Shown: positions 1-64,000 of the stretch, piece after piece
Position numbering within the stretch: the stretch's first letter is position 1
How the letters are laid out: the number at the start of each line of letters is the position of its first letter
IMG/VR virus record: IMGVR_UViG_3300029841_000009
Span: 4,544 to 68,543 of that record
Origin: a virus
Taxonomy: Duplodnaviria > Heunggongvirae > Uroviricota > Caudoviricetes
Reading direction: 5' to 3' (one strand)
DNA: 64,000 nt
The notes under the pieces: generated by a model
The model's database searches: none
The model's input: only the letters and a program-made list of their open reading frames with translations
What the model was told of the DNA's origin: nothing
Translations under genes and position numbers: made by a program

Positions 1-980
1 ATCCCCCAGTTATATGCTGCTCCGGTCAATATTTCTGAGCCGTACTTACCATACAGTTGATTTACATAGTCACTGGCAAGCATTTCATGCTGTTGTTCGT
101 CCGTAGGGTTGTATTCAACGCCACGTTTGGCCGCCAGTTCTTTCCCTGTGCCCGGCATTAACTGGTATTTCCCCTGGGCCCTCTCTCCAGAAGATGTTTT
201 CGGTCCTTCAAGAATACTACCATCAGGATTAAAGTGACGATCACCTGATTCAACAAGGCGTATGGCACGCATGTCCATGCCTCCAGAATCATTTTTCTGA
301 AACTGACCATTTAACCATCCTTCCGGGTTAGCAGCGGCATAATTCTTCGCCCGCATTTCTGTGGCACTGCGATCATCACTTTCTATTTCTTCCAGAATGC
401 GTTCTTGTGACCATCCCCTGGCTGCTCCATATCTGGCAATGGCTACCATTCTGGAATTTCTGGCTAAAGTGGCAGTTTGCGGGTCATTCCAGGCATCCGC
501 TTCATTTTGTATCCATAATTTTCTCGTTGCCTGATATTGCTCATCTTCATAGGCATTTGTCTGCCCTATCTCATGTCTGAGAACTCCAGTACTGAACTGA
601 ATTTTCTGTGTTCTGGCTTGTTGCAAAAACATATTTCTTGCTGCTTCATCAGTCAATGAAGCAGCTATTTCTTCCACATCCTGATCAAATCCAGATATGT
701 ACTCTTGCCCCTTACCAATCGCATTTTTGCCTTGTTGTGCATAAAAACCGGTTTGAGGGTTATAAAGACGTTCATTGCTGCGCTGATTAAGCTGAAGTAT
801 GGCATCCTGAGACAATGCAACATTCGCTTTCTGCCTGGCTTCACCATATGCCACCGCATACTGATCTGCGACATTCGCCAGCACCTGACCTGCTTGAGGA
901 ACATCGAAGATCTGAAAACCACCGGTTTGCACACCACGACTTTGCACCTGGCGTCCGGATGTAGTAGGAACAACAGGCAT
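1..980 (-). CDS. Internal virion / ejection protein with lytic-transglycosylase-like motif (N-terminal part; gene runs off the left edge)
   Basis: Manual translation from ATG at 980 (overlaps the TGA of the upstream gene as TGATG) gives an uninterrupted frame to position 1: MPVVPTTSGRQ...GKYQLMPGTGKELAAKRGVEYNPTDEQQHEMLASDYVNQLYGKYGSEILTGAAYNWG. Not in the ORF track because no stop lies inside the window. Follows gp13/gp14-like genes as in T7. Confidence 0.55.
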   Translation of the reverse strand, partial: MPVVPTTSGRQVQSRGVQTGGFQIFDVPQAGQVLANVADQYAVAYGEARQKANVALSQDAILQLNQRSNERLYNPQTGFYAQQGKNAIGKGQEYISGFDQDVEEIAASLTDEAARNMFLQQARTQKIQFSTGVLRHEIGQTNAYEDEQYQATRKLWIQNEADAWNDPQTATLARNSRMVAIARYGAARGWSQERILEEIESDDRSATEMRAKNYAAANPEGWLNGQFQKNDSGGMDMRAIRLVESGDRHFNPDGSILEGPKTSSGERAQGKYQLMPGTGKELAAKRGVEYNPTDEQQHEMLASDYVNQLYGKYGSEILTGAAYNWG

Positions 981-1546
981 CAGTAACCTCCTATTTTGAA
1001 TCGGGAGTCAGAATTCATAAAACCTGAGTTAGATAACATTGGCGTGTTTCCTTGCTTACTAATCGGATTGATACTTCCGCTACCCAACTTATATGCACCG
1101 TATGCTTTTAGTGGTGCCGTTAACAAAGTGCTGGTCATCGATGATTTAGCAGCCGACTGAGCAGCAGCCCCCTGTGCCTGAGCATTCATTCCCTGAACCT
1201 GATACCCATATGCCTCACGCTGAGCATTATTCACTGTCGTTAACGCATCAAGAGTGCCGAACTGAGCATTATCCGCAAAAACGTCAAGAGCTGTTCCGCT
1301 ACTTAATTCCGCACCGGTAGCCCCCATAGTGGCCGCCGCAGTGCCTGAGCGTTGACGCATTTCACGACGACGCTGATCCGCTTCAATATTCCCACGATTG
1401 ATTGAATCCTGTGCCTGAGCTTCAGCAATTTCAGCATTCCGATCAGCTATGGCTGACTGGTATTTTGCCTGCTTGCTCTGGCTGTACATTGACGCGGCTG
1501 TGGATGCCACTGTGACGGCAACCAAAGCGATGGCTGGGTTACACAT
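980..1546 (-). CDS. Internal virion protein (T7 gp14-like position), Ala/Gln-rich
   Basis: 188-aa ORF tightly coupled to neighbours in the tubular-protein operon; size and position match T7 gp14. Confidence 0.45.
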   Translation of the reverse strand: MCNPAIALVAVTVASTAASMYSQSKQAKYQSAIADRNAEIAEAQAQDSINRGNIEADQRRREMRQRSGTAAATMGATGAELSSGTALDVFADNAQFGTLDALTTVNNAQREAYGYQVQGMNAQAQGAAAQSAAKSSMTSTLLTAPLKAYGAYKLGSGSINPISKQGNTPMLSNSGFMNSDSRFKIGGY

Positions 1547-2010
1547 TATTTTCTCTCCATGTGAAATCTGTGGAAATTAAGACCAAGAGCACCATAAGGC
1601 GCGGCTTCTTCAAGCCTGAATCCAAGCCAGTGCAGCCATGCTTTGGCAACATGGTTTCGCTCGTCGACATAGTTTTCCAGGCGCGGATAAACTGCCAGCA
1701 TCTGCTGCAATACAGGGCGGCAGTGGCGAAGAAATGTCTTCTGATATTTTTCGATACGGCTGGTTCCGACCAGCCAGGGCGTACCATTGCCACCGATCAT
1801 TGACGCCGGAGATACGCCAAACATGGTTACCAGTTCTCCGTTCGCGAACCCTGACCAGGCCATAGTCGCAGTGCGCAGACCAACACGCAGCGCATCTTTG
1901 GTAGTCATCAGCGATACCGCATACAGTTCGTCAATATCAGCCTGACGAACATCCGGCAAAATCATCTGAAGATGCTCTTCGGTTGCGGGAATAATTTGAA
2001 CATCGATCAT
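1546..2010 (-). CDS. Internal virion protein (T7 gp13-like position)
   Basis: 154-aa ORF directly downstream of the tubular B gene, sharing its stop/start junction. Confidence 0.4.
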   Translation of the reverse strand: MIDVQIIPATEEHLQMILPDVRQADIDELYAVSLMTTKDALRVGLRTATMAWSGFANGELVTMFGVSPASMIGGNGTPWLVGTSRIEKYQKTFLRHCRPVLQQMLAVYPRLENYVDERNHVAKAWLHWLGFRLEEAAPYGALGLNFHRFHMERK

Positions 2011-4481
2011 CAGAATCCCCCAACAGTAAGGCGAGGAATAACGGCAAGAACAGACAGCGGCAACGGATCAAGCTGACGGATTTTTACACGTCCGTTTTTG
2101 CCCCAGTTACTGTCCAGTTTCACTTCTACTTTTCCGGTAGCATCATCAACAGGATCATCGTAGAACTCGAATTCACGCTGTGGATATTCGTACCATTTAC
2201 CGCCGGGCGTAGTCGCCCAGATGCCGCGACTGGCATTCACAACCAGAGTAACGGACGGGATCACCTGTTTTTTGTCCAGCAGCGTTTCCTGTCCGTTAAT
2301 GTTGATATCCAGTGTTTCGAATTCAGCAGTTATTGGCAGGCCGATGTGCACTACAGCCCCCGGTGATTCCAGCGTGACGGCACCTCCGGAAACCACTTTC
2401 TGTGGTTCCACGTTCGCATCAGAGAGAATGTTTACGGTCTGGCCTTCAAGATGAGACAGGCCTCCAAATGTCCGGCGCGCCATCTGCCAGTTCGTGGTGG
2501 CCACATTCCTGAGGGATGGCGGGACGTTCCTGTTAGCACGAACCACTACAGCGGTATTGCTGGTTACAGAAATAATGTCGCAACGTAATTCTTTTGACAC
2601 CTCATCGCCAGTATCAGGATCAGTTCCGGTATAAGGGAACTGTAGTTGCGCGCCGACATCACTACTGGTGAAGTACGCACCACCAGAAACACTGATTGTA
2701 TATTCCGCGCGGTAATCCCATTCGCCAGAACCACCAGTGATGATCATCGTTCTGTCAGACGTATTTCTTCCATCATAGCTAAGGCCAGAATCAACAAAGA
2801 AAGCATCTTCATCGCTGGTAAATAAACGGCTGGACAGTCGCTCGATGTATCTCACTGTTTGCCCGTTAACGGTTCGGTTAACGACGAAATACACCGCATC
2901 TTCATTGCCTTCGCTGATACTGCATGTGCTTTCATATTTTCCGGTACTGGATTGTGGTGCCCATGCAAAAACCTGCTGATCACGCAAATAGGTCATCACC
3001 AGTAATTTACCGTCATCACGGATGCAGAAGGCGCTGGAGTAAGGGACTATTGAGAAGCACCAGTCAACAATGCTGTGCTTCTGAAAAAGATGATTGGCAA
3101 GGATAGTAAGGTCGTTCCCCTGATAGCCGTCAACATCGAATGAGTAGGCCAGATCACGGACAACACTGCCTTTCTCCTGGACGAACAGAGCAATATTCGC
3201 CACGGCAATTGGTGGGACATTGCTCGAGCCATTTGATCCCTGAGAGCTGAATGCAAATGATGATGGGGTAAGCACTTTGTTCTGGTCGCCAGTGATGACG
3301 TACTCACCTCCGGAAGTCAGCGCCACCAGCGAACCAACATCAATCAGGTGGCGGATCTCATTAACCTGACGCCCGGCATAGGTGTAGATAATTCTGTCGT
3401 CATCCTGCGTAGGATTGCTTTTGCCAAAATCCTTATAATCCCCGGTACGGCTGGCCCAGATAGTCTGAGGAAACGCAGTCGATGCGGCGAAGTAAAGACG
3501 TTGTTGATAATAAACAACAGTGCCAGGATAACCATTAACACTGTTCCAGGCATATTTAGCCCATTTATAGCTGGCATTATCCTCGCCAACTACCTGCGAA
3601 GGGATATAGGAAATCACCTCGGCAGTTGCAGTAGTTCCATTTGCAGCAGAGATACGGGCAATGCCAAAACCACTGTGCAGATACTCCCACTCAATGCCGG
3701 TATCATCATCACCGGATCCGCCCCAGCCATCCCATGATGTGCCTTCTGTATGCGAAGGGCGCAAAGTGCCTGTTTTGCCTACTGTAACGGCGCGATAGTA
3801 GTTACTGTCTGCACGGCGAATATCGCCAATTGACGTACTCTTACTGGTTTCCCATACCGGCACAGAATCCACTGCAGGCTGTTCCAGATAGAACAATTTG
3901 CCTACCTGCTCCGCGCCAAAAATAGAGGCGCTTGCCGTTAACGTAATTGTCCCGGTGCTGGCGCTGGCATAAACCGTCACTGACTCGTCAATATTGATAT
4001 CTTCAAATGGTCCGTTCTTCGTTACCACATCAACCAGTTGCCAGTTGTCATGCGCATAGCGACGCAACTCTTTCGGCGGGTATGCCGGATGAACAAGCGT
4101 AAGCACGTCGGCGCTTTGCGTGAATTTAATTCGGAACAGATCGGCTTCAGTATATGGCGTGGCAATTTCATAAATAACATTGCTGCTGTTCAGCACCAAC
4201 GCACCATCTTTGATAACGCGCATGTACTGGTGTCCGAACTCCAGAGCATAGGTCTGAACCGTCGAGAACTGGAACGGGATCAGGCGGCATTTCCGATTTG
4301 GGTATTTGGCGGCACCGACAAAACGCGTACCTGGTCGATTCTCAACGCCGCCATACTGCCGCACGATAAAGTTATCGCACTTGCGCAATGCCACCTGGTA
4401 CTTCGCCATGTCAATACGCCCGTACAACGACGGTCCAATCTCACCACCGGCAAAGCTGGGCTGGATCCAACTGATAGCCAT
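2010..4481 (-). CDS. Tail tubular protein B-like (T7 gp12-like)
   Basis: 823 aa; N-terminus MAISWIQPSFAGGEIGPSLYGR resembles the gp12 N-terminal pattern; follows the tubular A gene. Confidence 0.55.
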   Translation of the reverse strand: MAISWIQPSFAGGEIGPSLYGRIDMAKYQVALRKCDNFIVRQYGGVENRPGTRFVGAAKYPNRKCRLIPFQFSTVQTYALEFGHQYMRVIKDGALVLNSSNVIYEIATPYTEADLFRIKFTQSADVLTLVHPAYPPKELRRYAHDNWQLVDVVTKNGPFEDINIDESVTVYASASTGTITLTASASIFGAEQVGKLFYLEQPAVDSVPVWETSKSTSIGDIRRADSNYYRAVTVGKTGTLRPSHTEGTSWDGWGGSGDDDTGIEWEYLHSGFGIARISAANGTTATAEVISYIPSQVVGEDNASYKWAKYAWNSVNGYPGTVVYYQQRLYFAASTAFPQTIWASRTGDYKDFGKSNPTQDDDRIIYTYAGRQVNEIRHLIDVGSLVALTSGGEYVITGDQNKVLTPSSFAFSSQGSNGSSNVPPIAVANIALFVQEKGSVVRDLAYSFDVDGYQGNDLTILANHLFQKHSIVDWCFSIVPYSSAFCIRDDGKLLVMTYLRDQQVFAWAPQSSTGKYESTCSISEGNEDAVYFVVNRTVNGQTVRYIERLSSRLFTSDEDAFFVDSGLSYDGRNTSDRTMIITGGSGEWDYRAEYTISVSGGAYFTSSDVGAQLQFPYTGTDPDTGDEVSKELRCDIISVTSNTAVVVRANRNVPPSLRNVATTNWQMARRTFGGLSHLEGQTVNILSDANVEPQKVVSGGAVTLESPGAVVHIGLPITAEFETLDININGQETLLDKKQVIPSVTLVVNASRGIWATTPGGKWYEYPQREFEFYDDPVDDATGKVEVKLDSNWGKNGRVKIRQLDPLPLSVLAVIPRLTVGGF

Positions 4482-5086
4482 CAGGACAACCTCGCAATGG
4501 TAAACTCGTCAACCGGTGGCTGTGGTTCCTGTGATTCATTCTGGCTATGCGAGCCAGCACTAAGAATCACGCGATTGTACATATTGAGAGCAAATGTACC
4601 GAGATCCGCATTCCCAGTCAGCGCCATGTTAATGGCTGCCGCAAGACGCCAGGCCAGCGCCTCCATAAAAATGGCATCAAACATGTTTACATCTGAAACG
4701 CGAGAGACATACTTGAGCCATGCCTGCGGCTGGTCTGTGTAGATCAATTTTCCTGTTCCGTTGGTGTCTGCACCAACTTCGTACTGAACGCGCATTGCTG
4801 CTGTTGGATTGCGTACACCAGGAAGCATAATTTCAGTAATGCGCAGACAATCTGACGGGTACTGGTACGCATATTCCCAGTCAGGCGGTGGATTGCTCGT
4901 ATCTGCAAGCGCCACGCGTTTGGTAGCAAAGTTCCAGTCAAAATCAGAAAGCACAGCATCACGGCAGGCCTCAAAGTGCAGCGAACATTCCCCCGCTTCC
5001 TTGCTGGCTTCCGTCAGGCTGTTAATGCTGCGGCTGTTGCCAATATTGGACAGCGCACGATTGCAGATCTCTACTACAGAGGCCAT
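4481..5086 (-). CDS. Tail tubular protein A-like / head-tail adaptor (T7 gp11-like)
   Basis: 201 aa; N-terminal pattern ...ALSNIG...W.F resembles gp11-type adaptors; size and order fit. Confidence 0.55.
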   Translation of the reverse strand: MASVVEICNRALSNIGNSRSINSLTEASKEAGECSLHFEACRDAVLSDFDWNFATKRVALADTSNPPPDWEYAYQYPSDCLRITEIMLPGVRNPTAAMRVQYEVGADTNGTGKLIYTDQPQAWLKYVSRVSDVNMFDAIFMEALAWRLAAAINMALTGNADLGTFALNMYNRVILSAGSHSQNESQEPQPPVDEFTIARLS

Positions 5087-5142
5087 AAGTTTCTATACTC
5101 CTGCAATAAAGGGGCCGAAGCCCCTTGTCTGATTCGCGAGGC

Positions 5143-5487
5143 TTACACGCCCAGTTCTTTACGCTTATCTGCGATCTTCTCGCGTAGCGTTTCGGCTTTG
5201 GCGTTATGGTGTGGCTTCTCGTTAAAGAGCAATTCGTACTCTTCACGGAGCTTATCCAGTTCACCATCATCTGACACATCGTTGATGATTTTGGTGCTGG
5301 TTGCTGCCATTGACACCTTTCCTGCAACTTTTGCTTTTGCCTGTCTGGCTGCATCGTTAACAGGTTCCAGTGCGCTACCAGGCTCACCTTCGTATTCGAT
5401 TTCTGCCCCCTCCGGCCACAGAGTGTTATGGATATGAGAGAGGCGCAGAACGCGGTATCTTGGTTTCTCACCTGACATCGATATCAC
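5143..5487 (-). CDS. Hypothetical protein in virion module
   Basis: 114-aa ORF between capsid-associated genes and tubular A; charged C-terminus. Confidence 0.35.
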   Translation of the reverse strand: MISMSGEKPRYRVLRLSHIHNTLWPEGAEIEYEGEPGSALEPVNDAARQAKAKVAGKVSMAATSTKIINDVSDDGELDKLREEYELLFNEKPHHNAKAETLREKIADKRKELGV

Positions 5488-5488
5488 C

Positions 5489-5926
5489 TTAACCAGTTAC
5501 TTTTGAGCGGATCGGGTACGGCGTATTGGCATCAACATCCAGACTGATACCCGCAGTGAATTTGCCAGCCGTTAGTGGGCCAGTTGCGACGGAGTAGTTA
5601 ACACGCAGATATCGCTGAACACCGGCAGGCACCTTTGCAGAAACAACTCGTTTACCTGCTGTCAGGGCGGTCTTTGCCAGTGCGCCACTATCATAAATAG
5701 TGGTCCATGAGCTGTTATTCTCACTCGTCTGCAACTGGATGTTTACAGTTGCATCACCGCTTGCCGCGGCGGCTGCGTTAACCAGCGCCCAAAACTCAAG
5801 CGGGTAACCCACGCCGATATCACGACGTTTTCCGTCAATTGGACCGAGATCGATTACGTCAGTAGAAGCCGCGGTATTCGTAACCGCCTGAGCTTCGGAG
5901 AACATCAACAGTTTGTCGGTGATCAT
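5489..5926 (-). CDS. Hypothetical capsid-associated protein (possible decoration / minor capsid)
   Basis: 145-aa Ala/Thr/Gly-rich ORF immediately downstream of the major capsid gene. Confidence 0.35.
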   Translation of the reverse strand: MITDKLLMFSEAQAVTNTAASTDVIDLGPIDGKRRDIGVGYPLEFWALVNAAAAASGDATVNIQLQTSENNSSWTTIYDSGALAKTALTAGKRVVSAKVPAGVQRYLRVNYSVATGPLTAGKFTAGISLDVDANTPYPIRSKVTG

Positions 5927-5977
5927 CTTCTTTCTCCATTAGTGGGTCTGTTACGACCCACAGGTTAATAACAGGCG

Positions 5978-6970
5978 TTACACCACGCGGGCTTCTGTTT
6001 CCAGAAGCGCATCAGTTTCACGGATTGGTACACCACGGAATGAAGTCCACCACTCGCCTTCAGTCTCTTTTACGCTGATAGCCAGAGATGTTTTCTCCAG
6101 AGATTGCAGATCAAGAGCCTGGCCTACAGTGCGGTTCATGTAGAACACCGGGCGGCCCATGCCACGGTTTGGAATGCGATGTAGTGCTTTAACCATCAAC
6201 TTCGCAATATTTGCGGCAGAGGATGGTTCTGAAATATTGCTGACATCGATGTTTGCAATGCGAACAACATAACGCCAGTCACGCAGAGCAAGTCCGTTAT
6301 CCCATTTGTAATGGGTGCGATAGCCTTCGTACTTGCCGCCATTAGCATCTTCCAGTGTCACCTGGCCTTTATCTTCCATCTGGATGCCAGCCTTCTGCCC
6401 TTTCGGGAAGATGCCATGCACGGTGTTTTCGCCCCACACCACTAACCAGATTGAGGTGTTATCTGTACCCGTGCCACCAGCATCAATGATGTTCTGAGCA
6501 TTACCCGCAGACAGGCTGGAATAGCGGGAGGACAGTCCCATAAACTGCTGAGGGTTAACGCTGGAATCACCATAAAACAGCGTCTGCGCCATCTGCTGAT
6601 TCATCGCTTCAATAAATGCGCGGTCTTCAGACAGGCGGAATTCGGCGGTATTGCCGTTCAGATCAGCCAGTGACTTATCGACTTCCGCATAGGTTTCCAG
6701 CATGCCAACGGAATCGGTTACCTGCACTGTGGTTGATTTGCTTGGCTGTACGCCATAGTTCAGCAAACGCCAGGTAGCTGAAGGTAAACCAGAACGAATG
6801 GTGGTTCGGTGTCCGGTAGGAAGGTTCCCTTCGACAAAAGGCATATCCTGAAGGATCGGGTTAGTTTGACCGAGAAGCTCGATAATCTTATCGACTTTCC
6901 CGTTTGGATCGACGCGCTTACCCCAGTCAGCCAGCGTTAGCGCAGTTAAGCCTTTAACAGCCATTGTCAT
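5978..6970 (-). CDS. Major capsid protein
   Basis: 330 aa, between scaffold and tail genes; size and position of T7 gp10-like capsid protein. Confidence 0.65.
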   Translation of the reverse strand: MTMAVKGLTALTLADWGKRVDPNGKVDKIIELLGQTNPILQDMPFVEGNLPTGHRTTIRSGLPSATWRLLNYGVQPSKSTTVQVTDSVGMLETYAEVDKSLADLNGNTAEFRLSEDRAFIEAMNQQMAQTLFYGDSSVNPQQFMGLSSRYSSLSAGNAQNIIDAGGTGTDNTSIWLVVWGENTVHGIFPKGQKAGIQMEDKGQVTLEDANGGKYEGYRTHYKWDNGLALRDWRYVVRIANIDVSNISEPSSAANIAKLMVKALHRIPNRGMGRPVFYMNRTVGQALDLQSLEKTSLAISVKETEGEWWTSFRGVPIRETDALLETEARVV

Positions 6971-6978
6971 TTCCTCTC

Positions 6979-7680
6979 TTATTTGCCATAGAGCACTTCG
7001 GCCGCACTACGCTGGCCTTCATTACCACCGGTGACCATGCCATCTTCAGACATCGCCTTTCCGATTTTCACGAACGTTTTGACCAGATCAGGGTGATTAC
7101 CCAGCCCGGTGGTGTTCAGATATTCTTTGAGTTCAGGTGTCCCGAACTGGTCAAGCGCACGCTGTGCGGCGCTAAGGTTAGAAATCAACTTGTCGCCACC
7201 GATTTCTTTGTCGGCTTTTACATCCGCTGCCCACTGCTCGGTTGTTTTCTGCCAGGCTTCTGCCTGGCGCTGCTGAACACCTGCCAGAATCTTCGGATAA
7301 GCATCAACCAGCTTTTGCGCTTGCTCGTTGGTCAGGTTTAGTTCTCGCGCCACCGGCTCGAATTCCTTCAACGCTTCTGTATCCAGCTCTACGCCTTCGG
7401 CAGCCTGAAACTCGTACTTTTCAGGCGCACCCTCTGGTTTATCGCCGTCCTTTTTTTCATCCTGCTTATCGTTTTCAGGCTTTTTGTCATCAGCAGGTTT
7501 ATCGCCATCAGCAACAGGTTGTGGCTTATCACCTTCCTGTTGTGATGGATCACCAACTGGAGCAGGGTTATCACCTGCAGGCGCTGACGGTTCTGACGCA
7601 GCCGGAGCTGCTCCACCATCGACTGGTTGCTCATTGCAAAGACGGCGATACAGCAAACGCTCAAATAAATTCATGATCAC
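6979..7680 (-). CDS. Scaffolding protein
   Basis: 233 aa, highly acidic with a Pro/Ala/Asp/Lys-rich low-complexity N-terminus and helical C-terminus; lies between portal and capsid. Confidence 0.6.
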   Translation of the reverse strand: MIMNLFERLLYRRLCNEQPVDGGAAPAASEPSAPAGDNPAPVGDPSQQEGDKPQPVADGDKPADDKKPENDKQDEKKDGDKPEGAPEKYEFQAAEGVELDTEALKEFEPVARELNLTNEQAQKLVDAYPKILAGVQQRQAEAWQKTTEQWAADVKADKEIGGDKLISNLSAAQRALDQFGTPELKEYLNTTGLGNHPDLVKTFVKIGKAMSEDGMVTGGNEGQRSAAEVLYGK

Positions 7681-7973
7681 TCCTGTTCACTGGCCTCTTT
7701 GGCCATCTTCAAATACTGTTCAGGGCAATGCGCCATAACGCGCTGAAACAGTTCCAGCGCCAGATTGCGTTGCCCCTCATTAAATGCCATTGCCATAGCG
7801 TCCATCGGTGAGATAGCGGAAAACACACGGCCTTTCTCCAGCACCGACCAGACAACGCGACGCCCCTGTTCACTGCTCATGACAAAGCGAATGTCATCAA
7901 TTTCACGCTGTGCCATGTCACGTTGCTTACGGGCGTTTTCTTCTTTCAGTTGATCATCTTCGTAATCTGTCAT
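7677..7973 (-). CDS. Hypothetical small protein
   Basis: 98-aa ORF between portal and scaffold, overlapping both. Confidence 0.35.
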   Translation of the reverse strand: MTDYEDDQLKEENARKQRDMAQREIDDIRFVMSSEQGRRVVWSVLEKGRVFSAISPMDAMAMAFNEGQRNLALELFQRVMAHCPEQYLKMAKEASEQE

Positions 7974-9649
7974 TGTGATTGCCCACCCTGACCACTAACT
8001 GCATTCGCCATAGCTGACAAAACACTCGGATCCGAAGTTTTAGCTTCGCTTAGCGTCTTGGCACCCTGTGCCGCCGCCATCCCCATCGCCATCATTTGTT
8101 GCTGCTGTTGTTGCTGTGCCCGTTGCTGGCGAGCCTGCTCAACCTGTTCCTGCGGAACAATGACGGTTGGAGACACTCCGGACATATCAGCGAATGCATC
8201 GATCGCCTGATCAACGTTGAGTTTGTCGAGAGCTTCTGGTTTCGCTTGCGCAAGTTGACCAATGAAGTTAACCGTGGACGCCAGACTGGACAGGCCGATA
8301 GACTTCTGCGCCTGAGCCATGACGGAAATGTATTCGACCTTCAGGGGCATACCTTCCATCACGTCTGGCGGTGGCGGCAGCATGTTTTTACGCACCATCA
8401 TCGAGAAAGAGCGGTCAATGAGAGGATTAAGACATTCGTCGTTCAGACGCTCCAGAACCGGCCCCAACATCAGAAGTTTTTCTTCTTTCATTTCGATCAC
8501 CGCTTCAACAGGCATCGAGCGGGTATTGATGTTCTGCAACATCATGAACAGATCGACAAAGTAGGCGCTGTTAATGATTTGACGAGTGTCCTGAATGTCT
8601 GCCACCAAATCTGCTGTACTGGGGTTAACCAGATAAGCAGGCCTGAAACCATCCTGACCAGTAATCTGATCGATATACGTGATGTCGCCAGGAAGAAGGG
8701 AGGCACGCTGATTCTTGAGGGAAGTCGGAGCAACCATCGGCGGATTGGTGGCTTTATCAATCAACTGCGACTTGCGCTTCTGGAGAAGCTGCAATGCCTT
8801 AACAGGTCCAAGCGCCAGCATACCCGGGCATGATGATCCATAAACATCTTCGCCGTTAACTTCCCAGCGCGGGGCCATAATTGGAAACTCATCGAATCCG
8901 GACTCACGCAACAACTTGTCGTTATCGCCACCAACCTCGTAATAAACCGATTTGAATGGCTTGTTCTTGCTATCCAGCTTCGATGTATCGCGGTCAATGT
9001 TCGGGTAAACCGAATGCATCACTTCAATCCACTTCTCGTAGGTTCCGCTTTCCCACATGCTTTTTACGGATTCGCTGACGTTATTTAGCCCGAACTCCTG
9101 AACAAGCTGACGAACAGTCATAGAGAACTTGCGAAAACAGGTGTCCACACTGCCACGAGGTGAGTTAGCCAGGTAGTAACTGCCTATCGGGAATGGCATT
9201 GTGCGAATGATGTCCTCGTCATCCTCCAGCACTGCCATTGCACCAGTGCTGTATGTGCCGAGGCTTCCGTATAACTGCGGCAGCGACTGATAGAGATTCG
9301 ACTTATTGAACATATCGTTCATGCGGTTCTGCACCGCCTCAAGCCACAACTTAACAGGGCCATAATCCATCATTTCAGGATCTGGCGTAGCCAGGCGAAA
9401 CCACGGACGCGCGGGGCTTGTGATGCCTGACATCATGCCGCTGGCGAGAGTGCGCGCCGCCATAGTCCCGGTCGAATCAATAATGCGTGTATTGCGTCGA
9501 TCGTTACGGTTGACCTCAGAAGTCAGAAAGCGGGAACCACGCGGGTTGATGTAATCACTCAACTCGCGCCAGTGCGGCTCGAACGACTGACGCTCGCTTT
9601 CAAGTTGTGCGAACTGTTTGTTCAATCGCTCTTTAGTTGTTTCCGCCAT
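7970..9649 (-). CDS. Portal / head-to-tail connector (T7 gp8-like)
   Basis: 559 aa; C-terminus QQQQQQMMAMGMAAAQGAKTLSEAKTSDPSVLSAMANAV resembles the Gln/Ala/Met-rich C-terminus of T7-type connectors. Confidence 0.75.
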   Translation of the reverse strand: MAETTKERLNKQFAQLESERQSFEPHWRELSDYINPRGSRFLTSEVNRNDRRNTRIIDSTGTMAARTLASGMMSGITSPARPWFRLATPDPEMMDYGPVKLWLEAVQNRMNDMFNKSNLYQSLPQLYGSLGTYSTGAMAVLEDDEDIIRTMPFPIGSYYLANSPRGSVDTCFRKFSMTVRQLVQEFGLNNVSESVKSMWESGTYEKWIEVMHSVYPNIDRDTSKLDSKNKPFKSVYYEVGGDNDKLLRESGFDEFPIMAPRWEVNGEDVYGSSCPGMLALGPVKALQLLQKRKSQLIDKATNPPMVAPTSLKNQRASLLPGDITYIDQITGQDGFRPAYLVNPSTADLVADIQDTRQIINSAYFVDLFMMLQNINTRSMPVEAVIEMKEEKLLMLGPVLERLNDECLNPLIDRSFSMMVRKNMLPPPPDVMEGMPLKVEYISVMAQAQKSIGLSSLASTVNFIGQLAQAKPEALDKLNVDQAIDAFADMSGVSPTVIVPQEQVEQARQQRAQQQQQQQMMAMGMAAAQGAKTLSEAKTSDPSVLSAMANAVSGQGGQSQ

Positions 9650-9663
9650 TTCAATGACTCCGG

Positions 9664-9870
9664 TTACTGACCAAGCAGCGTTTTACCGCTGGTATTAGCG
9701 GTTGATGTGTCGCCCTGAGAACCGGTAAGCAGCGTAGAACTACGACCAGCAGCAGCGCGACGGCGACGAGTTTCTTCGTCGCGGGCATCAACAACGGCGG
9801 CATCCTGCTCCTGTGGTGCTGCCTGAACTTCTGGTGTTGCAGGCACTGATGGTGAGCTACCCATGCACAT
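9664..9870 (-). CDS. Hypothetical small low-complexity protein
   Basis: 68-aa ORF ending 15 nt before the portal start; Ala/Thr/Gln-rich; coding status uncertain. Confidence 0.25.
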   Translation of the reverse strand: MCMGSSPSVPATPEVQAAPQEQDAAVVDARDEETRRRRAAAGRSSTLLTGSQGDTSTANTSGKTLLGQ

Positions 9871-10297
9871 ATCAATGACTCCGTACGCAATTAAATTATT
9901 ACCAATTTAACCACATATGATTTATTTATCGTAGATAGTTGACATTTAACGCACAAATTATTACCTTTCAGGTAACCAAAGAATTCATTCCGGTTACTAA
10001 CCTGACTGGCTTGTCGTTAAATTGAACAGGTGGAGTGAGCTTTTATTTTGAGCAGTACGGCGTATGGCACATGCGCCGATAGCGGTCTGGATACGTTTAA
10101 GGGGCACCCTCCCTGGCTGTGGCAAACGAACCAGGTAGCCGGAATGTGCAAGTCGAGCGGTTTTATTCCGCGCACGGGGATTCACCATCCCGGCGATTCG
10201 GTGTGACGCCTCGGAAGAGACGAGGGTACAACGATGAGAGCATTTATGGAGCCGCGACAAAGTGTGGCGCCTTAACAGGCTAAGTGCTCTCAGCGTT

Positions 10298-10374
10298 GTG
10301 GCATTAGCTCAGTCGGACAGAGCAACCGCCTTCTAAGCGGTTGGTCGCAGGTTCGAATCCTGCATGCCACGCCA
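10298..10374 (+). tRNA. tRNA-Arg (anticodon UCU)
   Basis: Cloverleaf read by hand: acceptor GTGGCAT/ATGCCAC, D-arm GCTC..GAGC, anticodon stem ACCGC/GCGGT with loop CTTCTAA, T-arm GCAGG-TTCGAAT-CCTGC, discriminator G, CCA. Confidence 0.8.
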
Positions 10375-10537
10375 GAATCACGCCTAAGGACCGTGATGCC
10401 AGAAGTTCCAGGTGCTTGGCGGTGATGGTTTCCCTTGAAGGACTATCACCACCCTTTTTACAGCAGGACGCCATTGCGATGACTTCATGCTGTAAACCAG
10501 TACAGCCACGGAAGGCATAACTCATTGCTTCCAGTTC

Positions 10538-10561
10538 GCCCGATTCGCCGGGCATTTTTTT
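10538..10561 (+). terminator. Rho-independent terminator downstream of the tRNA
   Basis: GCCCG-attcgc-CGGGC hairpin followed by ATTTTTTT. Confidence 0.5.
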
Positions 10562-10572
10562 AAGGTGAGATT

Positions 10573-10944
10573 ATGAACGACCAGCAAATCGAAAAAGAAA
10601 TCGTTGAGAAAGGCAAAACGGCACCGCGCGTTACGCCAGACCATATCGAAGGCATTATTGCTCAGGAGGCATATTTCACAGCAGAAGATGGTGCCTTTGG
10701 CAAAGCCATAAAAGAGAAACATACTGGCGGAGAGGTAAACTACCAGCCGCACGAATCACTTTCTCTGCTGACGTTCTGCGTCCTGGTGCTGCGCAACGGC
10801 TTCACCGTCACCGGAGAGAGCGCCTGTGCAAGCCCGGAAAACTTTGATGCGGAAATTGGTCGGAAGATTGCCCGGCAGAATGCTGTAAACAAAATCTGGA
10901 TGCTCGAAGGTTACTTGCTGAAGCAGAAGCTAAGCGAGCAATAA
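10573..10944 (+). CDS. Hypothetical moron protein (opposite orientation to the structural operon)
   Basis: 123-aa ORF with strong SD (AAGGTGAG) 4 nt upstream of the ATG; sits with the tRNA between TerL and portal on the opposite strand. Confidence 0.5.
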   Translation: MNDQQIEKEIVEKGKTAPRVTPDHIEGIIAQEAYFTAEDGAFGKAIKEKHTGGEVNYQPHESLSLLTFCVLVLRNGFTVTGESACASPENFDAEIGRKIARQNAVNKIWMLEGYLLKQKLSEQ

Positions 10945-11034
10945 CGCCGTGACATGTCACAATCAGCCAGCCTATGAGCTGGCTTTGTTTTATCCTCACC
11001 AGAGGATATCAGCAGCATTATCCCATCCAGCGGA

Positions 11035-12510
11035 TTAAGCATAGGGATCGTAATCTGTGATGGCTTTGCCTTGCTGGTTCTGCTGCCCGGGAATTCGCAG
11101 ACGCTTCGACACAGGGAACGCAAACGTCAGCAGTAGCGCATCGCCTTTACCAGGAGAACGCCCAAGTCGCTCTTTGATATCTTCCTTCGGTTCGATAACG
11201 ATTTTACCGTCCACGCGAACTTTGTACTCTGCCGTCGACAGGTCGTCCGCTGTTTCCTGGTCATCCAGCATGCCGCCGAGCCTCAGCCATGTCTTGCATG
11301 AGTTGAACATCTCCCCACGCTTGTTGAGCATCTGCGGGTCAGTAGACGCGCCACCGAACGGAACAAGTTGCCATGTACGACCCCAGCCGTCACCGATTGA
11401 CTTCAAACCGGTTCCGTAACCGAAGTCGATGAACACCGCGTCAGCCTGATACTGGTCTTCAAAGTCAGCGATACGCTTCGCCATAATCAGATCGTCGGTA
11501 GTCTTGTTGCCAGTCCACAGCACCTTACTGTGTAGCCCCTGCCGCAGGTATATCACCGCGTCATCAACGCCTGAATATGCCGGGTCAACACCGATTATCA
11601 CCGGAGCATGTGCAACCTGCGCAGCGGTTACCACCCGTTTCATTGCCTCGTCAGTAAGACCGGTAGGGATAAACTGCAATTCAGATGCATCAGGGAATAT
11701 GCCACGCACACGGATTTTAACGAAGTCGCTATCTTCCCCGTAGTCATCAACCCATTTCTGCAACTGCTGTTTGTTGGTGCCTTCCACCGTCCTGCTGTCA
11801 ATCTGCGCAGTTTTCCAGCGGTGTTTGTATTTGCGGAAACATTCACGGAAACGCCCGGTGTTACGTGTAGGGTTTCCGAAAGCCACCCAGATAATCTCAG
11901 TGTCTTCGTCCGTTAGCGCACCCTCGGCAACTTCCCACACCAGATCCGCAATGTTCGACGCTTCATCAAATACCACAATGATGCGTTTACGCTCGTTGTG
12001 TAGTCCGGCGAATGCCTCAGTGTTGTGCTCAGACCAGGGGATTGCGTCAGCTCGCCACCGCTTGTCGTGCCCAGGGTCATTGCTGTACATCGCGGTAGCG
12101 GTACAGGTAAACCAGTCTTTCGTGATAGCAAGGTTTGACCACTTGATAATTTCCGGCCAGGTCTTCGTTCGTAGCTGGTTGTCGGTGTTGGCGGTCACCA
12201 CGACCTTACAATCCTCGCAAGTGGACATGCCCCAGTTGATCAGCATTGAGATGAATGCGGATTTACCAATACCGTGACCAGAAGCACGTGCCAGCATAAG
12301 CGGCTGATATCGCGTCTCTGGATTCTGCAGGTGATCACGTATCTCTCGGAACGCATCAGCCTGCCACTGACGTGGGCCGGTGGCATGTGCCAGTTCAGTC
12401 CCCTCTTCCCCCCATGGGAACGCATAGAGGGCATAGCCAAGCGGATCGTGAGTGAACCCTGCAATATCCTCGATTAACTGCTCTTCAGGAGATAACGCTG
12501 TATCTGTCAC
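11035..12510 (-). CDS. Terminase large subunit
   Basis: 491 aa; Walker-A-like GHGIGKS near the N-terminus; directly downstream of TerS. Confidence 0.8.
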   Translation of the reverse strand: MTDTALSPEEQLIEDIAGFTHDPLGYALYAFPWGEEGTELAHATGPRQWQADAFREIRDHLQNPETRYQPLMLARASGHGIGKSAFISMLINWGMSTCEDCKVVVTANTDNQLRTKTWPEIIKWSNLAITKDWFTCTATAMYSNDPGHDKRWRADAIPWSEHNTEAFAGLHNERKRIIVVFDEASNIADLVWEVAEGALTDEDTEIIWVAFGNPTRNTGRFRECFRKYKHRWKTAQIDSRTVEGTNKQQLQKWVDDYGEDSDFVKIRVRGIFPDASELQFIPTGLTDEAMKRVVTAAQVAHAPVIIGVDPAYSGVDDAVIYLRQGLHSKVLWTGNKTTDDLIMAKRIADFEDQYQADAVFIDFGYGTGLKSIGDGWGRTWQLVPFGGASTDPQMLNKRGEMFNSCKTWLRLGGMLDDQETADDLSTAEYKVRVDGKIVIEPKEDIKERLGRSPGKGDALLLTFAFPVSKRLRIPGQQNQQGKAITDYDPYA

Positions 12511-13184
12511 TGATTGCCATCCTGACGTTCTTTCAGTCTCTTCCTGGCTGCCGCTATGCGATCAGCAATTGTCACATTCACATTAACATCCAGGCGTTCT
12601 TTGAATGCGTTGACGTCGACGTGCTTACCAATCAGTTCGAGGTTCTTCACCTTGTCAGGCCATTTAATTTTTTTGAGGATGCCAACCAGCTCTTTCTCGT
12701 CTCCACGGCCTTCGAACATGTCGGCCAGTTCGAAACCTGTCAGGTACTGCCGCCAGACCTTAGGCCATTCCGAGACCGGCTTGATGCTCATATCGTCGTT
12801 GAGAATGTCAATCACGTCCATCTGGTCGATCTCCACCAGGCGCATGAGAACGTAATCAGCACTGACGCGCATTCGTTTGTTGCGCTCCTCCATCAACTCG
12901 GCAATCCGTTTCTGAATGCGTTCATCGCGCATCATGACACTGGCTTTAACTGCCGCTGTATTTGGGGAGAATCCTGCATTAATCGCAGCCTGAGTCTGGT
13001 TTTCAGGCGTTTTGATGTATGACTGGCAATAAGCCTCCTGCATTGCTGTTAGTGGCTTAAATTGCGTTGATTTGCGTTTATAGGTTTTAGGTTCAGCAGG
13101 CATCATAACCACCGTGGTAATAGTTACCGTTGTGGTAATAGTACCATGCAAAATAAAGCCGCCATAGTTGGCGGCAGTATTCAA
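12507..13184 (-). CDS. Terminase small subunit (true start probably near 13106)
   Basis: Helical DNA-binding N-domain pattern (QEAYCQSYIKTPENQTQAAINAGFSPNTAAVKAS) of small terminases; the poly-Thr N-terminal extension in the ORF is probably untranslated. Confidence 0.65.
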   Translation of the reverse strand: MNTAANYGGFILHGTITTTVTITTVVMMPAEPKTYKRKSTQFKPLTAMQEAYCQSYIKTPENQTQAAINAGFSPNTAAVKASVMMRDERIQKRIAELMEERNKRMRVSADYVLMRLVEIDQMDVIDILNDDMSIKPVSEWPKVWRQYLTGFELADMFEGRGDEKELVGILKKIKWPDKVKNLELIGKHVDVNAFKERLDVNVNVTIADRIAAARKRLKERQDGNQ

Positions 13185-13224
13185 AACCCATCAAATTCAT
13201 CATGCATAACCCACTCGTGACATG

Positions 13225-13578
13225 TCACAATATTAATTTCGTTTCATGCCAGCCTTTAGTCACCCAGCATTGCGAGTCACCATTACACGGGCATGAATTC
13301 ACAGGAACTCTCTCGCCGCACTTACCGCAACGTTTTCTGCTGATCGATTTTATACGCCCGTGCACGCGCGCATCATCCTGGCGGATCAGTAACGCTATAT
13401 ACTCACCAAATTCGTAAGGCGCACGCCCGGGGCGACGTGTGGCACAGTTACGCTCCAGCATTTCAATTTCCTGAGCATCAAGCACAATCTCCAGCTTACG
13501 CACACCAGATGCAGCTTGTCTGGCTCTCTGAGCGGCTTTGCGCTCTGCTGCTGCCTTAGCCATTACCATATCCACCAA
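13225..13578 (-). CDS. Hypothetical protein with Cys-rich C-terminus
   Basis: 117-aa ORF upstream of TerS; CGKCG...CPC motif suggests zinc binding. Confidence 0.35.
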   Translation of the reverse strand: MVDMVMAKAAAERKAAQRARQAASGVRKLEIVLDAQEIEMLERNCATRRPGRAPYEFGEYIALLIRQDDARVHGRIKSISRKRCGKCGERVPVNSCPCNGDSQCWVTKGWHETKLIL

Positions 13579-13648
13579 ACTTCACCAGACATGATTCTCG
13601 CAATCACTATCATCACCAAAGTGATAATCACAACTTTAACTGGCGGCA

Positions 13649-14026
13649 TCATTCACCATCCTGCTCCGGCGGTTCTGGCAGCGGCATCCAGTGGGTTACC
13701 TCCTTGAGATACAGGTCTTCGCCACCACCGTCATCCCAAGTGGGCTTGCCATCATTAAACCAGTCGCCATATACGCCGACCTGAGTGTTGGGGATGCTTG
13801 GTGGGTAGTTGTTTTTAAAGTCAGCAGCTAACACATAGCATTGTCGCTCTCCCATTTCTGGCATTCGTTCACTACAGCTTATCCAACTCTCCGGAGTTAC
13901 CGGAGAGTTGCCAGCCTCATACGCCACACGCATCCAGTGCATAAGCGTTTCAGTGCTCACACAGCCGCAATCAACATCAATTTTGCCGTGCTGCTGTTCC
14001 AGCCATTGCTCAAGCGTAGTGCTCAT
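13649..14026 (-). CDS. DUF551-like protein
   Basis: C-terminal THWMPLPEPPE motif typical of lambdoid DUF551 proteins. Confidence 0.55.
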   Translation of the reverse strand: MSTTLEQWLEQQHGKIDVDCGCVSTETLMHWMRVAYEAGNSPVTPESWISCSERMPEMGERQCYVLAADFKNNYPPSIPNTQVGVYGDWFNDGKPTWDDGGGEDLYLKEVTHWMPLPEPPEQDGE

Positions 14027-14256
14027 TTTTCATCCCCCCGATGATGCCATCTGCATCGCATCTCATAACACCCCCACTCAACACGAAAACCACATAGCCT
14101 GTGCAGATCCACCCACTTCTGCGCCATCGCTGGCGACGTGTAAATCACAGTGAATGCGTTATCTTCGTTGTCGATTTGCGTAAACGTCACTTTGTACAAC
14201 AACCCACCGTCGACACATGCTGTGTTCAACGATTTATTGCTAATACCCTCAATCAT
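14023..14256 (-). CDS. Hypothetical protein
   Basis: 77-aa ORF coupled to neighbours. Confidence 0.35.
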   Translation of the reverse strand: MIEGISNKSLNTACVDGGLLYKVTFTQIDNEDNAFTVIYTSPAMAQKWVDLHRLCGFRVEWGCYEMRCRWHHRGDEK

Positions 14257-14900
14257 TCGTACTCACCCCCCGCTGTTTTGAATTTGATCTCCGCTGCCTG
14301 CAATGCGTGTTCGACGTCGAAGCGGTCCAGCCATCCACCAAAGTGGTGCGGCATCATTACCACCCGCTCACCGCTATTTATTGGGTGGCCCATACGGGGT
14401 TCGTAGCCGTCCGGTAACTCGACTTCCCGCGCTTCCAGTTCTGCTATGCGCTTCTCTGATGCTTCAAGTAACGCCTGCTTATCGCGTAGCGCTTCTTCCA
14501 GTTCAGCAACATGGCACTCACTATCAATAAGGTTGTTCTCTGCGGCTTCCAGCTCAACACGCAGCTTCCCTACCGTTAGCGCAATATCCTCGTTCTCTTG
14601 GTCGCGGCGTTTGATGTATTGCTGGTTTCTTTCCCGTTCATCCAACAATGCCAGCACGGTAACTGGATTGGCTGCGGCGATGAATTCAGCATTGGCCTGC
14701 TGTTCCATTTGGAAATCTTCATCGAAACCGCTTTCAGGATGCGCTCCTTCAATTCTGCAAATGGGAAGATATCCAACAACTTCACGATGAATTAGCGCAT
14801 CACCAGCATCAAATCTCTCCTCTCCATATTCTAGCGACCACACACCACACGTTGCTTTTTCTGCCTTAGCACGCAGTGCCTGGTAATTAATTTCGCTCAC
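14253..14900 (-). CDS. Ead/Ea22-like protein
   Basis: N-terminus MSEINYQALRAKAEKA and coiled-coil core LLDERERNQQYIKRRDQENEDIALTVGKLRVELEAAE, as in lambdoid Ead/Ea22 proteins. Confidence 0.55.
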   Translation of the reverse strand: MSEINYQALRAKAEKATCGVWSLEYGEERFDAGDALIHREVVGYLPICRIEGAHPESGFDEDFQMEQQANAEFIAAANPVTVLALLDERERNQQYIKRRDQENEDIALTVGKLRVELEAAENNLIDSECHVAELEEALRDKQALLEASEKRIAELEAREVELPDGYEPRMGHPINSGERVVMMPHHFGGWLDRFDVEHALQAAEIKFKTAGGEYE

Positions 14901-15137
14901 TGGCTGCCTCCTGCTTTTCTGCCTTCAACACCATGCGAGAACCATCATCCAGCTCCCACACTATCTCACCACCTTCAGCCATGACCAGTTGCCACACCAA
15001 TTGAGCAGCCTCATTGGTAACATCACGACCTGGATCATTGCCAACGCGCATACGTCCACCTTCAACATCGCGCATTTTTGCCAGCATGATAGTTTTTGAT
15101 AGCGGTGAAAAACCAAGCTGTAGTCGTGCTGAATTAC

Positions 15138-15764
15138 TCACTGGTTGCCTCCTTTGCGAAGCTGTTCCGCCCATTCTTCAAGGGATTTCTCCGCATATTC
15201 ACCGGACAGGCCATCAATCGGATGCGCTTCATTAACCAACTCTTCTTTCGCTGACAAAATCATGCGTGTAACGTCGAAAACTTCACGCAAAGACTTATTG
15301 ATAAATCCGTGATTGAACGCAGCAGCAAGACGGCTGGCGGTATAGTTAATCCCCTCGTTGCGTGCTTCCGCACGAATTTCAGCCAGAAAAGCATCGGTAG
15401 CTGGAGTTTCGCTGTGGTGTAGGGCATCATTGATAATCATTGCAGCAACACCAGCCTGCCCTGCATCCGTGACCGACACATGCTCAAGAGTTACGGCCAT
15501 TGCGTGTTTCAGTCCGTCGTTCTCCACCACCAGCGCAGCGAGATTAGTCTCATACTCCGCAATTCGGCACATAGCATCGATATTTGTGTCCTCCAGCCGC
15601 TTAATTTCATCCAGTAGCGCCAGCACAACCTGCGGTGTGACCTTCATACGAAACGCGAGCAATTTTTGCGGCGTTGCCACGACTTTTATTGCTTCTGCTG
15701 CCTCACGCAGTGCCTGGTAATTAATTTCGCTCACTGGTTGCCTCCTGAATACGCTTAAACTCAA
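15138..15764 (-). CDS. Ead/Ea22-like protein (paralog)
   Basis: Contains SEINYQALREAAEA; its 3' ~250 bp is near-identical to 63750-64000. Confidence 0.5.
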   Translation of the reverse strand: MSLSVFRRQPVSEINYQALREAAEAIKVVATPQKLLAFRMKVTPQVVLALLDEIKRLEDTNIDAMCRIAEYETNLAALVVENDGLKHAMAVTLEHVSVTDAGQAGVAAMIINDALHHSETPATDAFLAEIRAEARNEGINYTASRLAAAFNHGFINKSLREVFDVTRMILSAKEELVNEAHPIDGLSGEYAEKSLEEWAEQLRKGGNQ

Positions 15765-16491
15765 TTACCCATACCCACGGGTTAGATAGCCAGTTCTCTT
15801 GCCCGTAAATACCGCGCCAGATATCACCAAAGCCAACGCGATAAACAGCTTCCGGCGGTGTAATCTTGTACGTCGCCGGAGATGCGCCTTCCGCTTTAGC
15901 ATCTGCCTCGCTCATGTCATGCAGCCGTTCCACACGCACGTCGGTAATTTCCAGCAAAATACGCGAAGCCCAGCGCGGCATGTGAATTGATGGACACCAC
16001 CCGCCATCAAACTTTTCATTCACAGTGTGAGGTTTCCAGTCGGCATCATCGGGTATCGACCACAGGCCGTAATCACCAGGCTTTTGCTCGCAACTGGCCC
16101 GATAAATCCTTGCTGCGTTCTTCTCATCGCCACGACAAAGGTTGTCGTTCCAGTCCACACTGCAACCATCCTCATTGCCTAATATCGCCCACGCTTCACG
16201 GACCCATATGCGATCACCAACGTTACCGAACGGACATAAACCATGTTCAGGTGCATCCATAACGTGGGTATAGACACCATTGCGTTTCTTTGTCGGTTTA
16301 CGGATAACCAGGCAGTTATCGGCCCTGACATTTTTTACAGGTCGGCGAGTCTGCGTCTTCCTGCCTTCGAGGATGGCCCTGACCATCGCATCATTAAAAA
16401 TCATGCCGCGCTCTTTCATCTTGCTCACTTCAACTCCTCCCGACGACGTTCCTGAAGCTCTAGCATTGCTGCTCGGAAATCCTGCCACCAT
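15721..16491 (-). CDS. Hypothetical phage protein (probable start at internal MKERGMIFNDAMVRAILEGRKTQTRR)
   Basis: 256-aa ORF; the conserved-looking segment starts about 24 codons in. Confidence 0.4.
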   Translation of the reverse strand: MVAGFPSSNARASGTSSGGVEVSKMKERGMIFNDAMVRAILEGRKTQTRRPVKNVRADNCLVIRKPTKKRNGVYTHVMDAPEHGLCPFGNVGDRIWVREAWAILGNEDGCSVDWNDNLCRGDEKNAARIYRASCEQKPGDYGLWSIPDDADWKPHTVNEKFDGGWCPSIHMPRWASRILLEITDVRVERLHDMSEADAKAEGASPATYKITPPEAVYRVGFGDIWRGIYGQENWLSNPWVWVIEFKRIQEATSERN

Positions 16492-16790
16492 TCCTCATCT
16501 GCAACGGGGGTGTTCCGCTCCAGCACCTTGTCCGCATCGGAGATCAGGTTTGCCAGACTCTTGTCTGAAATCTTCGTTACCGGAGTCGTTGGTTGCTCAA
16601 CCTGCCCGATAGGTTTTATCGTGCTCAAAAGGAGGCGACGGCGGGAAAGTGGTGCCCCACAACGACGGCCATCTTCCTTGCGATATGTTTCTTTCGGACC
16701 AACACACCAGGTTGTCGGCGTCTCGCGCAACTTCACTTTTTTCTCACCATCATTGGTAATGATTATTCCGGTATGGGTTTTGATGCTCAT
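16425..16790 (-). CDS. Hypothetical protein
   Basis: 121-aa ORF, charged. Confidence 0.35.
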   Translation of the reverse strand: MSIKTHTGIIITNDGEKKVKLRETPTTWCVGPKETYRKEDGRRCGAPLSRRRLLLSTIKPIGQVEQPTTPVTKISDKSLANLISDADKVLERNTPVADEEWWQDFRAAMLELQERRREELK

Positions 16791-17089
16791 GCCACAGCCC
16801 CTCTCAACGGCTTAACTTTGGCTAATAAGGTGTTAAACAACATGGAGTTAGGATTCATGCCAAATGGCAATTCCGGTTTAGCGGAGTAGTACAGGCAACC
16901 ATTTATTTTCCTGGTTGTTATCTGTCCTTCGGCAACCATGCTTCTCAGTCTGCAACGCATAGAGTTCTGCGACACACCAATGTGCTCCGCGATTACGTCC
17001 ACTTTTGAACATGGGTGATCGGTCAGGAAATTAATCACATCTTGGGGGTTAATAATTTTGCGTTTCATTGTCGAGGCGTCCTTATACAT
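16787..17089 (-). CDS. Putative DNA-binding protein (probable start at MKRKIINPQD, about 17068)
   Basis: Helix-turn-helix-like segment; AT-rich iteron lies just upstream. Confidence 0.4.
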   Translation of the reverse strand: MYKDASTMKRKIINPQDVINFLTDHPCSKVDVIAEHIGVSQNSMRCRLRSMVAEGQITTRKINGCLYYSAKPELPFGMNPNSMLFNTLLAKVKPLRGAVA

Positions 17090-17117
17090 TTATATAAATA
17101 TATAATTCTATATACGG
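17084..17117. repeat. AT-rich iteron (TATATAAAT..TATAATTCTATATA family)
   Basis: Shares the TATAAAT / TATAATT core with seven other copies in the window. Confidence 0.5.
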
Positions 17118-17145
17118 CGGGAGACATCCCGCCGTAGGCTTACTG

Positions 17146-18213
17146 TCAGGCTTTCAATAGCGATTCTTTCAGATATCGGGCATCAGCCAGGGCATTTGGA
17201 GTAATCTTGCGAACCCATGCATTACGGGTTGGACTCCACTTAAAGGCGCGTGATTTAAGCAGCGAACGAATGTTTGCCTCTGGTTTGCCAGGGAAATAAA
17301 ACAGGATGCGGTTATCCTCTGGATCTATCTCCATAGAAAAGTCGTCGTATTCTTCGCGCTGTGCTCCTGTTACAGACTTGACCGATTCAAGCTCCTTAAT
17401 ACGGCTCTGTAGTCGTTTGATCTCGGCGTTATTGTTGCTCAGTGCGTATGAAGGGAATCCGATGTGCCCACAGAAATCTCCGGCCAGTAACTCTTTGGCT
17501 TCGCTTTCTGTAAACCTGAGATCGATTAATGCAGAAAGCTGCTGTAATTGGTCTTTTTTGTATTTGCGAATGGCCTTATTTGCGGCCTTCATTTTGACGT
17601 GTGACTTCATGCAGCCTTGCAGCTTACGAAGCAACTTAAATAGCGCATCAGGATCATCAGACGAAATTCCATTACGACCAACACCTGCGGCTTTGCTCTC
17701 GTAGTGTGATGCTTTACTTTCGCATTCAACAAACGCTTTTCTTAATAACGCATCAGCTTTAGACAAACGGCGGCGATGGCCTTTCGCGCTATAATGGTCA
17801 ACTAAAATCGGCTGGCCTAACGGGATCACATCCAACAGGTCATGCGCTCGCTTATGCGCTACCGCACCTTCTTTTCTGGCTTTTTCTGCACGAGCAATAT
17901 ATCGGGCAAGACGCGCGTTCTGGCGTTCCTGATAGGTGTTTACGTAATCATCTCCGCGCTGCTGCTGTTCAAGCCATGCTTTGCGCAGATCTTCTGTTAC
18001 GTCCACCAGCTCCGCAGGGATACAACCAGTTTGGGCTTCATAAGAGTAACCATCCTCATAGATACGCCCATCATCTTCAACAAAGAAAAAGGTTTCGTGC
18101 TCATCGCTTTTGACCATACGACCATTAACATGGCGTAATAGGTAGCCAGTATCAGTGCTTAACAGGCTGTTAGGGTTGTTGATCCAGTCAGAAATAATTA
18201 CTTGTTTATTCAT
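17146..18213 (-). CDS. DUF3560-like protein
   Basis: 355 aa; central IPLGQPILVDHYSAKGHRRRLSKAD segment typical of DUF3560. Confidence 0.5.
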   Translation of the reverse strand: MNKQVIISDWINNPNSLLSTDTGYLLRHVNGRMVKSDEHETFFFVEDDGRIYEDGYSYEAQTGCIPAELVDVTEDLRKAWLEQQQRGDDYVNTYQERQNARLARYIARAEKARKEGAVAHKRAHDLLDVIPLGQPILVDHYSAKGHRRRLSKADALLRKAFVECESKASHYESKAAGVGRNGISSDDPDALFKLLRKLQGCMKSHVKMKAANKAIRKYKKDQLQQLSALIDLRFTESEAKELLAGDFCGHIGFPSYALSNNNAEIKRLQSRIKELESVKSVTGAQREEYDDFSMEIDPEDNRILFYFPGKPEANIRSLLKSRAFKWSPTRNAWVRKITPNALADARYLKESLLKA

Positions 18214-18335
18214 CAGATTTCTCCGGTTTAACCAGGGCGGGTATCGCTCGGTTTCGGGTATAACCTTAGGAAATTTTTTCCCACCTGTAAAGCACTTTTT
18301 ATATAAATCTATAATTATATATTTATAGATTTTCG
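18214..18335 (-). promoter_or_regulatory. Conserved promoter-leader cassette, copy 1
   Basis: AT-rich iteron, then -35 TTTACA, 17 bp, -10 TAAGGT, about 50-nt leader with GGAG SD; near-identical copies at 28215-28333 and 58794-58911. Confidence 0.5.
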
Positions 18336-18382
18336 ATGTTCCCGATGTCTACACACCATCAAAACAGCTCAAAATGACACTT

Positions 18383-18760
18383 TTACTCTCTTCGCTTTTT
18401 CAAATAGTCGACAACATACGCCCTGGCTTTTGCCAGCTTCCGGCGATACTGTCTGAGGCTAAGAGAAAGGGCGTGGGCTTTATCAATATGCGGTGCATTT
18501 ATGTCGAGGCCCCGAATCTCCCACGCCCCGTATTCAATTCGGACAACCAGCGCCGCAGTCTCATCAACTACCGTGAGGGCCGTCACCGCTCCCTCTATAC
18601 TGGTTTCCAGTGAGTCATTTGGTGCGCCGCCCCCTCCGGTAAACTGGCAGCGCGTAACCATCATCATTTCTAACATCGACGCGAAACCGCTACGGGCGTT
18701 GCAGCCATTGCGCACCCACAGCGCCCATAGCTCAAACAAGCTATCCAGATCGCGTCTCAC
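18383..18760 (-). CDS. Candidate late-gene antiterminator (Q-like), low confidence
   Basis: 125 aa; N-terminal MRRDLDSLFELWALW resembles the start of 82-type Q proteins; sits immediately upstream of the promoter cassette. Confidence 0.3.
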   Translation of the reverse strand: MRRDLDSLFELWALWVRNGCNARSGFASMLEMMMVTRCQFTGGGGAPNDSLETSIEGAVTALTVVDETAALVVRIEYGAWEIRGLDINAPHIDKAHALSLSLRQYRRKLAKARAYVVDYLKKRRE

Positions 18761-18763
18761 TGT

Positions 18764-19096
18764 TCAGATCTCCCGTATCGTGACGGGATAAAGCGCCTCT
18801 ACCTGCTTTTTCTTCATGATGTAGACGTCTGTTCGCACACCTTTAGTGTCGACACAATCAATCGTCCCATCGTCATAAAACACCATGAAATCAAGTTTAT
18901 AAACGACACCACCTGGCAGATGAAAAGGCACCTGCATAAGAAACGTCACAACGCGGCCAGCTTTTCTCAGTAGCTTCAGTTCGCAGTAGTAATCAGCCTC
19001 TTTTTTGCTATCAAAAGAGATATCATCGACAACAGTTTTTTTATTGCCGTATTTGCTTTTCCTGGTCGCTGGTTTGCGAAAGCCGGTATATCTCAT
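18764..19096 (-). CDS. DUF1064-like protein
   Basis: MRYTGFRKP...KSKYGNKKTVVDDISFDSKKEADYYCELKLL matches the DUF1064 pattern. Confidence 0.55.
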   Translation of the reverse strand: MRYTGFRKPATRKSKYGNKKTVVDDISFDSKKEADYYCELKLLRKAGRVVTFLMQVPFHLPGGVVYKLDFMVFYDDGTIDCVDTKGVRTDVYIMKKKQVEALYPVTIREI

Positions 19097-19497
19097 TTGG
19101 TATCCCCTGGTACTTCACCAAGACTAAGATCAAACCCAATTTCGTCTTTAACTGACTGCGGCAACAGCTCCCACGTCTGCGCACACAAAAATTCATCGGT
19201 GCCATAACGCTCAACAAAGCGAGCACAATTACTCAGGGGAGGGTGACGAACGGCAATATGCGGAGGCACGCGCCCACCACCAGGCACAACACCGCGATGA
19301 TGTGGTGCGCACAACCCAAAGCTATGGAAGTGGCAATTCTCATCAACGCTGCCGTAATCAGGATCGTGATGTAGCTCCGTCCACAGCTCTGGATTCTCAA
19401 TTTCACGGCCATCAATAATGCAAGCTATGCAACCCACGTGAGTGAGCACCGCTTGTATATAAAGTTTCTCTTTCTTCGTTGGTGTACGTCCGTTCAT
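19093..19497 (-). CDS. Ref-like HNH nuclease (recombination enhancement function family)
   Basis: GCIACIIDG...ELHHDPDYGSVDENCHFHSFGLCAPHHRG: His/Cys-rich HNH-like motif as in P1 Ref-type proteins. Confidence 0.45.
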   Translation of the reverse strand: MNGRTPTKKEKLYIQAVLTHVGCIACIIDGREIENPELWTELHHDPDYGSVDENCHFHSFGLCAPHHRGVVPGGGRVPPHIAVRHPPLSNCARFVERYGTDEFLCAQTWELLPQSVKDEIGFDLSLGEVPGDTK

Positions 19498-19730
19498 CAG
19501 CGCCCCTTACCATTGATAAAGAGGTTGAACTCGTTGATTAACTGGACATACATGCTTCTGGCCGCGTAGTTCTTTGCCAGCTCTTTACGGGATGAGATCC
19601 CGCAAAACTCACGCAGAATCACAGAGGCCTCAGAACTGTTTGAAACGTTCTTCCCTGTTTTACTGGTCAGAAAGCGCCAGAATTGGGGATTCTGGCAATG
19701 CATCGCAGCACCGCGAACATAACTACTCAT
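19497..19730 (-). CDS. Hypothetical protein
   Basis: 77-aa ORF, coupled. Confidence 0.35.
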   Translation of the reverse strand: MSSYVRGAAMHCQNPQFWRFLTSKTGKNVSNSSEASVILREFCGISSRKELAKNYAARSMYVQLINEFNLFINGKGR

Positions 19731-20242
19731 TGATGGCCCCCGTCATTTCTGGTGCTTTTCACCGTGCGGCTTCTTAAAAACCTGCCATCACGAACAACAG
19801 ACACTTCTCGTTTACCCAACCTCATTTCACGGCGGTAACATTCAGAAAATGCCTCGTCCGGCATCATATAAATGCGACGCTTCGCCTCCGTATCCAGAAG
19901 GGAACGGCTTGGGGTTACATATAAAAACGACTCATCAATAGGGACAAAACCACGAGCAAGAATTGCTGGCAGAATGCCAGGAAGAACGCAGAAAACAGCT
20001 CCACGATGCAGCAACATCTGGTACTCCATGACCTCCGTTATCCCCGTGACTACTGTTACGGTGTCACGTCTGTTACGGCTGGCAACCAGTCGCTGCACAC
20101 GTCCAATTTTCTGATCTACAGATAGATGTTTGCTATCGTTATCAATATGATCGATAGCAAATCCTTTAATCGTTTGATCAAGGTAGTGCACCACCTTCGA
20201 TTGAATCTGGTGATTATCACCAAAGAAGGCCAGAATCATCAT
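19727..20242 (-). CDS. Hypothetical protein
   Basis: 171-aa ORF. Confidence 0.35.
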   Translation of the reverse strand: MMILAFFGDNHQIQSKVVHYLDQTIKGFAIDHIDNDSKHLSVDQKIGRVQRLVASRNRRDTVTVVTGITEVMEYQMLLHRGAVFCVLPGILPAILARGFVPIDESFLYVTPSRSLLDTEAKRRIYMMPDEAFSECYRREMRLGKREVSVVRDGRFLRSRTVKSTRNDGGHQ

Positions 20243-20733
20243 TCCTCAAGCCTCCCAAGTGCTGAACGCCGGGCGTTGCTAATCTCCTTATGAATCAGCT
20301 CGATATCGCTGGAATCTTTATTCTTAAGCTCCAGCACGGTAATCGCATCACGAACCTCTGAAACGGTTACGTGTGAGTGTTTCCAGCGAGCAATGAATCG
20401 CGGACCGCGTAGATTGCAACGCTCCGCAGGCATCCCCAACTCAGAGAAAACCGCTTTCAGCCTTGATAAGCAGTTAACAGGGAGATTCCCTTTGATCTTG
20501 TTCTGCCGAACCGATGTGCCATCGCTACGCTGGCGCTGACGTTCGGCAAAATCTGCCGCCCATTGCTGGACGTTAATCCGGCCTTCCGAATACGCCACCA
20601 GCAGCGTCAGGTTATCCGCACGAGGGAATCTCTCGAAGCGATACCAGGCACCAATCAGTGATGACGTAAAGCCAAACTTTCTGGCAACACCAATTTGGCC
20701 TCCATTTTCGTCAACCCACTCCTGAAAGGTCAT
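20239..20733 (-). CDS. Cro-like HTH regulator with C-terminal extension
   Basis: N-terminal HTH (QIGVARKFGFTSSLIGAWYR); divergent from the CI-like repressor across an operator-containing intergenic region; GGAG SD 8 nt upstream. Confidence 0.45.
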   Translation of the reverse strand: MTFQEWVDENGGQIGVARKFGFTSSLIGAWYRFERFPRADNLTLLVAYSEGRINVQQWAADFAERQRQRSDGTSVRQNKIKGNLPVNCLSRLKAVFSELGMPAERCNLRGPRFIARWKHSHVTVSEVRDAITVLELKNKDSSDIELIHKEISNARRSALGRLEE

Positions 20734-20752
20734 TTAACGAACTCCAGTTAAA

Positions 20753-20870
20753 ACCACGATATGTGGTATTAAAACCACATATCGTGAGTTTTTCAATGGG
20801 CAAAACAAAAAATAACCTTCTATTTGTGGTCCACCTCTCGTCTTACCATGTGAAAACCACTAAATGTGGT
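20753..20870. promoter_or_regulatory. Operator cluster between cro-like and CI-like genes
   Basis: Three 15-bp palindromes: ACCAC-GATAT-GTGGT (20753-20767), ACCAC-ATATC-GTGAG (20774-20788), ACCAC-TAAAT-GTGGT (20856-20870). Confidence 0.55.
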
Positions 20871-20907
20871 AATGTATAAATAACCCACCATTCACGATTG
20901 ATGAGAC

Positions 20908-21564
20908 ATGAAAAGCAACGACGAGAACATCAAGAAAGAAATAGGTCTGCGCATTCAGACTCTACGGAAACAATCCGGCATGACTGCCGGAGATCTCCAG
21001 CAAGTCACTGGAATAGGCTTAAGCACCTTGCAGAACTATGAGGCCGGATTAAGACAACCATCTATACCTGCCATCAAGAAAATCGCGCACGCCCTGAAAG
21101 CATCAGCGCCTTATATCGCGTGCTTAACAGATAACCCGTTCCCACCCCAGAATACTAACGCTCCTGTTATTCCTGGGCTTGTAGCTATAAAAAATGACAT
21201 AGCATCGCACGCCGGAGAAAAGCCAGTGCTGGCGATAGAACAGGAGATTCTACGAAGCAAGAACATCAACCCATCGTCTCTGTCAGTTCTCCAGAGCAAC
21301 GATGAGTTAATGTCACCAACAATATCCCCTGGCTCCCAAGTCCTGATTGATACAGACGATACAGAGATTCATGAGGGGATCTATGCCCTTGAAGACAGAA
21401 ATGGCCTGGTTGTTTTGAGGCACTGTAGAGTCATACCGGGTGACAATGCTGTTATGCTGTCAACCGAAAGGGATGCTGAAATGAACACTAAGCATCTGAA
21501 TAACGAGGAATTTAAGCGTTATAAAGTTCTGGGCCGCGTAGTTAGTGTTGTCAACTGGTTATGA
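20908..21564 (+). CDS. CI-like repressor (HTH-XRE N-domain + S24 LexA-like peptidase C-domain)
   Basis: N-terminal HTH (IGLRIQTLRKQSGMTAGDLQQVTGIGLSTLQNYEAG); C-terminal S24-like segment (ELMSPTISPGSQVLIDTDD). Confidence 0.8.
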   Translation: MKSNDENIKKEIGLRIQTLRKQSGMTAGDLQQVTGIGLSTLQNYEAGLRQPSIPAIKKIAHALKASAPYIACLTDNPFPPQNTNAPVIPGLVAIKNDIASHAGEKPVLAIEQEILRSKNINPSSLSVLQSNDELMSPTISPGSQVLIDTDDTEIHEGIYALEDRNGLVVLRHCRVIPGDNAVMLSTERDAEMNTKHLNNEEFKRYKVLGRVVSVVNWL

Positions 21565-21570
21565 TACACA

Positions 21571-21594
21571 GCACGGCGAAAGCCGTGCATTTCT
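21571..21594 (+). terminator. Terminator-like hairpin after the repressor gene
   Basis: GCACGGC-gaaa-GCCGTGC followed by ATTTCT. Confidence 0.4.
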
Positions 21595-21606
21595 ACGCTC
21601 AAAAAA

Positions 21607-21621
21607 ACCACATTTTGTGGT
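21607..21621. promoter_or_regulatory. Operator site (ACCAC-ATTTT-GTGGT)
   Basis: Perfect palindrome of the same family, upstream of the 21657 gene. Confidence 0.5.
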
Positions 21622-21656
21622 TTTGACAACATGTGAAAGTATAAAAGAGGCTACGC

Positions 21657-22031
21657 ATGGAATTACATACAGCCAATAAAAACGAAACTCTGATCACTGC
21701 TGGAATCGAAATCCAAGCGTTGAACATAGCGATTGAGTGTATGTTATGCCAAATCATTGATAATGAGAAAGATATCGACTGGATATCATCTACCCTTCAT
21801 CTTGCTTACGAGCAAAAAGCCTGCCTCAAAACAGCCTTACAATACGATGTGCCTTCTGTATCAAAGCTGTGCCAGTCATTGATGGCATATAACAGAGCTA
21901 TCATTTCTGTATGCCTCATGATTCTCGATGAGAATACCCCTCTTAGCGACCGCTCAGAAGCAGCTCTAACCCTCTCACGTAAACAGCGACAGCTAGCAAA
22001 TCAACTGATATCAACGATAGCTGACCTCTGA
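21657..22031 (+). CDS. Hypothetical protein downstream of the repressor
   Basis: 124-aa ORF preceded by an operator and followed by a hairpin. Confidence 0.4.
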   Translation: MELHTANKNETLITAGIEIQALNIAIECMLCQIIDNEKDIDWISSTLHLAYEQKACLKTALQYDVPSVSKLCQSLMAYNRAIISVCLMILDENTPLSDRSEAALTLSRKQRQLANQLISTIADL

Positions 22032-22036
22032 CTGCA

Positions 22037-22054
22037 AGCGGGCTAACGCCCGCT
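22037..22054 (+). terminator. Terminator-like hairpin
   Basis: AGCGGGC-taac-GCCCGCT. Confidence 0.4.
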
Positions 22055-22055
22055 T

Positions 22056-22160
22056 ATATGATTATAGATTTATATAATTATATAAAACGCTTTTCATCCG
22101 CCAAAAAGTTGGTTATGCTTACCTCGTTCTATAAATATAGATTTATAGAATTATATAACC
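22056..22160. repeat. AT-rich iterons flanking the parA promoter (centromere/operator candidate)
   Basis: TATGATTATAGATTTATATAATTATATAA (22056-22088) and CTATAAATATAGATTTATAGAATTATATAA (22129-22160). Confidence 0.55.
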
Positions 22161-22166
22161 AAACAC

Positions 22167-22835
22167 ATGGAGTCTCGACAAATGACTATCTCTGTAGGTA
22201 TTTTCAACGGAAAAGGCGGCGTAACCAAATCAACAATTGCCCGTGCTTTAGCAGTTGCTTATGCAAAGGCTGGCTGGAATGTATGCCTGATCGATATGGA
22301 TGTGCTTAACGGAACGGTAACGCGTTGGGTACAACGCAGAATGGCCAACAATATCGAACCAGCAATCGCGGCGCAGCCGTGCGGCACACCATCACAAGTC
22401 CAGAAAATCATCGAATCAGAAGTATACGACCTGGTTATCGTCGATGGCGGTGCCTACGCATCTGAATCAGTACCGAAGCTCTCTGAATTTCTGGATATGG
22501 TTATTTTGCCAACCAGATTCTCTACCGATGACCTGGAAACCACCGTTAACACAGCTCACGGCATCGTTAAAAAGGGTGTACCAATCAAGAAAATTTGCAT
22601 GGTGTTTTCCGGCGCGGCTGAAAACGAAGCTGACTATATTGAAGCCCAAGAGTACCTGGCTAATACGCCATACTTTGTTGTCGATAAGTACATTCCCCAC
22701 AAGCCAGCTCTGAGCAAAGCTCAGGATAAGGGCTTAAGCCTTATTGAGTGCTCATACGTTGCGCCACGCAAAAAGGCAGACGATGTTATCCAGGGGATTA
22801 TCAATCAGCTTGAGGCTCTGACTACTGCCGCGTAA
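22167..22835 (+). CDS. parA: ParA/Soj-family partition ATPase (start possibly 22182)
   Basis: Deviant Walker A GIFNGKGGVTKST; about 220 aa, typical small ParA; GGAG SD 9 nt upstream of the second ATG. Confidence 0.8.
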   Translation: MESRQMTISVGIFNGKGGVTKSTIARALAVAYAKAGWNVCLIDMDVLNGTVTRWVQRRMANNIEPAIAAQPCGTPSQVQKIIESEVYDLVIVDGGAYASESVPKLSEFLDMVILPTRFSTDDLETTVNTAHGIVKKGVPIKKICMVFSGAAENEADYIEAQEYLANTPYFVVDKYIPHKPALSKAQDKGLSLIECSYVAPRKKADDVIQGIINQLEALTTAA

Positions 22836-22872
22836 TATATAATTATAGTTTTATAGATTTATATAAAAGGGG
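22835..22872. repeat. AT-rich iteron between parA and the RHH gene
   Basis: TAATATATAATTATAGTTTTATAGATTTATATAAAAGG. Confidence 0.5.
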
Positions 22873-22878
22873 ATACAC

Positions 22879-23127
22879 ATGGCCGCACCATCAAAACCAC
22901 CGAAAAAGAACAGCAAAGGCGTACCGCCATCAATCGAACAACCGCAGGTTTTCGACCCGACTGAAACGCCGACCAGAACCAAATCAGGTGGGGCACAAAT
23001 GGCGTTTAACGTCGACCCTGAATTTAAACGCGAGTACAAAACGTTCGCCAGCTCAATGGATATGTCATTGAAAGAAGTGCTGACAAAATCTTTTGAGTTA
23101 CTCAAGGCTCAATACAACCAGAAGTAA
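22879..23127 (+). CDS. ParG-like ribbon-helix-helix partition / centromere-binding protein
   Basis: 82 aa with disordered basic N-terminus and C-terminal RHH-like MAFNVDPEFKREYKTFASSMDMSLKEVLTKSFELLKAQ; directly downstream of parA. Confidence 0.55.
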   Translation: MAAPSKPPKKNSKGVPPSIEQPQVFDPTETPTRTKSGGAQMAFNVDPEFKREYKTFASSMDMSLKEVLTKSFELLKAQYNQK

Positions 23128-23156
23128 GAGAAGGTGACGGCCTCCAGCGCCAACTG

Positions 23157-23339
23157 TTGGCCGTCGCGACACAACAAGGGGAATTTGTTATGTCCGAGCA
23201 ACAATATACACGGTTACTGAAAACTCGTCTAACCGACCTCAAACGGCTGCAAGCTGGTTGCTTATTTGCCCTGCTATCTACCAGGCCAGAATGGGTACGT
23301 GAAGCAGTTCTGAAAGGTTTAATGCGCTCCAGCGTTTAA
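23157..23339 (+). CDS. Hypothetical small protein
   Basis: 60-aa ORF after the RHH gene. Confidence 0.3.
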   Translation: MAVATQQGEFVMSEQQYTRLLKTRLTDLKRLQAGCLFALLSTRPEWVREAVLKGLMRSSV

Positions 23340-23349
23340 ATTCAACCAT

Positions 23350-23371
23350 AAAAAAGGCCCCCGAAGGGGCC
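23350..23371 (-). terminator. Rho-independent terminator (minus-strand orientation)
   Basis: GGCCCC-cgaa-GGGGCC hairpin with T5 on the minus strand. Confidence 0.5.
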
Positions 23372-23377
23372 TAATCG

Positions 23378-23500
23378 CTACTTGCTGCTAATGTTTATCG
23401 TCACATTCAGAGCGTTATCAGTAATCTTCCAACCCTCCCCATGTGGCGTAAACAAAGCTCCAGTAACAACGATAAAAATACACATACAGTATTTTTTCAT
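23378..23500 (-). CDS. Small hydrophobic protein (40 aa, MKKYCMCIFIVVTGALFTPHGEGW...)
   Basis: Internal start of the 23378-23560 ORF with AAGGG SD 7 nt upstream; hydrophobic N-terminus; terminator downstream. Confidence 0.3.
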   Translation of the reverse strand: MKKYCMCIFIVVTGALFTPHGEGWKITDNALNVTINISSK

Positions 23501-23731
23501 TGTATGGCCCTTACAGGCCGTTTCACGGCATCCCCACCGACGAAAACAACGCGAGAGCAAGCACGGCTGCTTGTGCTTGCATGTACGGCAACGGAGAATC
23601 CTCCCCTAAAGTCGGTGCCCGGGTGCGAATCGGCGGGAAGGTCCACAGGTATTTTACGATTATTTTAAGATTAGTTATAGGAAAGAAATTAAACGAAAAA
23701 ACTCGTTTATTTTCACAAAATCAGTAACCTA

Positions 23732-23746
23732 CCCACAATCTGTGAG
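23732..23746. promoter_or_regulatory. Operator-like site (CCCAC-AATCT-GTGAG)
   Basis: Same half-site family as the cro/CI operators. Confidence 0.35.
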
Positions 23747-23943
23747 TTTGCAGGCACAACAAGAACCACAATTTTATGAAGCATAATAGTGGACTATTAT
23801 TACCTTTTGGGTAAAATTAACTTGCTGCTTGTGCTTGCGTGGTTGTTTATACAACAACGTAATGCTGAAAGGACCGCGAATCCGATCAGCACGAAAGAAC
23901 CGTCCTCAATAGGGCGGTTTTTTTGTTTCTGCCTACCAATAAA

Positions 23944-23958
23944 CCCACACTATGTGGT
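23944..23958. promoter_or_regulatory. Operator-like site (CCCAC-ACTAT-GTGGT) upstream of the antirepressor operon
   Basis: Palindrome of the operator family, next to a TTGACA -35-like hexamer at 23985. Confidence 0.45.
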
Positions 23959-24014
23959 TGTCTCTGTTAAAATCCCGCCGTATTGACATAAATGCGCCAT
24001 TGGTGGACACTTTC

Positions 24015-24095
24015 CGAGCCGTAGCAAAATCTACGGTCGGGATTGGAACCCCGATAATCATCATGGCGCATACCGCGTTAGCGGTTTTTTTATGC
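24015..24095 (+). ncRNA. Candidate c4-like antisense/regulatory RNA in the antirepressor leader
   Basis: Hairpins CCGTAG-caaaat-CTACGG and TCGGG-AUUGGAA-CCCGA, then terminator ACCGC-gtta-GCGGT plus T7; loop UUGGAAC is complementary to GUUCCAA at 24175-24181. Confidence 0.3.
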
Positions 24096-24256
24096 GTAAA
24101 GCACTGCTACACCCAAATTATGGTGGGGCGTGCGGGGGAGTCGTAAGACTCGCCGGATTCCATGGTGACCGGTAGTTCCAACCCTGTACGTCTCACCACC
24201 CAATGATTGGAACCAGACGGTGGTGAGTATCCTTAACCTTTAAGGGAACTATCACC

Positions 24257-24448
24257 ATGACAAACCTACCCCATGACTATTACGTCAACCTCGTAAAGAT
24301 CCTTCTCAAGAAAGCCTCATACGCCGATAAATTCCGCCTGGCTGAAATCATCGAGCGCGAAGCTATGCGCATCGCCAGCAACGATAACGCTGTTTCTGTC
24401 GCAAAAATCTCCCTCGTAACCAAAGTAGTTATGGGAGGTGCAAAATGA
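24257..24448 (+). CDS. Small protein translationally coupled to the antirepressor (Icd-like position)
   Basis: 63-aa ORF; its stop overlaps the ant ATG (ATGA). Confidence 0.4.
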   Translation: MTNLPHDYYVNLVKILLKKASYADKFRLAEIIEREAMRIASNDNAVSVAKISLVTKVVMGGAK

Positions 24449-25626
24449 AAACGCTTCCGACCGTTAACACCCTACAGCCTATCCTGCATAACCAGCTCCC
24501 CGTTATCACTACTGAACTACTGGCGCAATTGTATGGAACCGAGCGCCAACGTCTGACAAACAATTTCAATAGAAACAAGGAACGTTTTATAGAAGGTAAA
24601 CACTTTTTTAGGATAGAAGGTAAAGAGTTACGAGAGTTGAAGAACAAAAACTCTTTAAGAGTTCCTGTGAGAGTAGTTAACGAACCATCTTTAAGAGGGT
24701 TACAAATTCCCCCGAAAGTTCGCTCCCTCATCCTCTGGACAGAACGCGGGGCTGCACGTCACGCCAAAATGCTTGAAACTAACCAAGCGTGGGATGTGTT
24801 CGAACGGCTGGAAGACAGCTACTTCAACCAGAACGCACAAACGGCCGCGACCGTAACCGTCTCACCAAACAATGCTCGTGAGGTTGTCGATACGCTCAAC
24901 GCCAAACCAATGTATTACGTTAAGGTGTGCAACAACGAGCCACTCACAACCTCAGCCGATGTTGCCCAAGCATTCAGCACCACAAACAATTCCATCGTTA
25001 TGGCCATCGATGCGTTACGCATTCCTCGCACGGCTGCGGCGCGTCACTTCTTTAAAGAACAACGACCGCTGGAAGGAAGCGACCGCGAAATAACAATCTA
25101 TCGCATGACAAAAGACGGATTTACCTTGCTCATGGAAAGTATCGACGGTCCAGGCGTGAAGGATATCAAGCTGGCCTACATTGAAGCCTTTAACGCTATC
25201 AGCAGCGTGTTAAAGGCAGAATACGAGCGAATGCTATACAACCGACTGTATCAGGAAACAAAGATTATCCGAACGGCAACAGAACATCATCGGCTATTAA
25301 CGGAACCAAACTACCGCAAGACACTAATCAAAGAGTTTGACAAGGCGACGGAGAAAACTAAAGCGGCACTAAATCTACCAACAATGACTAAAGATGATGT
25401 GATATCAGCCTTACTTCTTGATCTGCTCAGAAACGCCAGAGCACTTATCAGTTTTGACGAAAACCTGAATCCTCAGCTCAAGCTACTACCACCGACAGGC
25501 AAAGTAGTCGACCAAGCAGATCACAACAGCATACTCAGCGTACTGGATGCAAACCTGCCAGCCAGGACACTACAGGAGCTGATAAAAATATCTGCGGATA
25601 AACTGGCCGCAGGTGCAAAACCATAA
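24445..25626 (+). CDS. Antirepressor (ORF6N-like N-domain + Rha-like domain)
   Basis: N-terminal LYGTERQRLTNNFNRNKERFIEGKHFFRIEGKELRELKN; central ITIYRMTKDGFTLLMESIDGPGVKDIKLAYIEAFN (Rha-type). Confidence 0.75.
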   Translation: MKTLPTVNTLQPILHNQLPVITTELLAQLYGTERQRLTNNFNRNKERFIEGKHFFRIEGKELRELKNKNSLRVPVRVVNEPSLRGLQIPPKVRSLILWTERGAARHAKMLETNQAWDVFERLEDSYFNQNAQTAATVTVSPNNAREVVDTLNAKPMYYVKVCNNEPLTTSADVAQAFSTTNNSIVMAIDALRIPRTAAARHFFKEQRPLEGSDREITIYRMTKDGFTLLMESIDGPGVKDIKLAYIEAFNAISSVLKAEYERMLYNRLYQETKIIRTATEHHRLLTEPNYRKTLIKEFDKATEKTKAALNLPTMTKDDVISALLLDLLRNARALISFDENLNPQLKLLPPTGKVVDQADHNSILSVLDANLPARTLQELIKISADKLAAGAKP

Positions 25627-25630
25627 AACA

Positions 25631-25650
25631 AAGCGCCCGATTTGGGCGCT
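25631..25650. terminator. Bidirectional terminator hairpin between convergent genes
   Basis: AGCGCCC-gatt-GGGCGCT with A/T runs on both sides. Confidence 0.5.
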
Positions 25651-25660
25651 TCTTCAATTC

Positions 25661-26296
25661 TTAATATTTCGGTGTAATCAGTAGCGATACATGCCCTGAT
25701 TTGTCACGAGAAACGTAATACTCGCCTCTCTTAGTCTTGAACTCAGCTTTCTGCATATCTGATTTAACAATCTGCTCTAACTGCGCAATCACGGTGTCTC
25801 TTTCACTTGACGCATCCAAGACTTCAACTGCTACGGCCATAGAAAGCAAGGAATCAGAGTTAGGCTTGGATACTCGCCATAATAACTCAGAAATCTTCCC
25901 ATCCTTATCAACTCTAGCCCGACCGTTAACAGATGAGTTGATGGCAAATTCAACGGTGTTATTACCTTGTTTAACAGACTTAATTCTTATAGTGGAGGTG
26001 GCTTTTCCTGATGTAACGATGCCTTCAAGGTCATCATTATATAACTGCTTAAACTTATCTACGGTCACACCATCAAAAGCAGCTCCGGTAGTAGCCGCAG
26101 TGTTGGAGTCTTCTGGGATCAAGGTCACAGCCGCAAGAGTATTAACAACTACAAAAGTAGCAATCCCGAGAAAGCCACTCACTAAAACAGCTTTGAACTT
26201 ACCACCAGAAGACGAGGCACATTGTTTCCGATATGCGCCACGAACTACGAAGAAACACAAAATCAGGCTAATAATAAACGCCACCAGCATCCCCAT
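25661..26296 (-). CDS. Membrane-anchored hypothetical protein
   Basis: 211 aa with two predicted N-terminal TM helices and a Ser/Thr/Asn-rich soluble domain. Confidence 0.45.
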   Translation of the reverse strand: MGMLVAFIISLILCFFVVRGAYRKQCASSSGGKFKAVLVSGFLGIATFVVVNTLAAVTLIPEDSNTAATTGAAFDGVTVDKFKQLYNDDLEGIVTSGKATSTIRIKSVKQGNNTVEFAINSSVNGRARVDKDGKISELLWRVSKPNSDSLLSMAVAVEVLDASSERDTVIAQLEQIVKSDMQKAEFKTKRGEYYVSRDKSGHVSLLITPKY

Positions 26297-26862
26297 AGAA
26301 ATCTCCTTTTAGATATAAGGGTAAAGCAATATCGTATTAGATCTTCCTTAAGACACAACCCCCCCTCCCCCCATACAGGGTGCCCTTTACCGGAGTTCCG
26401 GCCCCTTCTCAAAAGCATCAAAAAAAGCTCGAGATCGAGTACCGGAACTCATGCCACCAGATAGCTCCACATCGTTTCCAATGCTTCGCCGCCGTGTGCG
26501 CCCTGTGGCCCACAATCATGCCATTGGTCGTCTGATATACCTTCTTCTGCTCATTGAGCACAGGCGAGTTGTCGCACTCCTGCCTTTCTCAGACTCGACT
26601 TAGTTTAGATCGCTGTTCCTGGCTTGCGTCAGCACACTTTCCCCTTGTACGCATACCCGCGCGCCACTTCGCCCAAAAACACCGAACCCAACGAAGTAGC
26701 AAAGACAACGACGCGAGCGTGAGTCTGAAACGTGCACCAGTAAAAAAGGGGTTGCAGGCGCAAAAAGATTTGATTATCTTTAGACGCAAGAAAGCCGCCC
26801 CAATCAAGAGGTGTCTTTTTAAATCCAGCCTACCAAGCAAGATTTAAATTTCAGACTGAAAA

Positions 26863-26890
26863 CCGCCCGGCAAGGCGGTTTTTGTCTTTC
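26863..26890 (+). terminator. Rho-independent terminator closing a 600-bp noncoding island
   Basis: AACCGCC-cggcaa-GGCGGTT followed by TTTTTGTCTTT. Confidence 0.5.
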
Positions 26891-26931
26891 TGGCGCTTAC
26901 ATTACACCACCAGAAAACGATCCGTAAAGGA

Positions 26932-27204
26932 TCATTTGATCCCTTGTTCCAATTCTGCCGACACTTTAACCTTTTCCCATACAAGGGTTTGCAGCCTTAA
27001 CAGAATCGCATCTTTATCAAGGTGTGAAAGATCCTTAACCATATCGTCAAACGACAGAACGCGAATGGCCATCTCAATGACCCTCGGCGGCTCCCCCTTC
27101 TCATATCGCTTATATGTAGCCAACGATATCCCAAACTCTTCGGCTGCTCGCTCCTGCGTCCAGTTCATCCCACGACGCCATAATTTCAATTCGTAACCCG
27201 TCAT
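26932..27204 (-). CDS. HTH-XRE family transcriptional regulator
   Basis: ELKLWRRGMNWTQERAAEEFGISLATYKRYEKGE: Cro/C1-type HTH. Confidence 0.6.
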   Translation of the reverse strand: MTGYELKLWRRGMNWTQERAAEEFGISLATYKRYEKGEPPRVIEMAIRVLSFDDMVKDLSHLDKDAILLRLQTLVWEKVKVSAELEQGIK

Positions 27205-27305
27205 TACATCCTCTACCTTTCCCTAGATATTCAATAAATTAGACATAGCCACTCACGACAAAATAAGATGTATTAACAATCCAATCTTTAGGCTTTAGGT
27301 AAAAA

Positions 27306-27731
27306 ATGAGTTCATCTGCTTTTGTCACCGTGGTCACTGGTGTAAGTGTTTTTGTTCTAGGCCAACTCATCGTCAAAGGAGCTATTGAGCCTTACATTTC
27401 ATTCAGGGAACAACTAGGGAAAATATCCAATCTGTTATTATGTAACCAAGCAAAAATAGTGAATCCTAGCTCGAACTTAAAGCCAGAAATCATTCATGAT
27501 CTAAAAGATTCCGCAGCACAGTTAATGGCAAAATATTCCACTTTACCTTTCTATATCAAAAAGTTACATATCGGCTTTCGTCTTGTTCCATCAGCCACCG
27601 AGATTCTTGGGGCAGCTCGAAATTTGAACTATATAGCGTCAATACATGAAGGTAAGACTGGGGAGAATCCATCTAAGCATCTCGAAGAGATTGGCCATAT
27701 GCTCAAAATACCAACTACCTATTCAAGCTAA
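27306..27731 (+). CDS. Hypothetical protein with N-terminal TM helix (AT-rich gene)
   Basis: 141 aa; AFVTVVTGVSVFVLGQLIV TM segment; divergent from the HTH gene; visibly lower GC than its neighbours. Confidence 0.45.
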   Translation: MSSSAFVTVVTGVSVFVLGQLIVKGAIEPYISFREQLGKISNLLLCNQAKIVNPSSNLKPEIIHDLKDSAAQLMAKYSTLPFYIKKLHIGFRLVPSATEILGAARNLNYIASIHEGKTGENPSKHLEEIGHMLKIPTTYSS

Positions 27732-27833
27732 CCCAATGTAAGTTATCGGCTTGCCCCACAATAAGTTATCTATCTTCAAACGCCCCTATATTAACACTCG
27801 CAAAGTGTCAAAATGACACTTTGCGCATTGTGT

Positions 27834-28214
27834 TTACTTAACGAGGAATAAAAATGGTTTATCGTTCGGCGGTGTACTCGGGGCTGGCTCGCTTTTGCTC
27901 ATACGATCAGTGTACCAGGCCAGCTCCTTGTCAAAGTAAGCCTGATTAAAATAGGCCATGAATGTGGTTTCAAATCCATAACGACCGCTAATACGCAGCA
28001 TCTGATTGCCGTTCTCTGTTTCCAGATATACCTGGGCACGTTCCTGATTCTCCTTCAGCCAAGTTAAAGCCTCGTCGCACGAGGACACACGATACTCATC
28101 ATCGTAGCCGTCATCGATGCGGCTTGAAGAAGAACGGCAAATCACGCCAACAGAACCAGCCAGGATAGTTTGAATTTTAAGGAAAGCGTTTTTGCGGATT
28201 TTAATCATGCTCAT
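27834..28214 (-). CDS. Hypothetical protein driven by cassette copy 2
   Basis: 126-aa ORF directly downstream of the conserved promoter-leader cassette. Confidence 0.45.
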   Translation of the reverse strand: MSMIKIRKNAFLKIQTILAGSVGVICRSSSSRIDDGYDDEYRVSSCDEALTWLKENQERAQVYLETENGNQMLRISGRYGFETTFMAYFNQAYFDKELAWYTDRMSKSEPAPSTPPNDKPFLFLVK

Positions 28215-28333
28215 CGGGTTATCTCCGGTTTAACCAGGGCGGGTATCGCTCGGTTTCGGGTATAACCATAGGAAATTTTTTCCCACCTGTAAAGCACTTT
28301 TATATAAATCTATAATTATATAATTCTATGAGC
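28215..28333 (-). promoter_or_regulatory. Conserved promoter-leader cassette, copy 2
   Basis: Near-identical to 58794-58911; -35 TTTACA, 17 bp, -10 TATGGT, leader, GGAG SD, ATG. Confidence 0.5.
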
Positions 28334-28334
28334 A

Positions 28335-28361
28335 CAAAAAAGCCCCTTTGCAACAGGGGCT
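28335..28361 (-). terminator. Rho-independent terminator after the higBA operon
   Basis: AGCCCCT-ttgcaac-AGGGGCT with T6 on the minus strand. Confidence 0.55.
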
Positions 28362-28376
28362 TATCATTCGTTCTGA

Positions 28377-28676
28377 TCAGATGTTAAACGCTATTCGTTT
28401 TCCTGTGGGAAGCTCAACATCCAGGCTTAATTTGCCTCCCATAGCTTCAACGTAACGCTTTAATGTCGCCAGCTTTAAATCATTTCCGCGCTGCTCCAGC
28501 TTTGTTACTGCTGGCTGGCTTATACCCATCGCCTCAGCAACCTGCTTTTGTGATAACTGGAGTTCTTCACGCATCATCTGCAAGCCGACCTCAAGAATCA
28601 TCTCATCTGCCATTTCTTTAATTCGCGCCTGGCTTTCCGGTAAACGGCTGGCAATCACCTCATCTAATGTTCTCAT
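28377..28676 (-). CDS. higA: HigA-like antitoxin (HTH-XRE)
   Basis: 99 aa with HTH (LSQKQVAEAMGISQPAVTKLEQ); immediately downstream of and overlapping the toxin gene. Confidence 0.65.
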   Translation of the reverse strand: MRTLDEVIASRLPESQARIKEMADEMILEVGLQMMREELQLSQKQVAEAMGISQPAVTKLEQRGNDLKLATLKRYVEAMGGKLSLDVELPTGKRIAFNI

Positions 28677-29029
28677 TACTTGCTCTCCAGTGTGTTCAGA
28701 TGTGCTGCAAACTCATCCTCAGCTATACGCACCAGTTTTTTATAAAACCGCTTATCGTTACTTTTGTCTCCTGCACAAAGAACGATAGCCCGGCGAATCG
28801 GATCGAACGCATAAAAGGCTCTTATCGGACGGCCAGAAAACTGAACGCGAAGCTCTTTCATATTTTTGTACCGAGAACCTTTTACGGTATCGGCATATGG
28901 CCTGGGTAACTCAGGTCCGTAAACCTGTAGCTTTTTCAAATCAGCCAAAACCTTTTCCTGAAGAGCGTCTTCTTGCTCATTTAGCCAGCCGTCAAATCGC
29001 TGGCTAAAAAGTACCGTCCACATGCTCAA
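28676..29029 (-). CDS. higB: HigB-like toxin (RelE/ParE superfamily)
   Basis: 117 aa; toxin-first order; resembles the HigB / Gp49-like killer family. Confidence 0.65.
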   Translation of the reverse strand: MSMWTVLFSQRFDGWLNEQEDALQEKVLADLKKLQVYGPELPRPYADTVKGSRYKNMKELRVQFSGRPIRAFYAFDPIRRAIVLCAGDKSNDKRFYKKLVRIAEDEFAAHLNTLESK

Positions 29030-29267
29030 TCCTATAACCTGTAGTTTATATCACTAACTATATAACCTGTGAGTTATAATTTCAAGAAAAACGGGGCCAT
29101 TTAACATAATGGACGTTATCGGCACCACCGGATCACCGTTCATTGTCGGATCTAAAAAATCCGCTCAAAAGATCATGTTTTCCTGGGCGTTTTCCACCGT
29201 TTTTTATGTTGCTTATTTGTTAATGAAATCTCGTTTTCAGTTTCGCCTCATTTTCGACGCGAAAGCC

Positions 29268-29558
29268 CTATTTTTGTGACTTTACTCCTGGCATATGGAC
29301 TTCCCAGCGACGAATCCCCATAGCTGCGCAAAAATCAGCCACATAATTCAATCCCGCCCATTCGCGGATACCACCACGGGCTTTTTCAATGAAAACGGCA
29401 ATCCCTTTTTTATTGAGAGCAAAAAGCCGCCAGCTTTTTGTCACTTCGTCCTGGGTAGCCACAACACAAGTGAAAGCTCCCATGCGATACAGGTCCAAGA
29501 ACTCTTTGCGTGTTTTGCGTACAAGTTCCATAACAAACCTCATATTTGCATGTTTCAA
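29268..29558 (-). CDS. Hypothetical protein (plasmid backbone)
   Basis: 96-aa ORF near the replicon. Confidence 0.35.
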   Translation of the reverse strand: MKHANMRFVMELVRKTRKEFLDLYRMGAFTCVVATQDEVTKSWRLFALNKKGIAVFIEKARGGIREWAGLNYVADFCAAMGIRRWEVHMPGVKSQK

Positions 29559-29854
29559 ACATCTGTTTTGTTATCAATGAAGATTAACCCTAACCCAGCG
29601 AAGTAACACAGCAGCGCCCAGGCTGCATACGGAATGCTGGATCTGGATGTGGACTCCTTTAACATCTGCCAGTTGCGAACATTGCGACTATCTTTTAAGC
29701 CTAGTTTTTTGGCTAACTGCGAGCCGCTCATTCCGGTCAGGCCAATGACTGCCCGAACTTCTCCACATGTAGGAGATTCCCATTCATCCGCTTTTTTTAA
29801 ACAAGCCGGATTCAACATTTTTAAAACAGTATCTTTATCCATAACCATCTCCAT
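29555..29854 (-). CDS. Putative DNA-binding protein with C-terminal hydrophobic segment
   Basis: HTH-like GEVRAVIGLTGMSGSQLAKKLGL plus C-terminal IPYAAWALLCYFAGLGLIFI. Confidence 0.3.
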   Translation of the reverse strand: MEMVMDKDTVLKMLNPACLKKADEWESPTCGEVRAVIGLTGMSGSQLAKKLGLKDSRNVRNWQMLKESTSRSSIPYAAWALLCYFAGLGLIFIDNKTDV

Positions 29855-30039
29855 TTATTATATCTACGATGATAGGAAATCTTTTCCTATGTGGCAATAG
29901 AAATTTACTACATTGCGTATAAGACAAGTTTTCTATGTCTAATAGGAAATGATGTTTCTTACATTTTATCGCGTTCTGATGGCTACTGTGTGCGTATTTA
30001 TCGACGTTTATTGATAAGGCTCGCCCCTTCCTCCTGCAA

Positions 30040-30350
30040 AGCCCGGCCGTAGGCCTTATTTCGGCCTTATATAAATTGATTTTGTATAGTTCGAAACGTG
30101 CCGTTTCGAAAAGGATGATCAGGCTGCTCCATGCCTCCGGCAAGTGCCGGAGGAGGTATATTTGAGCGTAGCGACTCGAACCGGCGCGAGCTTTAGCTCG
30201 CTGCAAGGGCGAACATATTCACAGGCAAAGCCTGTGTAAGTTAAATAAAGAAAGTCTTAATAAAAGAAAGTGATTTTGCATTTATTTGTTTAGTGCATCT
30301 ATTATAAAAAACCATTTGCATATACATATCAGAACTGTGGATAACTTTAT
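30040..30350. other. Candidate oriR: hairpin cluster, AT-rich tract and DnaA box
   Basis: DnaA box TGTGGATAA at 30336-30344; palindromes at 30092-30108, 30134-30153, 30186-30201, 30221-30237; TTTGCAT repeats; directly downstream of repA. Confidence 0.5.
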
Positions 30351-30485
30351 TAGCCGATGCCTGTAAAGGCGATATTTTTGCTGTGTTCAGGTTTAGAGAA
30401 AATTAATTTAGATTGTTTTTTGAACAGATATTTTATTGCGACGTAGATAATCCTCCGGTAAAACCGGATTCATCATTCAGGTGGG

Positions 30486-31334
30486 TTAATGTTGGAGTGA
30501 TTTCCAGGTCTTTCTTAACCTGTTATAACGCTGCTCAACGAGGGATCGTAAATATGCAAGGTCAGCACCAGGATACATGCCATCAGCAAATTCCTGACTA
30601 ACCTCTCTGGTGATTTGATGACGAAGTTCGGCCTCTCCCTTTTCCCGAACAAGACGCGCAGCTCTCTCCGCTGCTTTCTGTTTTGCCTTTATCTCTCTGG
30701 CCGTCTTCCTCTGACGCCATACATTCTCCATCTGCTCCTGAATAACAATACGCTTATAATCAGCCTCCGTTATCGCTTTTTTAAGCCGTTCGCTATTCTT
30801 CGCATTGAAGTAATTAAGTTTCTGGCTAACCGCACGTCTCCATGCTTGTTCAGTAATACCAACGGTTTCCAGCAGTTGATCACGAATCTCTATTTTCGCT
30901 GGCCAATACTGTTTATTCACCCGATCCCAGCGACGTTCATAATCAATAAAACCTAACGCTTTCAGTTGCGACAACGCCCTTGTACAGCGCGTTATAGACT
31001 TGTTCCCAGCTTCGGATACGGTAGACAGGCCGCAAAAATCAGCCAACGCCTCAGCACTAGCCAGAACCCGCTTAGAAATGATGTTTACATGGTGCAAAAT
31101 CGCAGCGATCACAGCATTAATCGCCCGACGACGATGCTCGTTTATCCGGCGCTTCCGCTCTGACGGTTGATTAACGTAGAACGCAACCTCACACGTAAGA
31201 TCACGCCCATTAATGCGCTGTAAAGCATCAGATAACACCAGCGGCAGCTTGTGCGTATGGTGCTTTGGAGGCTGGAACTCCGGCGACAAATTACAAACGT
31301 AAGCTGAACGTAGAGACGGCATTGGTCTATCCAT
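30486..31334 (-). CDS. repA: IncFII-type replication initiator RepA (ORF extends to 31466 but likely starts at MDRPMPSL)
   Basis: Segment KSITRCTRALSQLKALGFIDYE and basic C-terminus resemble IncFII RepA1; the upstream in-frame extension overlaps an antisense promoter/terminator. Confidence 0.75.
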   Translation of the reverse strand: MDRPMPSLRSAYVCNLSPEFQPPKHHTHKLPLVLSDALQRINGRDLTCEVAFYVNQPSERKRRINEHRRRAINAVIAAILHHVNIISKRVLASAEALADFCGLSTVSEAGNKSITRCTRALSQLKALGFIDYERRWDRVNKQYWPAKIEIRDQLLETVGITEQAWRRAVSQKLNYFNAKNSERLKKAITEADYKRIVIQEQMENVWRQRKTAREIKAKQKAAERAARLVREKGEAELRHQITREVSQEFADGMYPGADLAYLRSLVEQRYNRLRKTWKSLQH

Positions 31335-31378
31335 ATGTTCGCTCTTGCGTCCACGGAAAACCAACGTATAATGGGAGT

Positions 31379-31460
31379 TGTCGAGGCGCCCATGGATTGT
31401 TGTTGTTGGTTTTCCGTGGATGTCGCAAGAAGCCCGCAGATTTATCTGCGGGCTTTTTGT
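31379..31460 (+). ncRNA. CopA-like antisense RNA candidate opposite the repA leader
   Basis: Plus-strand promoter TTGCGT-16 bp-TATAAT (31345-31372), stem-loop, and terminator GCCCGCAG-attta-TCTGCGGGC-TTTTT (31430-31458). Confidence 0.35.
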
Positions 31461-31502
31461 TTCCATATCTGGTCACTTTCCAACCAGACACCCACAATCA
31501 TA

Positions 31503-31517
31503 ACCACGTTACGTGGT
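31503..31517. promoter_or_regulatory. Operator site (ACCAC-GTTAC-GTGGT) in the repA promoter region
   Basis: Perfect palindrome of the same family as the cro/CI operators. Confidence 0.45.
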
Positions 31518-31829
31518 TTTAAGAGAACTCTACCACAACACTTTCGGTCATGCACGAAGTCTCTCACTGATCGAACGATAATCCACCAGTAAAAGGATCT
31601 AAATTGGATCTCGTTTTGCGAGCATCATACTACTGGCCTAACTCCAGTCAATGATTCCCAGCCAGAAACCTGCGGTAAACTCATCGTTCAGCAATATGCT
31701 GTCCGGCTTCAAAGATAAGGTGACATCATCCCTTAACAGCGCGGCCAGCTCCGTTAAAGGGTTGTTTTGACTTAATGCAAAACCGCTAATAAACATATTG
31801 GCGGTTTTGTTCCTTAAATCATCTTGCCT

Positions 31830-32405
31830 TTACACTAATTCTGGCCATTCGATATCAGGGGCATTTTCCGGCTGAACGCGATTCAGTAGCACACGGTATT
31901 TTTTCCAGTGTGTCAGGCTTAACTTTTCTTCCTCGGTAGCCATATCTAAATCGACAGCATCCTGCAGAGTGGCAATAATTTCACCTGCATATGCAATCAG
32001 CTCTTTCTTCTGAGAGTCAGCCGCTCTGACAAGCGCATCACGCTCTGCATTCTCATCATTCACCCACGCATTGCCGTTCCATTTCTGATAATCCCCCTCC
32101 GGGGAAATGGCTGTCACGTCTGGAGGTAATACGCCAAGTTCAGAAATATAAATGGCTGCTCCCGTTTTCGTTTCATAGACGGTCTTTCCGCGATGGTCTT
32201 CCATCAGTTCCCATTTCATTTCATCTGCATTGAAAACGGCTGCATAACCCGCCGGAATATCAGGCGGTGCAATATCTGTACTGTTTGCAGGCAGGCCAGT
32301 ATACGGTGGGATATATGCGTCACTTTCGCCAATAAATTCATTGGTTCCATCAAGTAAATTGAAAACGCGGATAGTTTGTGCTTCTGCACTCATTCTGAAA
32401 GCCAT
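31830..32405 (-). CDS. Tail fibre assembly protein
   Basis: 191 aa directly downstream of the tail fibre gene; Tfa-like size and composition. Confidence 0.7.
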
Positions 32406-35209
32406 TATGCAAGCCTCACAATATAGTTAAATGCGATGTTTTTGACGGTGTTTTCGGTATTACCCGTAGCATTTACCGTGATGGTGTGTCCGTGCGCACC
32501 TAATGCTACAGTGTGTGCATGGGCACCAATACCTACAGTGTGGTTATGCTGACCAATATCCACCGTATGGGCGTGCGCTCCGGCGGTGCTGGACACCTGA
32601 TTGTTTCCTGAAGCCTGTACACGCTGTTTTCCACCGACAGAGTCGCCGCCATAAACACCACCGACAGTGTGCGTATGATTGCCCGTATTGTTCGTTGATT
32701 TTGTGCCATGATTAAACGTACTGACCGTCTTCGTGCCGTAATCAAACGAACTGGTTGTTTTCGTTCCCAAATCCGTATTTGACGCACTGGCACTGTGAGT
32801 ATGCGATTTAATCCCGTCCTGTTCCTGTGACAATACGGCACGCCCACTGGCGGGTTTGCCCTTGATTGTCCAGCCGCGCATATCTGGAATAACACCAGAA
32901 GGATAGGCTATAGCCAGTTTCGGATATGCTGCCTTATCAAACGTCTGCCCCTGCATAATTGCATAGCCCGCAGGTGGTGTATCTGATGGCCACGGCAACG
33001 GAACACCTGGCGGAAATGCTTCAATATTTGCCGAGCCGTCAAATTTTACGCCGTTAATTGTCCTTGCCGTTTTCAGCTTTGTAGCTGTAGCCGCATTGCC
33101 GGACAGTTCACCAGAAAGACCACCGCTGAATGTCTGTTTCGCCGCCCATGTCTGAGCTTCGTCGATAATTGGCACACGTCTTGTCGTGATCGTGCGGCTT
33201 CCCGGATTTCCTGAAATACGCACCATAAAAAAGCGGTAATTCGCTTTACTTACAGTGCTGCGCCATACATGCATTGAGCGCCCCGTACCGGAATCATCAC
33301 TCGGACCAACTGCGATGTTTATCAGGTTGCCATCAATGACGCCCCAGTCCATACCGTCGGGAATGTTGGTCATGTTATCAAGCCGAACGGTTATCAGACT
33401 GCCCGGCACAAAGTCGTGGGTCTGCCAGTCCAGGCTGGTGAGCTTTGCCACTGCACCGCCGATACCCAGATTCAGGGGAAGTGAATACGAGGTGTAGACT
33501 TCCCGCCATTCGCTCCATGAGCTGCCGGTAAAAACGCGCTCAAACGTGCGACCTTTAAGGGTTGTACCTGTTCCGGCAGTTGTATAACGCTGCCATACGT
33601 TAACACCATCAAAGCGCCTCAACACTTCCAGAATACCGAGGACTGTCACGCCGTTTCCGTCCAGTATTGGACCATTGGTCGCTTTACCTGTAACGCTGTA
33701 AATACCTGGTGAAGTCACATCATTCAAATCCCCGTCGTAATAACGACTCTCTGACTGATGACCGACTCTTAACCACGGTTCCCACTGCGGATTTGATGCA
33801 TCCCAGCTTGCCGCAAGGCAGCGGACATACATATTTCCACGGCGAGTGGTATAACGTTGCGTTCTTCCATAATTCCCGCCTTCGAGGATCTCAAGCGTCC
33901 CCTGAGCAAAGCCGCCTTCCTCTGGATAATTGCGTTCATATGAAGCTATAGCCGAGCTACTGTTACGCCATAAACCAAGATGCTCGGCGGCTCCAAGCGT
34001 ATTCAGGTCTATAGTCGTACTCAAAGGGCGGGTAGCAGATTGAGTGTGACGCCATACGCCCCACGGACCATCAGTGCCATTCCACTTACTGGCGAGTTTA
34101 CGCATGTATACATTGCCGTCTCCCGTGGTAAAGCGTTGAGTACCTGCAAAATTGCCGGCAGCAAAAACCTCAAGCACACCGACAGCATTATCTTCCGGGA
34201 AATTTTTCTCCAGTGTTGCGTTAGTTGAGGTAGCTTTAGACCAGATCCCCAGATAAGCCTTAACGGGACCAAATGTATTCAGGTCGGCATCAACCGGCAT
34301 TTCGCCATTGTTTTTCATAAACGTCAGGCTAGTAACGCCAACATTGTCCAGAAAAGCTGATTTATCCTGGATATCTGCACCGTTCTGATTTTTCGCCAGA
34401 CGTGAATTTGCGTTGTCATTTGCTGCCTTGACCGCTTTTGGCGTTGCCGCCTGCGTTTCAGACGTACTGTTAGTGGCACTACTGAGCTGAACAATCCCTT
34501 TTCGCGCCGTGGTAGCGTCCTGTGCGGTGTATTTAGCGTTAGCCAGGTCATATGCAGCCTTAACAGCCTTAGGCGTCGCTGCGAGCTTTTCAGACGTGCT
34601 ATTGGTGGCATTACTGAGTTGAACAATGCCTTTTGATGTTAAAGTTGCATCAGGATGATTACGTGATTGCTCATGTTTTACAATAGCTTGCTTAAGCCGC
34701 TTTGCTGAAACAGCCAGGGAATCATCTGTACCTGCATCAATTTCTTGTTCATTAGCAAATCTTGCTACTCCAACAACAGTTTCGGTTGCGGGAGGGTTAA
34801 TAAACTCAACATCACCAAATGTAATGTTTTTAGTATCAAGATTTTTAATTGCTATATCACTTGATATTAAAGCAATTGTAGAAGATGCTTTATTTATTAT
34901 TACTTGTTCTTGCGAGTATACAGCAAACAATGTTCCTTTATTTGTATACAAACCTATTGTATGGACAACATACTCATCTTTACTATCATCCTTCGCAGTT
35001 ACATGAATGGTATCAGGAGAAACGACTTTGCCTCCTATTGTGGTAAGTCGCTTTATTTCATCTGTTATTTTTGTTTGTGTGGTTGATGTGGCATAATATC
35101 TACTACCTAAACCAACAGAAACGATCTCAACTTTATTTGTTCCAGTCTTGTTGGCATTAACCAGCGCCTTACGCCCGGCGTCAGTCATCGTAAATAATAA
35201 TTTACTCAC
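32405..35209 (-). CDS. Tail fibre protein
   Basis: 934 aa; internal tandem repeat [24 protein letters not shown] x2; C-terminal His-box repeats (HTHTV, AHAHTV, HNHTV, AHAHTV, HGHTI). Confidence 0.8.
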
Positions 35210-35239
35210 GCTTAATTCCTTGGATTAACAAATCGCAAA

Positions 35240-35821
35240 TTAGCACTCACCAATTAATCGTACATAAGACACAGGCTGGAAAGCACCGACAATACCAACA
35301 CCACCTGAAACATTGGTTGCTTGCGAAAATGTAAATAGTGTTCTTGCCGACTTTGCACTCTTGATACTTCTTAACGTATCCTCCAACATCTCTTTCGAAG
35401 GAACAGCACCATCAAAAGAGTTAATCGAAGCAACAATTGAGGCTGTATATGGTTCGCCAGGTGGTGATGTTTCAAACCATTCTGTTATGTTTACCTCTCC
35501 ACCCAAGCTATTTACTACATCTTCAACCGCTGCCCTTGTACCCTTTATTCGCTTTGTTCGTATTATTGATTTAAAAACAGAACGCTTTAACGATACAGGC
35601 CAACTATCCCTCCATGTATCAGCATTCCATTGCCAAGCTAAATGATCGAGAACAACTGAGTCCAGGTTATCAACAACGCTATATATTTCTGTCTTATATA
35701 TTAAATTGTTAATTGCTTGTAGTTCATCATCAATAGCTTTCGACATAGCTATCACGTTGGGATCGCTAGCTAAGTTAGGAGGTAAAACATCCAACAAGCT
35801 AACATTAAAGATATCAGCCAT
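35240..35821 (-). CDS. Tail protein I-like (baseplate)
   Basis: 193 aa between the J-like gene and tail fibre, P2 gpI position. Confidence 0.6.
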   Translation of the reverse strand: MADIFNVSLLDVLPPNLASDPNVIAMSKAIDDELQAINNLIYKTEIYSVVDNLDSVVLDHLAWQWNADTWRDSWPVSLKRSVFKSIIRTKRIKGTRAAVEDVVNSLGGEVNITEWFETSPPGEPYTASIVASINSFDGAVPSKEMLEDTLRSIKSAKSARTLFTFSQATNVSGGVGIVGAFQPVSYVRLIGEC

Positions 35822-36938
35822 CCTCTAACCCCGCATACTGGCAATTTATATTTCTCTCTCTGGCGACCTGTGTCTCTCCAACCACATTAAAAACAGGACT
35901 TGATATTTCTAATCTTTTAGCCCCAGCATTTTTTAAACGTTGAATAATTTCATCTGGATTTATATCTCTTCCCATAACCGAACGTTGCCATTGTTTATAC
36001 TCATCAATAGCTTTCTCAACCTCACTTTGAATTAAAGTTGTTCTGTTTTTGTCCGATGAGTTAATCCAGTATTTAATTATTATATCGTATTCAATGCTCT
36101 CTGGTTTCTTAACAAGAACTTTATCTGTGAATGGTCGAATATTAGTTGCAGAGAGAACGCTATTTATCTGCTCTAATAGTTCATCAGAAGGTATATCTCC
36201 GTTCTCTAACAAAGAACGGATTTCTACAATTCCGGGCGATGGTGTATATACATTCACATCTTTTATATTCTGATTGGCTGTTCTTGTCCAATATTTATAA
36301 GAATCCTCCGGCCCTGCTGTAGACAGTTTTTCCGGCGACAGTTTTATTCTTTCAGCATAATTATCATCTGACTCCGTATCAGCACCAGAATTAGATGTTG
36401 TTACATTCCTTACTCTGGAAACATACGGCAACGGAGTCACCAACTCATTTATTTGCCCTGGTAAAAAGCCATTCCCAGATAAACCAGGTATAACAGCATA
36501 TCCTGAGACTGTACCAACTGTTTTCCCAGCAGGTATTTCCAACAAAATATCTGTTTGGAAAATAACACCATTTCCAGTTGAAACTTGAGTGCCAGCAGGT
36601 ATTGTATATATCCCCGATAATTTTGTTGACAGATTAAACTCAAATGTAGTCAAGGCAGATTGAGCTTCCAGCCTAGGCGTATCCGTCAGATAGCCTATAT
36701 GGTCGAGATATTCACCTTCACCATATGTAAGAAGGTTTTGTTTTGCAGAAAAATCGATAGCTTTTCTTTGCTGTATAATAATCTCACACAATGATAAGAT
36801 GAATAATCTACGTGGATCAGCAGGTGCTAATGTTTCACCTGTTATACTCTCAAAAGCCCTGATTGAACGAGTTGTTATATCAGTCGGGTTAGAATCTGCG
36901 AAAGTAATATCTGGCAAACCACCACGCGGCAACGTCAT
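35814..36938 (-). CDS. Baseplate assembly protein J-like
   Basis: 374 aa; position and size of P2 gpJ / Mu gp47-type baseplate wedge. Confidence 0.7.
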   Translation of the reverse strand: MTLPRGGLPDITFADSNPTDITTRSIRAFESITGETLAPADPRRLFILSLCEIIIQQRKAIDFSAKQNLLTYGEGEYLDHIGYLTDTPRLEAQSALTTFEFNLSTKLSGIYTIPAGTQVSTGNGVIFQTDILLEIPAGKTVGTVSGYAVIPGLSGNGFLPGQINELVTPLPYVSRVRNVTTSNSGADTESDDNYAERIKLSPEKLSTAGPEDSYKYWTRTANQNIKDVNVYTPSPGIVEIRSLLENGDIPSDELLEQINSVLSATNIRPFTDKVLVKKPESIEYDIIIKYWINSSDKNRTTLIQSEVEKAIDEYKQWQRSVMGRDINPDEIIQRLKNAGAKRLEISSPVFNVVGETQVARERNINCQYAGLEDG

Positions 36939-37255
36939 TCTCTAACTCCTATCACAAGTTTTGGCCTAATAAAACCATCAGAAACGTCCGTTCTTTCAAA
37001 AGTAACAGAATGGATAATCGCTCTAGGCTCAAACTCACTAATTTTTTGAATTATTTCTCGTGTTGCTGTAGCAATAAAAATTGGACTAGAGCTATCAACA
37101 AGACTTGAATTAATTCCTAATTTTCTGGCATATGGTACAGTGCCAATTTGAGTATTAATAATAGTAGAGACATTTTGCAAAACTTCTTCTACAACTGTTT
37201 TGGGCGACCAATCAATCGAGTAAGAAGGTGATGATATGGTAAACGTATTATTCAT
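36935..37255 (-). CDS. Baseplate assembly protein W-like (gp25-like)
   Basis: 106 aa, coupled upstream of the J-like gene. Confidence 0.65.
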   Translation of the reverse strand: MNNTFTISSPSYSIDWSPKTVVEEVLQNVSTIINTQIGTVPYARKLGINSSLVDSSSPIFIATATREIIQKISEFEPRAIIHSVTFERTDVSDGFIRPKLVIGVRE

Positions 37256-37719
37256 AATAATTTACCTAACGCACTTCTAGTTTTTGACTCTATATTGCCA
37301 GCAATATCAACTAATGCTTCTTTCAGAGAGGTCTGTCCGACTTCCTGTAATTTAATGCCGACGATAATCACTCGTGGATTCCCAGTTGGACCGAAATAAG
37401 TCCATGATTCCTCTATATCTGTAATTATAAAATTACCAAAATACTGAATACCAATTACAACAGGATTTACTTCCTGAATTGATTGCATTGTCCTAAGTAA
37501 TGAAAGCGCAGCCAATGGAACAATGCCAAGTGTTGTATCCAACCGCATATTAAAACTAACTTCATCCAGATCTGGACCTATATCCTCCAGAACAGGTTTA
37601 AGCCCAATAACATCATGGCGCGCTACACGACGCTTTGACGTCCTTTTAAAATTGTTGAACGTATTCACCACTATTGATGAGGCAACAAAAGGCATTGTAC
37701 CAAGCATACCCACAATCAT
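37252..37719 (-). CDS. Baseplate protein (hypothetical)
   Basis: 155-aa ORF between the V-like and W-like genes. Confidence 0.4.
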   Translation of the reverse strand: MIVGMLGTMPFVASSIVVNTFNNFKRTSKRRVARHDVIGLKPVLEDIGPDLDEVSFNMRLDTTLGIVPLAALSLLRTMQSIQEVNPVVIGIQYFGNFIITDIEESWTYFGPTGNPRVIIVGIKLQEVGQTSLKEALVDIAGNIESKTRSALGKLL

Positions 37720-38336
37720 GCCTGAGCCTCCGTTGTCGGAGCGTATTCCCCCTGAGCTGTGTGATGGTGGCCTTTAGATTTAATCCCATCAACATCTATA
37801 TCACCACCAACAACCTTAACATTCCCAGAAATTGTAGCTGCAACACCTCCAGCAGAAGATCCTTTCATTCCACCTTTGAAGGTTAGTAATCCTTCAACTG
37901 TAGCATTTCCGGTAATGATGGTTTCTGGAGCATCAATAGTTACGGTTCCTGTAGCCTTAATGGTTACATCTCCGACAGCATCAACAAGGAGTAAATTAGA
38001 TTCTCTGTCTATCTCAATACGAGTTCCGTTATTAAATCTAATGACGCGTTTATTAACAGTATTAGATGGCGGCTTCTGTGTTTCATCATAAAAACTACCA
38101 AGAATAAAACCTTGTTGCGGCCCCGCGGGATGAAAGATACACAAAACTTGCTCACCAATATCTGGCATCCAGTAATCAGCATTCTTATCTGTATTTTTCA
38201 CAATAACTGATAACTTTGCCGAAGTGACGCTATCCTGATCATCGAAAGTAACTCTTGCTGTAACATCACCATCATCAATATCAGAAACAACGCCAACTCT
38301 TATAGTCTGACGTAATAATGTTTCTAAATCATTCAT
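37716..38336 (-). CDS. Baseplate spike protein V-like
   Basis: 206 aa; N-terminal pattern LLRQTIRVGVVSDID...WMPDIGEQVLCIFHPAG...GFILGSFY typical of gpV. Confidence 0.7.
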   Translation of the reverse strand: MNDLETLLRQTIRVGVVSDIDDGDVTARVTFDDQDSVTSAKLSVIVKNTDKNADYWMPDIGEQVLCIFHPAGPQQGFILGSFYDETQKPPSNTVNKRVIRFNNGTRIEIDRESNLLLVDAVGDVTIKATGTVTIDAPETIITGNATVEGLLTFKGGMKGSSAGGVAATISGNVKVVGGDIDVDGIKSKGHHHTAQGEYAPTTEAQA

Positions 38337-38338
38337 AA

Positions 38339-39340
38339 TTAATACCCATTAATTACTCTTCGGACATCAATCGAGGTGGTATAACCACTAGTCCCAATTG
38401 AATGCACAGCTTTCGATATAAGATATTTTCCAGAAAATGAACCGAATCCCTCCAGATTTATAGTTACACCAGCTACCAATCTGGTGTCTCCAACCAATAC
38501 TAAAGATCCGGTATTTTGATATCTATTTTTAAGCCGCAAAGCAGCCTTTGCCTTACGTTTTGCTTCATCTAAATTAGCTACCAGTTTTCTTATCTTAAGA
38601 TTCGACCCTTCTTCTACGGATGGATCTACCCAAGTATACGAAAGCGACTTTCTTTTTTTAGGTACGCGATATTTGCACGTGCAACTTTTATACAAATCTG
38701 TAGATTGTGTGCTAAAGCTATATCTGATTATCTCATCAATACCTAACGTAAGCGTAGCGATAGGATCTTTTTGCTCAAACATCTCTTGAGCAAATATTAT
38801 TAATTGGCTATCAGTGACCTTTAACGACAACCCTTCATCCTGGCAAAGTCGATGGAGAAATTTTAAATCGCTTTCCTCCATTTGATCTTCACGCGCATAA
38901 TATGGATTACTATCACCATCAATAAGAAACAACAGTTCAAGGTTAGCTAATTTAGCTATAGAAGTTGCTATATCTTTAAGAGTTGTTTTTTCCCATGCAT
39001 TACTTTTTAAATCACGTCTAATGCCTGATGAAACAGGAACAGAAACAGCAGTTACCTCAACCACAGAAGGTGGTCCAGAGCAAGTTATGCCATCTACCTG
39101 GAATTTCCCGCACTCAAGGACGATTTGATTTATAGGCTTAAAGCTCAAATCAATAAAATCACCCTTTTTAGGTGTCCAGTCTCCAGACCATTTCCCATCA
39201 TCATTTTTTAATATAATAGAAATATCATCGACCTGACCATCTTCATTATCTGTATAAGACATTGACAAAACATCAGGTGACATATGAGCGGTAATATTTA
39301 CATTCTGATATATAACATCAAAAAGCGTTTTACGTAACAC
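38339..39340 (-). CDS. Tail protein D-like (late control D family)
   Basis: 333 aa; N-terminal DVLSMSYTDNEDGQVDDISIILKNDDGKW resembles P2 gpD. Confidence 0.65.
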   Translation of the reverse strand: MLRKTLFDVIYQNVNITAHMSPDVLSMSYTDNEDGQVDDISIILKNDDGKWSGDWTPKKGDFIDLSFKPINQIVLECGKFQVDGITCSGPPSVVEVTAVSVPVSSGIRRDLKSNAWEKTTLKDIATSIAKLANLELLFLIDGDSNPYYAREDQMEESDLKFLHRLCQDEGLSLKVTDSQLIIFAQEMFEQKDPIATLTLGIDEIIRYSFSTQSTDLYKSCTCKYRVPKKRKSLSYTWVDPSVEEGSNLKIRKLVANLDEAKRKAKAALRLKNRYQNTGSLVLVGDTRLVAGVTINLEGFGSFSGKYLISKAVHSIGTSGYTTSIDVRRVINGY

Positions 39341-39548
39341 TATTGCGTCTCCACGGAGGAAAATTGTTTACTGATATTGGCATAACCGGAGCATCAGGAA
39401 CTTTAAGAATAATTCCCGCAGAAAAAAGCACCGTAAAGCGGTGCTCAGTATTAGCATCAATAAGAAGATAAGACAGGTACTCATTACCATACAACTTTAA
39501 AGCGATACTATCCCATGAGTCCCCTTGAACCGTTCTATAATCATCCAA
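39330..39548 (-). CDS. Tail protein X-like (LysM-like small protein)
   Basis: 72 aa; MDDYRTVQGDSWDSIALKLYG pattern of tail protein X. Confidence 0.55.
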   Translation of the reverse strand: MDDYRTVQGDSWDSIALKLYGNEYLSYLLIDANTEHRFTVLFSAGIILKVPDAPVMPISVNNFPPWRRNSVT

Positions 39549-42333
39549 AACTTAATCTCCGTTGTTGGAACATATGAGCACTCAATTTCTTCTCAAAATC
39601 AGAATATCCCGCATCTAATGCTCTTTTAGCTGCCGCCTCAGTTTCCTTTGGTGAACCAGCCGGAAGATTGATTACAGGTGAATAGGTTATTCCACCAGTC
39701 ACAGCGTTAACGTTCTGGCGAGGTCCAGAAGTCCCAGCGGCAGATATCCCGTGAGGTGATAAATTTGATTGCCCGAACTTGCTTGCTATTGCATTCTGTA
39801 AGCTGTTATTCCTGCTAACACCTGATGCCAGAGTAGTCATTATTGCACCACCTGACTTTGTTAGCTGTGAGAATGGACCTTTTTTCGCGTCAGAGAACGG
39901 TAAATACTCACGTACAGAAGAAAAAACGCCTTTCACTTCATTAATTAAAGCATTTGCTTTTGATTTTATCCCAGTGATTAACGTCTCAATTATTTTTGCG
40001 CCTGACTCACTCCAGTTTATTCCAGATAAATAAGTCGTTACAGATTGGAATGCTCTTATAAAGAGTCCAACTGGTGAAAAACGCATAAAAACAGATACCA
40101 GTGTATCTATGATTTTCTTTCCTGTTTCGCTCCAGTTAATGCCAGAAAGGTAATTTGTTGTAATTTTAAATGCTTTAATTAAGAACGGAAGCGGAGACAT
40201 CCATTTAAAAGCACTAATTAATGTACTGTAAATTCTTACTCCTGCCGAACTCCAGTTTATGTTGGAAAGATAATCCCATGCTTTACCAAACATAGATATA
40301 ATCCATCCATTGAGGTCAAAGTTTAAGATAAAGTTTTTTATAGCCTCAAATGATTTAACTGTATATTCCTTAACAGAAGGCCAAACTCTGACAGCATAAT
40401 CTCTGATCTTATCCCAATTCTGATAGAGCAATATTCCTGCGGCAACCAGCGCAGATATAGCCATCTGAATCCACCCGAAGGGTGTTAGCTTTGTCGCTAC
40501 AGATAAAGCCAGCATAGCTACCCTACACGCTATAACCACACTTTTCATGGTTAGAAACGCACCTGCCGCCATCACTATCTGAGACACAAAATTGGGGTTG
40601 TTAGCTACAAATTCACTAATTTTTGTAATCAGCGGAACCAAAACACTAAGCGCGGCATTCAAAGCAGGTTGCAAGGCCTGACCAAAACTTAATGATGCAT
40701 TGCTAGCCTGAATACGTAATTGTTTCAATCGCTCCGCATTATCTTTCGTTATGTTGGCAAAATCGCGGTCAATAACAGCACTTCCAGCTCCAAGAGATGT
40801 TGCTTTGATTCTCTGGTATTCCTTCCAGTTTTGAATCATCGGACGAACAAAGTTCTGAACCTGCATATCGCCAAATAGTTCACCAAGTAACTTCTGATCT
40901 CCGTTCTTAGTCATTTTCATGACAGAATGCATTGCAGCTTCGAATGGATTCTTCCCTTTTTTCTGCGCTGTTGTAACAATTTTATATAAATCTACACCGA
41001 AATTTTTCTTTGCTTTTTTTAGTGTTTCAGGGGAAAGTATTTTTGCCAAAAAGTTGTTCATATTATTAGCAGCCTCATCCGAAGTTGCAGCCCCCTTGCG
41101 AGCTATCTGCAAAGCTGCACCCATCGTCGCGGCTGCTTCTTTACCTCCCATTTTTAATGCCTGGAACTGAGCACCAAGCACAGGAAGATTTTTGGCCATA
41201 TCTTTAAATTCAAAGTTCCCCTCTTTCCCTGCCTGAACCAGAATCCCCATTGCAGACTTCATTTGAGATGGATCAATCTTCAATGAGTCACTTAATGTAA
41301 ATGATGCTTTCGAGACATCGAGGATATCAGAGCCAGTAGCTGTAGCTGTTCGCCCAATAGTTAGTAGATTCGCCTGAGCCTCTTTATAATCCTGCCCAGC
41401 AGCGACGAGAAAACCCTGAGCGGCCTGAATATCAGATGCAAACTGGTTGGTAGCCGTTCCGGTAACAAGCATCGCCTGCCCCATCGCCTGAACTTCTTCC
41501 GGCTTCATATCTGCCGTAAGACCAATCATTTTGTTTTCACGATTGAAATTTGCTGCATTGTTAGCAGCAGCAAATGCACCAGCCGCTACAGCACCAGTTT
41601 GTAATCCTGACCTTACAAGTTGACTCTTTGCCTCACCAAGATGCTCTCGCTTCAATTCACGCTGCCTTTCCAACGCGCGGTTTAACTCCTCCTGAGCACG
41701 TTTTACTGCAAGAACATTTTTCCGTGCTTCAGCCAACGCATTTTTATAGCTGTTAATTTTATCAATACGTTGTTTTTCTAATGCCCGGTTAAGTTCCTCC
41801 TGCTGTTTTTTCACTTGCTGAACATTTGCTCTGGCTAAAGCCAAAGCCGTTCTGTAGCGGTTAACCTGCTCAACGCTACGGGCCTGAGCCTCACGATTAC
41901 GATCAATGCTGGCTTTAAGCTCTTTCTCTCTTGAGGCCAAAGCTCTGGCAGATGTATCAGCTCCCTGATAGGCAGACTTTAAAGCGGCCAGTTCTTCACG
42001 CTGAGAACGTAGTGATGCTCGTAAATTTGATGAATGTGTTTTTGCCTTCTCAAAGTCACGAAGCATCGCTCTGGTTGGATTGGCCGTGTTTTTTATTTGC
42101 TTCTGTAACTCTTCAACGCGAGCGGCAGCTTTATGATATTCGAGGGCAGTCTGTCCAACCTTTACTTTTACAGATTGTAGCTTTTGAATTTCCCCATGTT
42201 CTTTCGTTAACCCAGCAAGCTCTGCATTTAATTTAGCAACAGCCTGATTAGCTGTAGTAAAACTTTTGGGGAGAGAGGCGGCAACTTTGCCGCCAATTTC
42301 AAAAGCCAGCTTAAAGTTCTTATTGCTGGCCAT
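39541..42333 (-). CDS. Tail tape measure protein
   Basis: 930 aa; long coiled-coil N-half, hydrophobic central segments, and repeated motif ..W(S/M)..G..I..T(L/Y)...F. Confidence 0.8.
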   Translation of the reverse strand: MASNKNFKLAFEIGGKVAASLPKSFTTANQAVAKLNAELAGLTKEHGEIQKLQSVKVKVGQTALEYHKAAARVEELQKQIKNTANPTRAMLRDFEKAKTHSSNLRASLRSQREELAALKSAYQGADTSARALASREKELKASIDRNREAQARSVEQVNRYRTALALARANVQQVKKQQEELNRALEKQRIDKINSYKNALAEARKNVLAVKRAQEELNRALERQRELKREHLGEAKSQLVRSGLQTGAVAAGAFAAANNAANFNRENKMIGLTADMKPEEVQAMGQAMLVTGTATNQFASDIQAAQGFLVAAGQDYKEAQANLLTIGRTATATGSDILDVSKASFTLSDSLKIDPSQMKSAMGILVQAGKEGNFEFKDMAKNLPVLGAQFQALKMGGKEAAATMGAALQIARKGAATSDEAANNMNNFLAKILSPETLKKAKKNFGVDLYKIVTTAQKKGKNPFEAAMHSVMKMTKNGDQKLLGELFGDMQVQNFVRPMIQNWKEYQRIKATSLGAGSAVIDRDFANITKDNAERLKQLRIQASNASLSFGQALQPALNAALSVLVPLITKISEFVANNPNFVSQIVMAAGAFLTMKSVVIACRVAMLALSVATKLTPFGWIQMAISALVAAGILLYQNWDKIRDYAVRVWPSVKEYTVKSFEAIKNFILNFDLNGWIISMFGKAWDYLSNINWSSAGVRIYSTLISAFKWMSPLPFLIKAFKITTNYLSGINWSETGKKIIDTLVSVFMRFSPVGLFIRAFQSVTTYLSGINWSESGAKIIETLITGIKSKANALINEVKGVFSSVREYLPFSDAKKGPFSQLTKSGGAIMTTLASGVSRNNSLQNAIASKFGQSNLSPHGISAAGTSGPRQNVNAVTGGITYSPVINLPAGSPKETEAAAKRALDAGYSDFEKKLSAHMFQQRRLSFG

Positions 42334-42338
42334 TAGTA

Positions 42339-42769
42339 TTAATCCTCATTAAACACGTCAATCCATGCGACGATTCGCCTCAACCGAAGAGAAAGCCAGT
42401 AGGATATAGGTGTTGATTGAGATGATTGAGATAGAGAACTCGCGGCCCTCATTATTTGCTTATCAATAGGTTTTTGCTCATCAAAACCTACGAGAGCAAA
42501 AAATTCTGTACCTTTTGACAAACTTTAACAAAGTCTTTCGCTGGTAATCCATTCAGATACTCTATTGGACGACCAATACAGCGAGCAGCCAAGGCTGCAT
42601 GGACTTTATTATCAAGTGATGTTTGAACTGAAACATGCCCTTGAGATTGCAGTAAGTCCGATACCTCTAAAATATCACTGCCTTTTAGGTTGTCTAAATC
42701 AAGGTTGAGTTCAGTCACCGGCTCAAAGTCTTCAAAACGATATTCTTTACTTAATTTAACGGTTTCCAT
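42339..42769 (-). CDS. Tail assembly chaperone with candidate frameshift extension
   Basis: 93-aa ORF (42488-42769) overlapped in another frame by a 60-aa ORF (42339-42521), between tube and tape measure as in E/E' or G/GT. Confidence 0.5.
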
Positions 42770-42778
42770 TTTGTCACC

Positions 42779-43300
42779 TTATAAACCTAAATCATCACGA
42801 ACGCTTTTTAATATATCTTCACCATCAAAGATACAAATAAAGTTCAACTTATCAATTTCCAGGACTTCTTTTCCATCAATAAATAATTTGATATAGAGAA
42901 CTTCAAATTCATTCTCTGAATCAGTAGCCTTTGCCACCTGTAGCGAACCTAAATCCAGTTTTTTAGGGTTTAGCTTCATTGAAGCCCGAATAGGAACCGT
43001 TTTATATTTTCCTGTTCCTGCATCATAAACCTGCTGGCTACCGCGAAAATCTACCTGATGCGATGAGGATAGAAATAATTTTGTACCAGCAGAGGTCAGA
43101 GTTCGCCATTTAAGAGAGACAGTCATTGGTTTGAAATGCCCCAGCGTTCCGCTCTCAAGCTCTCCAGCGATACCTGCACCACTAACAGTTTCTGTCATCA
43201 TCTCAATTGATGGCAGCTTTGCGTCAGCAACACCGATAATACGGTTTCCTTCACCGTATACTGTAAAGTTAATAAGTCTCTCAGGAATTTGATTGCTCAA
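42779..43300 (-). CDS. Tail tube protein
   Basis: 173 aa immediately downstream of the sheath gene (P2 FII size). Confidence 0.7.
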   Translation of the reverse strand: MSNQIPERLINFTVYGEGNRIIGVADAKLPSIEMMTETVSGAGIAGELESGTLGHFKPMTVSLKWRTLTSAGTKLFLSSSHQVDFRGSQQVYDAGTGKYKTVPIRASMKLNPKKLDLGSLQVAKATDSENEFEVLYIKLFIDGKEVLEIDKLNFICIFDGEDILKSVRDDLGL

Positions 43301-43316
43301 AGCAACCTCCTATTAT

Positions 43317-44780
43317 TTATTCAGAAAACAAGTTCAGCAGATAATCAGGATTATATTCCATGACGAACTCTATATCTCTGGCAGGTGAGAATGGTGTCAT
43401 TTTTACATGGAATTTAACAATCCCGTCCATCAATGACGTAATCGTGTTTTCAGACTGATCAAAGGTAACAACACCACCTGCAATATCCTGATTACCAGTG
43501 AGGCCGTTAAGCCAAATATTCGCACTAGTAACAATCGATTCAATTAATCGACGGTTTGCAGGATTGTCTATTTTTGACCAATGCGAAAGAATTAACGTAT
43601 TACCCACCCAGTTAAACATACGTCGGCAAACACGAAATGCGTCTTTGGGGTCTGTAGATGTTGGATAAATAGCATTACGGTTTCCCCATGATTTCCAACC
43701 ATCAAAATTAAGGCTTGTTACAATCCCCTGTCCATTTAAGTAGTTTGCCTGGCTAATGTTAAGCCATACCTCACTGCCATCTTTACGTACAGCACCGTCC
43801 ATCTGTAGTTTTATATTTGACGGAGAACGTGATGGAATATCACCATACTGACTATCCAGCAAGCATGTTGCTGCAGCTAAATGGGTTGAGTGATGGTAAA
43901 TATTGTCACCAAGTTTCACCATCGGCCAGCACACTGTCTGGTTAGCTGCCATATGATTATTGTTCTGCTTCCATTCAGGAACAGCAGAATAATCACTGAT
44001 AGTAGATTTATCAGTCGGCGCATCGGTGATAGCTTCTGCTTTGAACAATTCACTAATCAGCGCAGCTTTAGCCGCCATTAGCTGGCCAACTTCACTATCA
44101 GAACTAAATCCAGGCGCAATCACTTGTCCAGGAACCAACTTGAAGCGGGGATACACATCAGACAGTAACTCAAGCCCTGTATTGGCTTTAGTGTTGGAAT
44201 CCACACCACCGATAATGTCATTTTTAGTTACGGCACCGGGATCAAGATGCGTATAACTAACCTTAAGAGTAGCGTCTTTTTCGGTAATTTTTCCTCCGCT
44301 AATAGCGGTAATGACCGTATAGCCATTATCATCCAGCGCCAGCACATAATCGGTGTCAACCGTTAATCCTGCCGAATCACCATCTGCTTTTTTCACAACA
44401 ACAGATTTATATAAGACACCATCGTTAGAGAGCGTACCTTTCCCGCCAGAAAGTTTTACTACCTCATCAGGTACGTCTTTCTTATGCTTTGCTGGATCAA
44501 GCACATTAATAAATACAACTGGCGCAACACCATATATTCCAAATGCGACTTTAATTACTTCGCTTAAAGTATATTTCTCGAAGTTTGTGCTATATCCTAT
44601 TTTAGATACGGCCTCTGCGTATGTATAAGCAATGATAGGTTTATTTACCGCTGAGGCTGGATCTTCTAACTGATTAACAGGAGCTGTACCAAATGCGACA
44701 ATCAACCCAGCACTAACTTGTACTGGAGGAGTTATAGATGTAGCCAGCTCAGATATATAAATACCGTGGCGATATCCCAT
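43317..44780 (-). CDS. Contractile tail sheath protein
   Basis: 487 aa; N-terminus MGYRHGIYISELATSITPPVQVSAGLIVAFGTAP resembles P2 FI / Mu L sheath proteins. Confidence 0.8.
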   Translation of the reverse strand: MGYRHGIYISELATSITPPVQVSAGLIVAFGTAPVNQLEDPASAVNKPIIAYTYAEAVSKIGYSTNFEKYTLSEVIKVAFGIYGVAPVVFINVLDPAKHKKDVPDEVVKLSGGKGTLSNDGVLYKSVVVKKADGDSAGLTVDTDYVLALDDNGYTVITAISGGKITEKDATLKVSYTHLDPGAVTKNDIIGGVDSNTKANTGLELLSDVYPRFKLVPGQVIAPGFSSDSEVGQLMAAKAALISELFKAEAITDAPTDKSTISDYSAVPEWKQNNNHMAANQTVCWPMVKLGDNIYHHSTHLAAATCLLDSQYGDIPSRSPSNIKLQMDGAVRKDGSEVWLNISQANYLNGQGIVTSLNFDGWKSWGNRNAIYPTSTDPKDAFRVCRRMFNWVGNTLILSHWSKIDNPANRRLIESIVTSANIWLNGLTGNQDIAGGVVTFDQSENTITSLMDGIVKFHVKMTPFSPARDIEFVMEYNPDYLLNLFSE

Positions 44781-45070
44781 TATTTAATCTCCATGATAGA
44801 AGAAGAAACTCTAGAGTACATTACATACTCGACACTGGTTTTATCAGAAAGTCTTTTTTCTGCATCTGCAAAATCACTGGTTGCCACAAACAAACACTTT
44901 GCACCAGGAATATGTGATATTAATTTTTTACACTCTGGAGATAAACCATTCTTAAATAGTTTATGCTTCAAAATTGAGAGTTGAGGGATTGTTGGTCCTA
45001 TATATACAAATGTTTGAGCAACATCTTCCTTCTTTTCTATATCTTCTTTACTACTTTTCTTATTAGCCAT
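44780..45070 (-). CDS. Hypothetical protein (head-tail junction region)
   Basis: 96-aa ORF between head and tail modules. Confidence 0.35.
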   Translation of the reverse strand: MANKKSSKEDIEKKEDVAQTFVYIGPTIPQLSILKHKLFKNGLSPECKKLISHIPGAKCLFVATSDFADAEKRLSDKTSVEYVMYSRVSSSIMEIK

Positions 45071-45556
45071 TTAGATAAACTCCTGAGACTGAATATTCTG
45101 AGGCTTTAATACTAGCCACGTTCCAGTTGCTTCCGTTATCCAATATGGATATGGTTGATCATCAAACATTCGCCATCTGATATCACCCTGAAAGAGAAAT
45201 TTCTCTTCAAGTAAAGGCTTCTCCTGAAAATGAAACATCATCCTTTCAAGAAGAGCCATTACCCATTCATATCCAGTATGGTCCTCACAAAAACCACCTA
45301 GAAGAAACTTAACCTTAACTTCATCCGTTTCAGGCTGCATTCCTCCTTCCGTGGGCCTGATAATCACATGAGGAAATTCTGGCGGTTTATCTGGAGATGG
45401 TTGTGATTTAGGAGGCAAGTACCCTTTAAATATTGTTGGAACAAACAATTTAATATCGCTGTCTGTTTCATCATAAGGAGGCCCCTGCACTAATAAATCA
45501 TGGAAAACCTCATGTTCCAACCGATTTTTTATTGCATCTATCAAAAGATTAATCAA
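45071..45556 (-). CDS. Hypothetical protein (tail completion / neck candidate)
   Basis: 161-aa ORF, coupled. Confidence 0.35.
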   Translation of the reverse strand: MINLLIDAIKNRLEHEVFHDLLVQGPPYDETDSDIKLFVPTIFKGYLPPKSQPSPDKPPEFPHVIIRPTEGGMQPETDEVKVKFLLGGFCEDHTGYEWVMALLERMMFHFQEKPLLEEKFLFQGDIRWRMFDDQPYPYWITEATGTWLVLKPQNIQSQEFI

Positions 45557-45897
45557 ATCGGCATTCCTCTGTTAGTATTAACAGTGAGAGTTATTTCCAA
45601 TACACCAACATTATCTGATACTTCATCAATAATATAATTTTTACCGTTGATTTTCATTGACTGGTCTTTGACAGGGAGAACAGGAAAATCTTTTCTTGAA
45701 ACAAATAATATTATTTGCCCCTGATTTATTCCCTCTGCAAACTCAGCATATGAGCGTTTATTCCGCTCATGAATAAGGTCTGTATCAATAACGGCAAGGA
45801 TATCCTTGCCGTCTATGTTATATGTATCGGCAAACTCTTTTTCATTGAGGAATATTGCAGAAATATCTTGCGCTATAACCTCTTTGAAGGAGTTCAT
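45553..45897 (-). CDS. Hypothetical protein (head-tail connector candidate, FII position)
   Basis: 114 aa downstream of the capsid gene. Confidence 0.35.
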   Translation of the reverse strand: MNSFKEVIAQDISAIFLNEKEFADTYNIDGKDILAVIDTDLIHERNKRSYAEFAEGINQGQIILFVSRKDFPVLPVKDQSMKINGKNYIIDEVSDNVGVLEITLTVNTNRGMPI

Positions 45898-46289
45898 TAC
45901 TTCTTATTACCTTTTTTTTGCGTTGATTTTTTCGCATTACTGGTATCAGAAGTAGCTACAGATTCAGATGAATCATCAGCAACCGTTTCCTCATTGCCGC
46001 CATCATCCTCAAACTCAACCTCGAATACACAGCTACCCGCCTCCGTTCGCGTAATCAACCCCGCGTCCACAGCATCATTAACAGCAGATGCGTATCCATG
46101 CTCAAAAGCTAACTTAGCAGCATCATAGCCCCCGGCCGATGCCAAATCACCATCCTCTTCGGTGGCAATAGCATGTCCTGACGCAATCAGTTCGGCAATT
46201 CTGGAGTTATCCATTAGCCCATTAAGCAAACGGCCCGCTTTTAGCGAGCCGTGGCTTATCGTATCAATGTTTTTAATCAGTCTGGCCAT
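45897..46289 (-). CDS. Hypothetical acidic protein (FI position)
   Basis: 130 aa, acidic, immediately downstream of the major capsid gene. Confidence 0.35.
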   Translation of the reverse strand: MARLIKNIDTISHGSLKAGRLLNGLMDNSRIAELIASGHAIATEEDGDLASAGGYDAAKLAFEHGYASAVNDAVDAGLITRTEAGSCVFEVEFEDDGGNEETVADDSSESVATSDTSNAKKSTQKKGNKK

Positions 46290-47333
46290 TTAAACCACCT
46301 TAGCCACCAGATAGGCATCAGCCACACCAGGATTAGGCAGTGGAGATGACTTCATGGCAACATAACGGCCAGCCGGCTTACGAGTTACCCAGGTGTCTGG
46401 AACTCGTGGTGACTCAACAATCGTTAGAGTCTTTTCGGCGTCATCTACAAGCTCTACAGCACCATACAGCATCGTTCCTCGACCAGGAGAGCCAAAGAGG
46501 ATCTTATCTTCCGGTACTAATGGTTCTGGTTTTCCTGTTTTATCATTGCGAATAAGTTCGTCGTAACCATAAAAATCGACACCTTCAAGATTGCCATAAT
46601 GAGTTACGCCTTCTTCTAACTCCTTAGGCTCAATATACCCAAGCTCTTTTCGGCGATTATCAAGATATTTAGTTACTGCTTCATTTTTAACGAAAGCATC
46701 AACAACTTTTGCGCCCATTACGGCAACACGAGGTGTAAAACCTGAAGTTAGTGATACCCGACGTTTCCAGTTGCGAACATTGACCAACGGATCTGATTTT
46801 GCAGCACTCCATAAATCATCACCTGTCAGTTCAAGATATGGTTTATCTCCTTCCTCTTCAGGCCAAAAATAAACTGTGTCATCCACACCTTCACCAACAA
46901 TATCAACCTGCCCCGTAAACAAGACTTGTGCACACATCCATTCTTCACGGCGGTTAACCATTTCATCAAGCTCAAGCAAATCTTTACCTAATTGCTCGGC
47001 GGCTCGTTCTGCTGGCGATTTTGCGTTGTAAATATTCTCACCCGGAAGCCTGTTTAAAAGCAGCTCTGCTGTTGTTACCAAATCAGGTGCAACAAGTGGT
47101 GGCTCCAGAGTTCTCGTTACAAAGCCGCGTCGCTCAACGGTTTTTGAGCCAAAACCTTTACCAACAAACGGAGCCATAGTACGGCCACCGCGAACAAAAT
47201 CCAGATCAACTTTCTTTGTATTAAAGGTCTGAACACCAGGAAAAAAGGTACGAAGAAGAAAACGACGAGCCTTGAAATTCTGAATAACAGGCTCAAGCAT
47301 TGTACGTCGTTCAAAAATATCAATATTCGGCAT
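46290..47333 (-). CDS. Major capsid protein (lambda gpE-like)
   Basis: 347 aa; follows the D-like decoration gene; lambda E is 341 aa. Confidence 0.8.
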   Translation of the reverse strand: MPNIDIFERRTMLEPVIQNFKARRFLLRTFFPGVQTFNTKKVDLDFVRGGRTMAPFVGKGFGSKTVERRGFVTRTLEPPLVAPDLVTTAELLLNRLPGENIYNAKSPAERAAEQLGKDLLELDEMVNRREEWMCAQVLFTGQVDIVGEGVDDTVYFWPEEEGDKPYLELTGDDLWSAAKSDPLVNVRNWKRRVSLTSGFTPRVAVMGAKVVDAFVKNEAVTKYLDNRRKELGYIEPKELEEGVTHYGNLEGVDFYGYDELIRNDKTGKPEPLVPEDKILFGSPGRGTMLYGAVELVDDAEKTLTIVESPRVPDTWVTRKPAGRYVAMKSSPLPNPGVADAYLVAKVV

Positions 47334-47353
47334 AAAAATACGACCTCTTTATA

Positions 47354-47737
47354 TTATGCAGATGGATTTTGTTGTGCGGTGTTAAGGAATATCCCAACCT
47401 TCCGGCAAGCCAGATATACATCGGCAATCTTTGCTGATTCAGGAAGGATAACCGCATGTGCATTGAACATTCCGGTCAGCCATGCTGTTCCAACTTGCGC
47501 TGAATCAGTCGCATCAATACTGTGTTGAGCGATACAATACGGTTCTTTTGCCACCCCCTCACCAGAGAGATTTATTGGTGCTACAGTGACAACATTTGTT
47601 GTCTGATCAATACTGACAAAAGCAAGCAACTCACCTCGATTTACTTTACCGCTGGCAAGTTTAATACTTGTTGTAATTGCTGGCATACCACCAGAAATAA
47701 TCAGATTATCTGGTTCAAATGAAAAAGACTCTCGCAT
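47354..47737 (-). CDS. Head decoration protein (lambda gpD-like)
   Basis: 127 aa between protease and capsid genes. Confidence 0.65.
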   Translation of the reverse strand: MRESFSFEPDNLIISGGMPAITTSIKLASGKVNRGELLAFVSIDQTTNVVTVAPINLSGEGVAKEPYCIAQHSIDATDSAQVGTAWLTGMFNAHAVILPESAKIADVYLACRKVGIFLNTAQQNPSA

Positions 47738-47746
47738 AAACTCACC

Positions 47747-48835
47747 TTAATTTTTATCGCGGTTTTTAAATACTGACCCAATAACATTTTTTACTACTTC
47801 AGCTTGTTTATCTCCGTTGTTTTCTGGTTGATTAACATCAACTGAATCATTCACCTCATTTGCGTCTTCTTGCCGTTGATTAAGAAAGTTTTTGTTACGC
47901 GCTCGCTCTGCATTCATAATTTCCAAAGCAAGTTCAGCCGCAGAAACTCCCGTTTTGAATTTTGCATTCTTAACCAGGTCGTCATGACCTGGAATCACGC
48001 TATTCTCGATTGTTTCAATGCGCTCGCGTTCTGATTTAACGCCCTCGTCTTTACCAGCATTAAAAACCTGATTGTATAATTCTGGATGTTTATTTTTTAA
48101 TTCATCAAGAGTCACAACATCGTCCTCATTTTGTTCATTTAATTCAGTAGATAATTCATTTTTATTTTGTGGCAACTTTGCGAGCGAATCAGGTAATTTT
48201 GAAAACCTTGATGCTTCAAAAGTTATTCCATTGAGCGAAAGCATCCCTTCCTTTATAGAAGCGGATAAGCGCATTGGTTTTTCAACTTCGTCAGCAAATC
48301 CAAGCTCTACAGCCTCTTCTGCATTTAGCCATGTTTCCTGATCCATTAGTTCAATTAATTTATCCTCAGAAAGCCCTGTTTTCTCCTTATATGCAGATAA
48401 AATACTATCTCGTATCTTATCCATCATCTCAGCAATATCACGTAGTTCATCCGCATCACCAGCAGCAAATGTCCACGGATTATGGATCATCATCATAGCA
48501 TTAGATGGGATAACAACTTTATCACCTGCCATTGCAATAATGGTTGCAGCCGATGCAGCAATACCATCAATATAAACAGTAATATTAGCCTTATGACGTT
48601 TTAATGAAGAAAGAATAGCTTGAGCAGTAAAAACAGAACCACCATAACTATTAATTTTTACGTTGATAGCATTTGATGATATATCCTTTAATTTATTAAC
48701 TATGTCAGAAGAAGAAACCTCATCAAATTCGCCAATATATCCGTAGATTAAAAGTTCAGCCGGAGAGTCATCTTCACCCGTGCTATTTTTTATTTCCCAC
48801 CAATTAGGCATCATCTGTCTCCATATTTTGTTCAT
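47747..48835 (-). CDS. Head maturation protease (S49/ClpP-like, lambda gpC-like)
   Basis: 362 aa; ClpP-like core YGYIGEF...INSYGGSVFTAQAI...IDGIAASAATIIAMAGDK. Confidence 0.75.
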   Translation of the reverse strand: MNKIWRQMMPNWWEIKNSTGEDDSPAELLIYGYIGEFDEVSSSDIVNKLKDISSNAINVKINSYGGSVFTAQAILSSLKRHKANITVYIDGIAASAATIIAMAGDKVVIPSNAMMMIHNPWTFAAGDADELRDIAEMMDKIRDSILSAYKEKTGLSEDKLIELMDQETWLNAEEAVELGFADEVEKPMRLSASIKEGMLSLNGITFEASRFSKLPDSLAKLPQNKNELSTELNEQNEDDVVTLDELKNKHPELYNQVFNAGKDEGVKSERERIETIENSVIPGHDDLVKNAKFKTGVSAAELALEIMNAERARNKNFLNQRQEDANEVNDSVDVNQPENNGDKQAEVVKNVIGSVFKNRDKN

Positions 48836-50378
48836 TTACCTCAGAAACAGGAGGCGTAATCAGCCCCAACTCACGGCGAGCATTCTCTTCTCTGCCACAA
48901 ATTTGTGCGGTTTCTTCCCAGTTAAGACCTGACATTTCAGCCGCTTCCTTTTCACGGGTAGAGAATGTTTCCTCAACACGCAGTTTTGCAGCTTTGACTT
49001 CTTTAAGGGGATCTAATTGGCCTTGTGATGGGCCATACCATTGAGCGCCACTCCATGCAGCGCGATATTCAGGCCCATAAAAAAAACCAGGGGCAATAAC
49101 ACGACCTTTAGCAACGGCTTCGGCCAACCATTCCTCATAGATCGGTTGGCAAAATGACTGAACCATCCAGTCACGTCGCATACGGAACATTTTCCAGGCT
49201 TCAAGTAATGCGGCCCTGCTTGCGCTATAACTTGCTGTAAAATGCTTTACCAAGAGTTCGTAAGGGAGTTCTAAAGCAGCCCCAATTTGACGGCATATGG
49301 CGACAACAAAACCATCAAATGCCGTATTTGGTCGCCCGGGATTTGCTGTATCTATCGACTCACCTTCACCCAAACTTACTATGGAGCCATTCCCCATTTC
49401 TTGGGTGTTATCATCATGGTTATCGATCTGCTCGTACTGAGGGATACCCGATTCACCGACTGGTCCATCAGGAGCGTCTGTTTTAATAAAGACAGTAAAC
49501 ATCCCTGACACAACCGCAGCAACCAATTCAGCATCGGTGTATCGTCCTAACTGCTTCAATGCTTCAATAACAGGAGCAAGGACAGGAACGCCACGACGTT
49601 GCCCAGGCCTTTCAAAATCCTGCATGACATGCAGAATATTTCTTCTTCCTGTTTTACTCCCATATGCGGGAATACGTTCCCACTTGCGGGTTACAAAACC
49701 AGAAGTCCCGGCTGGGTGATGTTTTGCAACCCAGTACGCCACAGGCTCGCTAAATTCACCAACCTCTACGCCACCGTAAAGATTTGGTATAAAACGATCC
49801 TCTGGATTGCAAACACGATCACCTTCAATTAAATAGACGCACAAATCATATATAACACCCTTACGCTTAATAACTGGTAGCGCAGCAAATATATCGCCAG
49901 ATGTTAACGCAGATATTTGGACCAATGATTGCAATTGTCCAAAAGTACACATTCTTGATGCATCACAATTTGGAGAATCAGCCCATAATCTAAACTCACG
50001 CTCAACATGCTTTTCCCATGCTCGCGCTTCTTCCTGCGTCATCCCCAAGAAATCGGCATCAATGTTCGCATTTAGTTTTAAACCGGAACCAACAACGTTT
50101 GTCCTGATAGTTTTTATTGCGCCAACCGATAGCGGGTTTCCCATGAAGAGATCACGAGAACGCTCACGCAATTTATCTATATTTTTAACAATATCATCAT
50201 CAGGAGAACCAGCTTTACTAAACCAACCCCTTAATGATTTTTTATGAGTGCTTGCACCATGACGTGAATATCCAAGGTTATTAATACCTTCAAGTGCTTC
50301 TAACCGTTTTCTTGCCAAAGCTCGATTTAATGCCCTCTGAGGTGAAAACGGCGCAATAACTCGATCAAGAATATTCAT
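48804..50378 (-). CDS. Portal protein (lambda gpB-like)
   Basis: 524 aa between the W-like gene and protease; lambda B is 533 aa. Confidence 0.8.
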   Translation of the reverse strand: MNILDRVIAPFSPQRALNRALARKRLEALEGINNLGYSRHGASTHKKSLRGWFSKAGSPDDDIVKNIDKLRERSRDLFMGNPLSVGAIKTIRTNVVGSGLKLNANIDADFLGMTQEEARAWEKHVEREFRLWADSPNCDASRMCTFGQLQSLVQISALTSGDIFAALPVIKRKGVIYDLCVYLIEGDRVCNPEDRFIPNLYGGVEVGEFSEPVAYWVAKHHPAGTSGFVTRKWERIPAYGSKTGRRNILHVMQDFERPGQRRGVPVLAPVIEALKQLGRYTDAELVAAVVSGMFTVFIKTDAPDGPVGESGIPQYEQIDNHDDNTQEMGNGSIVSLGEGESIDTANPGRPNTAFDGFVVAICRQIGAALELPYELLVKHFTASYSASRAALLEAWKMFRMRRDWMVQSFCQPIYEEWLAEAVAKGRVIAPGFFYGPEYRAAWSGAQWYGPSQGQLDPLKEVKAAKLRVEETFSTREKEAAEMSGLNWEETAQICGREENARRELGLITPPVSEVNEQNMETDDA

Positions 50379-50614
50379 AAATCTCTTATCACCACTCGTT
50401 TAATTCGTGGGCCTCGGCGTATACCTGCTGATAATCTTTCTACTTCATTACGCCAGTAATCCATCTCTTTTCTGACTTCTGATAAATCCGCACGAGTTAA
50501 CTGCCGCGTACCAAATTTATATGACTGACCGCCAATAGCAATAGCGCGATATGCTTCCCGCCAGACAGATAACATCTCTCTGGCTTCAGTCAGAGAAAAT
50601 GCTTCATTGTTCAT
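50375..50614 (-). CDS. Head-tail joining protein W-like
   Basis: 79 aa between TerL and portal, as lambda gpW. Confidence 0.6.
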   Translation of the reverse strand: MNNEAFSLTEAREMLSVWREAYRAIAIGGQSYKFGTRQLTRADLSEVRKEMDYWRNEVERLSAGIRRGPRIKRVVIRDL

Positions 50615-50625
50615 TTATATTTCCT

Positions 50626-52482
50626 CTATATGGTTACGCCTTTACTTATAACTCTACGGCGTCTTCTACGTATACCTGACGAGTTCTGCACATACACATT
50701 ACCTCGCATTTCCTGTTCGGCAAGCCAGTTAAAATTAGGGTTCAGAATTTCCATCGCGGCAGTTGCATAGTTACGGCAATCAAGAGGCTCGTTACGCTCG
50801 TAGACTTTCACCCACTTTTCTTTTGTCTGCCCATTTTTATATTCAAATATTTTCTTCTCTGATAATAATCCTTTAAAGTATTCGGTATCATATCCTCTGT
50901 CAGAATCTAATGGGAAATGCATATAACCAGGACCAGGATCATGTAGTTTAATTCTTGCCATGATGGTCCCTTTACCATCATCAACCCCCAAATTAAACAA
51001 CATAGCACCCACACGGTTATTATTACTTGGCTTTCCTATAAATGGTAAACCTACCCCACCACGCCCCCTGATAGAGTATATTCGCCTTGATTCTCTCGGC
51101 TTAGTAAAGCGATATACCTCTGTCGTAAAATGCCCACCAGAGTCAATACAAACGGAAGAAATCTGTAATTTTCGACCGTCACGGAATGACCAGCTACGGA
51201 GTAAGTATTCATCAAGTTGTTTCCAGACAACATCTTGTGCGGGATCACCTGGGAATATTTTATATTCTATCCCCCATGACTCCTTACCTTTTCCCCAACC
51301 GACCAATTCACAAACTAAATACGTGTCCTGTACGTCAACACCAGCACTTAACAATAAAACATCATCTGGTAAAAACTCTTCAAACCTTATTCTGCGTTGC
51401 AACAAGTATTCAGGATCGATATCGTCTTTAGCATCCTCTTTCCATGGCTCACCCAGCTTAAGGTTAATAAACTCCATTAATCCATTTTTATCGCGGTTTC
51501 TGGTTGCTTCCGTAAATTCTTCAACCAGCTCTGACAATGCAACCCACGGGGAGTAAAGACTGTTAATATGAAAACCAACAATACCTTTAACTCCAGTATG
51601 TTCAGCTATCCATACCCCCTTCGCCAACCAATCAACGTCTGGTTTACCAGATCCGCGCATAATCCCGCCGCACTCACAGCACTCATATCTGGCCGTTTCC
51701 GGTAACGCCTCACCTGAATCGCTCTTATCCCATCTGACTTGCGACCATTTCATCACCTGCATGGTGCCACAACATGGGCAAGGAACATGGTAGTAACGCT
51801 GATCGGAGAGCTTAAACCACTTGTGGATTTTGCTCGTTTCCTCCAAAACAGGAGTAGAAACAAAAACTTTCTTACGATTATGAAAGTTGGTAGTACGCTG
51901 AATACCTAGTTTTAGTGGGTCGCCCTCCTGCGTCACACCGTAACGATCAATCTCATCAGCTAACAGTATTCGAATTGGCCTGGATGCAAGACCTGCTGGG
52001 GAATTAGCACCAACAAGTGCTATATATCCACCAGCGTAATGCTTCATACGTATAGTCGTGCTGGACTTTTTGGCTGCACCGCGCCCCTCTTTCCCTTCAT
52101 GCAGCTTGTGTTTCAAACCAGGGGAATATTTGAACGTCGGATCAATACGCTCTTTTGAAAAAGCCTCAGCCGCCTCTACCGTTGGATAAATCATCAACTG
52201 AGGAGATGGCTCCTGATCTGCAAAGTAACCCATAACATTTAGCTGTAATTCGGATTTACCAATTTGCGAGCTACATTGCATCACTACTGTTTCTGTATCA
52301 GCGTCACCAATAACATCCATTGGTTCACGCAAATATGGCACTCGGCTTGTACGCCACGGCCCTGGCTCTGGAGACGTTCCCGGCGCTACATGACGATACT
52401 TATCAGCCCATTCGGAAACAGTTAGCCGTGATTTAGGGCGAAGCGCACGGAAAAAAGCGGTGCTCCATACTGTTTCGCCCAT
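50626..52482 (-). CDS. Terminase large subunit (GpA-type)
   Basis: 618 aa with Walker-A-like QCSSQIGKSE; Cys-rich segments VPCPCCG and CCECGG; lambda gpA-like size. Confidence 0.85.
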   Translation of the reverse strand: MGETVWSTAFFRALRPKSRLTVSEWADKYRHVAPGTSPEPGPWRTSRVPYLREPMDVIGDADTETVVMQCSSQIGKSELQLNVMGYFADQEPSPQLMIYPTVEAAEAFSKERIDPTFKYSPGLKHKLHEGKEGRGAAKKSSTTIRMKHYAGGYIALVGANSPAGLASRPIRILLADEIDRYGVTQEGDPLKLGIQRTTNFHNRKKVFVSTPVLEETSKIHKWFKLSDQRYYHVPCPCCGTMQVMKWSQVRWDKSDSGEALPETARYECCECGGIMRGSGKPDVDWLAKGVWIAEHTGVKGIVGFHINSLYSPWVALSELVEEFTEATRNRDKNGLMEFINLKLGEPWKEDAKDDIDPEYLLQRRIRFEEFLPDDVLLLSAGVDVQDTYLVCELVGWGKGKESWGIEYKIFPGDPAQDVVWKQLDEYLLRSWSFRDGRKLQISSVCIDSGGHFTTEVYRFTKPRESRRIYSIRGRGGVGLPFIGKPSNNNRVGAMLFNLGVDDGKGTIMARIKLHDPGPGYMHFPLDSDRGYDTEYFKGLLSEKKIFEYKNGQTKEKWVKVYERNEPLDCRNYATAAMEILNPNFNWLAEQEMRGNVYVQNSSGIRRRRRRVISKGVTI

Positions 52483-52487
52483 GAGGT

Positions 52488-53048
52488 TTATTCTTCCTGC
52501 TTAATAAATCGGGATTCCTGGAGCGCCTGAAGCGCAAAATTAATCTCGTCTTCAATAATGCGTTCGATCTCCCTGGCTGTTTTGCCTTCACAACGGGGAG
52601 CTGCTCTTGGAGCAATACTAAATAAGCGGCTACGCAATTCATTAGCTGCCAGAAATGCATCATCCCTGACCGCATCTTTAGCGATGAGAGAGCCTTCCTT
52701 TTCTTCAAATTCAAGGCGTTTCAGCTTTGCCTGATAAATTTTTTCTGCGGTCTTAGCCTTGTTGAATTGCACCGCAACACCGGAAGTACCACCAGCTAAT
52801 CCGGCATCATCAGCGGGTAACTCTGGTTGTTCCGAAGATATCCCATGCCCTCTTTTTCCATTTTCAGCAGATACCTCACGACCAACCTGTCGGCTCGCTT
52901 CATAAGCCGCACTGGCTTTATCAAAATCCAGCTTGCCGCTTTTCAGCACTGGAATGCGACCGGAACGACAGAGCTTCGTAACCATTGCCGGAGAAATACC
53001 TTTCCGGCGAGCAAACTCTGACTTACTGACGATGGCCATTACTTGCAA
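52488..53048 (-). CDS. Terminase small subunit (HTH-containing; start possibly 53039)
   Basis: N-terminal HTH (SKSEFARRKGISPAMVTKLCRSGRIP); directly upstream of TerL. Confidence 0.55.
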   Translation of the reverse strand: MQVMAIVSKSEFARRKGISPAMVTKLCRSGRIPVLKSGKLDFDKASAAYEASRQVGREVSAENGKRGHGISSEQPELPADDAGLAGGTSGVAVQFNKAKTAEKIYQAKLKRLEFEEKEGSLIAKDAVRDDAFLAANELRSRLFSIAPRAAPRCEGKTAREIERIIEDEINFALQALQESRFIKQEE

Positions 53049-53629
53049 CCATTAGCAAGATACTGAACAAATCCCTCATGCGTTTCATGCGCGTCGTGGT
53101 ACTGACGATAAACATCCAGCAACAATGCAATTTCCATATCCGTCGCGGGAATACGTTCTTTATCAATAGCCAGGTACTTAATTTGAACAACAGGGGAAGA
53201 ATTATCGTCTTCTTCCTGCGGCTGTTCATCGCTTAACATTTCGTCAAGCTCTGCATCATTAAACCCAAGCAGATCAATATCAAAATCATCATCCATTAAC
53301 TCTTTGACTTCTTCGGCCAGAAGCTGCATATCCCAGCCAGCATTTAAGGCCAGCTTGTTATCTGCAATCCTGTAAGCCTTCTTCTGTTTTTCAGAAAGGT
53401 TACTCAACCGAATCGCCGGAACTTTATCCATTTCCAGAATTTCGGCTGCTGCAAGCCGACCATGCCCCGCAATCAGTTCATTCTTTTCATCGATCAGCAC
53501 AGGATTAGTGAAACCGAACTCACGGATACTGTTCACCAACTGTTCAACCTGCTCATCTGAATGAGTCCGTGAATTTTTGGCGTATCTGAGCAGCTTACCG
53601 ACTGGTAAATATTCGATTTTTAGAGCCAT
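53039..53629 (-). CDS. ParB-like nuclease domain protein
   Basis: ParB/Srx N-domain motif LIAGHGRLAAA; paralog of 56296-56919. Confidence 0.65.
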   Translation of the reverse strand: MALKIEYLPVGKLLRYAKNSRTHSDEQVEQLVNSIREFGFTNPVLIDEKNELIAGHGRLAAAEILEMDKVPAIRLSNLSEKQKKAYRIADNKLALNAGWDMQLLAEEVKELMDDDFDIDLLGFNDAELDEMLSDEQPQEEDDNSSPVVQIKYLAIDKERIPATDMEIALLLDVYRQYHDAHETHEGFVQYLANGCK

Positions 53630-53639
53630 TTTTTAACCG

Positions 53640-54000
53640 CCATAACACAACAGGTTAAAGAAAACTGTTTAACTTATTGATACTAAAAGAGAAAAATGAC
53701 GATCTTTTTACTCATAAAAAATCACACAAACCAGCATAATCATCTGATTTTATTAAGTTTTTATAAGTAAAAAGGATCTTGAGATGGTGTTTTGGTTAAA
53801 AGATTGGATGTATTTGCATGATTTATAACGATTTTTATCAGAACAACATCACATTGGTTAAAGATCTGCGCGTATCTTGATGATCTAAAAGAAAATTTTC
53901 TACTTTCTTTTTACCAGCACAAATACAGCAAAAAATCACGTTTTCCCGATATTTTTCAATGAGATGAGTAAATTTCTTTTACCGCAACTTTTAACCTAAC
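53640..54000. repeat. AT-rich region with direct repeats TGGTTAAA(A)GAT (candidate cos/pac or late-promoter region)
   Basis: GGTTAAAG at 53652, 53794, 53856 and inverted TTTAACC at 53989; GATCTTGA repeated. Confidence 0.35.
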
Positions 54001-54186
54001 TTTTTTCACGTTTAGCTAGCCGAACATCGGGGTTCGAATGACCCGCATCCAACGCTTTTGTCCAGAAGGACCCAATTCTGCCGGACGATGAAACGATGCT
54101 CGTGCACCCCCACAGACAGCCAGCGAGCGACGCTACAGAACACAGTGAATACACTCTGCATAACAACACCATCAACCACACGATGA

Positions 54187-54906
54187 TTAACGAGAGAAGG
54201 TCTTGGAAAGAATGTCATCAATAGCCTTTGTGACTTCATCAGCAAACGCATCCTCACCAGCACGCAGCGCCACGCCATGCCAATCAAGACGCTGCGAATA
54301 GTTAGGTTGCTGGATAAACGTAAGGATCAACGTAGGACGCCGCCCAACGCGCTGCCAGACGCCTGGTTGAAGCGGGTTACTTGTACCAGGTCGAACAACA
54401 AAAAACTCCGTAGGCTTGCCCTGACGGCGATTTTGATGCGCATCTCGCTGAACTCTTAGGCCAGATAAGACCTGCTGTAATTGCCCCCGCGAAATATTCC
54501 CGTATTTGTCCAGCTTTGCGCCGGGACCAGGAGCAATCTGCCAGCCGTTAGGCAAATATCCACCAGCCCTTAGCGCCCCTTCTGAGCGTTTGTACTGTCG
54601 TTGGCCACCTTCGATTTGCGGAGTCAACGTTACAGGGGCTGGCGTTCCTCCCCATTCACGAGCATACACAATGGCTGTAGGATCACTCTTCTTTGCGGCC
54701 AAAACGTAAGTAGAGTTCTGAATCCACGGCGTGGGCCTGTCAAATACCCGATTAATTTCATTCTTAATCGCAGCCTGAGAAGCCTTTGCCGTTCTGGTTG
54801 CCGCAAGCGCCATTGCGAACGGCAATTCGCGTTCTTCAAGGCGCTGGAGTTGTCGTTGAATATCCTGAGAAGAAAAATCCATCTTTATCTCAATTCTGTC
54901 AGCCAC
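54187..54906 (-). CDS. Hypothetical protein
   Basis: 239-aa ORF between the ParB-methyltransferase gene and the AT-rich region. Confidence 0.4.
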   Translation of the reverse strand: MADRIEIKMDFSSQDIQRQLQRLEERELPFAMALAATRTAKASQAAIKNEINRVFDRPTPWIQNSTYVLAAKKSDPTAIVYAREWGGTPAPVTLTPQIEGGQRQYKRSEGALRAGGYLPNGWQIAPGPGAKLDKYGNISRGQLQQVLSGLRVQRDAHQNRRQGKPTEFFVVRPGTSNPLQPGVWQRVGRRPTLILTFIQQPNYSQRLDWHGVALRAGEDAFADEVTKAIDDILSKTFSR

Positions 54907-54922
54907 CAGCGCCTCCTACACA

Positions 54923-56302
54923 CTACTTAATCAACGGCCGGAAAGCCGCCAGCACATCATCAGATCGTCCGATTGTTGAACCACCAGGCAACGGCAACTC
55001 AAACTCAAAACGAACAGCTTTCTCCAGACTCGCCCAACTAAGGGAATCATCGTTAATGACGTGCAAATACCAGCTCTTACAGTTGAATATTGACCGCTTA
55101 ATCCTGAAACCATGTACACGACACAACTGCTTCACTTCCTCATCAGAGTGAAACTTCTGGTAAAACCAGTGCCCCTTCCGGTACAACGCGGTAAAACCGT
55201 CATGATCAATAAAATAAAGCCGGCTTTTGGAACTCGCCGCTTGTGTTTGCTTCAGGACTGTTTCCAGTTCTCCACGGCTACGGCCAGAAAAGAATATTGA
55301 CCCACCAGCTTTACACAGGCCTTTCAGAACCGTCAGAACGGACCATTCAGCCTCGACACTATCGACCGAGTTCAAAACGCTATCGCAAATCACGTAGTCG
55401 TAACGCCCTCGCGTTTTTAAGTCGTCCACCAGCGTATCAATCATCCGGTTTGTTGCGGCCCTATCCAGAGTGTTTCCAGCGCCCTTACGGCGGAAAAGCT
55501 CGAGATCATGCAGGTTATATCCCTTTGCCCTGAGCATTCGCGCGTAGTCTCCCTGCCCCGAACCAAAATCAATTCCTCTTGGCGTCTTGGCAATGATCGG
55601 GAGGATCAACGACTCATACAGATTTGATTTCAGGCTGCCACCATTACGCAACCGCATAAGCTGCGCATACGTCTGGATGTATGTTGTTTTCTCCAGATGA
55701 GAATACTCAAATACACCATAAGTTTTATTCAGATAACTTTGGTATTTTTCCTTCTCAACATCAGGGATCACAAACACCGTTAGCGGTGTGCGCGTCATTT
55801 TCGCTGCTAATGCATACTGAGCACAGTGAATAACCTCACCAGACTGAGTAGCAACACAACCACCCCACGGACCATACTTGATAACCAGTTCCGCTATGTT
55901 CTTTCGAACATATGCCATTTTCGCGCGCATATTGCCTGAGATCTGGCTTGCCGATACCTGAACAAAACCATGCTTATCTTCCAGACCGGACACCCTGCAA
56001 CGCTCATCTCCGCTATCAAAATCCGTTCCGTTATGCAGTTGGTTAAACCGTACTTCGTCGTATACCGTCGTTTCACAGGGCAACACATACACCGCAGCAC
56101 GCGTTATTCCCAACTTACGTAGCGCCTTCGTCCTTTGGTGTCCCGCCACCAGCAAATCGCCGCGCACTATCAATGGCTTCACAAGCCCCAGCTCCCTGAC
56201 GCTTTCCGCCAGCCTCGCAAGATCATCCTCACCGATAAAACGCGGGTTATATTCCGCGCCGCGTAGGTGCGTTATGTCGTAATTGAGGTGAAGCATCAGC
56301 AC
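54923..56302 (-). CDS. ParB-like N-domain fused to class I SAM-dependent methyltransferase
   Basis: N-terminal ParB/Srx motif LVAGHQRTKALRKLG; C-terminal motif I IDFGSGQGDYARML and post-I DYVICDSVLN. Confidence 0.65.
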   Translation of the reverse strand: MLMLHLNYDITHLRGAEYNPRFIGEDDLARLAESVRELGLVKPLIVRGDLLVAGHQRTKALRKLGITRAAVYVLPCETTVYDEVRFNQLHNGTDFDSGDERCRVSGLEDKHGFVQVSASQISGNMRAKMAYVRKNIAELVIKYGPWGGCVATQSGEVIHCAQYALAAKMTRTPLTVFVIPDVEKEKYQSYLNKTYGVFEYSHLEKTTYIQTYAQLMRLRNGGSLKSNLYESLILPIIAKTPRGIDFGSGQGDYARMLRAKGYNLHDLELFRRKGAGNTLDRAATNRMIDTLVDDLKTRGRYDYVICDSVLNSVDSVEAEWSVLTVLKGLCKAGGSIFFSGRSRGELETVLKQTQAASSKSRLYFIDHDGFTALYRKGHWFYQKFHSDEEVKQLCRVHGFRIKRSIFNCKSWYLHVINDDSLSWASLEKAVRFEFELPLPGGSTIGRSDDVLAAFRPLIK

Positions 56303-56919
56303 ACCTCCCCAGCCAGCAATGCGGATACAAATCCGATATAGCTGCCATTATCATCAACATAACGAGACACCGCGCAGTCAAAACGATCCGCTTCCTCATC
56401 CGTTGCCGGGATTTTATGACCTCCAAATGACAGGTACTGAACTTTTACGCCTGATTTGGCCTCATCCTTCTCAAATGGGATATCCATACCCTCTGTGTCA
56501 TCGTAGACTGCCGCACTCAATAAGTTATCCAGTTCGCGCTGAGTAAAACCAATTGAGTCCAGAGCAAAATCATCGGCCGCAAGATCTGCAAGCTCCGCGC
56601 TTAACAACTCTTCATCCCAACCAGCATTCAGCGGAATACGGTTGTCGGCCAGACGATATGCCTTCTTCTGATTCTCCGTTAGCCCAGCCAGAACAATGCA
56701 GGGAACATCATCCATCCCCAACTGAGTGGCCGCAGCAATTCGACCATGACCAGCAATTACAACGTTGTTCTCGTCTATCAGGATCGGATTAGTCCATCCG
56801 TACTCCTGTATGCTGGCAACAATCTGATCTACCTGCTCCACGGAGTGTGTGCGAGCGTTCTTTTCATAACCAATCAACACAGAAAGTGGTAAAGAAACCA
56901 CATTAAGATGTTTTGTCAT
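56296..56919 (-). CDS. ParB-like nuclease domain protein (paralog)
   Basis: VIAGHGRIAAA motif; shares architecture and the C-terminal IPATD segment with 53039-53629. Confidence 0.65.
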   Translation of the reverse strand: MTKHLNVVSLPLSVLIGYEKNARTHSVEQVDQIVASIQEYGWTNPILIDENNVVIAGHGRIAAATQLGMDDVPCIVLAGLTENQKKAYRLADNRIPLNAGWDEELLSAELADLAADDFALDSIGFTQRELDNLLSAAVYDDTEGMDIPFEKDEAKSGVKVQYLSFGGHKIPATDEEADRFDCAVSRYVDDNGSYIGFVSALLAGEVC

Positions 56920-57153
56920 GCCGTTTATCCGCTAAAATCCCCTCGCTTGTGCAAGCAAGTGGGCCTCGGTTTGTATCCACGGCACCCTGTGGGTATGAAT
57001 GACTGTCGTCAGGTCGCAACTGACGGCGGTCGCCCACCTTCCAGTAATAAAAAAGCCACCAGCATTAACTCCACAGCGAGCAGGAGTTAATGAGGCAGCT
57101 TTGGTTTGCGCATTATCGCAGCCCCTGATTAGCACAAGAGCTGCTGTAATGCG

Positions 57154-57564
57154 TTACGCAGGGATCAAACAGATGTGGCCGTTATTTACCTCAATACGGG
57201 AATATTCCGGCTTACCATCCACGATTCCGGTAATGACAAGTTCGCCATCAGGCGACCATTCTTCTTTGTCGTCTTCAAGTACCGCGCCTTCTGGCAAATC
57301 AATACAGGCAAAAACAGGGCAGCCAGGATGACGTTTATCCTCCATCGCAATCAGCATCGACTCACCGAACCACTCTGTGGTAGCACGGCCATCAGCCGCC
57401 TGATAGTGAATCAGATACTGGTTTTCGCCATTTGCATACTGAGCACGGGCTTGAACTTCTCCCCACTCTTCACTGATACGCATTGTTACCAGTTGGGATA
57501 ATTCAAACTTAAACGGAACAGACTCTGCACCAATGGCAATCGGTTTATCTTCTTTCTTTTCCAT
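57154..57564 (-). CDS. Hypothetical protein (start at MEKKEDKP)
   Basis: ORF-track start at 57633 lies upstream of a terminator; internal ATG at 57564 has AGGTGA SD. Confidence 0.4.
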   Translation of the reverse strand: MEKKEDKPIAIGAESVPFKFELSQLVTMRISEEWGEVQARAQYANGENQYLIHYQAADGRATTEWFGESMLIAMEDKRHPGCPVFACIDLPEGAVLEDDKEEWSPDGELVITGIVDGKPEYSRIEVNNGHICLIPA

Positions 57565-57581
57565 AACATCACCTGAAAATA

Positions 57582-57606
57582 AAAAGCCCCGCGACACCGC
57601 GAGGCT
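57582..57606 (-). terminator. Rho-independent terminator after the small membrane-peptide pair
   Basis: GCCTCGCG-gtgt-CGCGGGGC hairpin with T5 on the minus strand. Confidence 0.5.
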
Positions 57607-57607
57607 G

Positions 57608-57766
57608 TAAGAGTTACTTTCGATATAAATCAAGGCGCATTTGCTCCCGCTTAAGCCGAAAAGCCCTCTGCGCCACTAAGATGCGCCACAGGACACCAGC
57701 GATAACCACCAGCGAGATACAAAAACACACGGCCACAACCATCAGAAAAATGCCAACACCATTCAT
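57608..57766 (-). CDS. Small hydrophobic peptide (52 aa), toxin-like
   Basis: Manual translation: MNGVGIFLMVVAVCFCISLVVIAGVLWRILVAQRAFRLKREQMRLDLYRK; ATG overlaps the upstream stop (ATGA); below the ORF-track size cutoff. Confidence 0.4.
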
Positions 57767-57975
57767 GAAACTATCCATTCTTCAATGAATATCTCCAGTA
57801 ATGTCAAGAGATACGCCGTCCCCAGCGCGGTTCCTACCGATATAGCTAAGACAAACCTCAAAGATAACGAGGTGTCTTTCGCTTTTCTCCAGACGTAAGC
57901 GCCAGCTAGAAATACCAACAAATCTCTTATTGGAAGCGGAAACCAGAACAAATCACTCGGCATAAGCACGATCAT
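57763..57975 (-). CDS. Small membrane protein (70 aa, two hydrophobic segments)
   Basis: LLVFLAGAYVW and FVLAISVGTALGTAYLLTLL segments; coupled to the 52-aa peptide. Confidence 0.4.
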   Translation of the reverse strand: MIVLMPSDLFWFPLPIRDLLVFLAGAYVWRKAKDTSLSLRFVLAISVGTALGTAYLLTLLEIFIEEWIVS

Positions 57976-58252
57976 CTTCCGCTGCTGATTTACATGCCGC
58001 AGTTACTGATATATTGATAACCGGTGCGCTAATCGTGATGGACGACGCTGTCGGTTGACGCGATATAACTGAACGATGGCTATCAATGAAGTCCACAATC
58101 TCATTCAGGCACTCTTTAGCTGCCTCATCGTGACTTTTTCCGTATGCTTCATGGAGGACTTTCATCCTCATCATTGCTCCGTCACATATAGTCGAAAGCG
58201 CGTAAAGCACATCACTAACCGCCATTTCTTTTTTGGTGCTTGTCGAAGGCAT
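57953..58252 (-). CDS. Hypothetical protein
   Basis: 99-aa ORF. Confidence 0.35.
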   Translation of the reverse strand: MPSTSTKKEMAVSDVLYALSTICDGAMMRMKVLHEAYGKSHDEAAKECLNEIVDFIDSHRSVISRQPTASSITISAPVINISVTAACKSAAEDDRAYAE

Positions 58253-58326
58253 CCCATGTTCTCCTTTGTCTGGATGTAAAAAAGCCCCGGCAATTGCCGA
58301 GGCTCGTTGTTCGTTATCGTTACGGT

Positions 58327-58527
58327 TTAATGCTCGCGTCGTCCGGCGACAACTTCGGATTTGTATTTCAGGTCGCCCAGCAAGAATTGCAGTTTAAGCA
58401 TCTTTGCCGCCGTGTAGTTCCCTGATTCCACAACCTCTTTCATGAGGTCATAAACGGCCGCTACATCATCAGCCAGGAACTCTTTGCGTTGCTGCTCAGT
58501 CGCACGTTTGAAGGAAATACGCATCAC
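58327..58527 (-). CDS. Hypothetical protein
   Basis: 66-aa ORF coupled to the 58524 gene. Confidence 0.35.
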   Translation of the reverse strand: MMRISFKRATEQQRKEFLADDVAAVYDLMKEVVESGNYTAAKMLKLQFLLGDLKYKSEVVAGRREH

Positions 58528-58793
58528 TCATCATCTCCTGCCGCACATACAACCTCACAAAAAAAATCAGCAGAATGTTTCTCCTTGAACGAATGACGCT
58601 CAAAACCGCACTCAATATCAGGCGCAAAAACATCCACCACATACGGTCTTTCAGAATGTTTGTTTTCCCAACGATAAACCGTAGTGACGTTGAAATGTTT
58701 TAACGCTTCACGGAACTCAACGCTGCCAGTCAGGTTTTTTGAGGTCAGGTATTGCAGGAGGTTTTTTACTACTTCACGGTCTTGTACTTTCAT
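58524..58793 (-). CDS. Hypothetical protein driven by cassette copy 3
   Basis: 89-aa ORF immediately downstream of the conserved promoter-leader cassette. Confidence 0.45.
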   Translation of the reverse strand: MKVQDREVVKNLLQYLTSKNLTGSVEFREALKHFNVTTVYRWENKHSERPYVVDVFAPDIECGFERHSFKEKHSADFFCEVVCAAGDDE

Positions 58794-58911
58794 CGGGTTA
58801 TCTCCGGTTTAACCAGGGCGGGTATCGCTCGGTTTCGGGTATAACCATAGGAAATTTTTTCCCACCTGTAAAGCACTTTTATATAAATCTATAATTATAT
58901 AATTCTATACC
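58794..58911 (-). promoter_or_regulatory. Conserved promoter-leader cassette, copy 3
   Basis: -35 TTTACA (58872-58867), 17 bp, -10 TATGGT (58849-58844), leader with GGAG SD; AT-rich iteron 58877-58911. Confidence 0.5.
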
Positions 58912-59492
58912 ACTTGCCAGAGAGCATCATGCAACTGGATACTTCCATTGCACTGGTTGCCCCAGCCATGCCAACCATCAGGTAAATCACCGCGAGCAAA
59001 CAGCTCAATACGAGGAACATCACCTAACAGCCTTACCAGCTTGTCACGAACCACATCAGGCTTCCGAGAATGCTCCAGACGAGGCGATGTAAACGACTGA
59101 ATGATCCCCGCATCAAGGCGGGTCGGCAATTTGCCTTTTACCGCAAACAAGCAATCTTCACTGTTTGCACGAGTCATATGCCCCATCCCCATCACCAGCT
59201 TATCTGGTTGTCGGCTACCACATTTGTTCCATGTGAAGCCCTTCATGGTCATAAGCCTGAATCCCCATGCTTTCACCACCAGCAACGCTTCTTCTGGCTG
59301 AGTCGGAACCCACCACATGGCCAACAAACACGATTCAGGATTAGCAAGCTGCCAGACAGGAATACGAGCAATATCCTCAGCTTTCATCGTTGGATACTTA
59401 AAACCAGCTCCACGATTCCCATCCTTACACTTATCTTTGTATTCCCAGGGGGGATCTGCATAAATCAGATTAAACAATGCAATTGCCTCCAT
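58905..59492 (-). CDS. MT-A70 family DNA adenine methyltransferase
   Basis: N-terminal LIYADPPWEY (DPPW catalytic motif); 195 aa. Confidence 0.75.
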   Translation of the reverse strand: MEAIALFNLIYADPPWEYKDKCKDGNRGAGFKYPTMKAEDIARIPVWQLANPESCLLAMWWVPTQPEEALLVVKAWGFRLMTMKGFTWNKCGSRQPDKLVMGMGHMTRANSEDCLFAVKGKLPTRLDAGIIQSFTSPRLEHSRKPDVVRDKLVRLLGDVPRIELFARGDLPDGWHGWGNQCNGSIQLHDALWQVV

Positions 59493-59800
59493 GTTAGTTG
59501 TGCCTCCGGCGCTTATCTCCGGCAGTCATAACGCTGGCCAGCTCTACAGCAGACGCAACGAAAAGGGCACTAACCAGACTGATTAATGCCCTTGCCTGTT
59601 GTGTGCCGGATATCGCCCGACAACGCTGTTTTGGTAACACGGCTACAGTTCCGTGCCGCTCCAGCTTTTACCCCTTTGCGGATAACAGGCCCTGCCTGTA
59701 ACTTAGCCCCACGTTCGCCCGAAATGCGCACCAGGCACGCATAAAGATGAGCACGAAGGAAGTAACTCCACCGCGCTTATCTTTATGTGTGAGAGTGAAT

Positions 59801-59876
59801 TGGTGGCCCCTACCGGATTTGAACCGATGACCGTGCGATTATGAGTCGCCTGCTCTAACCACTGAGCTAAGGGGCC
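59801..59876 (-). tRNA. tRNA with CAU anticodon (tRNA-Ile2-like, or Met)
   Basis: Minus-strand read GGCCCCTTAGCTCAGTGGTTAGAGCAGGCGACTCATAATCGC...GGTTCAAATCC...GGGGCCACCA; close to my recollection of E. coli ileX in acceptor, D and anticodon arms. Confidence 0.8.
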
Positions 59877-59883
59877 ATATTTG

Positions 59884-59972
59884 ATCTGTTTGTCTGGTGT
59901 GGCGCCGCGCACGAAAATCCCAGCCAATAAATTCAGGATTTTTGGGCGCGGCGGCATATCAGACAAACATGG
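59884..59972. repeat. Large imperfect palindrome upstream of the tRNA
   Basis: Arms CTGTTTGTCTGG..GGCGCCGCGC and GCGCGGCGGC..CAGACAAACATGG around an inner inverted repeat GAAAATCC...GGATTTT. Confidence 0.45.
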
Positions 59973-60012
59973 TTGATGCGTGCGCCCATGAGAAAAGCGC
60001 ATAGAATGTTGT

Positions 60013-60047
60013 AACTATATATTTATATAATTATAGAAATATATATT
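60013..60047. repeat. AT-rich iteron downstream of the spanin genes
   Basis: AACTATATATTTATATAATTATAGAAATATATATT, same family as the parA-flanking iterons. Confidence 0.45.
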
Positions 60048-60255
60048 ACTTGGGGCAGTTGATTTCCCATGCCCTGTTATGAGCCAGAATATCTTTCTTT
60101 GTCTGGCGGTCCATAACATCGATATCGTGATCAGTCAGGTAGATGGGCTTTACCCAATCACAGGCGGTATCAACCACCACCGGGACGCTTCCACGACTCC
60201 CGCAGCTCGCGATCAACATCGTCATCAGCCATATGGTTAACACTCTGCTGTACAT
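60046..60255 (-). CDS. o-spanin (outer-membrane lipoprotein, Rz1-like), overlapped arrangement
   Basis: 69 aa with signal peptide and lipobox IASC; start lies inside the i-spanin gene in another frame. Confidence 0.55.
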   Translation of the reverse strand: MYSRVLTIWLMTMLIASCGSRGSVPVVVDTACDWVKPIYLTDHDIDVMDRQTKKDILAHNRAWEINCPK

Positions 60256-60448
60256 TGCCCACCTCTTTTGTCACTTCTATACGCCGCTCCGCAGTGGCTT
60301 TTACGGCGGCTGCATTCTCATTAATGCGCTGCTTTTCAGCTTCATCTTCGGCCTTTTCTCGCCCCTTCATACGACCAAAACCAAACGCACCGAATGCAAC
60401 CAATATAACGGTGCCGATAAATGACAAAACGGCTTTCAAACCAGTCAT
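60170..60448 (-). CDS. i-spanin (Rz-like) candidate
   Basis: 92 aa; N-terminal TM (AVLSFIGTVILVAFGAFGFG) then charged helical region; follows the endolysin. Confidence 0.5.
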   Translation of the reverse strand: MTGLKAVLSFIGTVILVAFGAFGFGRMKGREKAEDEAEKQRINENAAAVKATAERRIEVTKEVGNVQQSVNHMADDDVDRELRESWKRPGGG

Positions 60449-60987
60449 ACCACCACTCGCTCTTTCATCCAGCCATAGACAAACGACTCATTTGCTTCGC
60501 GTTTCTCCGCCAGGTCCAGATAACGGTCGCCCTGCGTACAGTTCAGGGCCGTCAGCATTACCCGTTCGCCGTCTTTTCCCCGATTCCCAAGATAAGCACG
60601 TAATGCCGCAATGGTGCGCGGGCCGATTCGCCCATCCACATCCATATCTGGATACAACTTCCCGCCACGGTTGAAAACATTCAGCCAACGTTGAAGCATC
60701 TTCGTAGCCACAGTCGGCCCCATGTTGACGCCCGTATCGCACATCTCAGCCGCAATATCAGGGGAAAATTGCGCCACCTGGTCAAAACGAGGCCCATACC
60801 AATAATCACCTTCAAGAATCATCAGAGCCTGTTCTCGCGTCAGATCTCGCATATCGCCACGGTATCCGTGAGCACGGGCAGTATTCTGAGTAATGCCCCA
60901 CTTTGTTGGGCCTCCCTTGTCGTCAGGGTGATCCACATAGCCGCCCTCTTTTCCAAGAATGCTGTTAAAAATCTCATCTTTGGTCAT
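60445..60987 (-). CDS. Endolysin (GH108-type lysozyme with peptidoglycan-binding domain)
   Basis: N-terminal ILGKEGGYVDHPDDKGGPTKWGIT motif characteristic of GH108 endolysins. Confidence 0.75.
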   Translation of the reverse strand: MTKDEIFNSILGKEGGYVDHPDDKGGPTKWGITQNTARAHGYRGDMRDLTREQALMILEGDYWYGPRFDQVAQFSPDIAAEMCDTGVNMGPTVATKMLQRWLNVFNRGGKLYPDMDVDGRIGPRTIAALRAYLGNRGKDGERVMLTALNCTQGDRYLDLAEKREANESFVYGWMKERVVV

Positions 60988-61270
60988 GATTAAACCCTAA
61001 TGCGTCAACTATCCGCGCCAGATTGCCCCTGAAATACAGAACAACGATGCAGATAATCAGATTTCCAATAACCACCAGCCAGTGGGATTCTTGATAAAGA
61101 CCGAACACATAACGGAAGGGAACATTGGCGTATACAATGACGTAGATATAAGCCAGAAAGGAAACAAATGGACGATGCCTGGAGTCTTTCCGTCGATAAA
61201 GCATCAGCGCCATTACTATTACTGTGCAAAGCACCGCATTAATCAGTGCTGACGGGTCACTGCTTACCAT
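60974..61270 (-). CDS. Membrane protein (antiholin/holin candidate; start at MVSSDPS)
   Basis: About 98 aa with 2-3 predicted TM helices, between the holin candidate and endolysin. Confidence 0.4.
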   Translation of the reverse strand: MVSSDPSALINAVLCTVIVMALMLYRRKDSRHRPFVSFLAYIYVIVYANVPFRYVFGLYQESHWLVVIGNLIICIVVLYFRGNLARIVDALGFNHDQR

Positions 61271-61652
61271 TTGAACCCCCTCCACGTAAGCGGGAAAGCA
61301 TTCCAAAGATGCTACCGAGATCCTGGCTGTTTACGAACGTGAGGATTTTAATGGTCAATGCAGCCACAATAACCGCACCAAGCGCATCCAGAGGACGATC
61401 GTTGTAGCTGGTCCATTTGGCAAGAAATGAGCCAACTAACGGCGCTCCAATCACTCCAACAATGAACGATGTAAAGAAATAGCCAATCAGCTTGAGACGG
61501 CTAATATTCACCGCTGTAGCAACATAGAAAACAGCGCCAGCAAATGCCCCGAATACAACGCCGTAATCAATACCAGTTGCAATACCAAAAACGCTGGCAC
61601 CCATCAGGCCACCAGCAGCAACGGCCGTACCGGAAATTGGTTCTGCTGACAT
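61257..61652 (-). CDS. Holin candidate (start at MSAEPISG)
   Basis: About 131 aa, multiple Gly/Ala-rich TM helices and charged C-terminus; first gene of the lysis cassette with GAGGA SD. Confidence 0.45.
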   Translation of the reverse strand: MSAEPISGTAVAAGGLMGASVFGIATGIDYGVVFGAFAGAVFYVATAVNISRLKLIGYFFTSFIVGVIGAPLVGSFLAKWTSYNDRPLDALGAVIVAALTIKILTFVNSQDLGSIFGMLSRLRGGGSNGKQ

Positions 61653-61665
61653 TGAAATCCTCGTT

Positions 61666-61694
61666 AAAAAAAAGCCCCGCCGAAAAGGCAGGGC
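61666..61694 (-). terminator. Rho-independent terminator immediately upstream of the lysis cassette (tR'-like)
   Basis: GCCCTGCC-ttttc-GGCGGGGC hairpin followed by T8 on the minus strand, ending about 12 nt before the holin SD. Confidence 0.55.
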
Positions 61695-61840
61695 TTCATA
61701 AAGCAACAAATTACGCGGTAATCGCTTAACGCAGTTTTACTACGTTAAATGAAACACTACACCCAGTTACCACCTAAAACAAGGTTTCTTCATAAAAAAA
61801 CCTTCAAAATGTGGTTGATCGATCAATAAAAAAACAATAC

Positions 61841-62158
61841 TCACAGTAGTGCAGAAAAGAATAGCGGCTTAACTGCTTTCCTCACCTCACTAGCGTACAT
61901 CCCCGCAGCTATCTCAGTTGTGAACAAACGCCCTCCAACTAGCCATGCAACAGGTGCAGATGCCAGGGATGCCAGTGCAATTTCATCTGTAGCAAGCTCT
62001 CTTTCAAGATATTCACGAAATCCGGGGTTAATAGTTACCGTATCCAACATTCTCTGGCGCGCTTCCTTACGTTCACGAATATGGGCAATCAATTGCTCTT
62101 TGGTAAAAGTAGCCATATCACTTTCCTTTCCCATGAAGCATAGCCGCGCGGCAGGCAT
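61841..62158 (-). CDS. Hypothetical protein (probable start at MATFTKEQ, 62116)
   Basis: Contains the LASLASAPVAWL motif shared with the 62118 gene. Confidence 0.35.
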   Translation of the reverse strand: MPAARLCFMGKESDMATFTKEQLIAHIRERKEARQRMLDTVTINPGFREYLERELATDEIALASLASAPVAWLVGGRLFTTEIAAGMYASEVRKAVKPLFFSALL

Positions 62159-62492
62159 TCCAGCCTCTCACCTCTGCAATAGCGGCAACAGCATCAACCG
62201 CGTACATGCTAAGAGGATTAGGCATTGGTTTTTCTTCCGGTACTACTGGCACTGGAGGGGTGGCGTAGAGTGGAACTCCTCCCCCTCCACCAGAAAATTC
62301 ATTGCGAGCGTTATACTCACGACCATCTGCGTCATCACGCATCCACGCCACCGGTTCTGCTTCCAGCGATGCAAGTGCAATTCGTGCCAGTTCTTCCGCT
62401 TCTTCTGCTGGCAGTACAACGTTGCTATCAGGTCCGTATGTTTCGCGCCACTGCTTGATTGTCAGCAGTCGCTCTTTGGTAATAGTGATCAT
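62118..62492 (-). CDS. Hypothetical protein
   Basis: 124-aa ORF with LASLEAEPVAWM motif. Confidence 0.35.
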   Translation of the reverse strand: MITITKERLLTIKQWRETYGPDSNVVLPAEEAEELARIALASLEAEPVAWMRDDADGREYNARNEFSGGGGGVPLYATPPVPVVPEEKPMPNPLSMYAVDAVAAIAEVRGWNACRAAMLHGKGK

Positions 62493-62848
62493 GCCGTATC
62501 CCCTTCTTGATATTTACCGTACCACCAACCATCAGCATTTTTTTCCAGCTCGATGAAAGCTTTTTTATGTCCTGAAGGTATAACCACATCCCCAAACTTT
62601 TTAGTTACTGAGAATGTCCCTCTGCTTGCACCAGACATCTTTGCACCCTTTTCATCCGAGGTTGGCATCACCCTGATCTGCCTGTTTTCCTCATCCAACT
62701 CAACGAAAATAAATCGACTGTTCGATCTGACATCAACTCCGATATAGCACTGCACAGATCCTGATTTTGAATATCTAACGGATATTCCTGCCGTGTCACG
62801 CTTGCGACCTCTGCCACCAGTTATGATTGATACAAAAGCCATACTCAT
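62489..62848 (-). CDS. Hypothetical protein
   Basis: 119-aa ORF coupled to neighbours. Confidence 0.35.
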   Translation of the reverse strand: MSMAFVSIITGGRGRKRDTAGISVRYSKSGSVQCYIGVDVRSNSRFIFVELDEENRQIRVMPTSDEKGAKMSGASRGTFSVTKKFGDVVIPSGHKKAFIELEKNADGWWYGKYQEGDTA

Positions 62849-63531
62849 TCCCCCTTCACGCCAATGCCAGCGGCGCGCTCGGCTTTACTTTGTTCCCAAA
62901 ACCACTTGTGAAGCTCCATAAGCTTTTCGTCAATCGGTGCATATTTGCGATTAAAGTAGGCCTGAGCATCTTTCTCAGATTCGTCCGGCAATTCGCCTGG
63001 GCCAAACAGTGTGTTATAAATCCATGCCAGTCCGCTCTTAGCGTCGCCAGTTGCCTGCCATTCGATAATCGCAGCCTGCATGACCAGAATGTTTTTCCCG
63101 ATTAACAGGTCCAGTTCTTTGTACCGGTTGCGGATGTATGCATTCTCGCTTTGTAATTTTGCGTTGCGCTTCTCTGCGGCTTCCAGCTCAACACGCAGCT
63201 TCCCTACCGTTAGCGCAATTTCCTCGTTCTCCTGGTCGCGTGATTTGATGTATTGCTGGTTTCTTTCCCGTTCATCCAGCAGCGCCTGCACTACTTCAGG
63301 GTTGAAAGCTGCGATATAACGAGCGTTGTTCTCTGCGTTTTTCTGTTCGTCGAATCCTGGCCAGTCGACAATATCTCCGTGATGATTATCACCTGGTGTG
63401 TGTACGGCGTACGTGCCGTATTTGCCCGGCGAAATAAATGCGACCCATTCACCCTGTGTTGCCTTTTCTGCCGCATCACGCAGTGCCTGATAGTCAATTT
63501 TGCTCATTGTGCCTCCTCGATTTCGTCCCAT
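62845..63531 (-). CDS. Ead/Ea22-like protein (probable start at MSKIDYQALRDAAEKA, 63507)
   Basis: Shares MS.I.YQALR.AAEKA and the coiled-coil core LLDERERNQQYIKSRDQENEEIALTVGKLRVELEAAE with 14253-14900. Confidence 0.5.
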   Translation of the reverse strand: MGRNRGGTMSKIDYQALRDAAEKATQGEWVAFISPGKYGTYAVHTPGDNHHGDIVDWPGFDEQKNAENNARYIAAFNPEVVQALLDERERNQQYIKSRDQENEEIALTVGKLRVELEAAEKRNAKLQSENAYIRNRYKELDLLIGKNILVMQAAIIEWQATGDAKSGLAWIYNTLFGPGELPDESEKDAQAYFNRKYAPIDEKLMELHKWFWEQSKAERAAGIGVKGE

Positions 63532-63737
63532 TCCACCCAGGCATTCTCTCCATCAGCATCGATTTCACCTTTGTGACCGCATTTGGAACAGACAGCCTCA
63601 TCACCCGCCCACAAAGAATCTTTGGTTACCGACCATCCTGTTACCTTGGCTTTGCCGTGCTGGCACTTAGGGCAATCATCAAGCCATTCGACTTCGACTG
63701 TTGAAGGACCAAATCCATGTTCAGTTCGGATGCTCAT
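63504..63737 (-). CDS. Small zinc-ribbon-like protein (start at MSIRTEHGF, 63737)
   Basis: Two CxxC pairs (CPKCQ, CSKCG); ATG overlaps the stop of the upstream Ead-like gene. Confidence 0.4.
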   Translation of the reverse strand: MSIRTEHGFGPSTVEVEWLDDCPKCQHGKAKVTGWSVTKDSLWAGDEAVCSKCGHKGEIDADGENAWVEWDEIEEAQ

Positions 63738-64000
63738 AACTGAACTCCTTTGCGAATCTGTTCCGCCCATTCTTCAAGGGATTTCTCCGCATATTCACCG
63801 GACAGGCCATCAATCGGGTACGGTTCATTAGCCAACTCTTCTTTCGCTGACAGAATCATGCGCGTAACGTCGAAAACTTCACGCAAAGACTTATTGATAA
63901 ATCCGTGATTGAACGCAGCAGCAAGACGGCTGGCGGTATAGTTAATCCCCTCGTTGCGTGCTTCCGCACGAATTTCAGCCAGAAAAGCATCGGTAGCTGG
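63734..64000 (-). CDS. Ead/Ea22-like protein, C-terminal part (gene runs off the right edge)
   Basis: Near-identical at DNA level to the 3' end of 15138-15764; stop TGA at 63734-63736. Confidence 0.5.
   Translation of the reverse strand, partial: PATDAFLAEIRAEARNEGINYTASRLAAAFNHGFINKSLREVFDVTRMILSAKEELANEPYPIDGLSGEYAEKSLEEWAEQIRKGVQL

Follow-up and report, generated by a model that had tools for sequence, protein, structure and literature searches.

Organisation of the locus

The locus described here lies on the plus strand of the window, by which we mean the whole 64-kb stretch of phage DNA that was analysed, and consists of a structured leader followed by two reading frames. The first frame (24257–24448) is a 63-aa leader ORF that takes the position of icd in phage P1. 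It matches PHROG 7886 over its full length (E = 2e-46, function unknown), has no Pfam match and gives no BLASTP alignment with P1 Icd. The second (24445–25626) is preceded by a Shine-Dalgarno sequence of its own, GGGAGG at 24434–24439, and encodes a 393-aa antirepressor-like protein with ORF6N and Rha domains (Pfam ORF6N, E = 2e-21; Phage_pRha, E = 3.8e-12), which matches several PHROG anti-repressor families (best E = 2e-59) and shows no similarity to P1 Ant1 by BLASTP (best E = 0.53). The stop of the 63-aa ORF overlaps the start of the second frame through ATGA at 24445–24448, in keeping with the coupling of a small ORF and an antirepressor that a preliminary description had read here. In an Rfam scan of the entire window two adjoining families exceed their curated gathering scores, isrK and then C4, and both lie in the leader.

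Predicted promoter and IsrK-like leader RNA

A predicted σ70 promoter spans 23983–24011, with TTGACA at 23983–23988, already picked out as a −35-like element in the preliminary description, a 17-nt spacer and GACACT at 24006–24011. GACACT agrees with the −10 consensus at just three of six positions, for which reason our consensus promoter scan passed over the site. Its placement agrees with that of promoter P1c4 (former P51b) annotated in the P1 record AF234172, and TTGAYN-17-TAYAnT motifs are found 5' of isrK in 16 other loci. Given the position relative to P1c4 and to the isrK model, transcription is predicted to start near G24018. Further upstream, the palindrome CCACACTATGTGG at 23945–57, considered as a candidate operator for a primary repressor, has one additional copy at 21608 (0.04 expected); T-rich runs follow both copies, which may instead be small terminators. 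A duplex of the plus-strand RNA 23820–23926 with a ryfA-like RNA was computed without a control and we draw no reading from it.

The segment 24018–24091 matches Rfam isrK (RF01394) over the full length of the model at 70.2 bits, where the gathering score is 50 (E = 5.5e-13 for the 64-kb window), and corresponds to the a1-b1 region of P1 plus a terminator. The Rfam family c4-a1b1 (RF03163; PMC2864571) matches at 24005–24057 with 38.2 bits, under its gathering score of 46.7. Like IsrK, the segment has two 5' hairpins and a Rho-independent terminator. Hairpin 1 occupies 24018–24037. Hairpin 2 (approximately 24037–24054) has a GC stem, UCGGG/CCCGA, and presents in its loop, AUUGGAAC, the first of the specificity elements discussed below; a pair of hairpins, one with a loop on a GC stem, had been noticed before, the latter at 24036–24056. 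The intrinsic terminator, ACCGC-GUUA-GCGGU followed by seven U, had also been seen correctly, with coordinates (24076–24095) about 4 nt away from its actual position at 24072–24091, where it is returned by a terminator scan as well. All three hairpins are recovered in the minimum-energy fold.

The C4 antisense RNA

Downstream of the terminator, positions 24116–24203 match Rfam C4 (RF01695) at 84.3 bits, where the gathering score is 45, covering model positions 1–87 of 87 (E = 4e-15 for the 64-kb window). This 88-nt RNA has the layout of the family, a 17-bp closing stem (24121–37 with 24182–98) enclosing hairpin 1 (24138–51) and hairpin 2 (24152–73), with one specificity element in the hairpin 2 loop and the other in a single-stranded junction. 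Folded alone it reaches −44.2 kcal/mol (z = −4.66) in a structure identical to that of Rfam. The cloverleaf was absent from the preliminary description, as were the b elements described below and the placement of one of them over a start codon.

Among the 17 phage loci that we compared (see below) pairing of the closing stem is complete (100% of cells), with six compensatory pairs, and AUUAUGGUGGG and CCACC are unchanged in all 17. Putative RNase P determinants, AUUAU/GGUGGG and the ACC that follows the stem, are likewise invariant. RCCA is known to make contact with RNase P. The mature form of C4 is predicted, by comparison with its homologues, to be a 79-nt RNA (24122–24200) that starts with GGUGGGG and ends with CACC; the curated c4 misc_RNA of P1 has the same GGU start and the same CACC end. 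The mechanism of C4 and its processing by RNase P at GGW have been described (PMC5320573, PMC8198154).

Specificity elements and the probable repressor

We name the elements after the curated P1 record, with a for the junction element and its first target, and b for the loop element and the target close to the ribosome-binding site. Element a1, UUGGAAC (24043–49), sits in the loop of the second IsrK-like hairpin, and b1, UCAUCAUGG (24058–66), is single-stranded and ends 5 nt before the terminator stem. Within C4, b' (CCAUGGUGA, 24160–68) fills the hairpin 2 loop and a' (GUUCCAA, 24175–81) the single-stranded junction. Element a2, UUGGAAC again (24207–13), follows C4 by a few nucleotides, the same position as the annotated a2 of P1. 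Finally, the initiation region of the 63-aa ORF (24242–24259) comprises a Shine-Dalgarno sequence, AAGGGA at 24242–47, and b2, UCACCAUG (24252–59), which covers the AUG at 24257–59.

The complementarities are extensive: a' and a2 form seven Watson-Crick pairs, b' (24161–68) and b2 form eight, AUG included (−12.5 kcal/mol), and b' and b1 form nine, one of them G-U. Both elements of C4 can therefore pair with sites downstream of it, one of these at the point where translation of the first ORF begins, and duplicate targets lie between the predicted promoter and C4. The spacing differs between the partners, 38 nt from a2 to b2 vs 6 nt from a' to b', as it does in P1, so that looping out would be needed for simultaneous binding. 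The 10-nt repeat GAUUGGAACC, whose copies at 24041–24050 and 24205–24214 hold a1 and a2, is unremarkable alone (four matches vs 3.97 expected with one mismatch). The composite TTGGAAC...TCAYCATG, which joins a to b, is present in the window at these sites only, where 0.00–0.01 matches are expected. When C4 was co-folded with either the mRNA leader or the IsrK-like RNA in RNAcofold, there was no net intermolecular gain (ddG 0), loop-loop pseudoknots being beyond the reach of the method.

The preliminary description had placed GUUCCAA at 24175–24181 and the second copy of the repeat at 24205–24214 exactly, and had taken the former as the target of an antisense RNA of about 80 nt from 24015–24095. 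These assignments do not hold. GUUCCAA is the a' element of C4 itself, and the RNA from 24015–24095 is the IsrK-like segment, which carries a1. Since a1 has the same sense as a2, such an RNA cannot pair with the initiation region and pairs with C4 only. A terminated 5' RNA (~24018–24091) that represses through its AUUGGAA loop would account for the loop complementary to 24175–81, and an RNA of such a size is to be expected from the isrK match and the terminator. It is nevertheless a very improbable repressor. Its a1 and b1 have the same sense as a2 and b2, and the only stretch that it can pair with is in C4, 76 nt 5' of the AUG. The homologous IsrK RNA promotes translation of the antirepressor (PMC4825925), and P1 uses as its repressor the c4 RNA, located downstream of a1 and b1 (AF234172). 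The Northern probe proposed earlier would pick up an RNA of the predicted length and lend seeming confirmation to the wrong model. From the arrangement of the elements we hold with considerable confidence that the repressor is C4, in its predicted mature form 24122–24200, and not the ~80-nt RNA at 24015–24095.

Co-variation among related loci

The nearest relative of the region is Yersinia phage vB_YpM_39 (99.5% identity), and vB_YpM_41 and vB_YpM_44 are 92.7% identical. The region is also found on ~48-kb non-mobilizable E. coli plasmids. In 73 complete E. coli genomes it is present over almost its entire length, in most of them at 95–99.8% identity, and just the two CDSs are annotated there. 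We considered and rejected the idea that the 64-kb window runs more than once round a 48-kb circle, as sequences ~48.6 kb apart share short repeats only.

For a wider comparison we used 17 phage loci, including a P1-like phage, ST64B, phiP27, phiV10, P88, cdtI and several Stx phages. In all 17 an isrK-type element lies 24–35 nt upstream of C4, and canonical P1 and P7 have the same tandem, with isrK slightly under threshold. Bro-N, Rha, ORF6N and other antirepressor-type genes stand behind the RNA module in the other loci. This reinforces the view that the isrK and C4 tandem is a conserved unit behind which the protein cargo is freely exchanged. This locus and P1 have just the RNA module in common, and not the proteins.

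The structures co-vary; the preliminary description had proposed folding and covariation in homologues as a check. In the 17-locus alignment the helices of IsrK, terminator and C4 are 95.4% paired, with 18 compensatory pairs and none of 500 shuffles scoring as high, a figure that, like the Mann-Whitney and cognate statistics, overstates independence in that the 17 loci are phylogenetically related. The a1:a' helix is paired in 95% of cells, and six of its seven positions have changed on both sides. Pairing of a' with a2 is sensitive to alignment: on the MAFFT alignment 55.7% is paired at slide 0 vs 79.8% at slide +1, the row of the window being displaced by one column.

We also compared cognate and non-cognate partners by the energies of their duplexes in positional windows. 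Looking over whole targets for the longest stretch of complementarity, with G-U allowed, was too noisy to tell the two groups apart. Cognate a'/a2 duplexes average −9.7 vs −4.1 kcal/mol for non-cognate ones, cognate b'/b2 duplexes −11.7 vs −6.2 kcal/mol, and the two remaining C4 interactions −14.0 vs −7.1 and −11.6 vs −4.2 kcal/mol. All four interactions thus favour the cognate partner by 5.5–7.3 kcal/mol, and the 17 related loci have 13 and 15 different specificity sequences.

In our reading the clearest evidence of co-variation comes from vB_YpM_41. Its alleles are a = UUGGCGU and b = UCAUCAUGA, and it differs from the window at 42 of 526 columns, 15 of these differences falling inside the 54 nt of a and b elements. 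There are two differences in C4 hairpin 1, which compensate each other, two in the 189-nt ORF, and none in the remaining structural stems, among them the closing stem, the hairpin 2 stem and the IsrK hairpins. We predict from these sequences that the allele of the window and vB_YpM_39 and the allele of vB_YpM_41 and vB_YpM_44 are heteroimmune. The RNA family matches, the structures and the complementarities with their co-variation are established by sequence and comparison, as are the overlap of the two genes and the placement of b2 over the AUG.

These comparisons also bear on whether the locus is a decayed, non-functional immI relic. The weak −10 hexamer and cargo genes unrelated to those of P1 would fit such a relic. 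We nevertheless consider it exceedingly improbable, as every element is intact with perfect complementarities of 7–9 nt, the specificity changes are coordinated among close relatives, and most of the 73 E. coli genomes keep the region at 95–99.8% identity.

Folds of the whole leader

A further hairpin (24192–24227) is formed by CUCACCACC at 24192–24200 and GGUGGUGAG at 24219–24227, the 9-bp stem recorded with exact coordinates in the preliminary description. It displays a2 in an 18-nt loop, much as hairpin 2 of the IsrK-like RNA displays a1. This stem takes its 5' arm from C4, namely the 3' strand of the closing stem together with the tail, and because this arm is shared the two stems are mutually exclusive. 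Across the 17 loci the 9-bp stem is conserved, with 90.8% of cells paired and four pairs changed on both sides, compared with 32–60% for slid controls. A switch role for this stem is a hypothesis.

The minimum-energy fold of 24018–24275 (−98.3 kcal/mol, z = −4.77) pairs a1 with a' and b1 with b' in cis. When the folds of the whole leader were constrained, the cis-paired form gave −98.3, the a2 hairpin −97.1 and the modular form with separate IsrK and C4 structures −96.0 kcal/mol, a spread of 2.3. In the fold of the processed leader GGUGGU pairs with AUCACC and the Shine-Dalgarno sequence is buried.

The cis-paired minimum, the buried Shine-Dalgarno sequence and the genetics of the Salmonella prophage Gifsy-1 (PMC4825925) would suit a switch of the Gifsy-1 type, in which a1-b1 paired with a'-b' silences the read-through mRNA with its ribosome-binding site sequestered, the IsrK-like RNA opens the fold in trans, and free C4 plays a minor part. 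We regard this as unlikely to be the main mode here. The modular fold with an intact C4 costs just 2.3 kcal/mol more, and the IsrK hairpins would form first during transcription. Moreover, the invariant RNase P determinants and the retention of a2 and b2 in 17 of 17 loci are unexplained without a trans-acting C4, and a separate ORF lies downstream of C4 here, unlike in Gifsy-1.

Proposed mechanism

Taken with the Rfam C4 and isrK matches and with the same architecture as in P1 AF234172, these data bear out the assignment to the c4-icd-ant type made in the preliminary description. We think it very probable, on sequence grounds, that the locus is an unannotated copy of the RNA switch of the P1/P7-type secondary immunity system, immI. 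By analogy with P1, there is a strong case that it works as an antisense module in which C4 RNA blocks translation of the antirepressor operon.

The model that we favour takes the promoter and start site, the processing, the sign of regulation, the polarity and the mimic role from homologues. Transcription would start at ~24018 from a constitutive promoter at ~23983–24011. Part of the transcripts would end at the weak 5-bp terminator (24072–24091), giving a 74-nt IsrK-like RNA that displays a1 and b1. The read-through RNA would hold the C4 cloverleaf, which RNase P would cleave between U24121 and G24122, and 3' trimming near 24200 would leave a stable C4 of ~79 nt. This RNA would then pair with the mRNA of its own operon, a' (GUUCCAA) with a2 at 24207–13 and b' (CAUGGUGA) with b2 at 24252–59. 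Because b2 includes the AUG, 30S binding at the 63-aa ORF would be blocked. The antirepressor, whose gene overlaps the stop of that ORF, would for this reason be silenced too, through loss of translational coupling and probably through Rho-dependent polarity as in P1. Biere, Citron and Schuster (1992) reportedly described such polarity in P1. The order of events, with repression of the first ORF and then of the antirepressor, is that of the P1 model (PMC8198154). The IsrK-like RNA, or a1-b1 in cis, would act as a target mimic that sequesters C4, so that repression is tuned or relieved; judging from the homologous systems, titration of C4 by the a1-b1 RNA is probable.

Satellite phage P4 offers another precedent, as P4 immunity works via premature termination of transcription. 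Applied here, C4 would pair with a1 and b1 on the nascent leader and enforce termination at 24072–24091 or downstream, the translational block being secondary. Four observations suit this mode: b1 stops just short of the terminator stem, an alternative hairpin (24064–24080) shares nucleotides with b1 and with the terminator's 5' arm, a1:a' co-varies as strongly as the downstream sites do, and the authors of the IsrK study liken IsrK to seqA and STnc1160 to CI RNA, whose pairing leads to premature termination (PMC4825925). Against it, constitutive STnc1160 did not lower the IsrK-mediated effects in Gifsy-1 (PMC4825925), and the position of b2 exactly on the start codon implies translational control. 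We judge termination somewhat unlikely as the primary mode. The termination mode and the translational mode are mutually compatible.

A more elaborate form of the antisense model can be put forward tentatively, and we see it as conceivable without favouring it. Here the IsrK-like RNA would be a dedicated C4 sponge and, together with the a2 hairpin that shares an arm with the C4 stem, would make up a processing-coupled switch that sets the threshold for the antirepressor. Such a switch might pass through three states, in which the leader is paired in cis, C4 is set free, or the a2 site is on display, a scheme to which we give the same guarded weight. If true, it would unify the models for P1 c4, P4 CI and Gifsy-1 IsrK.

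Comparison with known immunity systems

The immI operon of P1 and P7 is reportedly the subject of work by Citron and Schuster (1990). It comprises the c4 antisense RNA, icd and ant1/2 (GenBank AF234172, AF503408), and the annotation of AF234172 lists promoters P2c4 and P1c4, a1, b1, a 77-nt c4, a2 3 nt past c4, b2 on the icd ribosome-binding site, icd and ant1. The window follows the same order, with promoter, a1, b1, a terminator-like hairpin, C4, a2, b2, a short ORF and, overlapping it, the antirepressor gene. The C4 RNAs belong to the same Rfam family with an invariant GGU 5' end and CACC 3' end, and the pattern of allelic specificity between the window and vB_YpM_41 resembles that between P1 and P7.

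There are several differences from P1. In the window b2 lies on the AUG, whereas in P1 it overlaps the Shine-Dalgarno sequence of icd. The product of the short ORF is not related to Icd, and an ORF6N/Rha protein takes the place of Ant1/2, so the arrangement (icd first, ant1/ant2 as cargo) is analogous while the proteins differ. The window has a strong U7 terminator after b1. The immI promoter of P1 is under an operator of the primary repressor (Oc4/Op51), and no C1-type operator was identified at the window locus. Lastly, the element that carries the module here is not a P1-like phage but an E. coli phage-plasmid of ~48 kb.

The second relative is the isrK-orf45-anrP locus of Gifsy-1 with STnc1160 (Hershko-Shalev et al. 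2016, PMC4825925). There, compensatory mutations proved that the hairpin 2 region of IsrK pairs with a downstream C4-like region, anrP translation rose more than 100-fold with IsrK in trans, and a processed STnc1160 RNA of ~80 nt was detected (PMC4825925). The 5' RNA of the window resembles IsrK in its above-gathering Rfam match and in having two hairpins and an intrinsic terminator, for which partial read-through is assumed from IsrK. Its complementary partner downstream is again a C4-family RNA, and an antirepressor-like gene follows. In loci of the Gifsy-1 type (SW-37, L010) the antirepressor comes directly after C4 and 'orf45' overlaps C4, whereas the window has its separate 63-aa ORF downstream of C4.

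The likeness to P4, with its CI RNA, seqA and seqC, is one of layout and was drawn by the authors of the IsrK study (PMC4825925): in each case the leader transcript holds the target sequence twice, once on either side of the processed small RNA. To our knowledge, P4 immunity has no antirepressor cargo. The link of IsrK to the C4/CI family is already implicit in the Rfam c4-a1b1 family and in the P4 analogy of the IsrK paper, and the immI-like locus of the window adds nothing fundamentally new to RNA biology. A 2025 review still handles IsrK and c4 separately.

Annotation of the module

The practical value of the locus lies in annotation. Recognising the module identifies a secondary immunity determinant of the ~48-kb phage-plasmid family, within which immunity types become predictable. 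In the record of the nearest phage neither RNA is annotated and all listed CDSs except one are called 'hypothetical protein'; both RNAs are also unannotated in the RefSeq ~48-kb E. coli phage-plasmids that carry the region. Several phage records draw protein CDSs over the RNA genes.

Alleles of the leader

We compared the leader of Yersinia phage vB_YpM_41 (1578–1835 of its fetched locus, L003) with window positions 24018–24275 and find the two almost identical outside the a and b specificity elements, which are changed. In the allele carried by vB_YpM_41 and vB_YpM_44, a is UUGGCGU/ACGCCAA and b is UCAUCAUGA/UCAUGAUGA. The b1 element of the isrK-like RNA is the same in vB_YpM_41 and the window, and pairs with both variants of the b′ element of the C4 RNA. 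Since a and b differ in vB_YpM_41/44 while the remaining leader is almost identical, a single phage-plasmid family is predicted from these sequences to hold two heteroimmune types.

Further pairings are found near the initiation region (24219–24259). In the window allele the b2 region (AUCACC) has a further complement, GGUGGUGAG, and the fold predicted for the processed leader includes a CCUUAA/UUAAGG hairpin (24231–24245) that buries the Shine-Dalgarno sequence. Comparison with the vB_YpM_41 leader, from which this hairpin is absent, suggests that it may be allele-specific or fortuitous.

Region upstream of the immI-like module

Directly upstream of the immI-like promoter, vB_YpM_39 carries an insertion of ~670 bp relative to the window (window 23931–23940), and because of this position we place the start of the conserved module at about 23941, as judged from the compared sequences. 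The insertion codes on the minus strand for a 179-aa protein (6039–6578 in the fetched locus, L001), a similar gene being present in vB_YpM_41, and this extra gene might regulate the immI-like promoter. The palindrome CCACANNNTGTGG occurs exactly twice in the window (0.04 copies expected), once 3′ of the cI-like repressor gene (21608–21620) and once ahead of the immI-like promoter, 26 nt before its −35 (23945–23957). These copies could be operator sites or, since T-rich runs come after both, small terminators.

Rfam ryfA (RF00126) matches the minus strand at full length at 23350–23646 (142.3 bits), adjoining a ParA-like partition gene (22167–22835). Inside the match lies a small hydrophobic minus-strand ORF, MKKYCMCIFIVVTGALFTPHGEGWKITDNALNVTINISSK (about 23378–23500). 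In Salmonella ryfA codes for the type I toxin TimP, and the ryfA-like locus may therefore serve the phage-plasmid as a plasmid-addiction module. On the plus strand, a promoter scan gave the promoter-like site TGGACT-16-TAAAAT (23790–23817), 3′ of which a structured stretch (within 23790–23925) closes with a strong terminator, GAACCGUCCUCAAUAGGGCGGUUUUUUU (about 23898–23925). The 23790–23925 stretch is conserved in vB_YpM_39 and has a weak RNAI-like Rfam match (26.7 bits, E = 0.015); it may represent an sRNA oriented divergently to the ryfA-like gene, for example an antitoxin or copy-control RNA.

Extent of the element and annotation of related records

At 64 kb the window is longer than the plasmids and phages that match it (about 48–49 kb). 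Wrapping of a circular sequence does not explain this, only short repeats being found at an offset of ~48.6 kb. Thus, either some of the window lies beyond the known element or the element is larger here. Rfam identified two tRNA genes, at 10298–10371 (plus strand, 73.3 bits) and 59804–59876 (minus strand, 67.0 bits).

In several public phage records protein CDSs are drawn over the isrK or C4 RNA genes (fetched loci L003, 1722–2009; L007, 1486–1674; L011, 1456–1599; L016, 1459–1708); a 95-aa CDS of vB_YpM_41, for example, begins within the C4 loop. These CDSs are probably mis-annotated RNA genes.

Follow-up and report, generated by a model that had tools for sequence, protein, structure and literature searches.

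The gene at 25661-26296 of the window (the whole 64,000-nucleotide stretch of viral DNA analysed here) is genuine and constrained, and is an accessory cargo gene, or moron, of a ~48-kb enterobacterial phage-plasmid. Its 211-aa product is predicted to be an inner-membrane protein anchored by a hairpin of two TM helices, with an alpha/beta domain of ~140 residues facing the periplasm. The protein is ordinary in kind and orphan in sequence; the more novel feature of the locus is the conserved element directly upstream of it, which covariation suggests is a structured RNA on the minus strand, not previously described. An initial annotation of this DNA had taken the 211-aa protein for a candidate superinfection-exclusion factor, from its position and topology. 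We found nothing specific to superinfection exclusion, and regard this role as possible and the likeliest of those considered, if short of probable. The features of the locus are collected in Table 1.

Table 1. Features of the 211-aa gene and its surroundings, in window coordinates.
Feature	Position	Strand	Basis
P1-like immI leader	24018..24448	+	Rfam gathering-threshold matches; P1 c4-icd-ant gene order
isrK-like RNA	24018-24091	+	Rfam, 70 bits
C4 antisense RNA	24116-24203	+	Rfam, 84 bits
icd-like 63-aa ORF, overlapping the ant start	24257-24448	+	
Antirepressor (ant), ORF6N and Rha domains, convergent neighbour of the 211-aa gene	24445..25626	+	Pfam, PHROG antirepressor families
Bidirectional hairpin terminator common to the antirepressor and 211-aa genes	25630..25652	.	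Terminator scan
Accessory membrane protein CDS, 211 aa, ATG start	25661..26296	-	ORF listing
Periplasmic alpha/beta domain, residues 75-211, alpha-beta4-alpha2-beta3	25664..26074	-	Predicted
TM helix 2, aligning with the signal peptide of secreted paralogs	26117..26191	-	Hydropathy and alignment
TM helix 1, residues ~3-18	26243..26290	-	Hydropathy and AF2 helix 2-28
Shine-Dalgarno AAGGAG	26303..26308	-	6 nt 5' of the ATG, read from sequence
Weak sigma-70-like promoter candidate: TTGTGT (26353-26358), 16-nt spacer, TACGAT (26331-26336)	26331..26358	-	
Conserved element, putative structured RNA, core ~485 nt	26346..26830	-	Conservation and covariation
Hairpin terminator/attenuator separating HTH gene and RNA element	26857..26884	.	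-18.2 and -18.6 kcal/mol; invariant in alignment
XRE-type HTH gene, 90 aa, upstream of the 211-aa gene	26932..27204	-	Pfam HTH_3, HTH_31; synteny conserved
Lysis cassette, endolysin and holins	60445-61709		34 kb from the 211-aa gene

The gene belongs to a segment (~15149-63745) that corresponds to a ~48-kb phage-plasmid with an IncFII-type RepA, ParA, myovirus tail genes, a terminase and a lysis cassette. Among PLSDB plasmids, 62 are closely related to it, all non-mobilizable, 44-50 kb long and from E. coli, E. fergusonii, E. albertii, Salmonella or Klebsiella; further relatives are the Yersinia phages vB_YpM_39, vB_YpM_41 and vB_YpM_44 and two partial records of E. coli phages. The name pSLy3 was considered for this group and rejected, since pSLy3 is of the SSU5-type ~100-kb group. 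It should be noted that positions 1-15000 match another element, a 41-kb phage-like plasmid (capsid, Bbp16 cement protein, portal, terminase), and that the phage-plasmid segment (~48.6 kb) repeats itself at its ends (15149-15404 vs. 63745-64000) at only 97% identity. The window may thus span a junction, a cointegrate or a concatenation of two elements. Each of the two phage-like elements has one tRNA gene, at 10298-10371 (+) and 59804-59876 (-).

The coding evidence for the 211-aa gene is plain. Pairwise dN/dS among five E. coli alleles was 0.14-0.21, TM and periplasmic parts alike, with no diversifying selection among these alleles. The full-length frame was kept in family members down to 27% identity, all indels being multiples of three. 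The GC content of the gene is slightly low (42.9% vs. 46.2%).

The two N-terminal TM helices of the initial annotation were recovered by both hydropathy analysis and AF2. Kyte-Doolittle analysis gave hydrophobic segments at residues ~3-21 and ~36-60, and in the AF2 model of the whole protein two long helices, at 2-28 and 33-58, are joined by a disordered linker (57-73) to a C-terminal domain of compact fold. Modelled by itself, this domain reached a pLDDT of 90.4 and a pTM of 0.86 (AlphaFold2, 13-sequence alignment). The loop between the two TM segments, RGAYRKQCASSSGGKFK, carries five positive charges, which by the positive-inside rule predicts an N-out/loop-in/C-out topology. The most distant paralogs, of 165-168 aa, have a classical signal peptide in place of the TM hairpin and still match PHROG 23465 over residues 77-200; this suggests, independently of the positive-inside rule, that the domain is exported. 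The extracytoplasmic location first proposed for the domain is therefore well in line with the topology, the model and the paralogs. Its description as rich in Ser, Thr and Asn needs tempering: these residues are indeed enriched C-terminal to TM2 (35 of 149, or 23%), to an extent that is moderate rather than striking.

Few proteins resemble this one in sequence. As the initial annotation had it, no domain is recognisable: the 211-aa protein matched no family in Pfam or NCBIfam, a Pfam scan over all 13 family members gave noise only, and none of the PADLOC-DB 2.0 defence models was matched at E<=0.1. Its sole family match was PHROG 23465, over the full length, to which no function is assigned. 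A sequence profile search of the PDB gave nothing under E 0.2, and a BFVD fold search returned at E<1e-3 only uncharacterised or mis-sized proteins, with TM-scores of 0.57 or less. Neither PHROG nor BFVD yielded a family annotated for superinfection exclusion. Homology to a structural or lysis protein, which the initial annotation had named as evidence against exclusion, was looked for and none was found, either to structural proteins (Pfam, PHROGs, BFVD) or to a holin, spanin or other lysis family (Pfam, PHROG).

A tblastn search of 50,697 phage records was likewise without a match. The family census combined an exhaustive HMM search (1.84 billion representatives) with a word-indexed one (5.8 billion proteins). 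Together they gave fewer than 20 clusters; every one comes from Enterobacteriaceae and bears the label "hypothetical". Orthologs occur in the same neighbourhood of related phage-plasmids, at 55% identity in Yokenella, 44% in Citrobacter and Salmonella Concord, and 36% and 27% in others; those at 44-55% occupy the same slot in four genera. The signal-peptide paralogs lie beside Rha-family genes, on the opposite strand, in Salmonella lambdoid prophages (L030 7001-7498; L031 3162-3659; L033 5001-5309), and one remote paralog is chromosomal in Enterobacter, stand-alone, with no evident prophage context. These data show that temperate enterobacterial phages have acquired the periplasmic domain repeatedly. 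The accessory regions that hold the Salmonella prophage paralogs also contain an AcrVA2-like gene and a solo Cas1 gene.

Within the phage-plasmid family, the 211-aa gene is optional. A megablast search of 5426 complete E. coli genomes found it in 15, always on plasmids of 47-57 kb, and found the flanking backbone in 72, so that ~79% of backbones (all except 15/72) are without the gene. The three deposited Yersinia phage isolates (vB_YpM_39/41/44) also have the backbone and lack the gene. One of the carriers is FDAARGOS_1280 (plasmid NZ_CP069971.1), whereas ATCC 25922 (plasmid NZ_CP009073.1) has the upstream RNA element and no 211-aa gene. The cassette that is swapped in gene-less relatives corresponds exactly to 25608-26345, i.e. 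the terminator, the gene and ~50 nt upstream, and is replaced there by ~242 bp. In such relatives the slot may hold instead a basic ORF of 62 aa (MMRRKASLLQAIG...), not of membrane type and accompanied by a hairpin of its own; it is located at 2186-2374 (-) of L002, has equivalents in L003 and L012-L014, and gave a marginal PHROG match only (E 1e-3). In a Salmonella Weltevreden plasmid and one metagenomic contig the slot is empty, and the upstream element runs directly into the terminator. Cargo genes thus insert between the 3' end of the RNA element and its terminator.

The 211-aa gene diverges in step with the immunity genes. Relative to the Yokenella and Citrobacter elements, the 211-aa protein (44-55% identity) and Ant (41-52%) are the fastest to diverge, vs. 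92-95% for ParA and 81-86% for RepA. The identification of the surrounding genes as immunity and antirepressor genes was confirmed by the isrK-like and C4 RNAs, the icd-like ORF and the ORF6N and Rha domains of ant (Table 1). The shared bidirectional terminator was also confirmed: its hairpin is stable on both strands (-14.8 kcal/mol on the plus and -16 on the minus strand, with z values of -4.5 and -3.2) and has a T-rich tail on each side. A match to a c4-a1b1 target site was seen at 24005-24057, below threshold. Between the par genes and immI, at 23350-23646 (-), there is a full-length match to ryfA RNA (142 bits, with a gathering score of 80), and a ~49-aa ORF has been called at the equivalent site in relatives (L004 10507-10656). 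Loci of the ryfA type encode small toxic peptides; for 23350-23646 this is a lead only.

The initial annotation had also credited the 211-aa gene with an upstream noncoding region of its own. This part of the description did not hold up: the region is a conserved element that is kept in family members lacking the gene, and so is not a property of the gene. The element was present in 62 of the 62 PLSDB family members and in the three Yersinia phages, with or without the 211-aa gene, and is annotated in none of them. Over ~590 bp (26346-26931), identity to the Yokenella, Citrobacter and Salmonella elements is 89-91%, vs. 71-73% at the nucleotide level for the adjacent HTH gene. Within E. coli, the same stretch is ~99% identical, for a synonymous divergence of up to 0.19 in the neighbouring gene. 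Protein coding was rejected as an explanation of this conservation, since single-nucleotide indels between orthologs break every ORF.

Folding of the aligned sequences points instead to a structured RNA read from the minus strand, with an RNAalifold energy of -186 kcal/mol vs. -125 kcal/mol for the plus strand. Canonical pairs made up 99.5% of pair cells in the 13-sequence alignment. Seven pairs changed on both sides, five in the hairpin at 26663-26700 and two in that at 26469-26484, these counts being for a structure derived from the same alignment, to which four or five diverged lineages contribute. Many further pairs alternate G-U with G-C or A-U. None of 500 shuffles reached the covariation score, and a control in which the partners were slid by one to three columns gave only 41-49% pairing. 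One metagenomic copy of the element has cleanly lost the covarying hairpin. At the 3' end of the putative RNA lies an invariant G6AG7 tract (26359-26372), whose predicted partner, CAACCCCUUUUUU, is ~390 nt upstream.

In its length and in having a G-rich 3' end, the RNA is reminiscent of primer RNAs, e.g. ColE1 RNA II and the mitochondrial CSB II transcript; no sequence similarity to either was found. A ColE1-type origin was rejected, since blastn detected no similarity to any of 72,556 plasmids outside the family and RNAI matches were sub-threshold. A trans-acting antisense role was also rejected, as complementarity to the rest of the window was at chance level. In Rfam, the element had no match at the gathering threshold, and the matches seen (E 0.09-4.5) were at chance level and confined to the terminator hairpin. 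A genome-contig scan for copies outside the phage-plasmid family was empty, viral, metagenome and phage searches returned only family members and four chance 19-mer matches, and no related RNA was found upstream of the lambdoid-prophage paralogs or the P0010/P0012 loci. The persistence of the element at the empty slot, with the terminator following it, suggests that it is either an RNA gene in its own right or the 3' portion of the transcript of the HTH gene; the 90-aa HTH gene is probably the start of the transcription unit. The RNA could be a new regulator of immunity or of lytic replication.

Two routes to expression of the cargo can be considered. In every carrier of the 211- or 214-aa gene, a TAnnAT hexamer is found exactly 16 nt past the conserved TTGTGT, despite a diverged spacer, and this -10 hexamer is absent from the slots of non-carriers. 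Its restriction to carriers suggests that the cassette may complete a weak promoter of its own; it should be noted that the TTGTGT-N16-TAnnAT candidate scores under the consensus-scan threshold. The 62-aa ORF of gene-less relatives starts ~35 nt past the TTGTGT with no -10 element before it, which suggests that it is expressed by read-through only.

The closest parallel in layout is provided by phage P1. The simCBA genes of P1 are periplasmic exclusion genes that lie directly beside c4-icd-ant, block infection after adsorption and are dispensable for phage growth. Like them, the 211-aa gene is found in a plasmid prophage next to a c4-icd-ant immI region (the P1 layout was inspected), is dispensable, and encodes a protein with predicted export to the periplasm. 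The two systems differ in that SimC has a cleavable signal peptide, vs. a TM hairpin in the 211-aa protein, and in that sim is a three-gene operon divergent from c4, whereas the 211-aa gene stands alone on the opposite flank, convergent with ant. Homology to P1 SimC was rejected (hhalign probability 0.1%; BLASTP E 1.6 over 10 residues).

HK97 gp15, T4 Imm and Sp, and P22 SieA are small inner-membrane superinfection-exclusion proteins without enzymatic motifs, and HK97 gp15, a moron product, is anchored at its N terminus and has a domain in the periplasm. The 211-aa protein differs from this group in its predicted Nout-Cout hairpin anchor and 140-residue alpha/beta domain, and has no PHROG, Pfam or BFVD match to its members. 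The gene shares with the morons of lambdoid phages (bor, lom, cor, HK97 gp15) its presence or absence in a syntenic backbone, a terminator of its own and a slightly lower GC content, and lambdoid prophages carry its paralogs in their nin/Rha region, inserted on the opposite strand. It departs from them in lying 3' of a conserved, putatively structured RNA on whose read-through it may rely, its promoter being a weak candidate only. Among known folds, the extracytoplasmic alpha/beta domains of DUF4309 (B. subtilis YjgB, 4ygt) and of the YdcD double-wing (8wj5) bear some likeness to the periplasmic domain; scores were low, only ~60% was superposed and there was no sequence signal, and the likeness is uninformative as to function. 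The resemblance to exclusion or immunity proteins asserted in the initial annotation thus stands as far as position and topology are concerned, and does not extend to the sequence or fold of known exclusion proteins.

How might such a protein exclude phages? The 211-aa gene would be transcribed in the lysogen, either by read-through of the HTH-RNA unit or from the weak promoter at the junction, and its product would act at the envelope to exclude superinfecting phages. To get through the periplasm and the inner membrane, an incoming phage depends on certain components, one of which would be bound by the periplasmic domain; candidates are tail-tip, tape-measure or ejection proteins, or a host inner-membrane protein on which these rely. 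The role of the conserved TM hairpin would be to keep the domain at the site of entry, and adsorption would proceed while DNA entry failed. Superinfection exclusion by a block to DNA entry is the commonest role for proteins of such design. The context fits a prophage-expressed envelope gene: an optional insert by the immunity region, under purifying selection, with a periplasmic domain and paralogs in prophages. In favour of exclusion we also took the positional precedent of P1, where sim adjoins immI, and the divergence of the gene in step with the immunity genes. We counted against exclusion the lack of diversifying selection, which an arms-race interface might show, and the one stand-alone chromosomal paralog.

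Many other roles are known for membrane-anchored periplasmic proteins carried by prophages. The 211-aa protein might be an envelope factor of lysogenic conversion that has nothing to do with phage entry, either a periplasmic inhibitor or immunity protein guarding the lysogen against toxins that act in the periplasm, such as bacteriocins or T6SS, Rhs or CDI effectors, or an agent of envelope change that benefits host fitness; we consider this somewhat unlikely. Another idea, with a low probability in our estimation, is that of an abortive-infection or membrane-perturbing effector, in which the TM hairpin would be the active part (as a pore or by depolarising the membrane) and the periplasmic domain would sense infection or gate the hairpin in response to it. 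Indeed, the TM1-loop-TM2 module is conserved above the periplasmic domain, both in the family alignment (47% invariant columns over residues 1-60 vs. 28%) and in identity to the Citrobacter ortholog (65% vs. 38%), and the cytoplasmic motif R..YRKQ and a small-xxx-small motif within TM2 are invariant. However, TM segments are often conserved through compositional constraint alone, and the secreted paralogs keep the domain and drop the hairpin entirely, which suggests that the hairpin is not needed for the domain to function. Nor did we find anything that might accompany such an effector, be it a partner gene, a toxin-like feature or a match in PADLOC.

An auxiliary role in the phage's own lytic cycle, whether in the timing of lysis (antiholin- or spanin-like), virion release or injection, strikes us as very improbable. 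The product is a phage-encoded membrane protein, and its gene is read in the same direction as the regulatory HTH gene, but it lies far from the endolysin/holin cassette (Table 1), matches no holin or spanin family, and is absent from most of the family, including the three phage isolates. The gene-less isolates, together with the distance to the lysis cassette, argue that the 211-aa protein is neither structural nor involved in lysis. That the frame might be a spurious or decaying ORF devoid of function, as an orphan family that is nowhere annotated could suggest, is effectively refuted by the conservation data: the low dN/dS and the retention of the full-length frame, to which the strong ribosome site and the confidently modelled AF2 domain can be added.

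If the 211-aa protein does exclude phages, it would represent a new family without relatives among known exclusion or defence proteins. Such a family would move between phage-plasmids and lambdoid prophages of clinical Enterobacteriaceae, with consequences for host range in phage therapy and for competition among phage-plasmids. A more ambitious proposal is that the locus is a two-part module, in which an undescribed ~500-nt RNA is followed by a 3' cargo slot and the 211-aa protein, expressed via read-through of the RNA, founds a new periplasm-facing exclusion family; taken as a whole, we hold this to be doubtful. Whatever the 211-aa protein does, a large and strongly constrained element, probably an RNA, marks the point at which cargo is inserted, within the immunity region of a phage-plasmid that is widespread in E. 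coli and Salmonella.

Two further observations were made on the other side of the HTH gene. The pair of genes at 28377-29029 (-), annotated in relatives as a RelE/ParE (HigB-like) toxin and an HTH antitoxin, is probably a plasmid-addiction module of the phage-plasmid. There is also a second variable slot, at 27306-27731 (+), which holds a 141-aa ORF. It has a hydrophobic segment in its N-terminal part, is oriented divergently from the HTH gene of 90 aa and matches PHROG 7512 (no function known); this ORF is absent from L001 and from the Yersinia phage L003, and is present in the window and in L002.

Follow-up and report, generated by a model that had tools for sequence, protein, structure and literature searches.

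Our analysis suggests that positions 26351 to 26937 of the analysed window (a stretch of 64 kb, counted from its first letter) probably constitute, at a chance of about two in three, a divergent ColE1 (ColRNAI)-type RNA-primed origin, i.e., a second replicon beside an IncFII-type RepA. The host replicon is a 48-kb temperate myovirus living as a plasmid, and RepA is the only recognisable replication module of this phage. Judged from its sequence, the conserved module (~587 nt, minus strand), delimited by conservation and ColE1 homology, is homologous to ColE1-type origins, with the same part order, strand and spacing. This homology to the RNAII/RNAI region appears to be the unifying explanation that the initial annotation of the island had missed.

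The module contains no ORF under selection, and the poly-C tract, inverted repeat and terminator described initially are all present. The tract reads CCCCCCCTCCCCCC (26359 to 26372), the repeat arms GAGTTCCGG and CCGGAACTC lie at 26393 to 26401 and 26442 to 26450 with 40 nt between them, and a hairpin with a T-run was found at ~26788 to 26821, also as annotated. The strong plus-strand terminator was recovered by a terminator scan as a G+C-rich hairpin with a T-run at 26857 to 26884, the only strong plus-strand terminator-like site in the island. The flanks are those reported, namely an HTH gene (26932 to 27204, minus strand) and a hydrophobic 211-aa ORF (25661 to 26296, minus strand) that has no match in Pfam. 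Furthermore, the Rfam scan proposed with the initial annotation returned nothing at the gathering score, and at E<=10 only terminator-driven RNAI and Phe_leader matches on the element; the weak RNAI matches proved to be a true lead.

The statement that the island holds no credible ORF is borne out by its relatives, where indels or stops disrupt the minus-strand ORFs, and by six-frame fragments without relatives in Pfam, tblastn (outside the family) or PHROG. A decayed pseudogene, the outcome against which the initial annotation had set its proposal, was rejected because these fragments match nothing in Pfam and, outside the family, nothing in tblastn. It is scarcely credible that the island is such a pseudogene, or a gene for a small protein or type I toxin with an antisense RNA, even though one plus-strand ORF (26451 to 26603, 50 codons) is intact in 16 of 16 variants and the geometry of a long structured RNA with a short antisense RNA resembles hok/sok. 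This ORF has a dN/dS of 0.5 to 0.76, its variable sites are spread evenly over the three codon positions (10, 7 and 11, respectively), and its 'synonymous' divergence is 7 to 10 times below that of the neighbouring gene. A type I toxin-antitoxin system or small ORF was therefore rejected on ORF disruption and dN/dS; no conserved toxin ORF of the kind that hok/sok-like systems carry within their long RNA was found under purifying selection.

All members of a ~48-kb phage-plasmid family from E. coli, Salmonella, Klebsiella, Citrobacter and Yokenella carry the block, at 88 to 100% identity across 16 distinct copies in these five genera, and no other part of the maintenance region examined (25600 to 29100) is as conserved. 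Comparison of relatives, proposed initially as a way to define insertion boundaries, gave sharp edges at the HTH stop codon on one side and 8 to 13 nt past the G-run on the other. Where the block is 84 to 95% identical, the adjacent HTH gene is 54 to 79% identical (HTH dS 1.1 to 1.4) and the flanks are 54 to 83% identical or unalignable. Purifying selection on the block is strong; one of its two most variable segments is the apical part of stem-loop 2 of the predicted antisense RNA described below. The XRE-type HTH gene is a constant companion of the module, and the two remain together even where all else around them differs (L053), a co-occurrence that suggests a functional link. Beside HTH homologues of <=57% identity, the element was not found. 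Among viral contigs, pattern scans recovered nothing outside the 88 to 100% family, and a scan of GTDB representative genomes gave one chance match and no true distant copy.

Beyond a sharp mosaic boundary at 26346, the cargo genes differ among relatives. This boundary, the inverted repeats and a 9-nt match, TGCGTACAA (26647 to 26655), to the XerC arm of cer would fit a site that acts in cis at the DNA level in recombination or attachment, dimer resolution, centromere function or packaging, through hairpins formed in DNA or protein-binding repeats. We regard this as very improbable. Against what we take to be the cer consensus, with an XerD arm of TTATGnTAAA and a spacer of 6 to 8 bp, the XerC-like arm alone matches; reading of the sequence disclosed no XerD-type arm, nor were there iterons or direct repeats beyond chance, and a Xer/cer dimer-resolution site was rejected on this basis. 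ColE1 homology, besides, would account for the parts. The attachment or recombination site suggested initially is likewise disfavoured: reading of the sequence revealed no Xer-type core, and RNA is indicated by the compensatory changes described below. The gene downstream of the element varies among relatives, and there is none in L053 to L055, where the element adjoins the end of the convergent ant gene. A cis-regulatory leader or riboswitch of a downstream gene was rejected, since that gene is variable or absent and Rfam gave no match. Of the long structured leader proposed initially, the long structured RNA stands, with covariation in its favour, but on the minus strand; the role as a leader does not, as some relatives have no gene 3′ of the element (L053 to L055).

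The features of the island go beyond what chance would give: the minus strand has a folding z of -4.1, the alignment fold one of -5.5, and the block is strongly constrained. The predicted RNAII-like preprimer transcript is structured and would span ~505 to 540 nt of the minus strand (26351 to 26891), as suggested by local pairs and the ColE1 alignment; its putative start at ~26891 was placed by alignment to the ColE1 region upstream of RNAI, and its 3′ ends would be expected at 26351 to 26390. Among 127 local pairs, 99.5% are canonical and 6 carry compensatory double changes, at a divergence of only 10 to 12% and with the fold taken from the same alignment. Variable pairs stay canonical in 21 of 28 cases as minus-strand RNA versus 4 as plus-strand RNA. 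The G-U intermediates that keep them canonical are specific to the minus strand, which points to a minus-strand RNA rather than a DNA site. Only local hairpins are claimed here, because long-range helices differ between two alifold runs.

Four such hairpins lie on the minus strand; columns are those of alignment A3. In the hairpin at 26663 to 26700 (columns 243 to 280), three pairs change on both sides (AU/UG/GU, UA/CG and UA/CG/UG) and three on one side. The hairpin at 26621 to 26657 (columns 286 to 322), with the G-rich loop GGGGAAAG, is invariant in 12 of 12 pairs and sits centrally in a 50-nt substitution-free stretch (26613 to 26662), a core that lacks a ColE1 counterpart. A GAAA-tetraloop hairpin (26469 to 26484, columns 459 to 474) occurs in five sequence variants, four of them fully paired, with three pairs changing on both sides, and it aligns with the ColE1 segment CCAGGGGGAAACGCCTGG. 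The inverted repeat of the initial annotation (I5) forms a long terminal hairpin of 20 pairs (26393 to 26450), of which five vary, each on a single side and by way of G-U intermediates, and all remain paired; its loop TTTTTTTGATGCT aligns with TTTTTGTGATGCT of ColE1.

An HMM profile of six genuine ColE1-type origins, searched over both strands of the whole window, gave a single match, at 26945 to 26859 on the minus strand (E=3.5e-7), and in 537 kb of other loci it recognised each copy of the element, always at this position. Reciprocally, the HMM of the element matched ColE1-type plasmids at E=1.4e-8, with collinear weak matches in the 3′ domain; against ColE1 alone, the element profile found nothing with nhmmer --max, and the default pipeline later gave clear matches. 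In a database search, 445 small ColE1-like plasmids matched nt 5 to 87 of the element at E<=1, ColRNAI-typed, rop-carrying replicons among them. Overall similarity to ColE1 is too low for detection by blastn at E<=1e-5. Semi-global collinear alignment reached z=5.9 with ColE1 and z=8.8 with a Klebsiella ColRNAI plasmid, versus z<=2 for reverse-complement controls. Without the first 100 nt, z was 3.0 to 4.3, and 0 to 2 of 300 shuffles reached the observed score; the last 200 nt alone gave z=1.9 to 3.6, and the middle 300 nt are not significantly similar to ColE1-type origins (z=1.3 to 1.9). Similarity is significant only over ~90 nt at the 5′ end and, less strongly, over ~200 nt at the 3′ end.

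This distribution might also be expected of an unrelated large structured non-coding RNA with its own cis-antisense sRNA, e.g., for anti-defence or host manipulation, whose ColE1 likeness would be convergent or confined to a promoter/terminator cassette. The strong similarity in the 5′ 90 nt only, the dissimilar middle 300 nt and the invariant core at 26613 to 26662 speak for it, and RNA-based origins have reportedly arisen more than once, e.g., in MRB plasmids (PMC3035462). The MRB origins of Vibrionaceae (Le Roux et al., PMC3035462) resemble the element in being ORF-less and iteron-less over ~500 bp and in having an inverted repeat between A- and T-runs; as in the RNA pair predicted here, a small RNA I, abundant in MRB plasmids, is transcribed opposite to a longer RNA II. 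Their RNA I, however, measures ~68 nt and forms two stem-loops, and the family is reported to have no relationship with ColE1. Small sequence differences permit compatibility among MRB origins (PMC3035462). Yet the 3′ tail of the element is collinear with, in the right orientation to, and significantly similar to five different ColE1-type origins, and length, part order and position of the G-rich end match ColE1, so that we consider an unrelated RNA quite improbable. As a separate observation, the profile of the 5′ hairpin of the element also matches a V. cholerae plasmid beside a PAGEV RNA.

The RNAI of ColE1-type origins is ~108 nt long, forms three stem-loops, is complementary to the 5′ end of RNAII and has its terminator beside the RNAII start. 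Each of these parts has a candidate here. The RNAII-like promoter (26899 to 26933, minus strand) would consist of a -35 element TTTACG (26928 to 26923) and a -10 element TAATGT (26904 to 26899) with an 18-nt spacer. In the profile of six ColE1-type origins, their RNAII promoter falls on this site (consensus cttgagatc...gcgtaatct, nhmmer E=3.5e-7); the aligned ColE1 stretch is TTGAGA ... TAATCT, which we take to be the hexamers of the ColE1 RNAII promoter. Two GATC sites (26930 to 26933 and 26919 to 26922) flank the -35, as they do in the homologous ColE1-type region, and the only positions that vary within the family (columns 28 to 31) fall in the spacer. A GATCC-N5-GGATC palindrome occurs once in the window; since a comparable GGATC...GATCC repeat sits at the corresponding place of the ColE1 promoter region, the palindrome is ancestral and not specific to the HTH protein, and an HTH operator was rejected.

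On the plus strand, a candidate RNAI-like promoter (TTGCAG - 17 nt - TATCTT, 26752 to 26780) was read directly from the sequence; its hexamers are invariant in 16 copies, and its two variable sites (columns 174 and 181) lie in the spacer. Both candidate promoters are weak by consensus, and a simple sigma-70 scanner called neither. The predicted RNAI-like antisense RNA of ~100 nt (26787 to 26888, plus strand) would fold into stem-loops at 26788 to 26821, 26821 to 26845 and 26859 to 26882 followed by a U-run. In six genuine ColE1-type loci, the homologous promoter is immediately followed by Rfam RNAI on the other strand, which is also the predicted placement here. The sRNA envisaged initially would hence correspond to this RNA, at least insofar as the prediction ends at the terminator noted then. 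The hairpin at 26857 to 26884 is bidirectional, because an A-run lies on its other side, and may serve both as terminator of the antisense RNA and as 5′ hairpin of the long RNA, as in ColE1-type origins. It is invariant in the family and is the best-aligned part of the ColE1 profile (aaaaaccgcc...ggcggtttt).

The remaining likeness to ColE1-type origins lies in an ORF-less extent of ~0.6 kb and a collinear 3′ domain, in which a G[GAAA]C hairpin and a hairpin with a TTTTT(G/T)TGATGCT loop precede a G-rich stretch. The element differs in an RNAI-like RNA that falls under the Rfam threshold (18.1 bits on the plus and 20.3 bits on the minus strand, versus a gathering score of 47), in an unrelated middle third, in an extra invariant G6AG7, in the lack of a rop gene, and in its location in a 48-kb temperate myovirus beside IncFII RepA, coupled to the upstream HTH gene. 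Rop/Rom is an accessory factor in the ColE1-type family and is absent from some members. The annotation of the complete 48.5-kb relative lists no Rop-family gene; one is present in the Klebsiella ColRNAI comparison plasmids. No conserved primosome-assembly site is present downstream of the element, because the sequence beyond 26346 is mosaic. In ColE1, the RNAI/RNAII overlap is 110 and the RNAII length 555 (PMC11012335); the predicted values for the element are ~105 nt and ~505 to 540 nt, respectively.

The G-rich stretch of the element sits just before the end of conservation, and the ColE1 origin is located downstream of an essential G-rich stretch (PMC6317783). In pairwise alignments of low confidence over this part, AAGGGGCCGGAACUCCGGUAAAGG (26384 to 26407, minus strand) aligns to the ColE1 G-run and the RNA-to-DNA switch. 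Within this low-confidence stretch, AAGGGGCCGGAAC is matched with the ColE1 G-run GGGGGGCGGAGCC, after which the invariant G6AG7 follows. ColE1 has its G-run at 1175 to 1187 and the RNAI end at 645, and the published 555-bp distance (PMC11012335) puts the origin near 1198. The G6AG7 (C7TC6 on the plus strand; 26359 to 26372, minus strand) is identical in 16 of 16 copies, has no counterpart in the ColE1 alignment and lies ~12 nt beyond the aligned origin.

G6AG7 is also the commonest allele of human mitochondrial CSB II and forms RNA, DNA and hybrid G-quadruplexes (PMC8780183). There, the G-run stops transcription and anchors an R-loop (PMC8780183; PMC6317783), and the priming R-loop is processed by RNase H1 into the primer (PMC6317783). 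The element and the mitochondrial LSP-CSB II-OriH region have the identical 14-mer in common, located on the RNA-like strand where a non-coding transcript ends (a predicted one in the present case); they differ in polymerase, organism and the remaining sequence. The 14-mer is of low complexity, and its identity with CSB II may be a coincidence.

In the proposed mechanism, a promoter just past the HTH stop codon (TTTACG-18-TAATGT) would drive a structured RNAII-like RNA of ~540 nt from the minus strand. Its G-rich 3′ end (AAGGGGCCGGAAC ... G6AG7) would remain hybridised to the C-rich template, RNase H would trim the hybrid, and DNA polymerase I would then extend leftwards. The plus-strand RNAI-like RNA of ~100 nt (from the TTGCAG-17-TATCTT promoter to the terminator at 26857 to 26884), to which the initial ~105 nt of the long RNA are fully complementary, would pair with the latter and block primer formation, thereby setting copy number and incompatibility. 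Both transcripts and their ends, R-loop priming, and a role in lysogenic maintenance or lytic amplification are in this sense predictions.

As IncFII RepA is already present, a second and typically multicopy origin needs explanation. The captured origin may have been retooled, so that a ColE1-derived RNA pair no longer primes and acts instead, e.g., as a regulatory or decoy RNA under antisense control, as a means of exclusion of or incompatibility with ColE1-type plasmids, or as a transcription buffer between the convergent repA-HTH and ant operons. We consider this unlikely, although the resident RepA, the constant tie to an HTH gene that is absent at this position in true ColE1 plasmids, the extra G6AG7 missing from the ColE1 alignment, and the divergence of the RNAI-like part past the Rfam threshold would all agree with it. 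Constraint is strong over all ~590 nt, even in the 3′ domain, whose sole role in ColE1 is in primer formation and which would not be conserved for an sRNA-only function. Moreover, no complementary target for a trans-acting antisense RNA was found elsewhere in the window (best E=0.12).

As a tentative extension of the main reading, which we hold to be possible at best, the element would be the lytic-cycle origin of the phage. IncFII RepA would maintain lysogeny at low copy, while the RNAI-like RNA, perhaps together with the linked HTH protein, would restrain the RNAII-like primer. On induction, primer formation would be released and replication primed from an R-loop held at G6AG7 through an RNA:DNA hybrid or G-quadruplex, with the 14-mer and the principle of mitochondrial CSB II. 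Phage P1 has dual replicons, with oriR/RepA for plasmid maintenance and oriL/RepL for lytic growth. Like P1, the present phage-plasmid would have two separate replication systems, the second one being predicted here; in P1 that second system depends on RepL, whereas here it would be RNA-based and Rep-free. A P1-like immI module (isrK/C4 RNA, icd-like gene and ant) lies in the same window. The GC skew of the complete plasmid gave a monotonic, uninformative profile.

We found no paper on this phage-plasmid family or on a ColE1-type origin in phage-plasmids. If the lytic role is true, this would be the first natural temperate phage with a ColE1-type, Rep-free origin and a bacterial parallel to G-quadruplex priming in mitochondria. 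Typing and tracking of phage-plasmids rely on Rep and Par genes, and a protein-free second replicon would escape annotation by MOB-suite and Rfam; MOB-suite assigned no replicon type to these phage-plasmids. If the origin fires, copy number and the dosage of cargo genes, e.g., those for resistance, would be affected, as would incompatibility towards ColE1-type plasmids and vectors and the switch from maintenance as a plasmid to amplification in the lytic cycle or back. The element would also widen the known sequence space of ColE1-type origins well past RNAI-based typing and may offer a tractable bacterial system for the action of G6AG7 in R-loop priming. One family member is the 48-kb plasmid of E. 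coli ATCC 25922 (corresponding region NZ_CP009073, 17025 to 17650). As this quality-control strain is used worldwide, the predictions are easy to test.

The noncoding island at 26351-26937, read on the minus strand, is on sequence grounds best described as a divergent ColE1-type RNAII/RNAI origin inside a phage-plasmid. ColE1 was considered because of the architecture: a long noncoding RNA, a convergent antisense RNA of ~100 nt, and a G-rich 3′ end. The predicted antisense RNA (~100 nt) ends at a terminator beside the start of the long RNA. We put the probability of homology to ColE1-type origins at about 0.9. ColE1 (NC_001371), from RNAII promoter to origin, is collinear with the minus strand (z = 5.7-5.9 versus dinucleotide shuffles), and the plus-strand control alignment scored like random sequence. 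A Klebsiella ColRNAI plasmid aligned to the element at z = 8.8. In relaxed blastn (E ≤ 1), element nt 5-87 were matched by 445 small plasmids, including ColRNAI-typed replicons with rop. Furthermore, when both strands of the whole 64-kb window were searched with a profile of six genuine ColE1-type origins, none from this phage-plasmid family, exactly one match emerged (26945-26859, minus strand; E = 3.5e-7); it spans the RNAII promoter and 5′ hairpin. The same profile found all element copies, at the same place, in 537 kb of other loci. The reciprocal (element) profile matched ColE1-type plasmids at E = 1.4e-8, and its 3′ domain gave collinear same-strand matches, each individually weak, in five of them.

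The similarity was still significant with the first 100 nt removed (z = 3.0-4.3; 0-2 of 300 shuffles reached the score), the reverse-complement controls giving z = -0.8 to 1.4. Over the last 200 nt z was 1.9-3.6, and the middle 300 nt were not significantly similar to ColE1-type origins (z = 1.3-1.9). At blastn sensitivity, the phage collection held no other natural phage with a ColE1-type origin; the matches were cloning-vector sequences. In V. cholerae pVC1699 (891-957 and 1012-1229), the element's 5′-hairpin profile also gave a match (E = 1.2e-7), with a PAGEV RNA (Rfam RF03037, 124 bits) immediately downstream. Vibrio RNA-based origins might share a promoter/terminator cassette with ColE1-type origins.

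In the alignment to ColE1, the predicted RNAII-like promoter on the minus strand (-35 TTTACG, 26928-26923; -10 TAATGT, 26904-26899) falls on TTGAGA and TAATCT, which we take to be the ColE1 promoter hexamers. ColE1, like the element, has a GATC site on either side of the -35. Within the family, variable bases in this stretch are confined to the spacer. The long RNA is predicted to start near 26891. On the plus strand, the putative RNAI-like RNA (~26787 to ~26888) is predicted to fold into three stem-loops and follows a candidate promoter (TTGCAG-17-TATCTT) varying in its spacer only. At the six genuine ColE1-type loci, taken in the minus-strand-like orientation, Rfam places RNAI on the opposite strand, right after the matched promoter. 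The apex of stem-loop 2 is among the block's two most variable segments, as expected if it belongs to the loops that set specificity. RNAII of ColE1 starts at -555 and RNAI at -445 (PMC11012335); the two RNAs overlap by 110 nt there and by a predicted ~105 nt in the element.

The features listed in the initial annotation are all in the sequence, including the hairpin at 26788-26821, the terminator at 26857-26884, which is bidirectional, and C7TC6 on the plus strand (26359-26372). The loop TTTTTTTGATGCT of its inverted repeat (arms 26393-26401 and 26442-26450) aligns to ColE1 TTTTTGTGATGCT, a GAAA-tetraloop hairpin (26469-26484, minus strand) to CCAGGGGGAAACGCCTGG, and the element's AAGGGGCCGGAAC to the ColE1 G-run. 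In ColE1, an essential G-rich stretch immediately precedes the origin (PMC6317783). The 555-nt rule places that origin near 1198 of NC_001371, which corresponds to ~26386-26388, where the alignment is weak.

The block evolves as a minus-strand RNA. Folding against shuffled sequences gave z = -4.1 for the minus strand versus -2.0 for the plus strand, and the alignment fold gave -5.5 and -4.5, respectively. Only local hairpins (127 pairs) were retained because long-range helices disagree between two predictions. Across these pairs, 99.5% of cells are canonical, and six pairs carry changes on both sides. The covariation score was 0.101 versus 0.012-0.030 with partners slid, at only 10-12% divergence and with a structure derived from the same alignment. 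Since many changes pass through G-U, 21 of the 28 variable pairs are canonical in every sequence as minus-strand RNA, versus 4 of 28 as plus-strand RNA. Two hairpins stand out most clearly: the one at 26663-26700 (minus strand) and the GAAA-tetraloop hairpin, of whose five variants four pair completely.

The alignment comprised 16 different copies, found in elements of E. coli, Salmonella, Klebsiella aerogenes, Yokenella, and Citrobacter. High conservation runs from the stop codon of the HTH gene (26937) to 26351, 8-13 nt past the G-run. Compared over 3.5 kb, the block has 84-95% identity versus 54-79% for the HTH gene; the remaining flanks have 57-88% or cannot be aligned. The HTH gene has a dS of 1.1-1.4, whereas the block differs by only ~0.1 per site; therefore, nearly all block positions are constrained. 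The initial annotation saw no credible ORF, and none accounts for this conservation, judging by six-frame searches, ORF disruption, and dN/dS. Six-frame fragments of the block found no relatives, its minus-strand ORFs are disrupted elsewhere in the family, in other clades, and the sole ORF intact everywhere (26451-26603, plus strand) has a dN/dS of 0.5-0.76 with no codon-position bias. The suggestion of a long structured leader fails, because in three Salmonella relatives (L053-L055) only the end of the convergent ant gene follows the block.

The suggested comparison with related replicons located the island's boundary. The block is in all family members (62 records with the block, 60 with the terminase gene), and the common sequence starts at 26346, extending rightwards through the HTH gene, with differing genes to the left. 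The upstream HTH gene always accompanies the block, even where every other neighbour differs; the block is absent where the HTH homologue is more distant. The 90-aa HTH protein has homologues (35-55% identity) in ~3700 plasmids, most of them conjugative (IncI, IncF, IncL). None of three such loci inspected from the plasmid collection has the RNA element, and the one looked at closely lies among mobilization genes, ardA, and hok.

The analysis shows sequence homology, matching geometry, purifying selection, and strand-specific conservation of structure; transcription, priming, and role are inferred from these. By analogy with ColE1, the island probably remains a working RNA-primed origin. The leading alternative is that a ColE1-derived RNA pair was retooled and has lost replication priming. 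The element departs from the ColE1 family in having no rop gene, a constant upstream HTH gene, and a host replicon with an IncFII-type RepA; its RNAI-like RNA scores 18 bits versus the Rfam threshold of 47. Searched against PHROG and Pfam, the early operon showed no replication module besides RepA, except for a DUF3560 protein with a weak primase-like match. Unlike ColE1, the element carries an invariant G6AG7 (26359-26372, minus strand) ~12 nt beyond the aligned origin. This is identical to the 14-mer of the commonest human CSB II allele, which forms RNA, DNA, and hybrid G-quadruplexes (PMC8780183); CSB II anchors the mitochondrial priming R-loop (PMC6317783). For R-loop formation at the element, this identity is support by analogy only.

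Window 25600-27300 matched 62 plasmids of 46-52 kb (97-99% identical; Escherichia, Salmonella, Klebsiella), predicted to be non-mobilizable, and three Yersinia myoviruses. The complete relative in E. coli ATCC 25922 combines a contractile-tail phage with RepA, ParA, a HigBA-type toxin-antitoxin pair, and an antirepressor operon, and is therefore a phage-plasmid; the corresponding part of the window is 16424-61841. A ColE1-type origin would be a second replicon, without annotation, in a common phage-plasmid family that includes this reference strain's plasmid.

Directly after the putative origin, from 26346 leftwards (25661-26296), lies a variable cargo slot with the same boundary nucleotide in all relatives. 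It holds a 211-aa hydrophobic protein in the window, a 62-aa ORF in ATCC 25922, a 218-aa protein in K. aerogenes, and 214-264-aa proteins in Salmonella, and is empty in L053-L055. On the other side, between the HTH gene and a 126-aa gene, a ~590-bp insertion (27213-27800) occurs in the window, in p853EC2, and in a few further relatives, but most lack it; it carries an oppositely oriented 141-aa ORF (27306-27731, plus strand).

A P1 immI-type immunity module lies nearby: isrK (24018-24091, plus strand, 70 bits) and C4 antisense RNA (24116-24203, plus strand, 84 bits) immediately precede a stretch (24257-25626, plus strand) with a 63-aa ORF and a 393-aa antirepressor, the latter annotated ORF6N/Rha in relatives. 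A ryfA-family RNA maps to 23350-23646 (minus strand, 142 bits), and the trio recurs in L053 and L054. Between isrK and ryfA in the Salmonella relatives, outside the element, is a second origin-profile match (positions 61-187, RNAI region; E ~1e-5), at 4646-4751 in L053 and L055 and 5031-5096 in L054 (plus strand). The window has no equivalent, and Rfam calls no RNAI at this L053-L055 site.

The remaining ~18 kb of the window (1-16424 and 61841-64000) carries genes for structural proteins of podovirus type (T7 gp14-like internal virion protein, GP7 major capsid, head-tail connector, small terminase) and for tRNA-Arg(tct) at 10298-10374; therefore, the source replicon seems to be either a two-phage hybrid or cointegrate or the product of an assembly join. 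The two parts meet at an Ead/Ea22-like gene (14253-14900). Inside the phage-plasmid part, tRNA-Met(cat) at 59801-59876 (minus strand) maps to where the ATCC 25922 plasmid has no annotation, between its lysis genes and an MT-A70 methyltransferase gene.

Follow-up and report, generated by a model that had tools for sequence, protein, structure and literature searches.

The DNA analysed here (the window, 64 kb in full length) contains two divergent genes, one encoding a 90-aa protein with an XRE-type helix-turn-helix (HTH) domain and the other a 141-aa protein with an N-terminal transmembrane (TM) helix. An earlier note had read the two as a candidate exclusion or defence module, and the question raised by this locus is whether they belong together at all and, if they do not, what the TM protein brings to the element that carries it. 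Both open reading frames were recovered with exactly the boundaries first given, and they lie, as had been said, between an antirepressor gene and a HigBA-type pair. The features of the region are the following (strand is given where assigned):

24445-25626, Rha/ORF6N antirepressor gene
26857-26884, GC-rich hairpin 3' of the HTH gene, found by a terminator-like scan, 11-bp stem, sequence common to the relatives
26932-27204, minus strand, XRE-type HTH gene, 90 aa, matching Pfam HTH_3 and phrog_6962, part of the backbone and outside the insert
27214-27787, plus strand, 574-bp insert, a single-gene cassette or moron, standing where the backbone without insert has 8 bp (CTCGCACA)
27240-27269, plus strand, promoter-like element TAGACA-N18-TAAGAT, found by a consensus scan, 36 bp upstream of the start codon
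27306-27731, plus strand, 141-aa gene, phrog_7512, predicted N-terminal TM helix (about residues 4-24) followed by a four-helix bundle
27799-27825, perfect palindrome CGCAAAGTGTCA-AAA-TGACACTTTGCG, 12-bp stem and 3-nt loop, part of the backbone
27834-28214, minus strand, 126-aa gene, phrog_8090 (unannotated), backbone ORF call, present in uninserted relatives
28377-29029, Gp49(HigB)/HTH pair
30486-31466, IncFII-type RepA gene

The window runs once around a circle of about 48.6 kb and on into a second turn: its last 60 nt recur at position 15345, and about 15.4 kb is present twice. The region around the 141-aa gene matched 62 plasmids, with 98-99% identity in 59 of them and 80-90% in the other three. 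These plasmids are non-mobilizable, measure about 46-52 kb and come from E. coli, E. albertii, E. fergusonii, Klebsiella, and Salmonella, the plasmid of strain ATCC 25922 being one of them. The same region is matched by three deposited 49-kb Yersinia phages (vB_YpM_39, vB_YpM_41, and vB_YpM_44), on which a literature search returned no papers. With matches to both plasmids and phages, the element in the window is an E. coli phage-plasmid of 48.6 kb. A greedy ORF call gave 13 ORFs on its plus strand vs 79 on its minus strand, in agreement with the earlier remark that plus-strand genes are few.

The boundaries of the insert were obtained by base-by-base prefix and suffix comparison with the ATCC 25922 plasmid and phage vB_YpM_39. 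In these uninserted relatives, the HTH gene and the 126-aa gene are separated by 64 bp and the 141-aa gene is absent; in the window, the insert begins beyond the ribosome-binding site of the HTH gene and stops short of the backbone palindrome. The insert is carried by 12 of the 62 related plasmids, while the remaining 50 and the three phages lack it and match the region in two pieces. Its GC content is 0.383, as against 0.462, which places it in the lowest 9.6% of 574-bp windows. The 141-aa ORF itself has a GC content of 0.392 and a GC3 of 0.35, compared with 0.47 and 0.53 for the HTH gene and 0.46 and 0.51 for the 126-aa gene, and the higher AT content noted before is therefore real but moderate.

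The promoter-like element matches the consensus at only 9 of 12 positions. Upstream regions were aligned from six unrelated contexts, namely the window, a P1-like and a Serratia element, an IncF plasmid of E. coli, and one plasmid each from Salmonella and Citrobacter; in this alignment the two hexamers show little or no variation, and the sequence beyond them on the upstream side is unrelated. The insert would thereby bring its own putative promoter, which travels with the gene, while the palindrome downstream belongs to the backbone. Together with the sharply bounded presence/absence polymorphism, the atypical composition, and the homologs in accessory slots of mobile elements described below, this conserved element bears out the suggestion that the gene is horizontally acquired cargo, a moron. 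We regard the 141-aa gene as very probably a mobile single-gene cassette that is unpaired with the HTH gene; it would have entered the backbone together with a putative promoter of its own, separating the 126-aa gene from the HTH gene.

The alternative, in which the HTH and TM proteins form a two-gene repressor/effector module that was acquired and acts together, draws on the divergent arrangement of the genes around a 101-bp AT-rich spacer and on the XRE-type HTH domain, which is typical of such regulators. The assignment of that domain is secure: the 90-aa protein matches Pfam HTH_3 with 29.8 bits against a gathering score of 23 (E = 6e-7, residues 6-40). The distribution of the genes, however, speaks against a module. 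All 62 related plasmids and the three Yersinia phages have the HTH gene, whereas the TM gene is found in 12 plasmids; the insertion boundary has the TM gene on one side and the HTH gene with its ribosome-binding site on the other; and the HTH protein is the same at all 90 positions in an insert-bearing plasmid and at 88 of them in relatives without the insert. Furthermore, none of the other contexts examined has an HTH gene accompanying the family gene, and among all fetched loci homologs of the HTH and 126-aa proteins are confined to this phage-plasmid family. A co-inherited unit thus appears largely refuted, and the module reading as a whole is highly improbable. A type II toxin-antitoxin (TA) pair with the HTH protein as antitoxin and the 141-aa protein as toxin was rejected as well, as the HTH gene occurs without the 141-aa gene in 50 plasmids and the antitoxin families scored below their cutoffs; the matches of the 90-aa protein to MqsA, HipB, and RstR profiles all lay far below them. 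For annotation in general, this means that a divergent HTH gene and an uncharacterised gene should be called a regulatory pair only after their co-inheritance has been checked.

Removing the insert restores what appears to be a continuous minus-strand backbone block, consisting of higB-higA, the 126-aa gene, the HTH gene, and the hairpin at 26857-26884, which was later split by the 141-aa insert. The hairpin is likely the terminator closing this operon. The palindrome at 27799-27825 has no T-run. In the window, the converging 141-aa and 126-aa genes have it between them; in relatives without the insert it comes immediately upstream of the HTH gene, between that gene and the 126-aa gene, and it could be an operator of the HTH protein rather than a terminator.

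The 141-aa protein has a single hydrophobic segment, with a Kyte-Doolittle 19-residue maximum of 2.23 at residues 5-23, in line with the TM helix already proposed for it. As in the earlier note, no domain could be recognised: there were no matches in Pfam, NCBIfam, or PADLOC, and in PHROGs only the unannotated phrog_7512 was found, so that none of the known defence, exclusion, or Abi models in PADLOC, Pfam, NCBIfam, and the annotated PHROGs is matched. A Pfam scan of 126 diverse family members gave four single, unrelated chance matches and none that was consistent, and a literature search on the protein accession gave no papers. A family-profile search of the PDB yielded no solved relative; it gave only a repetitive coiled-neck lectin without per-domain significance, which was rejected. 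AlphaFold, run with an alignment of close relatives, predicted a TM helix and a four-helix bundle (pLDDT 79.9, pTM 0.74), with helices at residues 4-46 (through the membrane segment), 60-78, 97-114, and 123-133; residues 1-20, which include most of the TM segment, have a pLDDT below 50.

No charged residue precedes the TM helix (the N-terminus reads MSSS), and three basic ones, K24, R34, and K39, come after it. By the positive-inside rule, a single-pass protein with N-out/C-in topology and a cytoplasmic bundle is expected. Conservation within the family peaks in the TM helix and at its juxtamembrane end, with 2.56 bits per column compared with 0.7-2.1 elsewhere in a 126-sequence alignment. The top conserved columns include T8, G12, V13, F16, G19, Q20, K24, E28, and P29, and five positions are kept in at least 90% of the 126 sequences. 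This conservation goes beyond that of a passive anchor, from which we infer that the conserved Gly/Gln face of the helix mediates self-association or binding to a specific membrane partner, namely a host inner-membrane protein.

A word-indexed search returned 36 close relatives, all from Enterobacterales and all annotated as hypothetical. An exhaustive phmmer search extended the family to 281 clusters (at 50% identity) at E<=1e-3, 33 of them at E<=1e-10, nearly all with lengths of 135-155 aa. The family is conserved in length and sequence down to about 25-30% identity, and is both large and undescribed. These data weigh heavily against a further reading, that the ORF has no function and is carried along as part of a mobile DNA segment. 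That reading has the missing domain match in its favour, and is scarcely credible in view of the conservation over 281 clusters and the confident fold prediction.

Most carriers are plasmids. A tblastn search found the family gene on 347 PLSDB plasmids, of which 321 are from Escherichia and 264 are predicted to be conjugative. They include IncX4 and IncF plasmids such as pETN48, in which the gene lies beside sitABCD. Among 50,697 phage records, the P1-like phage D6 alone carries a family gene. In D6 and in seven P1-like contigs from IMG/VR, the gene lies between humD and phd-doc, and the humD-doc span is 1,657 bp in D6 vs 1,064 bp in P1, P7, SJ46, RCS47, and others that lack the gene. D6 therefore has an insertion of about 593 bp, again of cassette size and made independently in another phage-plasmid lineage. 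We also observed that it replaces the -35 region of Pphd and keeps the -10 region and operator (L034 3816-4480 in D6, compared with L039 691-762 in P1; L numbers denote fetched loci). The regulation of the phd-doc addiction module may therefore differ in D6-like elements.

Other members are found in a range of accessory regions. On Salmonella conjugative plasmids, the family gene adjoins Phd/ParE, and two of these plasmids also encode AbiD (PADLOC, E=5e-59) in the adjacent array unit. In a Serratia element of 84 kb, it lies near genes for RdgC, a Dam-type methylase, and ParE. A P2-like prophage of Chromohalobacter carries it between the sheath/tube and tail-fibre genes, adjoining a gene for a HEPN protein, at a position that we take to be the Z/fun slot of P2. 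In a further P2-like prophage, it lies just past gpA and adjoins an EcoRII-C/methylase pair; the gpA-gpQ locus of P2-like prophages is the old/tin defence hotspot (PMC9122126). The members in P2-like prophages are distant ones, at about 36-38% identity. Further contexts are a primase-bearing island, a locus in which a DUF433 gene overlaps the start of the family gene, a T4SS operon of an integrative and conjugative element (ICE) and, for one distant member, an ordinary-looking chromosomal region. TA genes recur as neighbours (Phd/ParE and Phd/Doc), and in the window HigBA is one gene away. No partner gene common to all contexts was found among the fetched loci, and the family gene is thus a single-gene unit; neighbouring genes for proteins of 84, 107, 159, and 500 aa were considered as obligatory partners and rejected, as each is missing from the window and from some of the contexts.

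In conjugative plasmids, the family gene is flanked by direct repeats of 26-29 nt about 519 bp apart. The full repeat is about 48 bp long and consists of a 26-bp core, CTGGACGTTCAGGTNATTCTGTCCAG, and, ahead of it, a partly conserved arm of about 22 nt (...TTAATYCCCGC...), into which the conserved C-terminal codons and stop codon of the family gene run. In 11 non-redundant loci, 43 copies were found on one strand and none on the other, with 3-8 copies per locus; mononucleotide shuffling of one locus, L020, gave a mean of 0.02 copies. The repeats separate units of 0-2 genes, irrespective of gene strand. Copies were located as follows:

L004: 7940, 8458, 8986, and 9437
L020: 8 copies, 4086-9030
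L038 (IncX4, CP051780): 21082, 21645, 22166, and 25345
L040 (pKpQIL): 2865, 3103, and 3504, beside its integrase gene
L041 (Y. pestis pMT1): 3499
L042 (IncX1): 2023, 2474, and 3501

The complete IncX4 plasmid has exactly four copies (position weight matrix score of at least 14 bits), which bound one unit each for a 159-aa TM protein, the family gene, and a 500-aa protein, and a gene for a 271-aa tyrosine recombinase of the ResD family follows 265 bp after the last copy. Three Salmonella plasmids share about 100% identity from the core at 7940 through two units to the core at 8986-9011, and within a few bases outside this stretch their similarity drops to random. Mosaic junctions between the plasmids hence fall on the sites. 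A PLSDB search with a 32-mer from the site gave at least 1,366 plasmids, among them pKpQIL, pMT1, and IncX1 plasmids; the hits are intergenic with few exceptions. Seven arrangements (L004, L005/L006, L007, IncX4, pKpQIL, pMT1, and IncX1) have a gene for a tyrosine or small serine recombinase within about 1 kb of the last site. None adjoining the array was identified in L008 (the nearest is about 2.7 kb away), L009-L013/pETN48, or L020, and the type of recombinase varies, with no single type constant. Exchange at these sites may be either site-specific or due to short-homology recombination at a repeated regulatory element. No intact copy of the repeat is present in the window, in D6, or in the P2-like loci; what is left in the window is a degenerate trace of it immediately upstream of the -35 hexamer, at about 27226-27245.

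The other units of these arrays showed some features of their own. The 159-aa protein resembles the 141-aa protein in having an N-terminal TM segment and a helical domain, without detectable homology; a distant paralogous relationship was rejected at an hhalign probability of 0.4%. Its gene is annotated as 'peptidase M14' in one record, which looks wrong. The 500-aa protein has no Pfam matches. Units encoding these two proteins were located at L009 5404-5883 and 7068-8570, L038 21132-21611 and 22756-24258, L005 9022-9525, and L042 1458-1967, and they accompany the family gene often, though not always.

Integron gene cassettes and the pdif modules of Acinetobacter are both mobile gene units bounded by sites. 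The plasmid arrays resemble them in that units of 0-2 genes are bounded by the same short site, with mosaic junctions on the sites. Unlike integron cassettes, their site lacks an attC-like structure and no IntI is present; the genes inside face either way, while the sites are all direct. An identification of the site as attC was rejected on this absence of structure and on the flanking recombinases, which are ResD-family tyrosine or small serine enzymes. Neither is it a dif/Xer site, as no dif-like match (at most 5 mismatches, spacer of 6-8) was found in L004, L020, L038, or L040. A third comparison is with rfsF, AGATCCGNAA-N8-TTNCGGATCT, the site at which F-type plasmids undergo replicon fusion with ResD (PMC8299605, PMC9412624). 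The arrays are similar to the rfsF/ResD system in using a short plasmid site that joins foreign DNA segments and in the ResD-family genes near several of them, but the two sites are unrelated in sequence, and rfsF-like sites, present in L005/L006, L040, and the F plasmid, never coincide with array sites. The 18-kb stretch of the F plasmid that was examined has no copy of the new core.

The rfsF-like sites (L005/L006 14624, L040 6623, and L043, the F plasmid, 7923) occur wherever a close homolog of ResD is present (84-89% identical to that of F), apart from the repeat arrays. rfsF is absent from the complete IncX4 plasmid, whose array lies beside a gene for a ResD-family recombinase with 49% identity.

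A literature search for the core sequence found no paper containing it and a keyword search gave nothing relevant; as far as we have checked, site-bounded arrays of this kind have not been described. They would explain the precise exchange of small genes between unrelated enterobacterial plasmids, and the 26-bp core offers a sequence tag for mining further cargo genes. A cassette system of this kind would have a directly oriented recombination site of about 48 bp, with AbiD, several membrane proteins, and the 141-aa family as its cargo, and would move small accessory genes, along with their promoters, from one enterobacterial plasmid to another. In its most far-reaching form, the proposal holds that the 141-aa gene is a cassette of an undescribed integron-like plasmid system, which occasionally seeds phage-plasmids, and that the family is a new single-gene, membrane-acting anti-phage system. 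As a whole, this combination is rather unlikely.

As for function, the protein would be expressed from the resident element and help its carrier by opposing incoming competitors at the inner membrane. It could do so by superinfection exclusion, in which the entry of DNA is blocked, or by abortive infection, in which the bundle would sense a trigger and the TM helices would oligomerise and depolarise the membrane. We base this anti-phage reading on the gene's own promoter-like element, the conserved TM helix, the positions in exclusion and defence slots, and the TA and Abi neighbours. Prophage morons encoding membrane superinfection-exclusion proteins, such as HK97 gp15 and lactococcal Sie2009, offer a close model: here, too, a single small gene with a promoter of its own (a putative one in our case) lies between backbone genes, encodes a protein with an N-terminal membrane anchor, is present or absent among near-identical relatives, and is presumably expressed from the resident element. 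In contrast to those proteins, the 141-aa protein shows no similarity to exclusion families in Pfam, PHROGs, or PADLOC, its soluble domain is probably a cytoplasmic four-helix bundle, and its family is mainly plasmid-borne. The exclusion genes of the P2 hotspots invite a similar comparison, as family members occupy the old/tin and Z/fun slots beside an EcoRII-type restriction-modification pair and a HEPN protein. Unlike in that case, the window's copy lies in a different element and slot, and no homology was found to P2 old, tin, or the systems tested in PMC9122126 (PADLOC gave no match).

Genomic association with defence genes is weak evidence, however, as the accessory regions of mobile elements hold many genes that have nothing to do with defence. 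Most carriers, moreover, are conjugative plasmids and not phages, and some distant members lie in ordinary-looking chromosomal or ICE transfer-operon contexts. An exclusion or abortive infection role for the 141-aa protein is accordingly put forward as a plausible, though tentative, proposal; the full explanation, an autonomous moron cassette acting against phages at the inner membrane, we would place close to an even chance, leaning slightly towards doubt.

Two other functions were weighed against the anti-phage role. The protein may have a different accessory role at the membrane that serves plasmids, such as blocking incoming conjugative DNA, conferring tolerance to envelope stress, or modulating a host membrane protein. 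The numbers fit such a role, with 347 plasmids against one deposited phage species, as do the member inside an ICE T4SS operon and the commonest context of the family, which is an IncF or IncX4 backbone near other genes for small membrane proteins. It is harder to reconcile with the members in non-conjugative phage-plasmids and P2-like prophage slots, where conjugation functions would be senseless, and there is no similarity to known entry-exclusion proteins; on balance we consider it a possible but somewhat unlikely explanation. A membrane toxin or addiction factor, which would stabilise its carrier by post-segregational killing instead of acting on phages, is suggested by the repeated occurrence beside TA modules and partition genes in maintenance regions, and the small size, membrane location, and conserved TM helix of the protein would suit that task. 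Such a toxin would need to be neutralised, though, and no context contains a cognate antitoxin or conserved partner, nor did an Rfam scan of 26700-28300 detect an antisense RNA or any other credible RNA family. The gene also moved alone into two phage-plasmid lineages, where an unneutralised toxin would be lethal. We therefore consider an addiction role improbable.

Should the anti-phage role hold, a single gene for about 145 aa would make up a very compact system, one that all current defence-finding models miss and that is present on phage-plasmids and on hundreds of IncF and IncX4 plasmids of clinical relevance. It would also offer a simple model for exclusion or abortion by a TM helix and a four-helix bundle.

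Some further variation was seen in the neighbourhood of the insert. A second variable cargo slot lies at 25608-26345 of the window, where a 738-bp segment takes the place of 242 bp with a 62-aa ORF in relatives (L002, L025). Its gene (25661-26296, minus strand) encodes a 211-aa protein with N-terminal hydrophobic segments that belongs to phrog_23465 (unannotated) and of which the other fetched loci contain no homolog. Mosaicism extends to the antirepressor gene: about 200 bp of its ORF6N part (24529-24726) differ from the relatives, and the protein has 393 aa here vs 380 aa in those relatives. In the insert-bearing plasmid p48 of NZ_CP023368 (L001 3007-3723), only a 238-aa Rha-domain gene is annotated.
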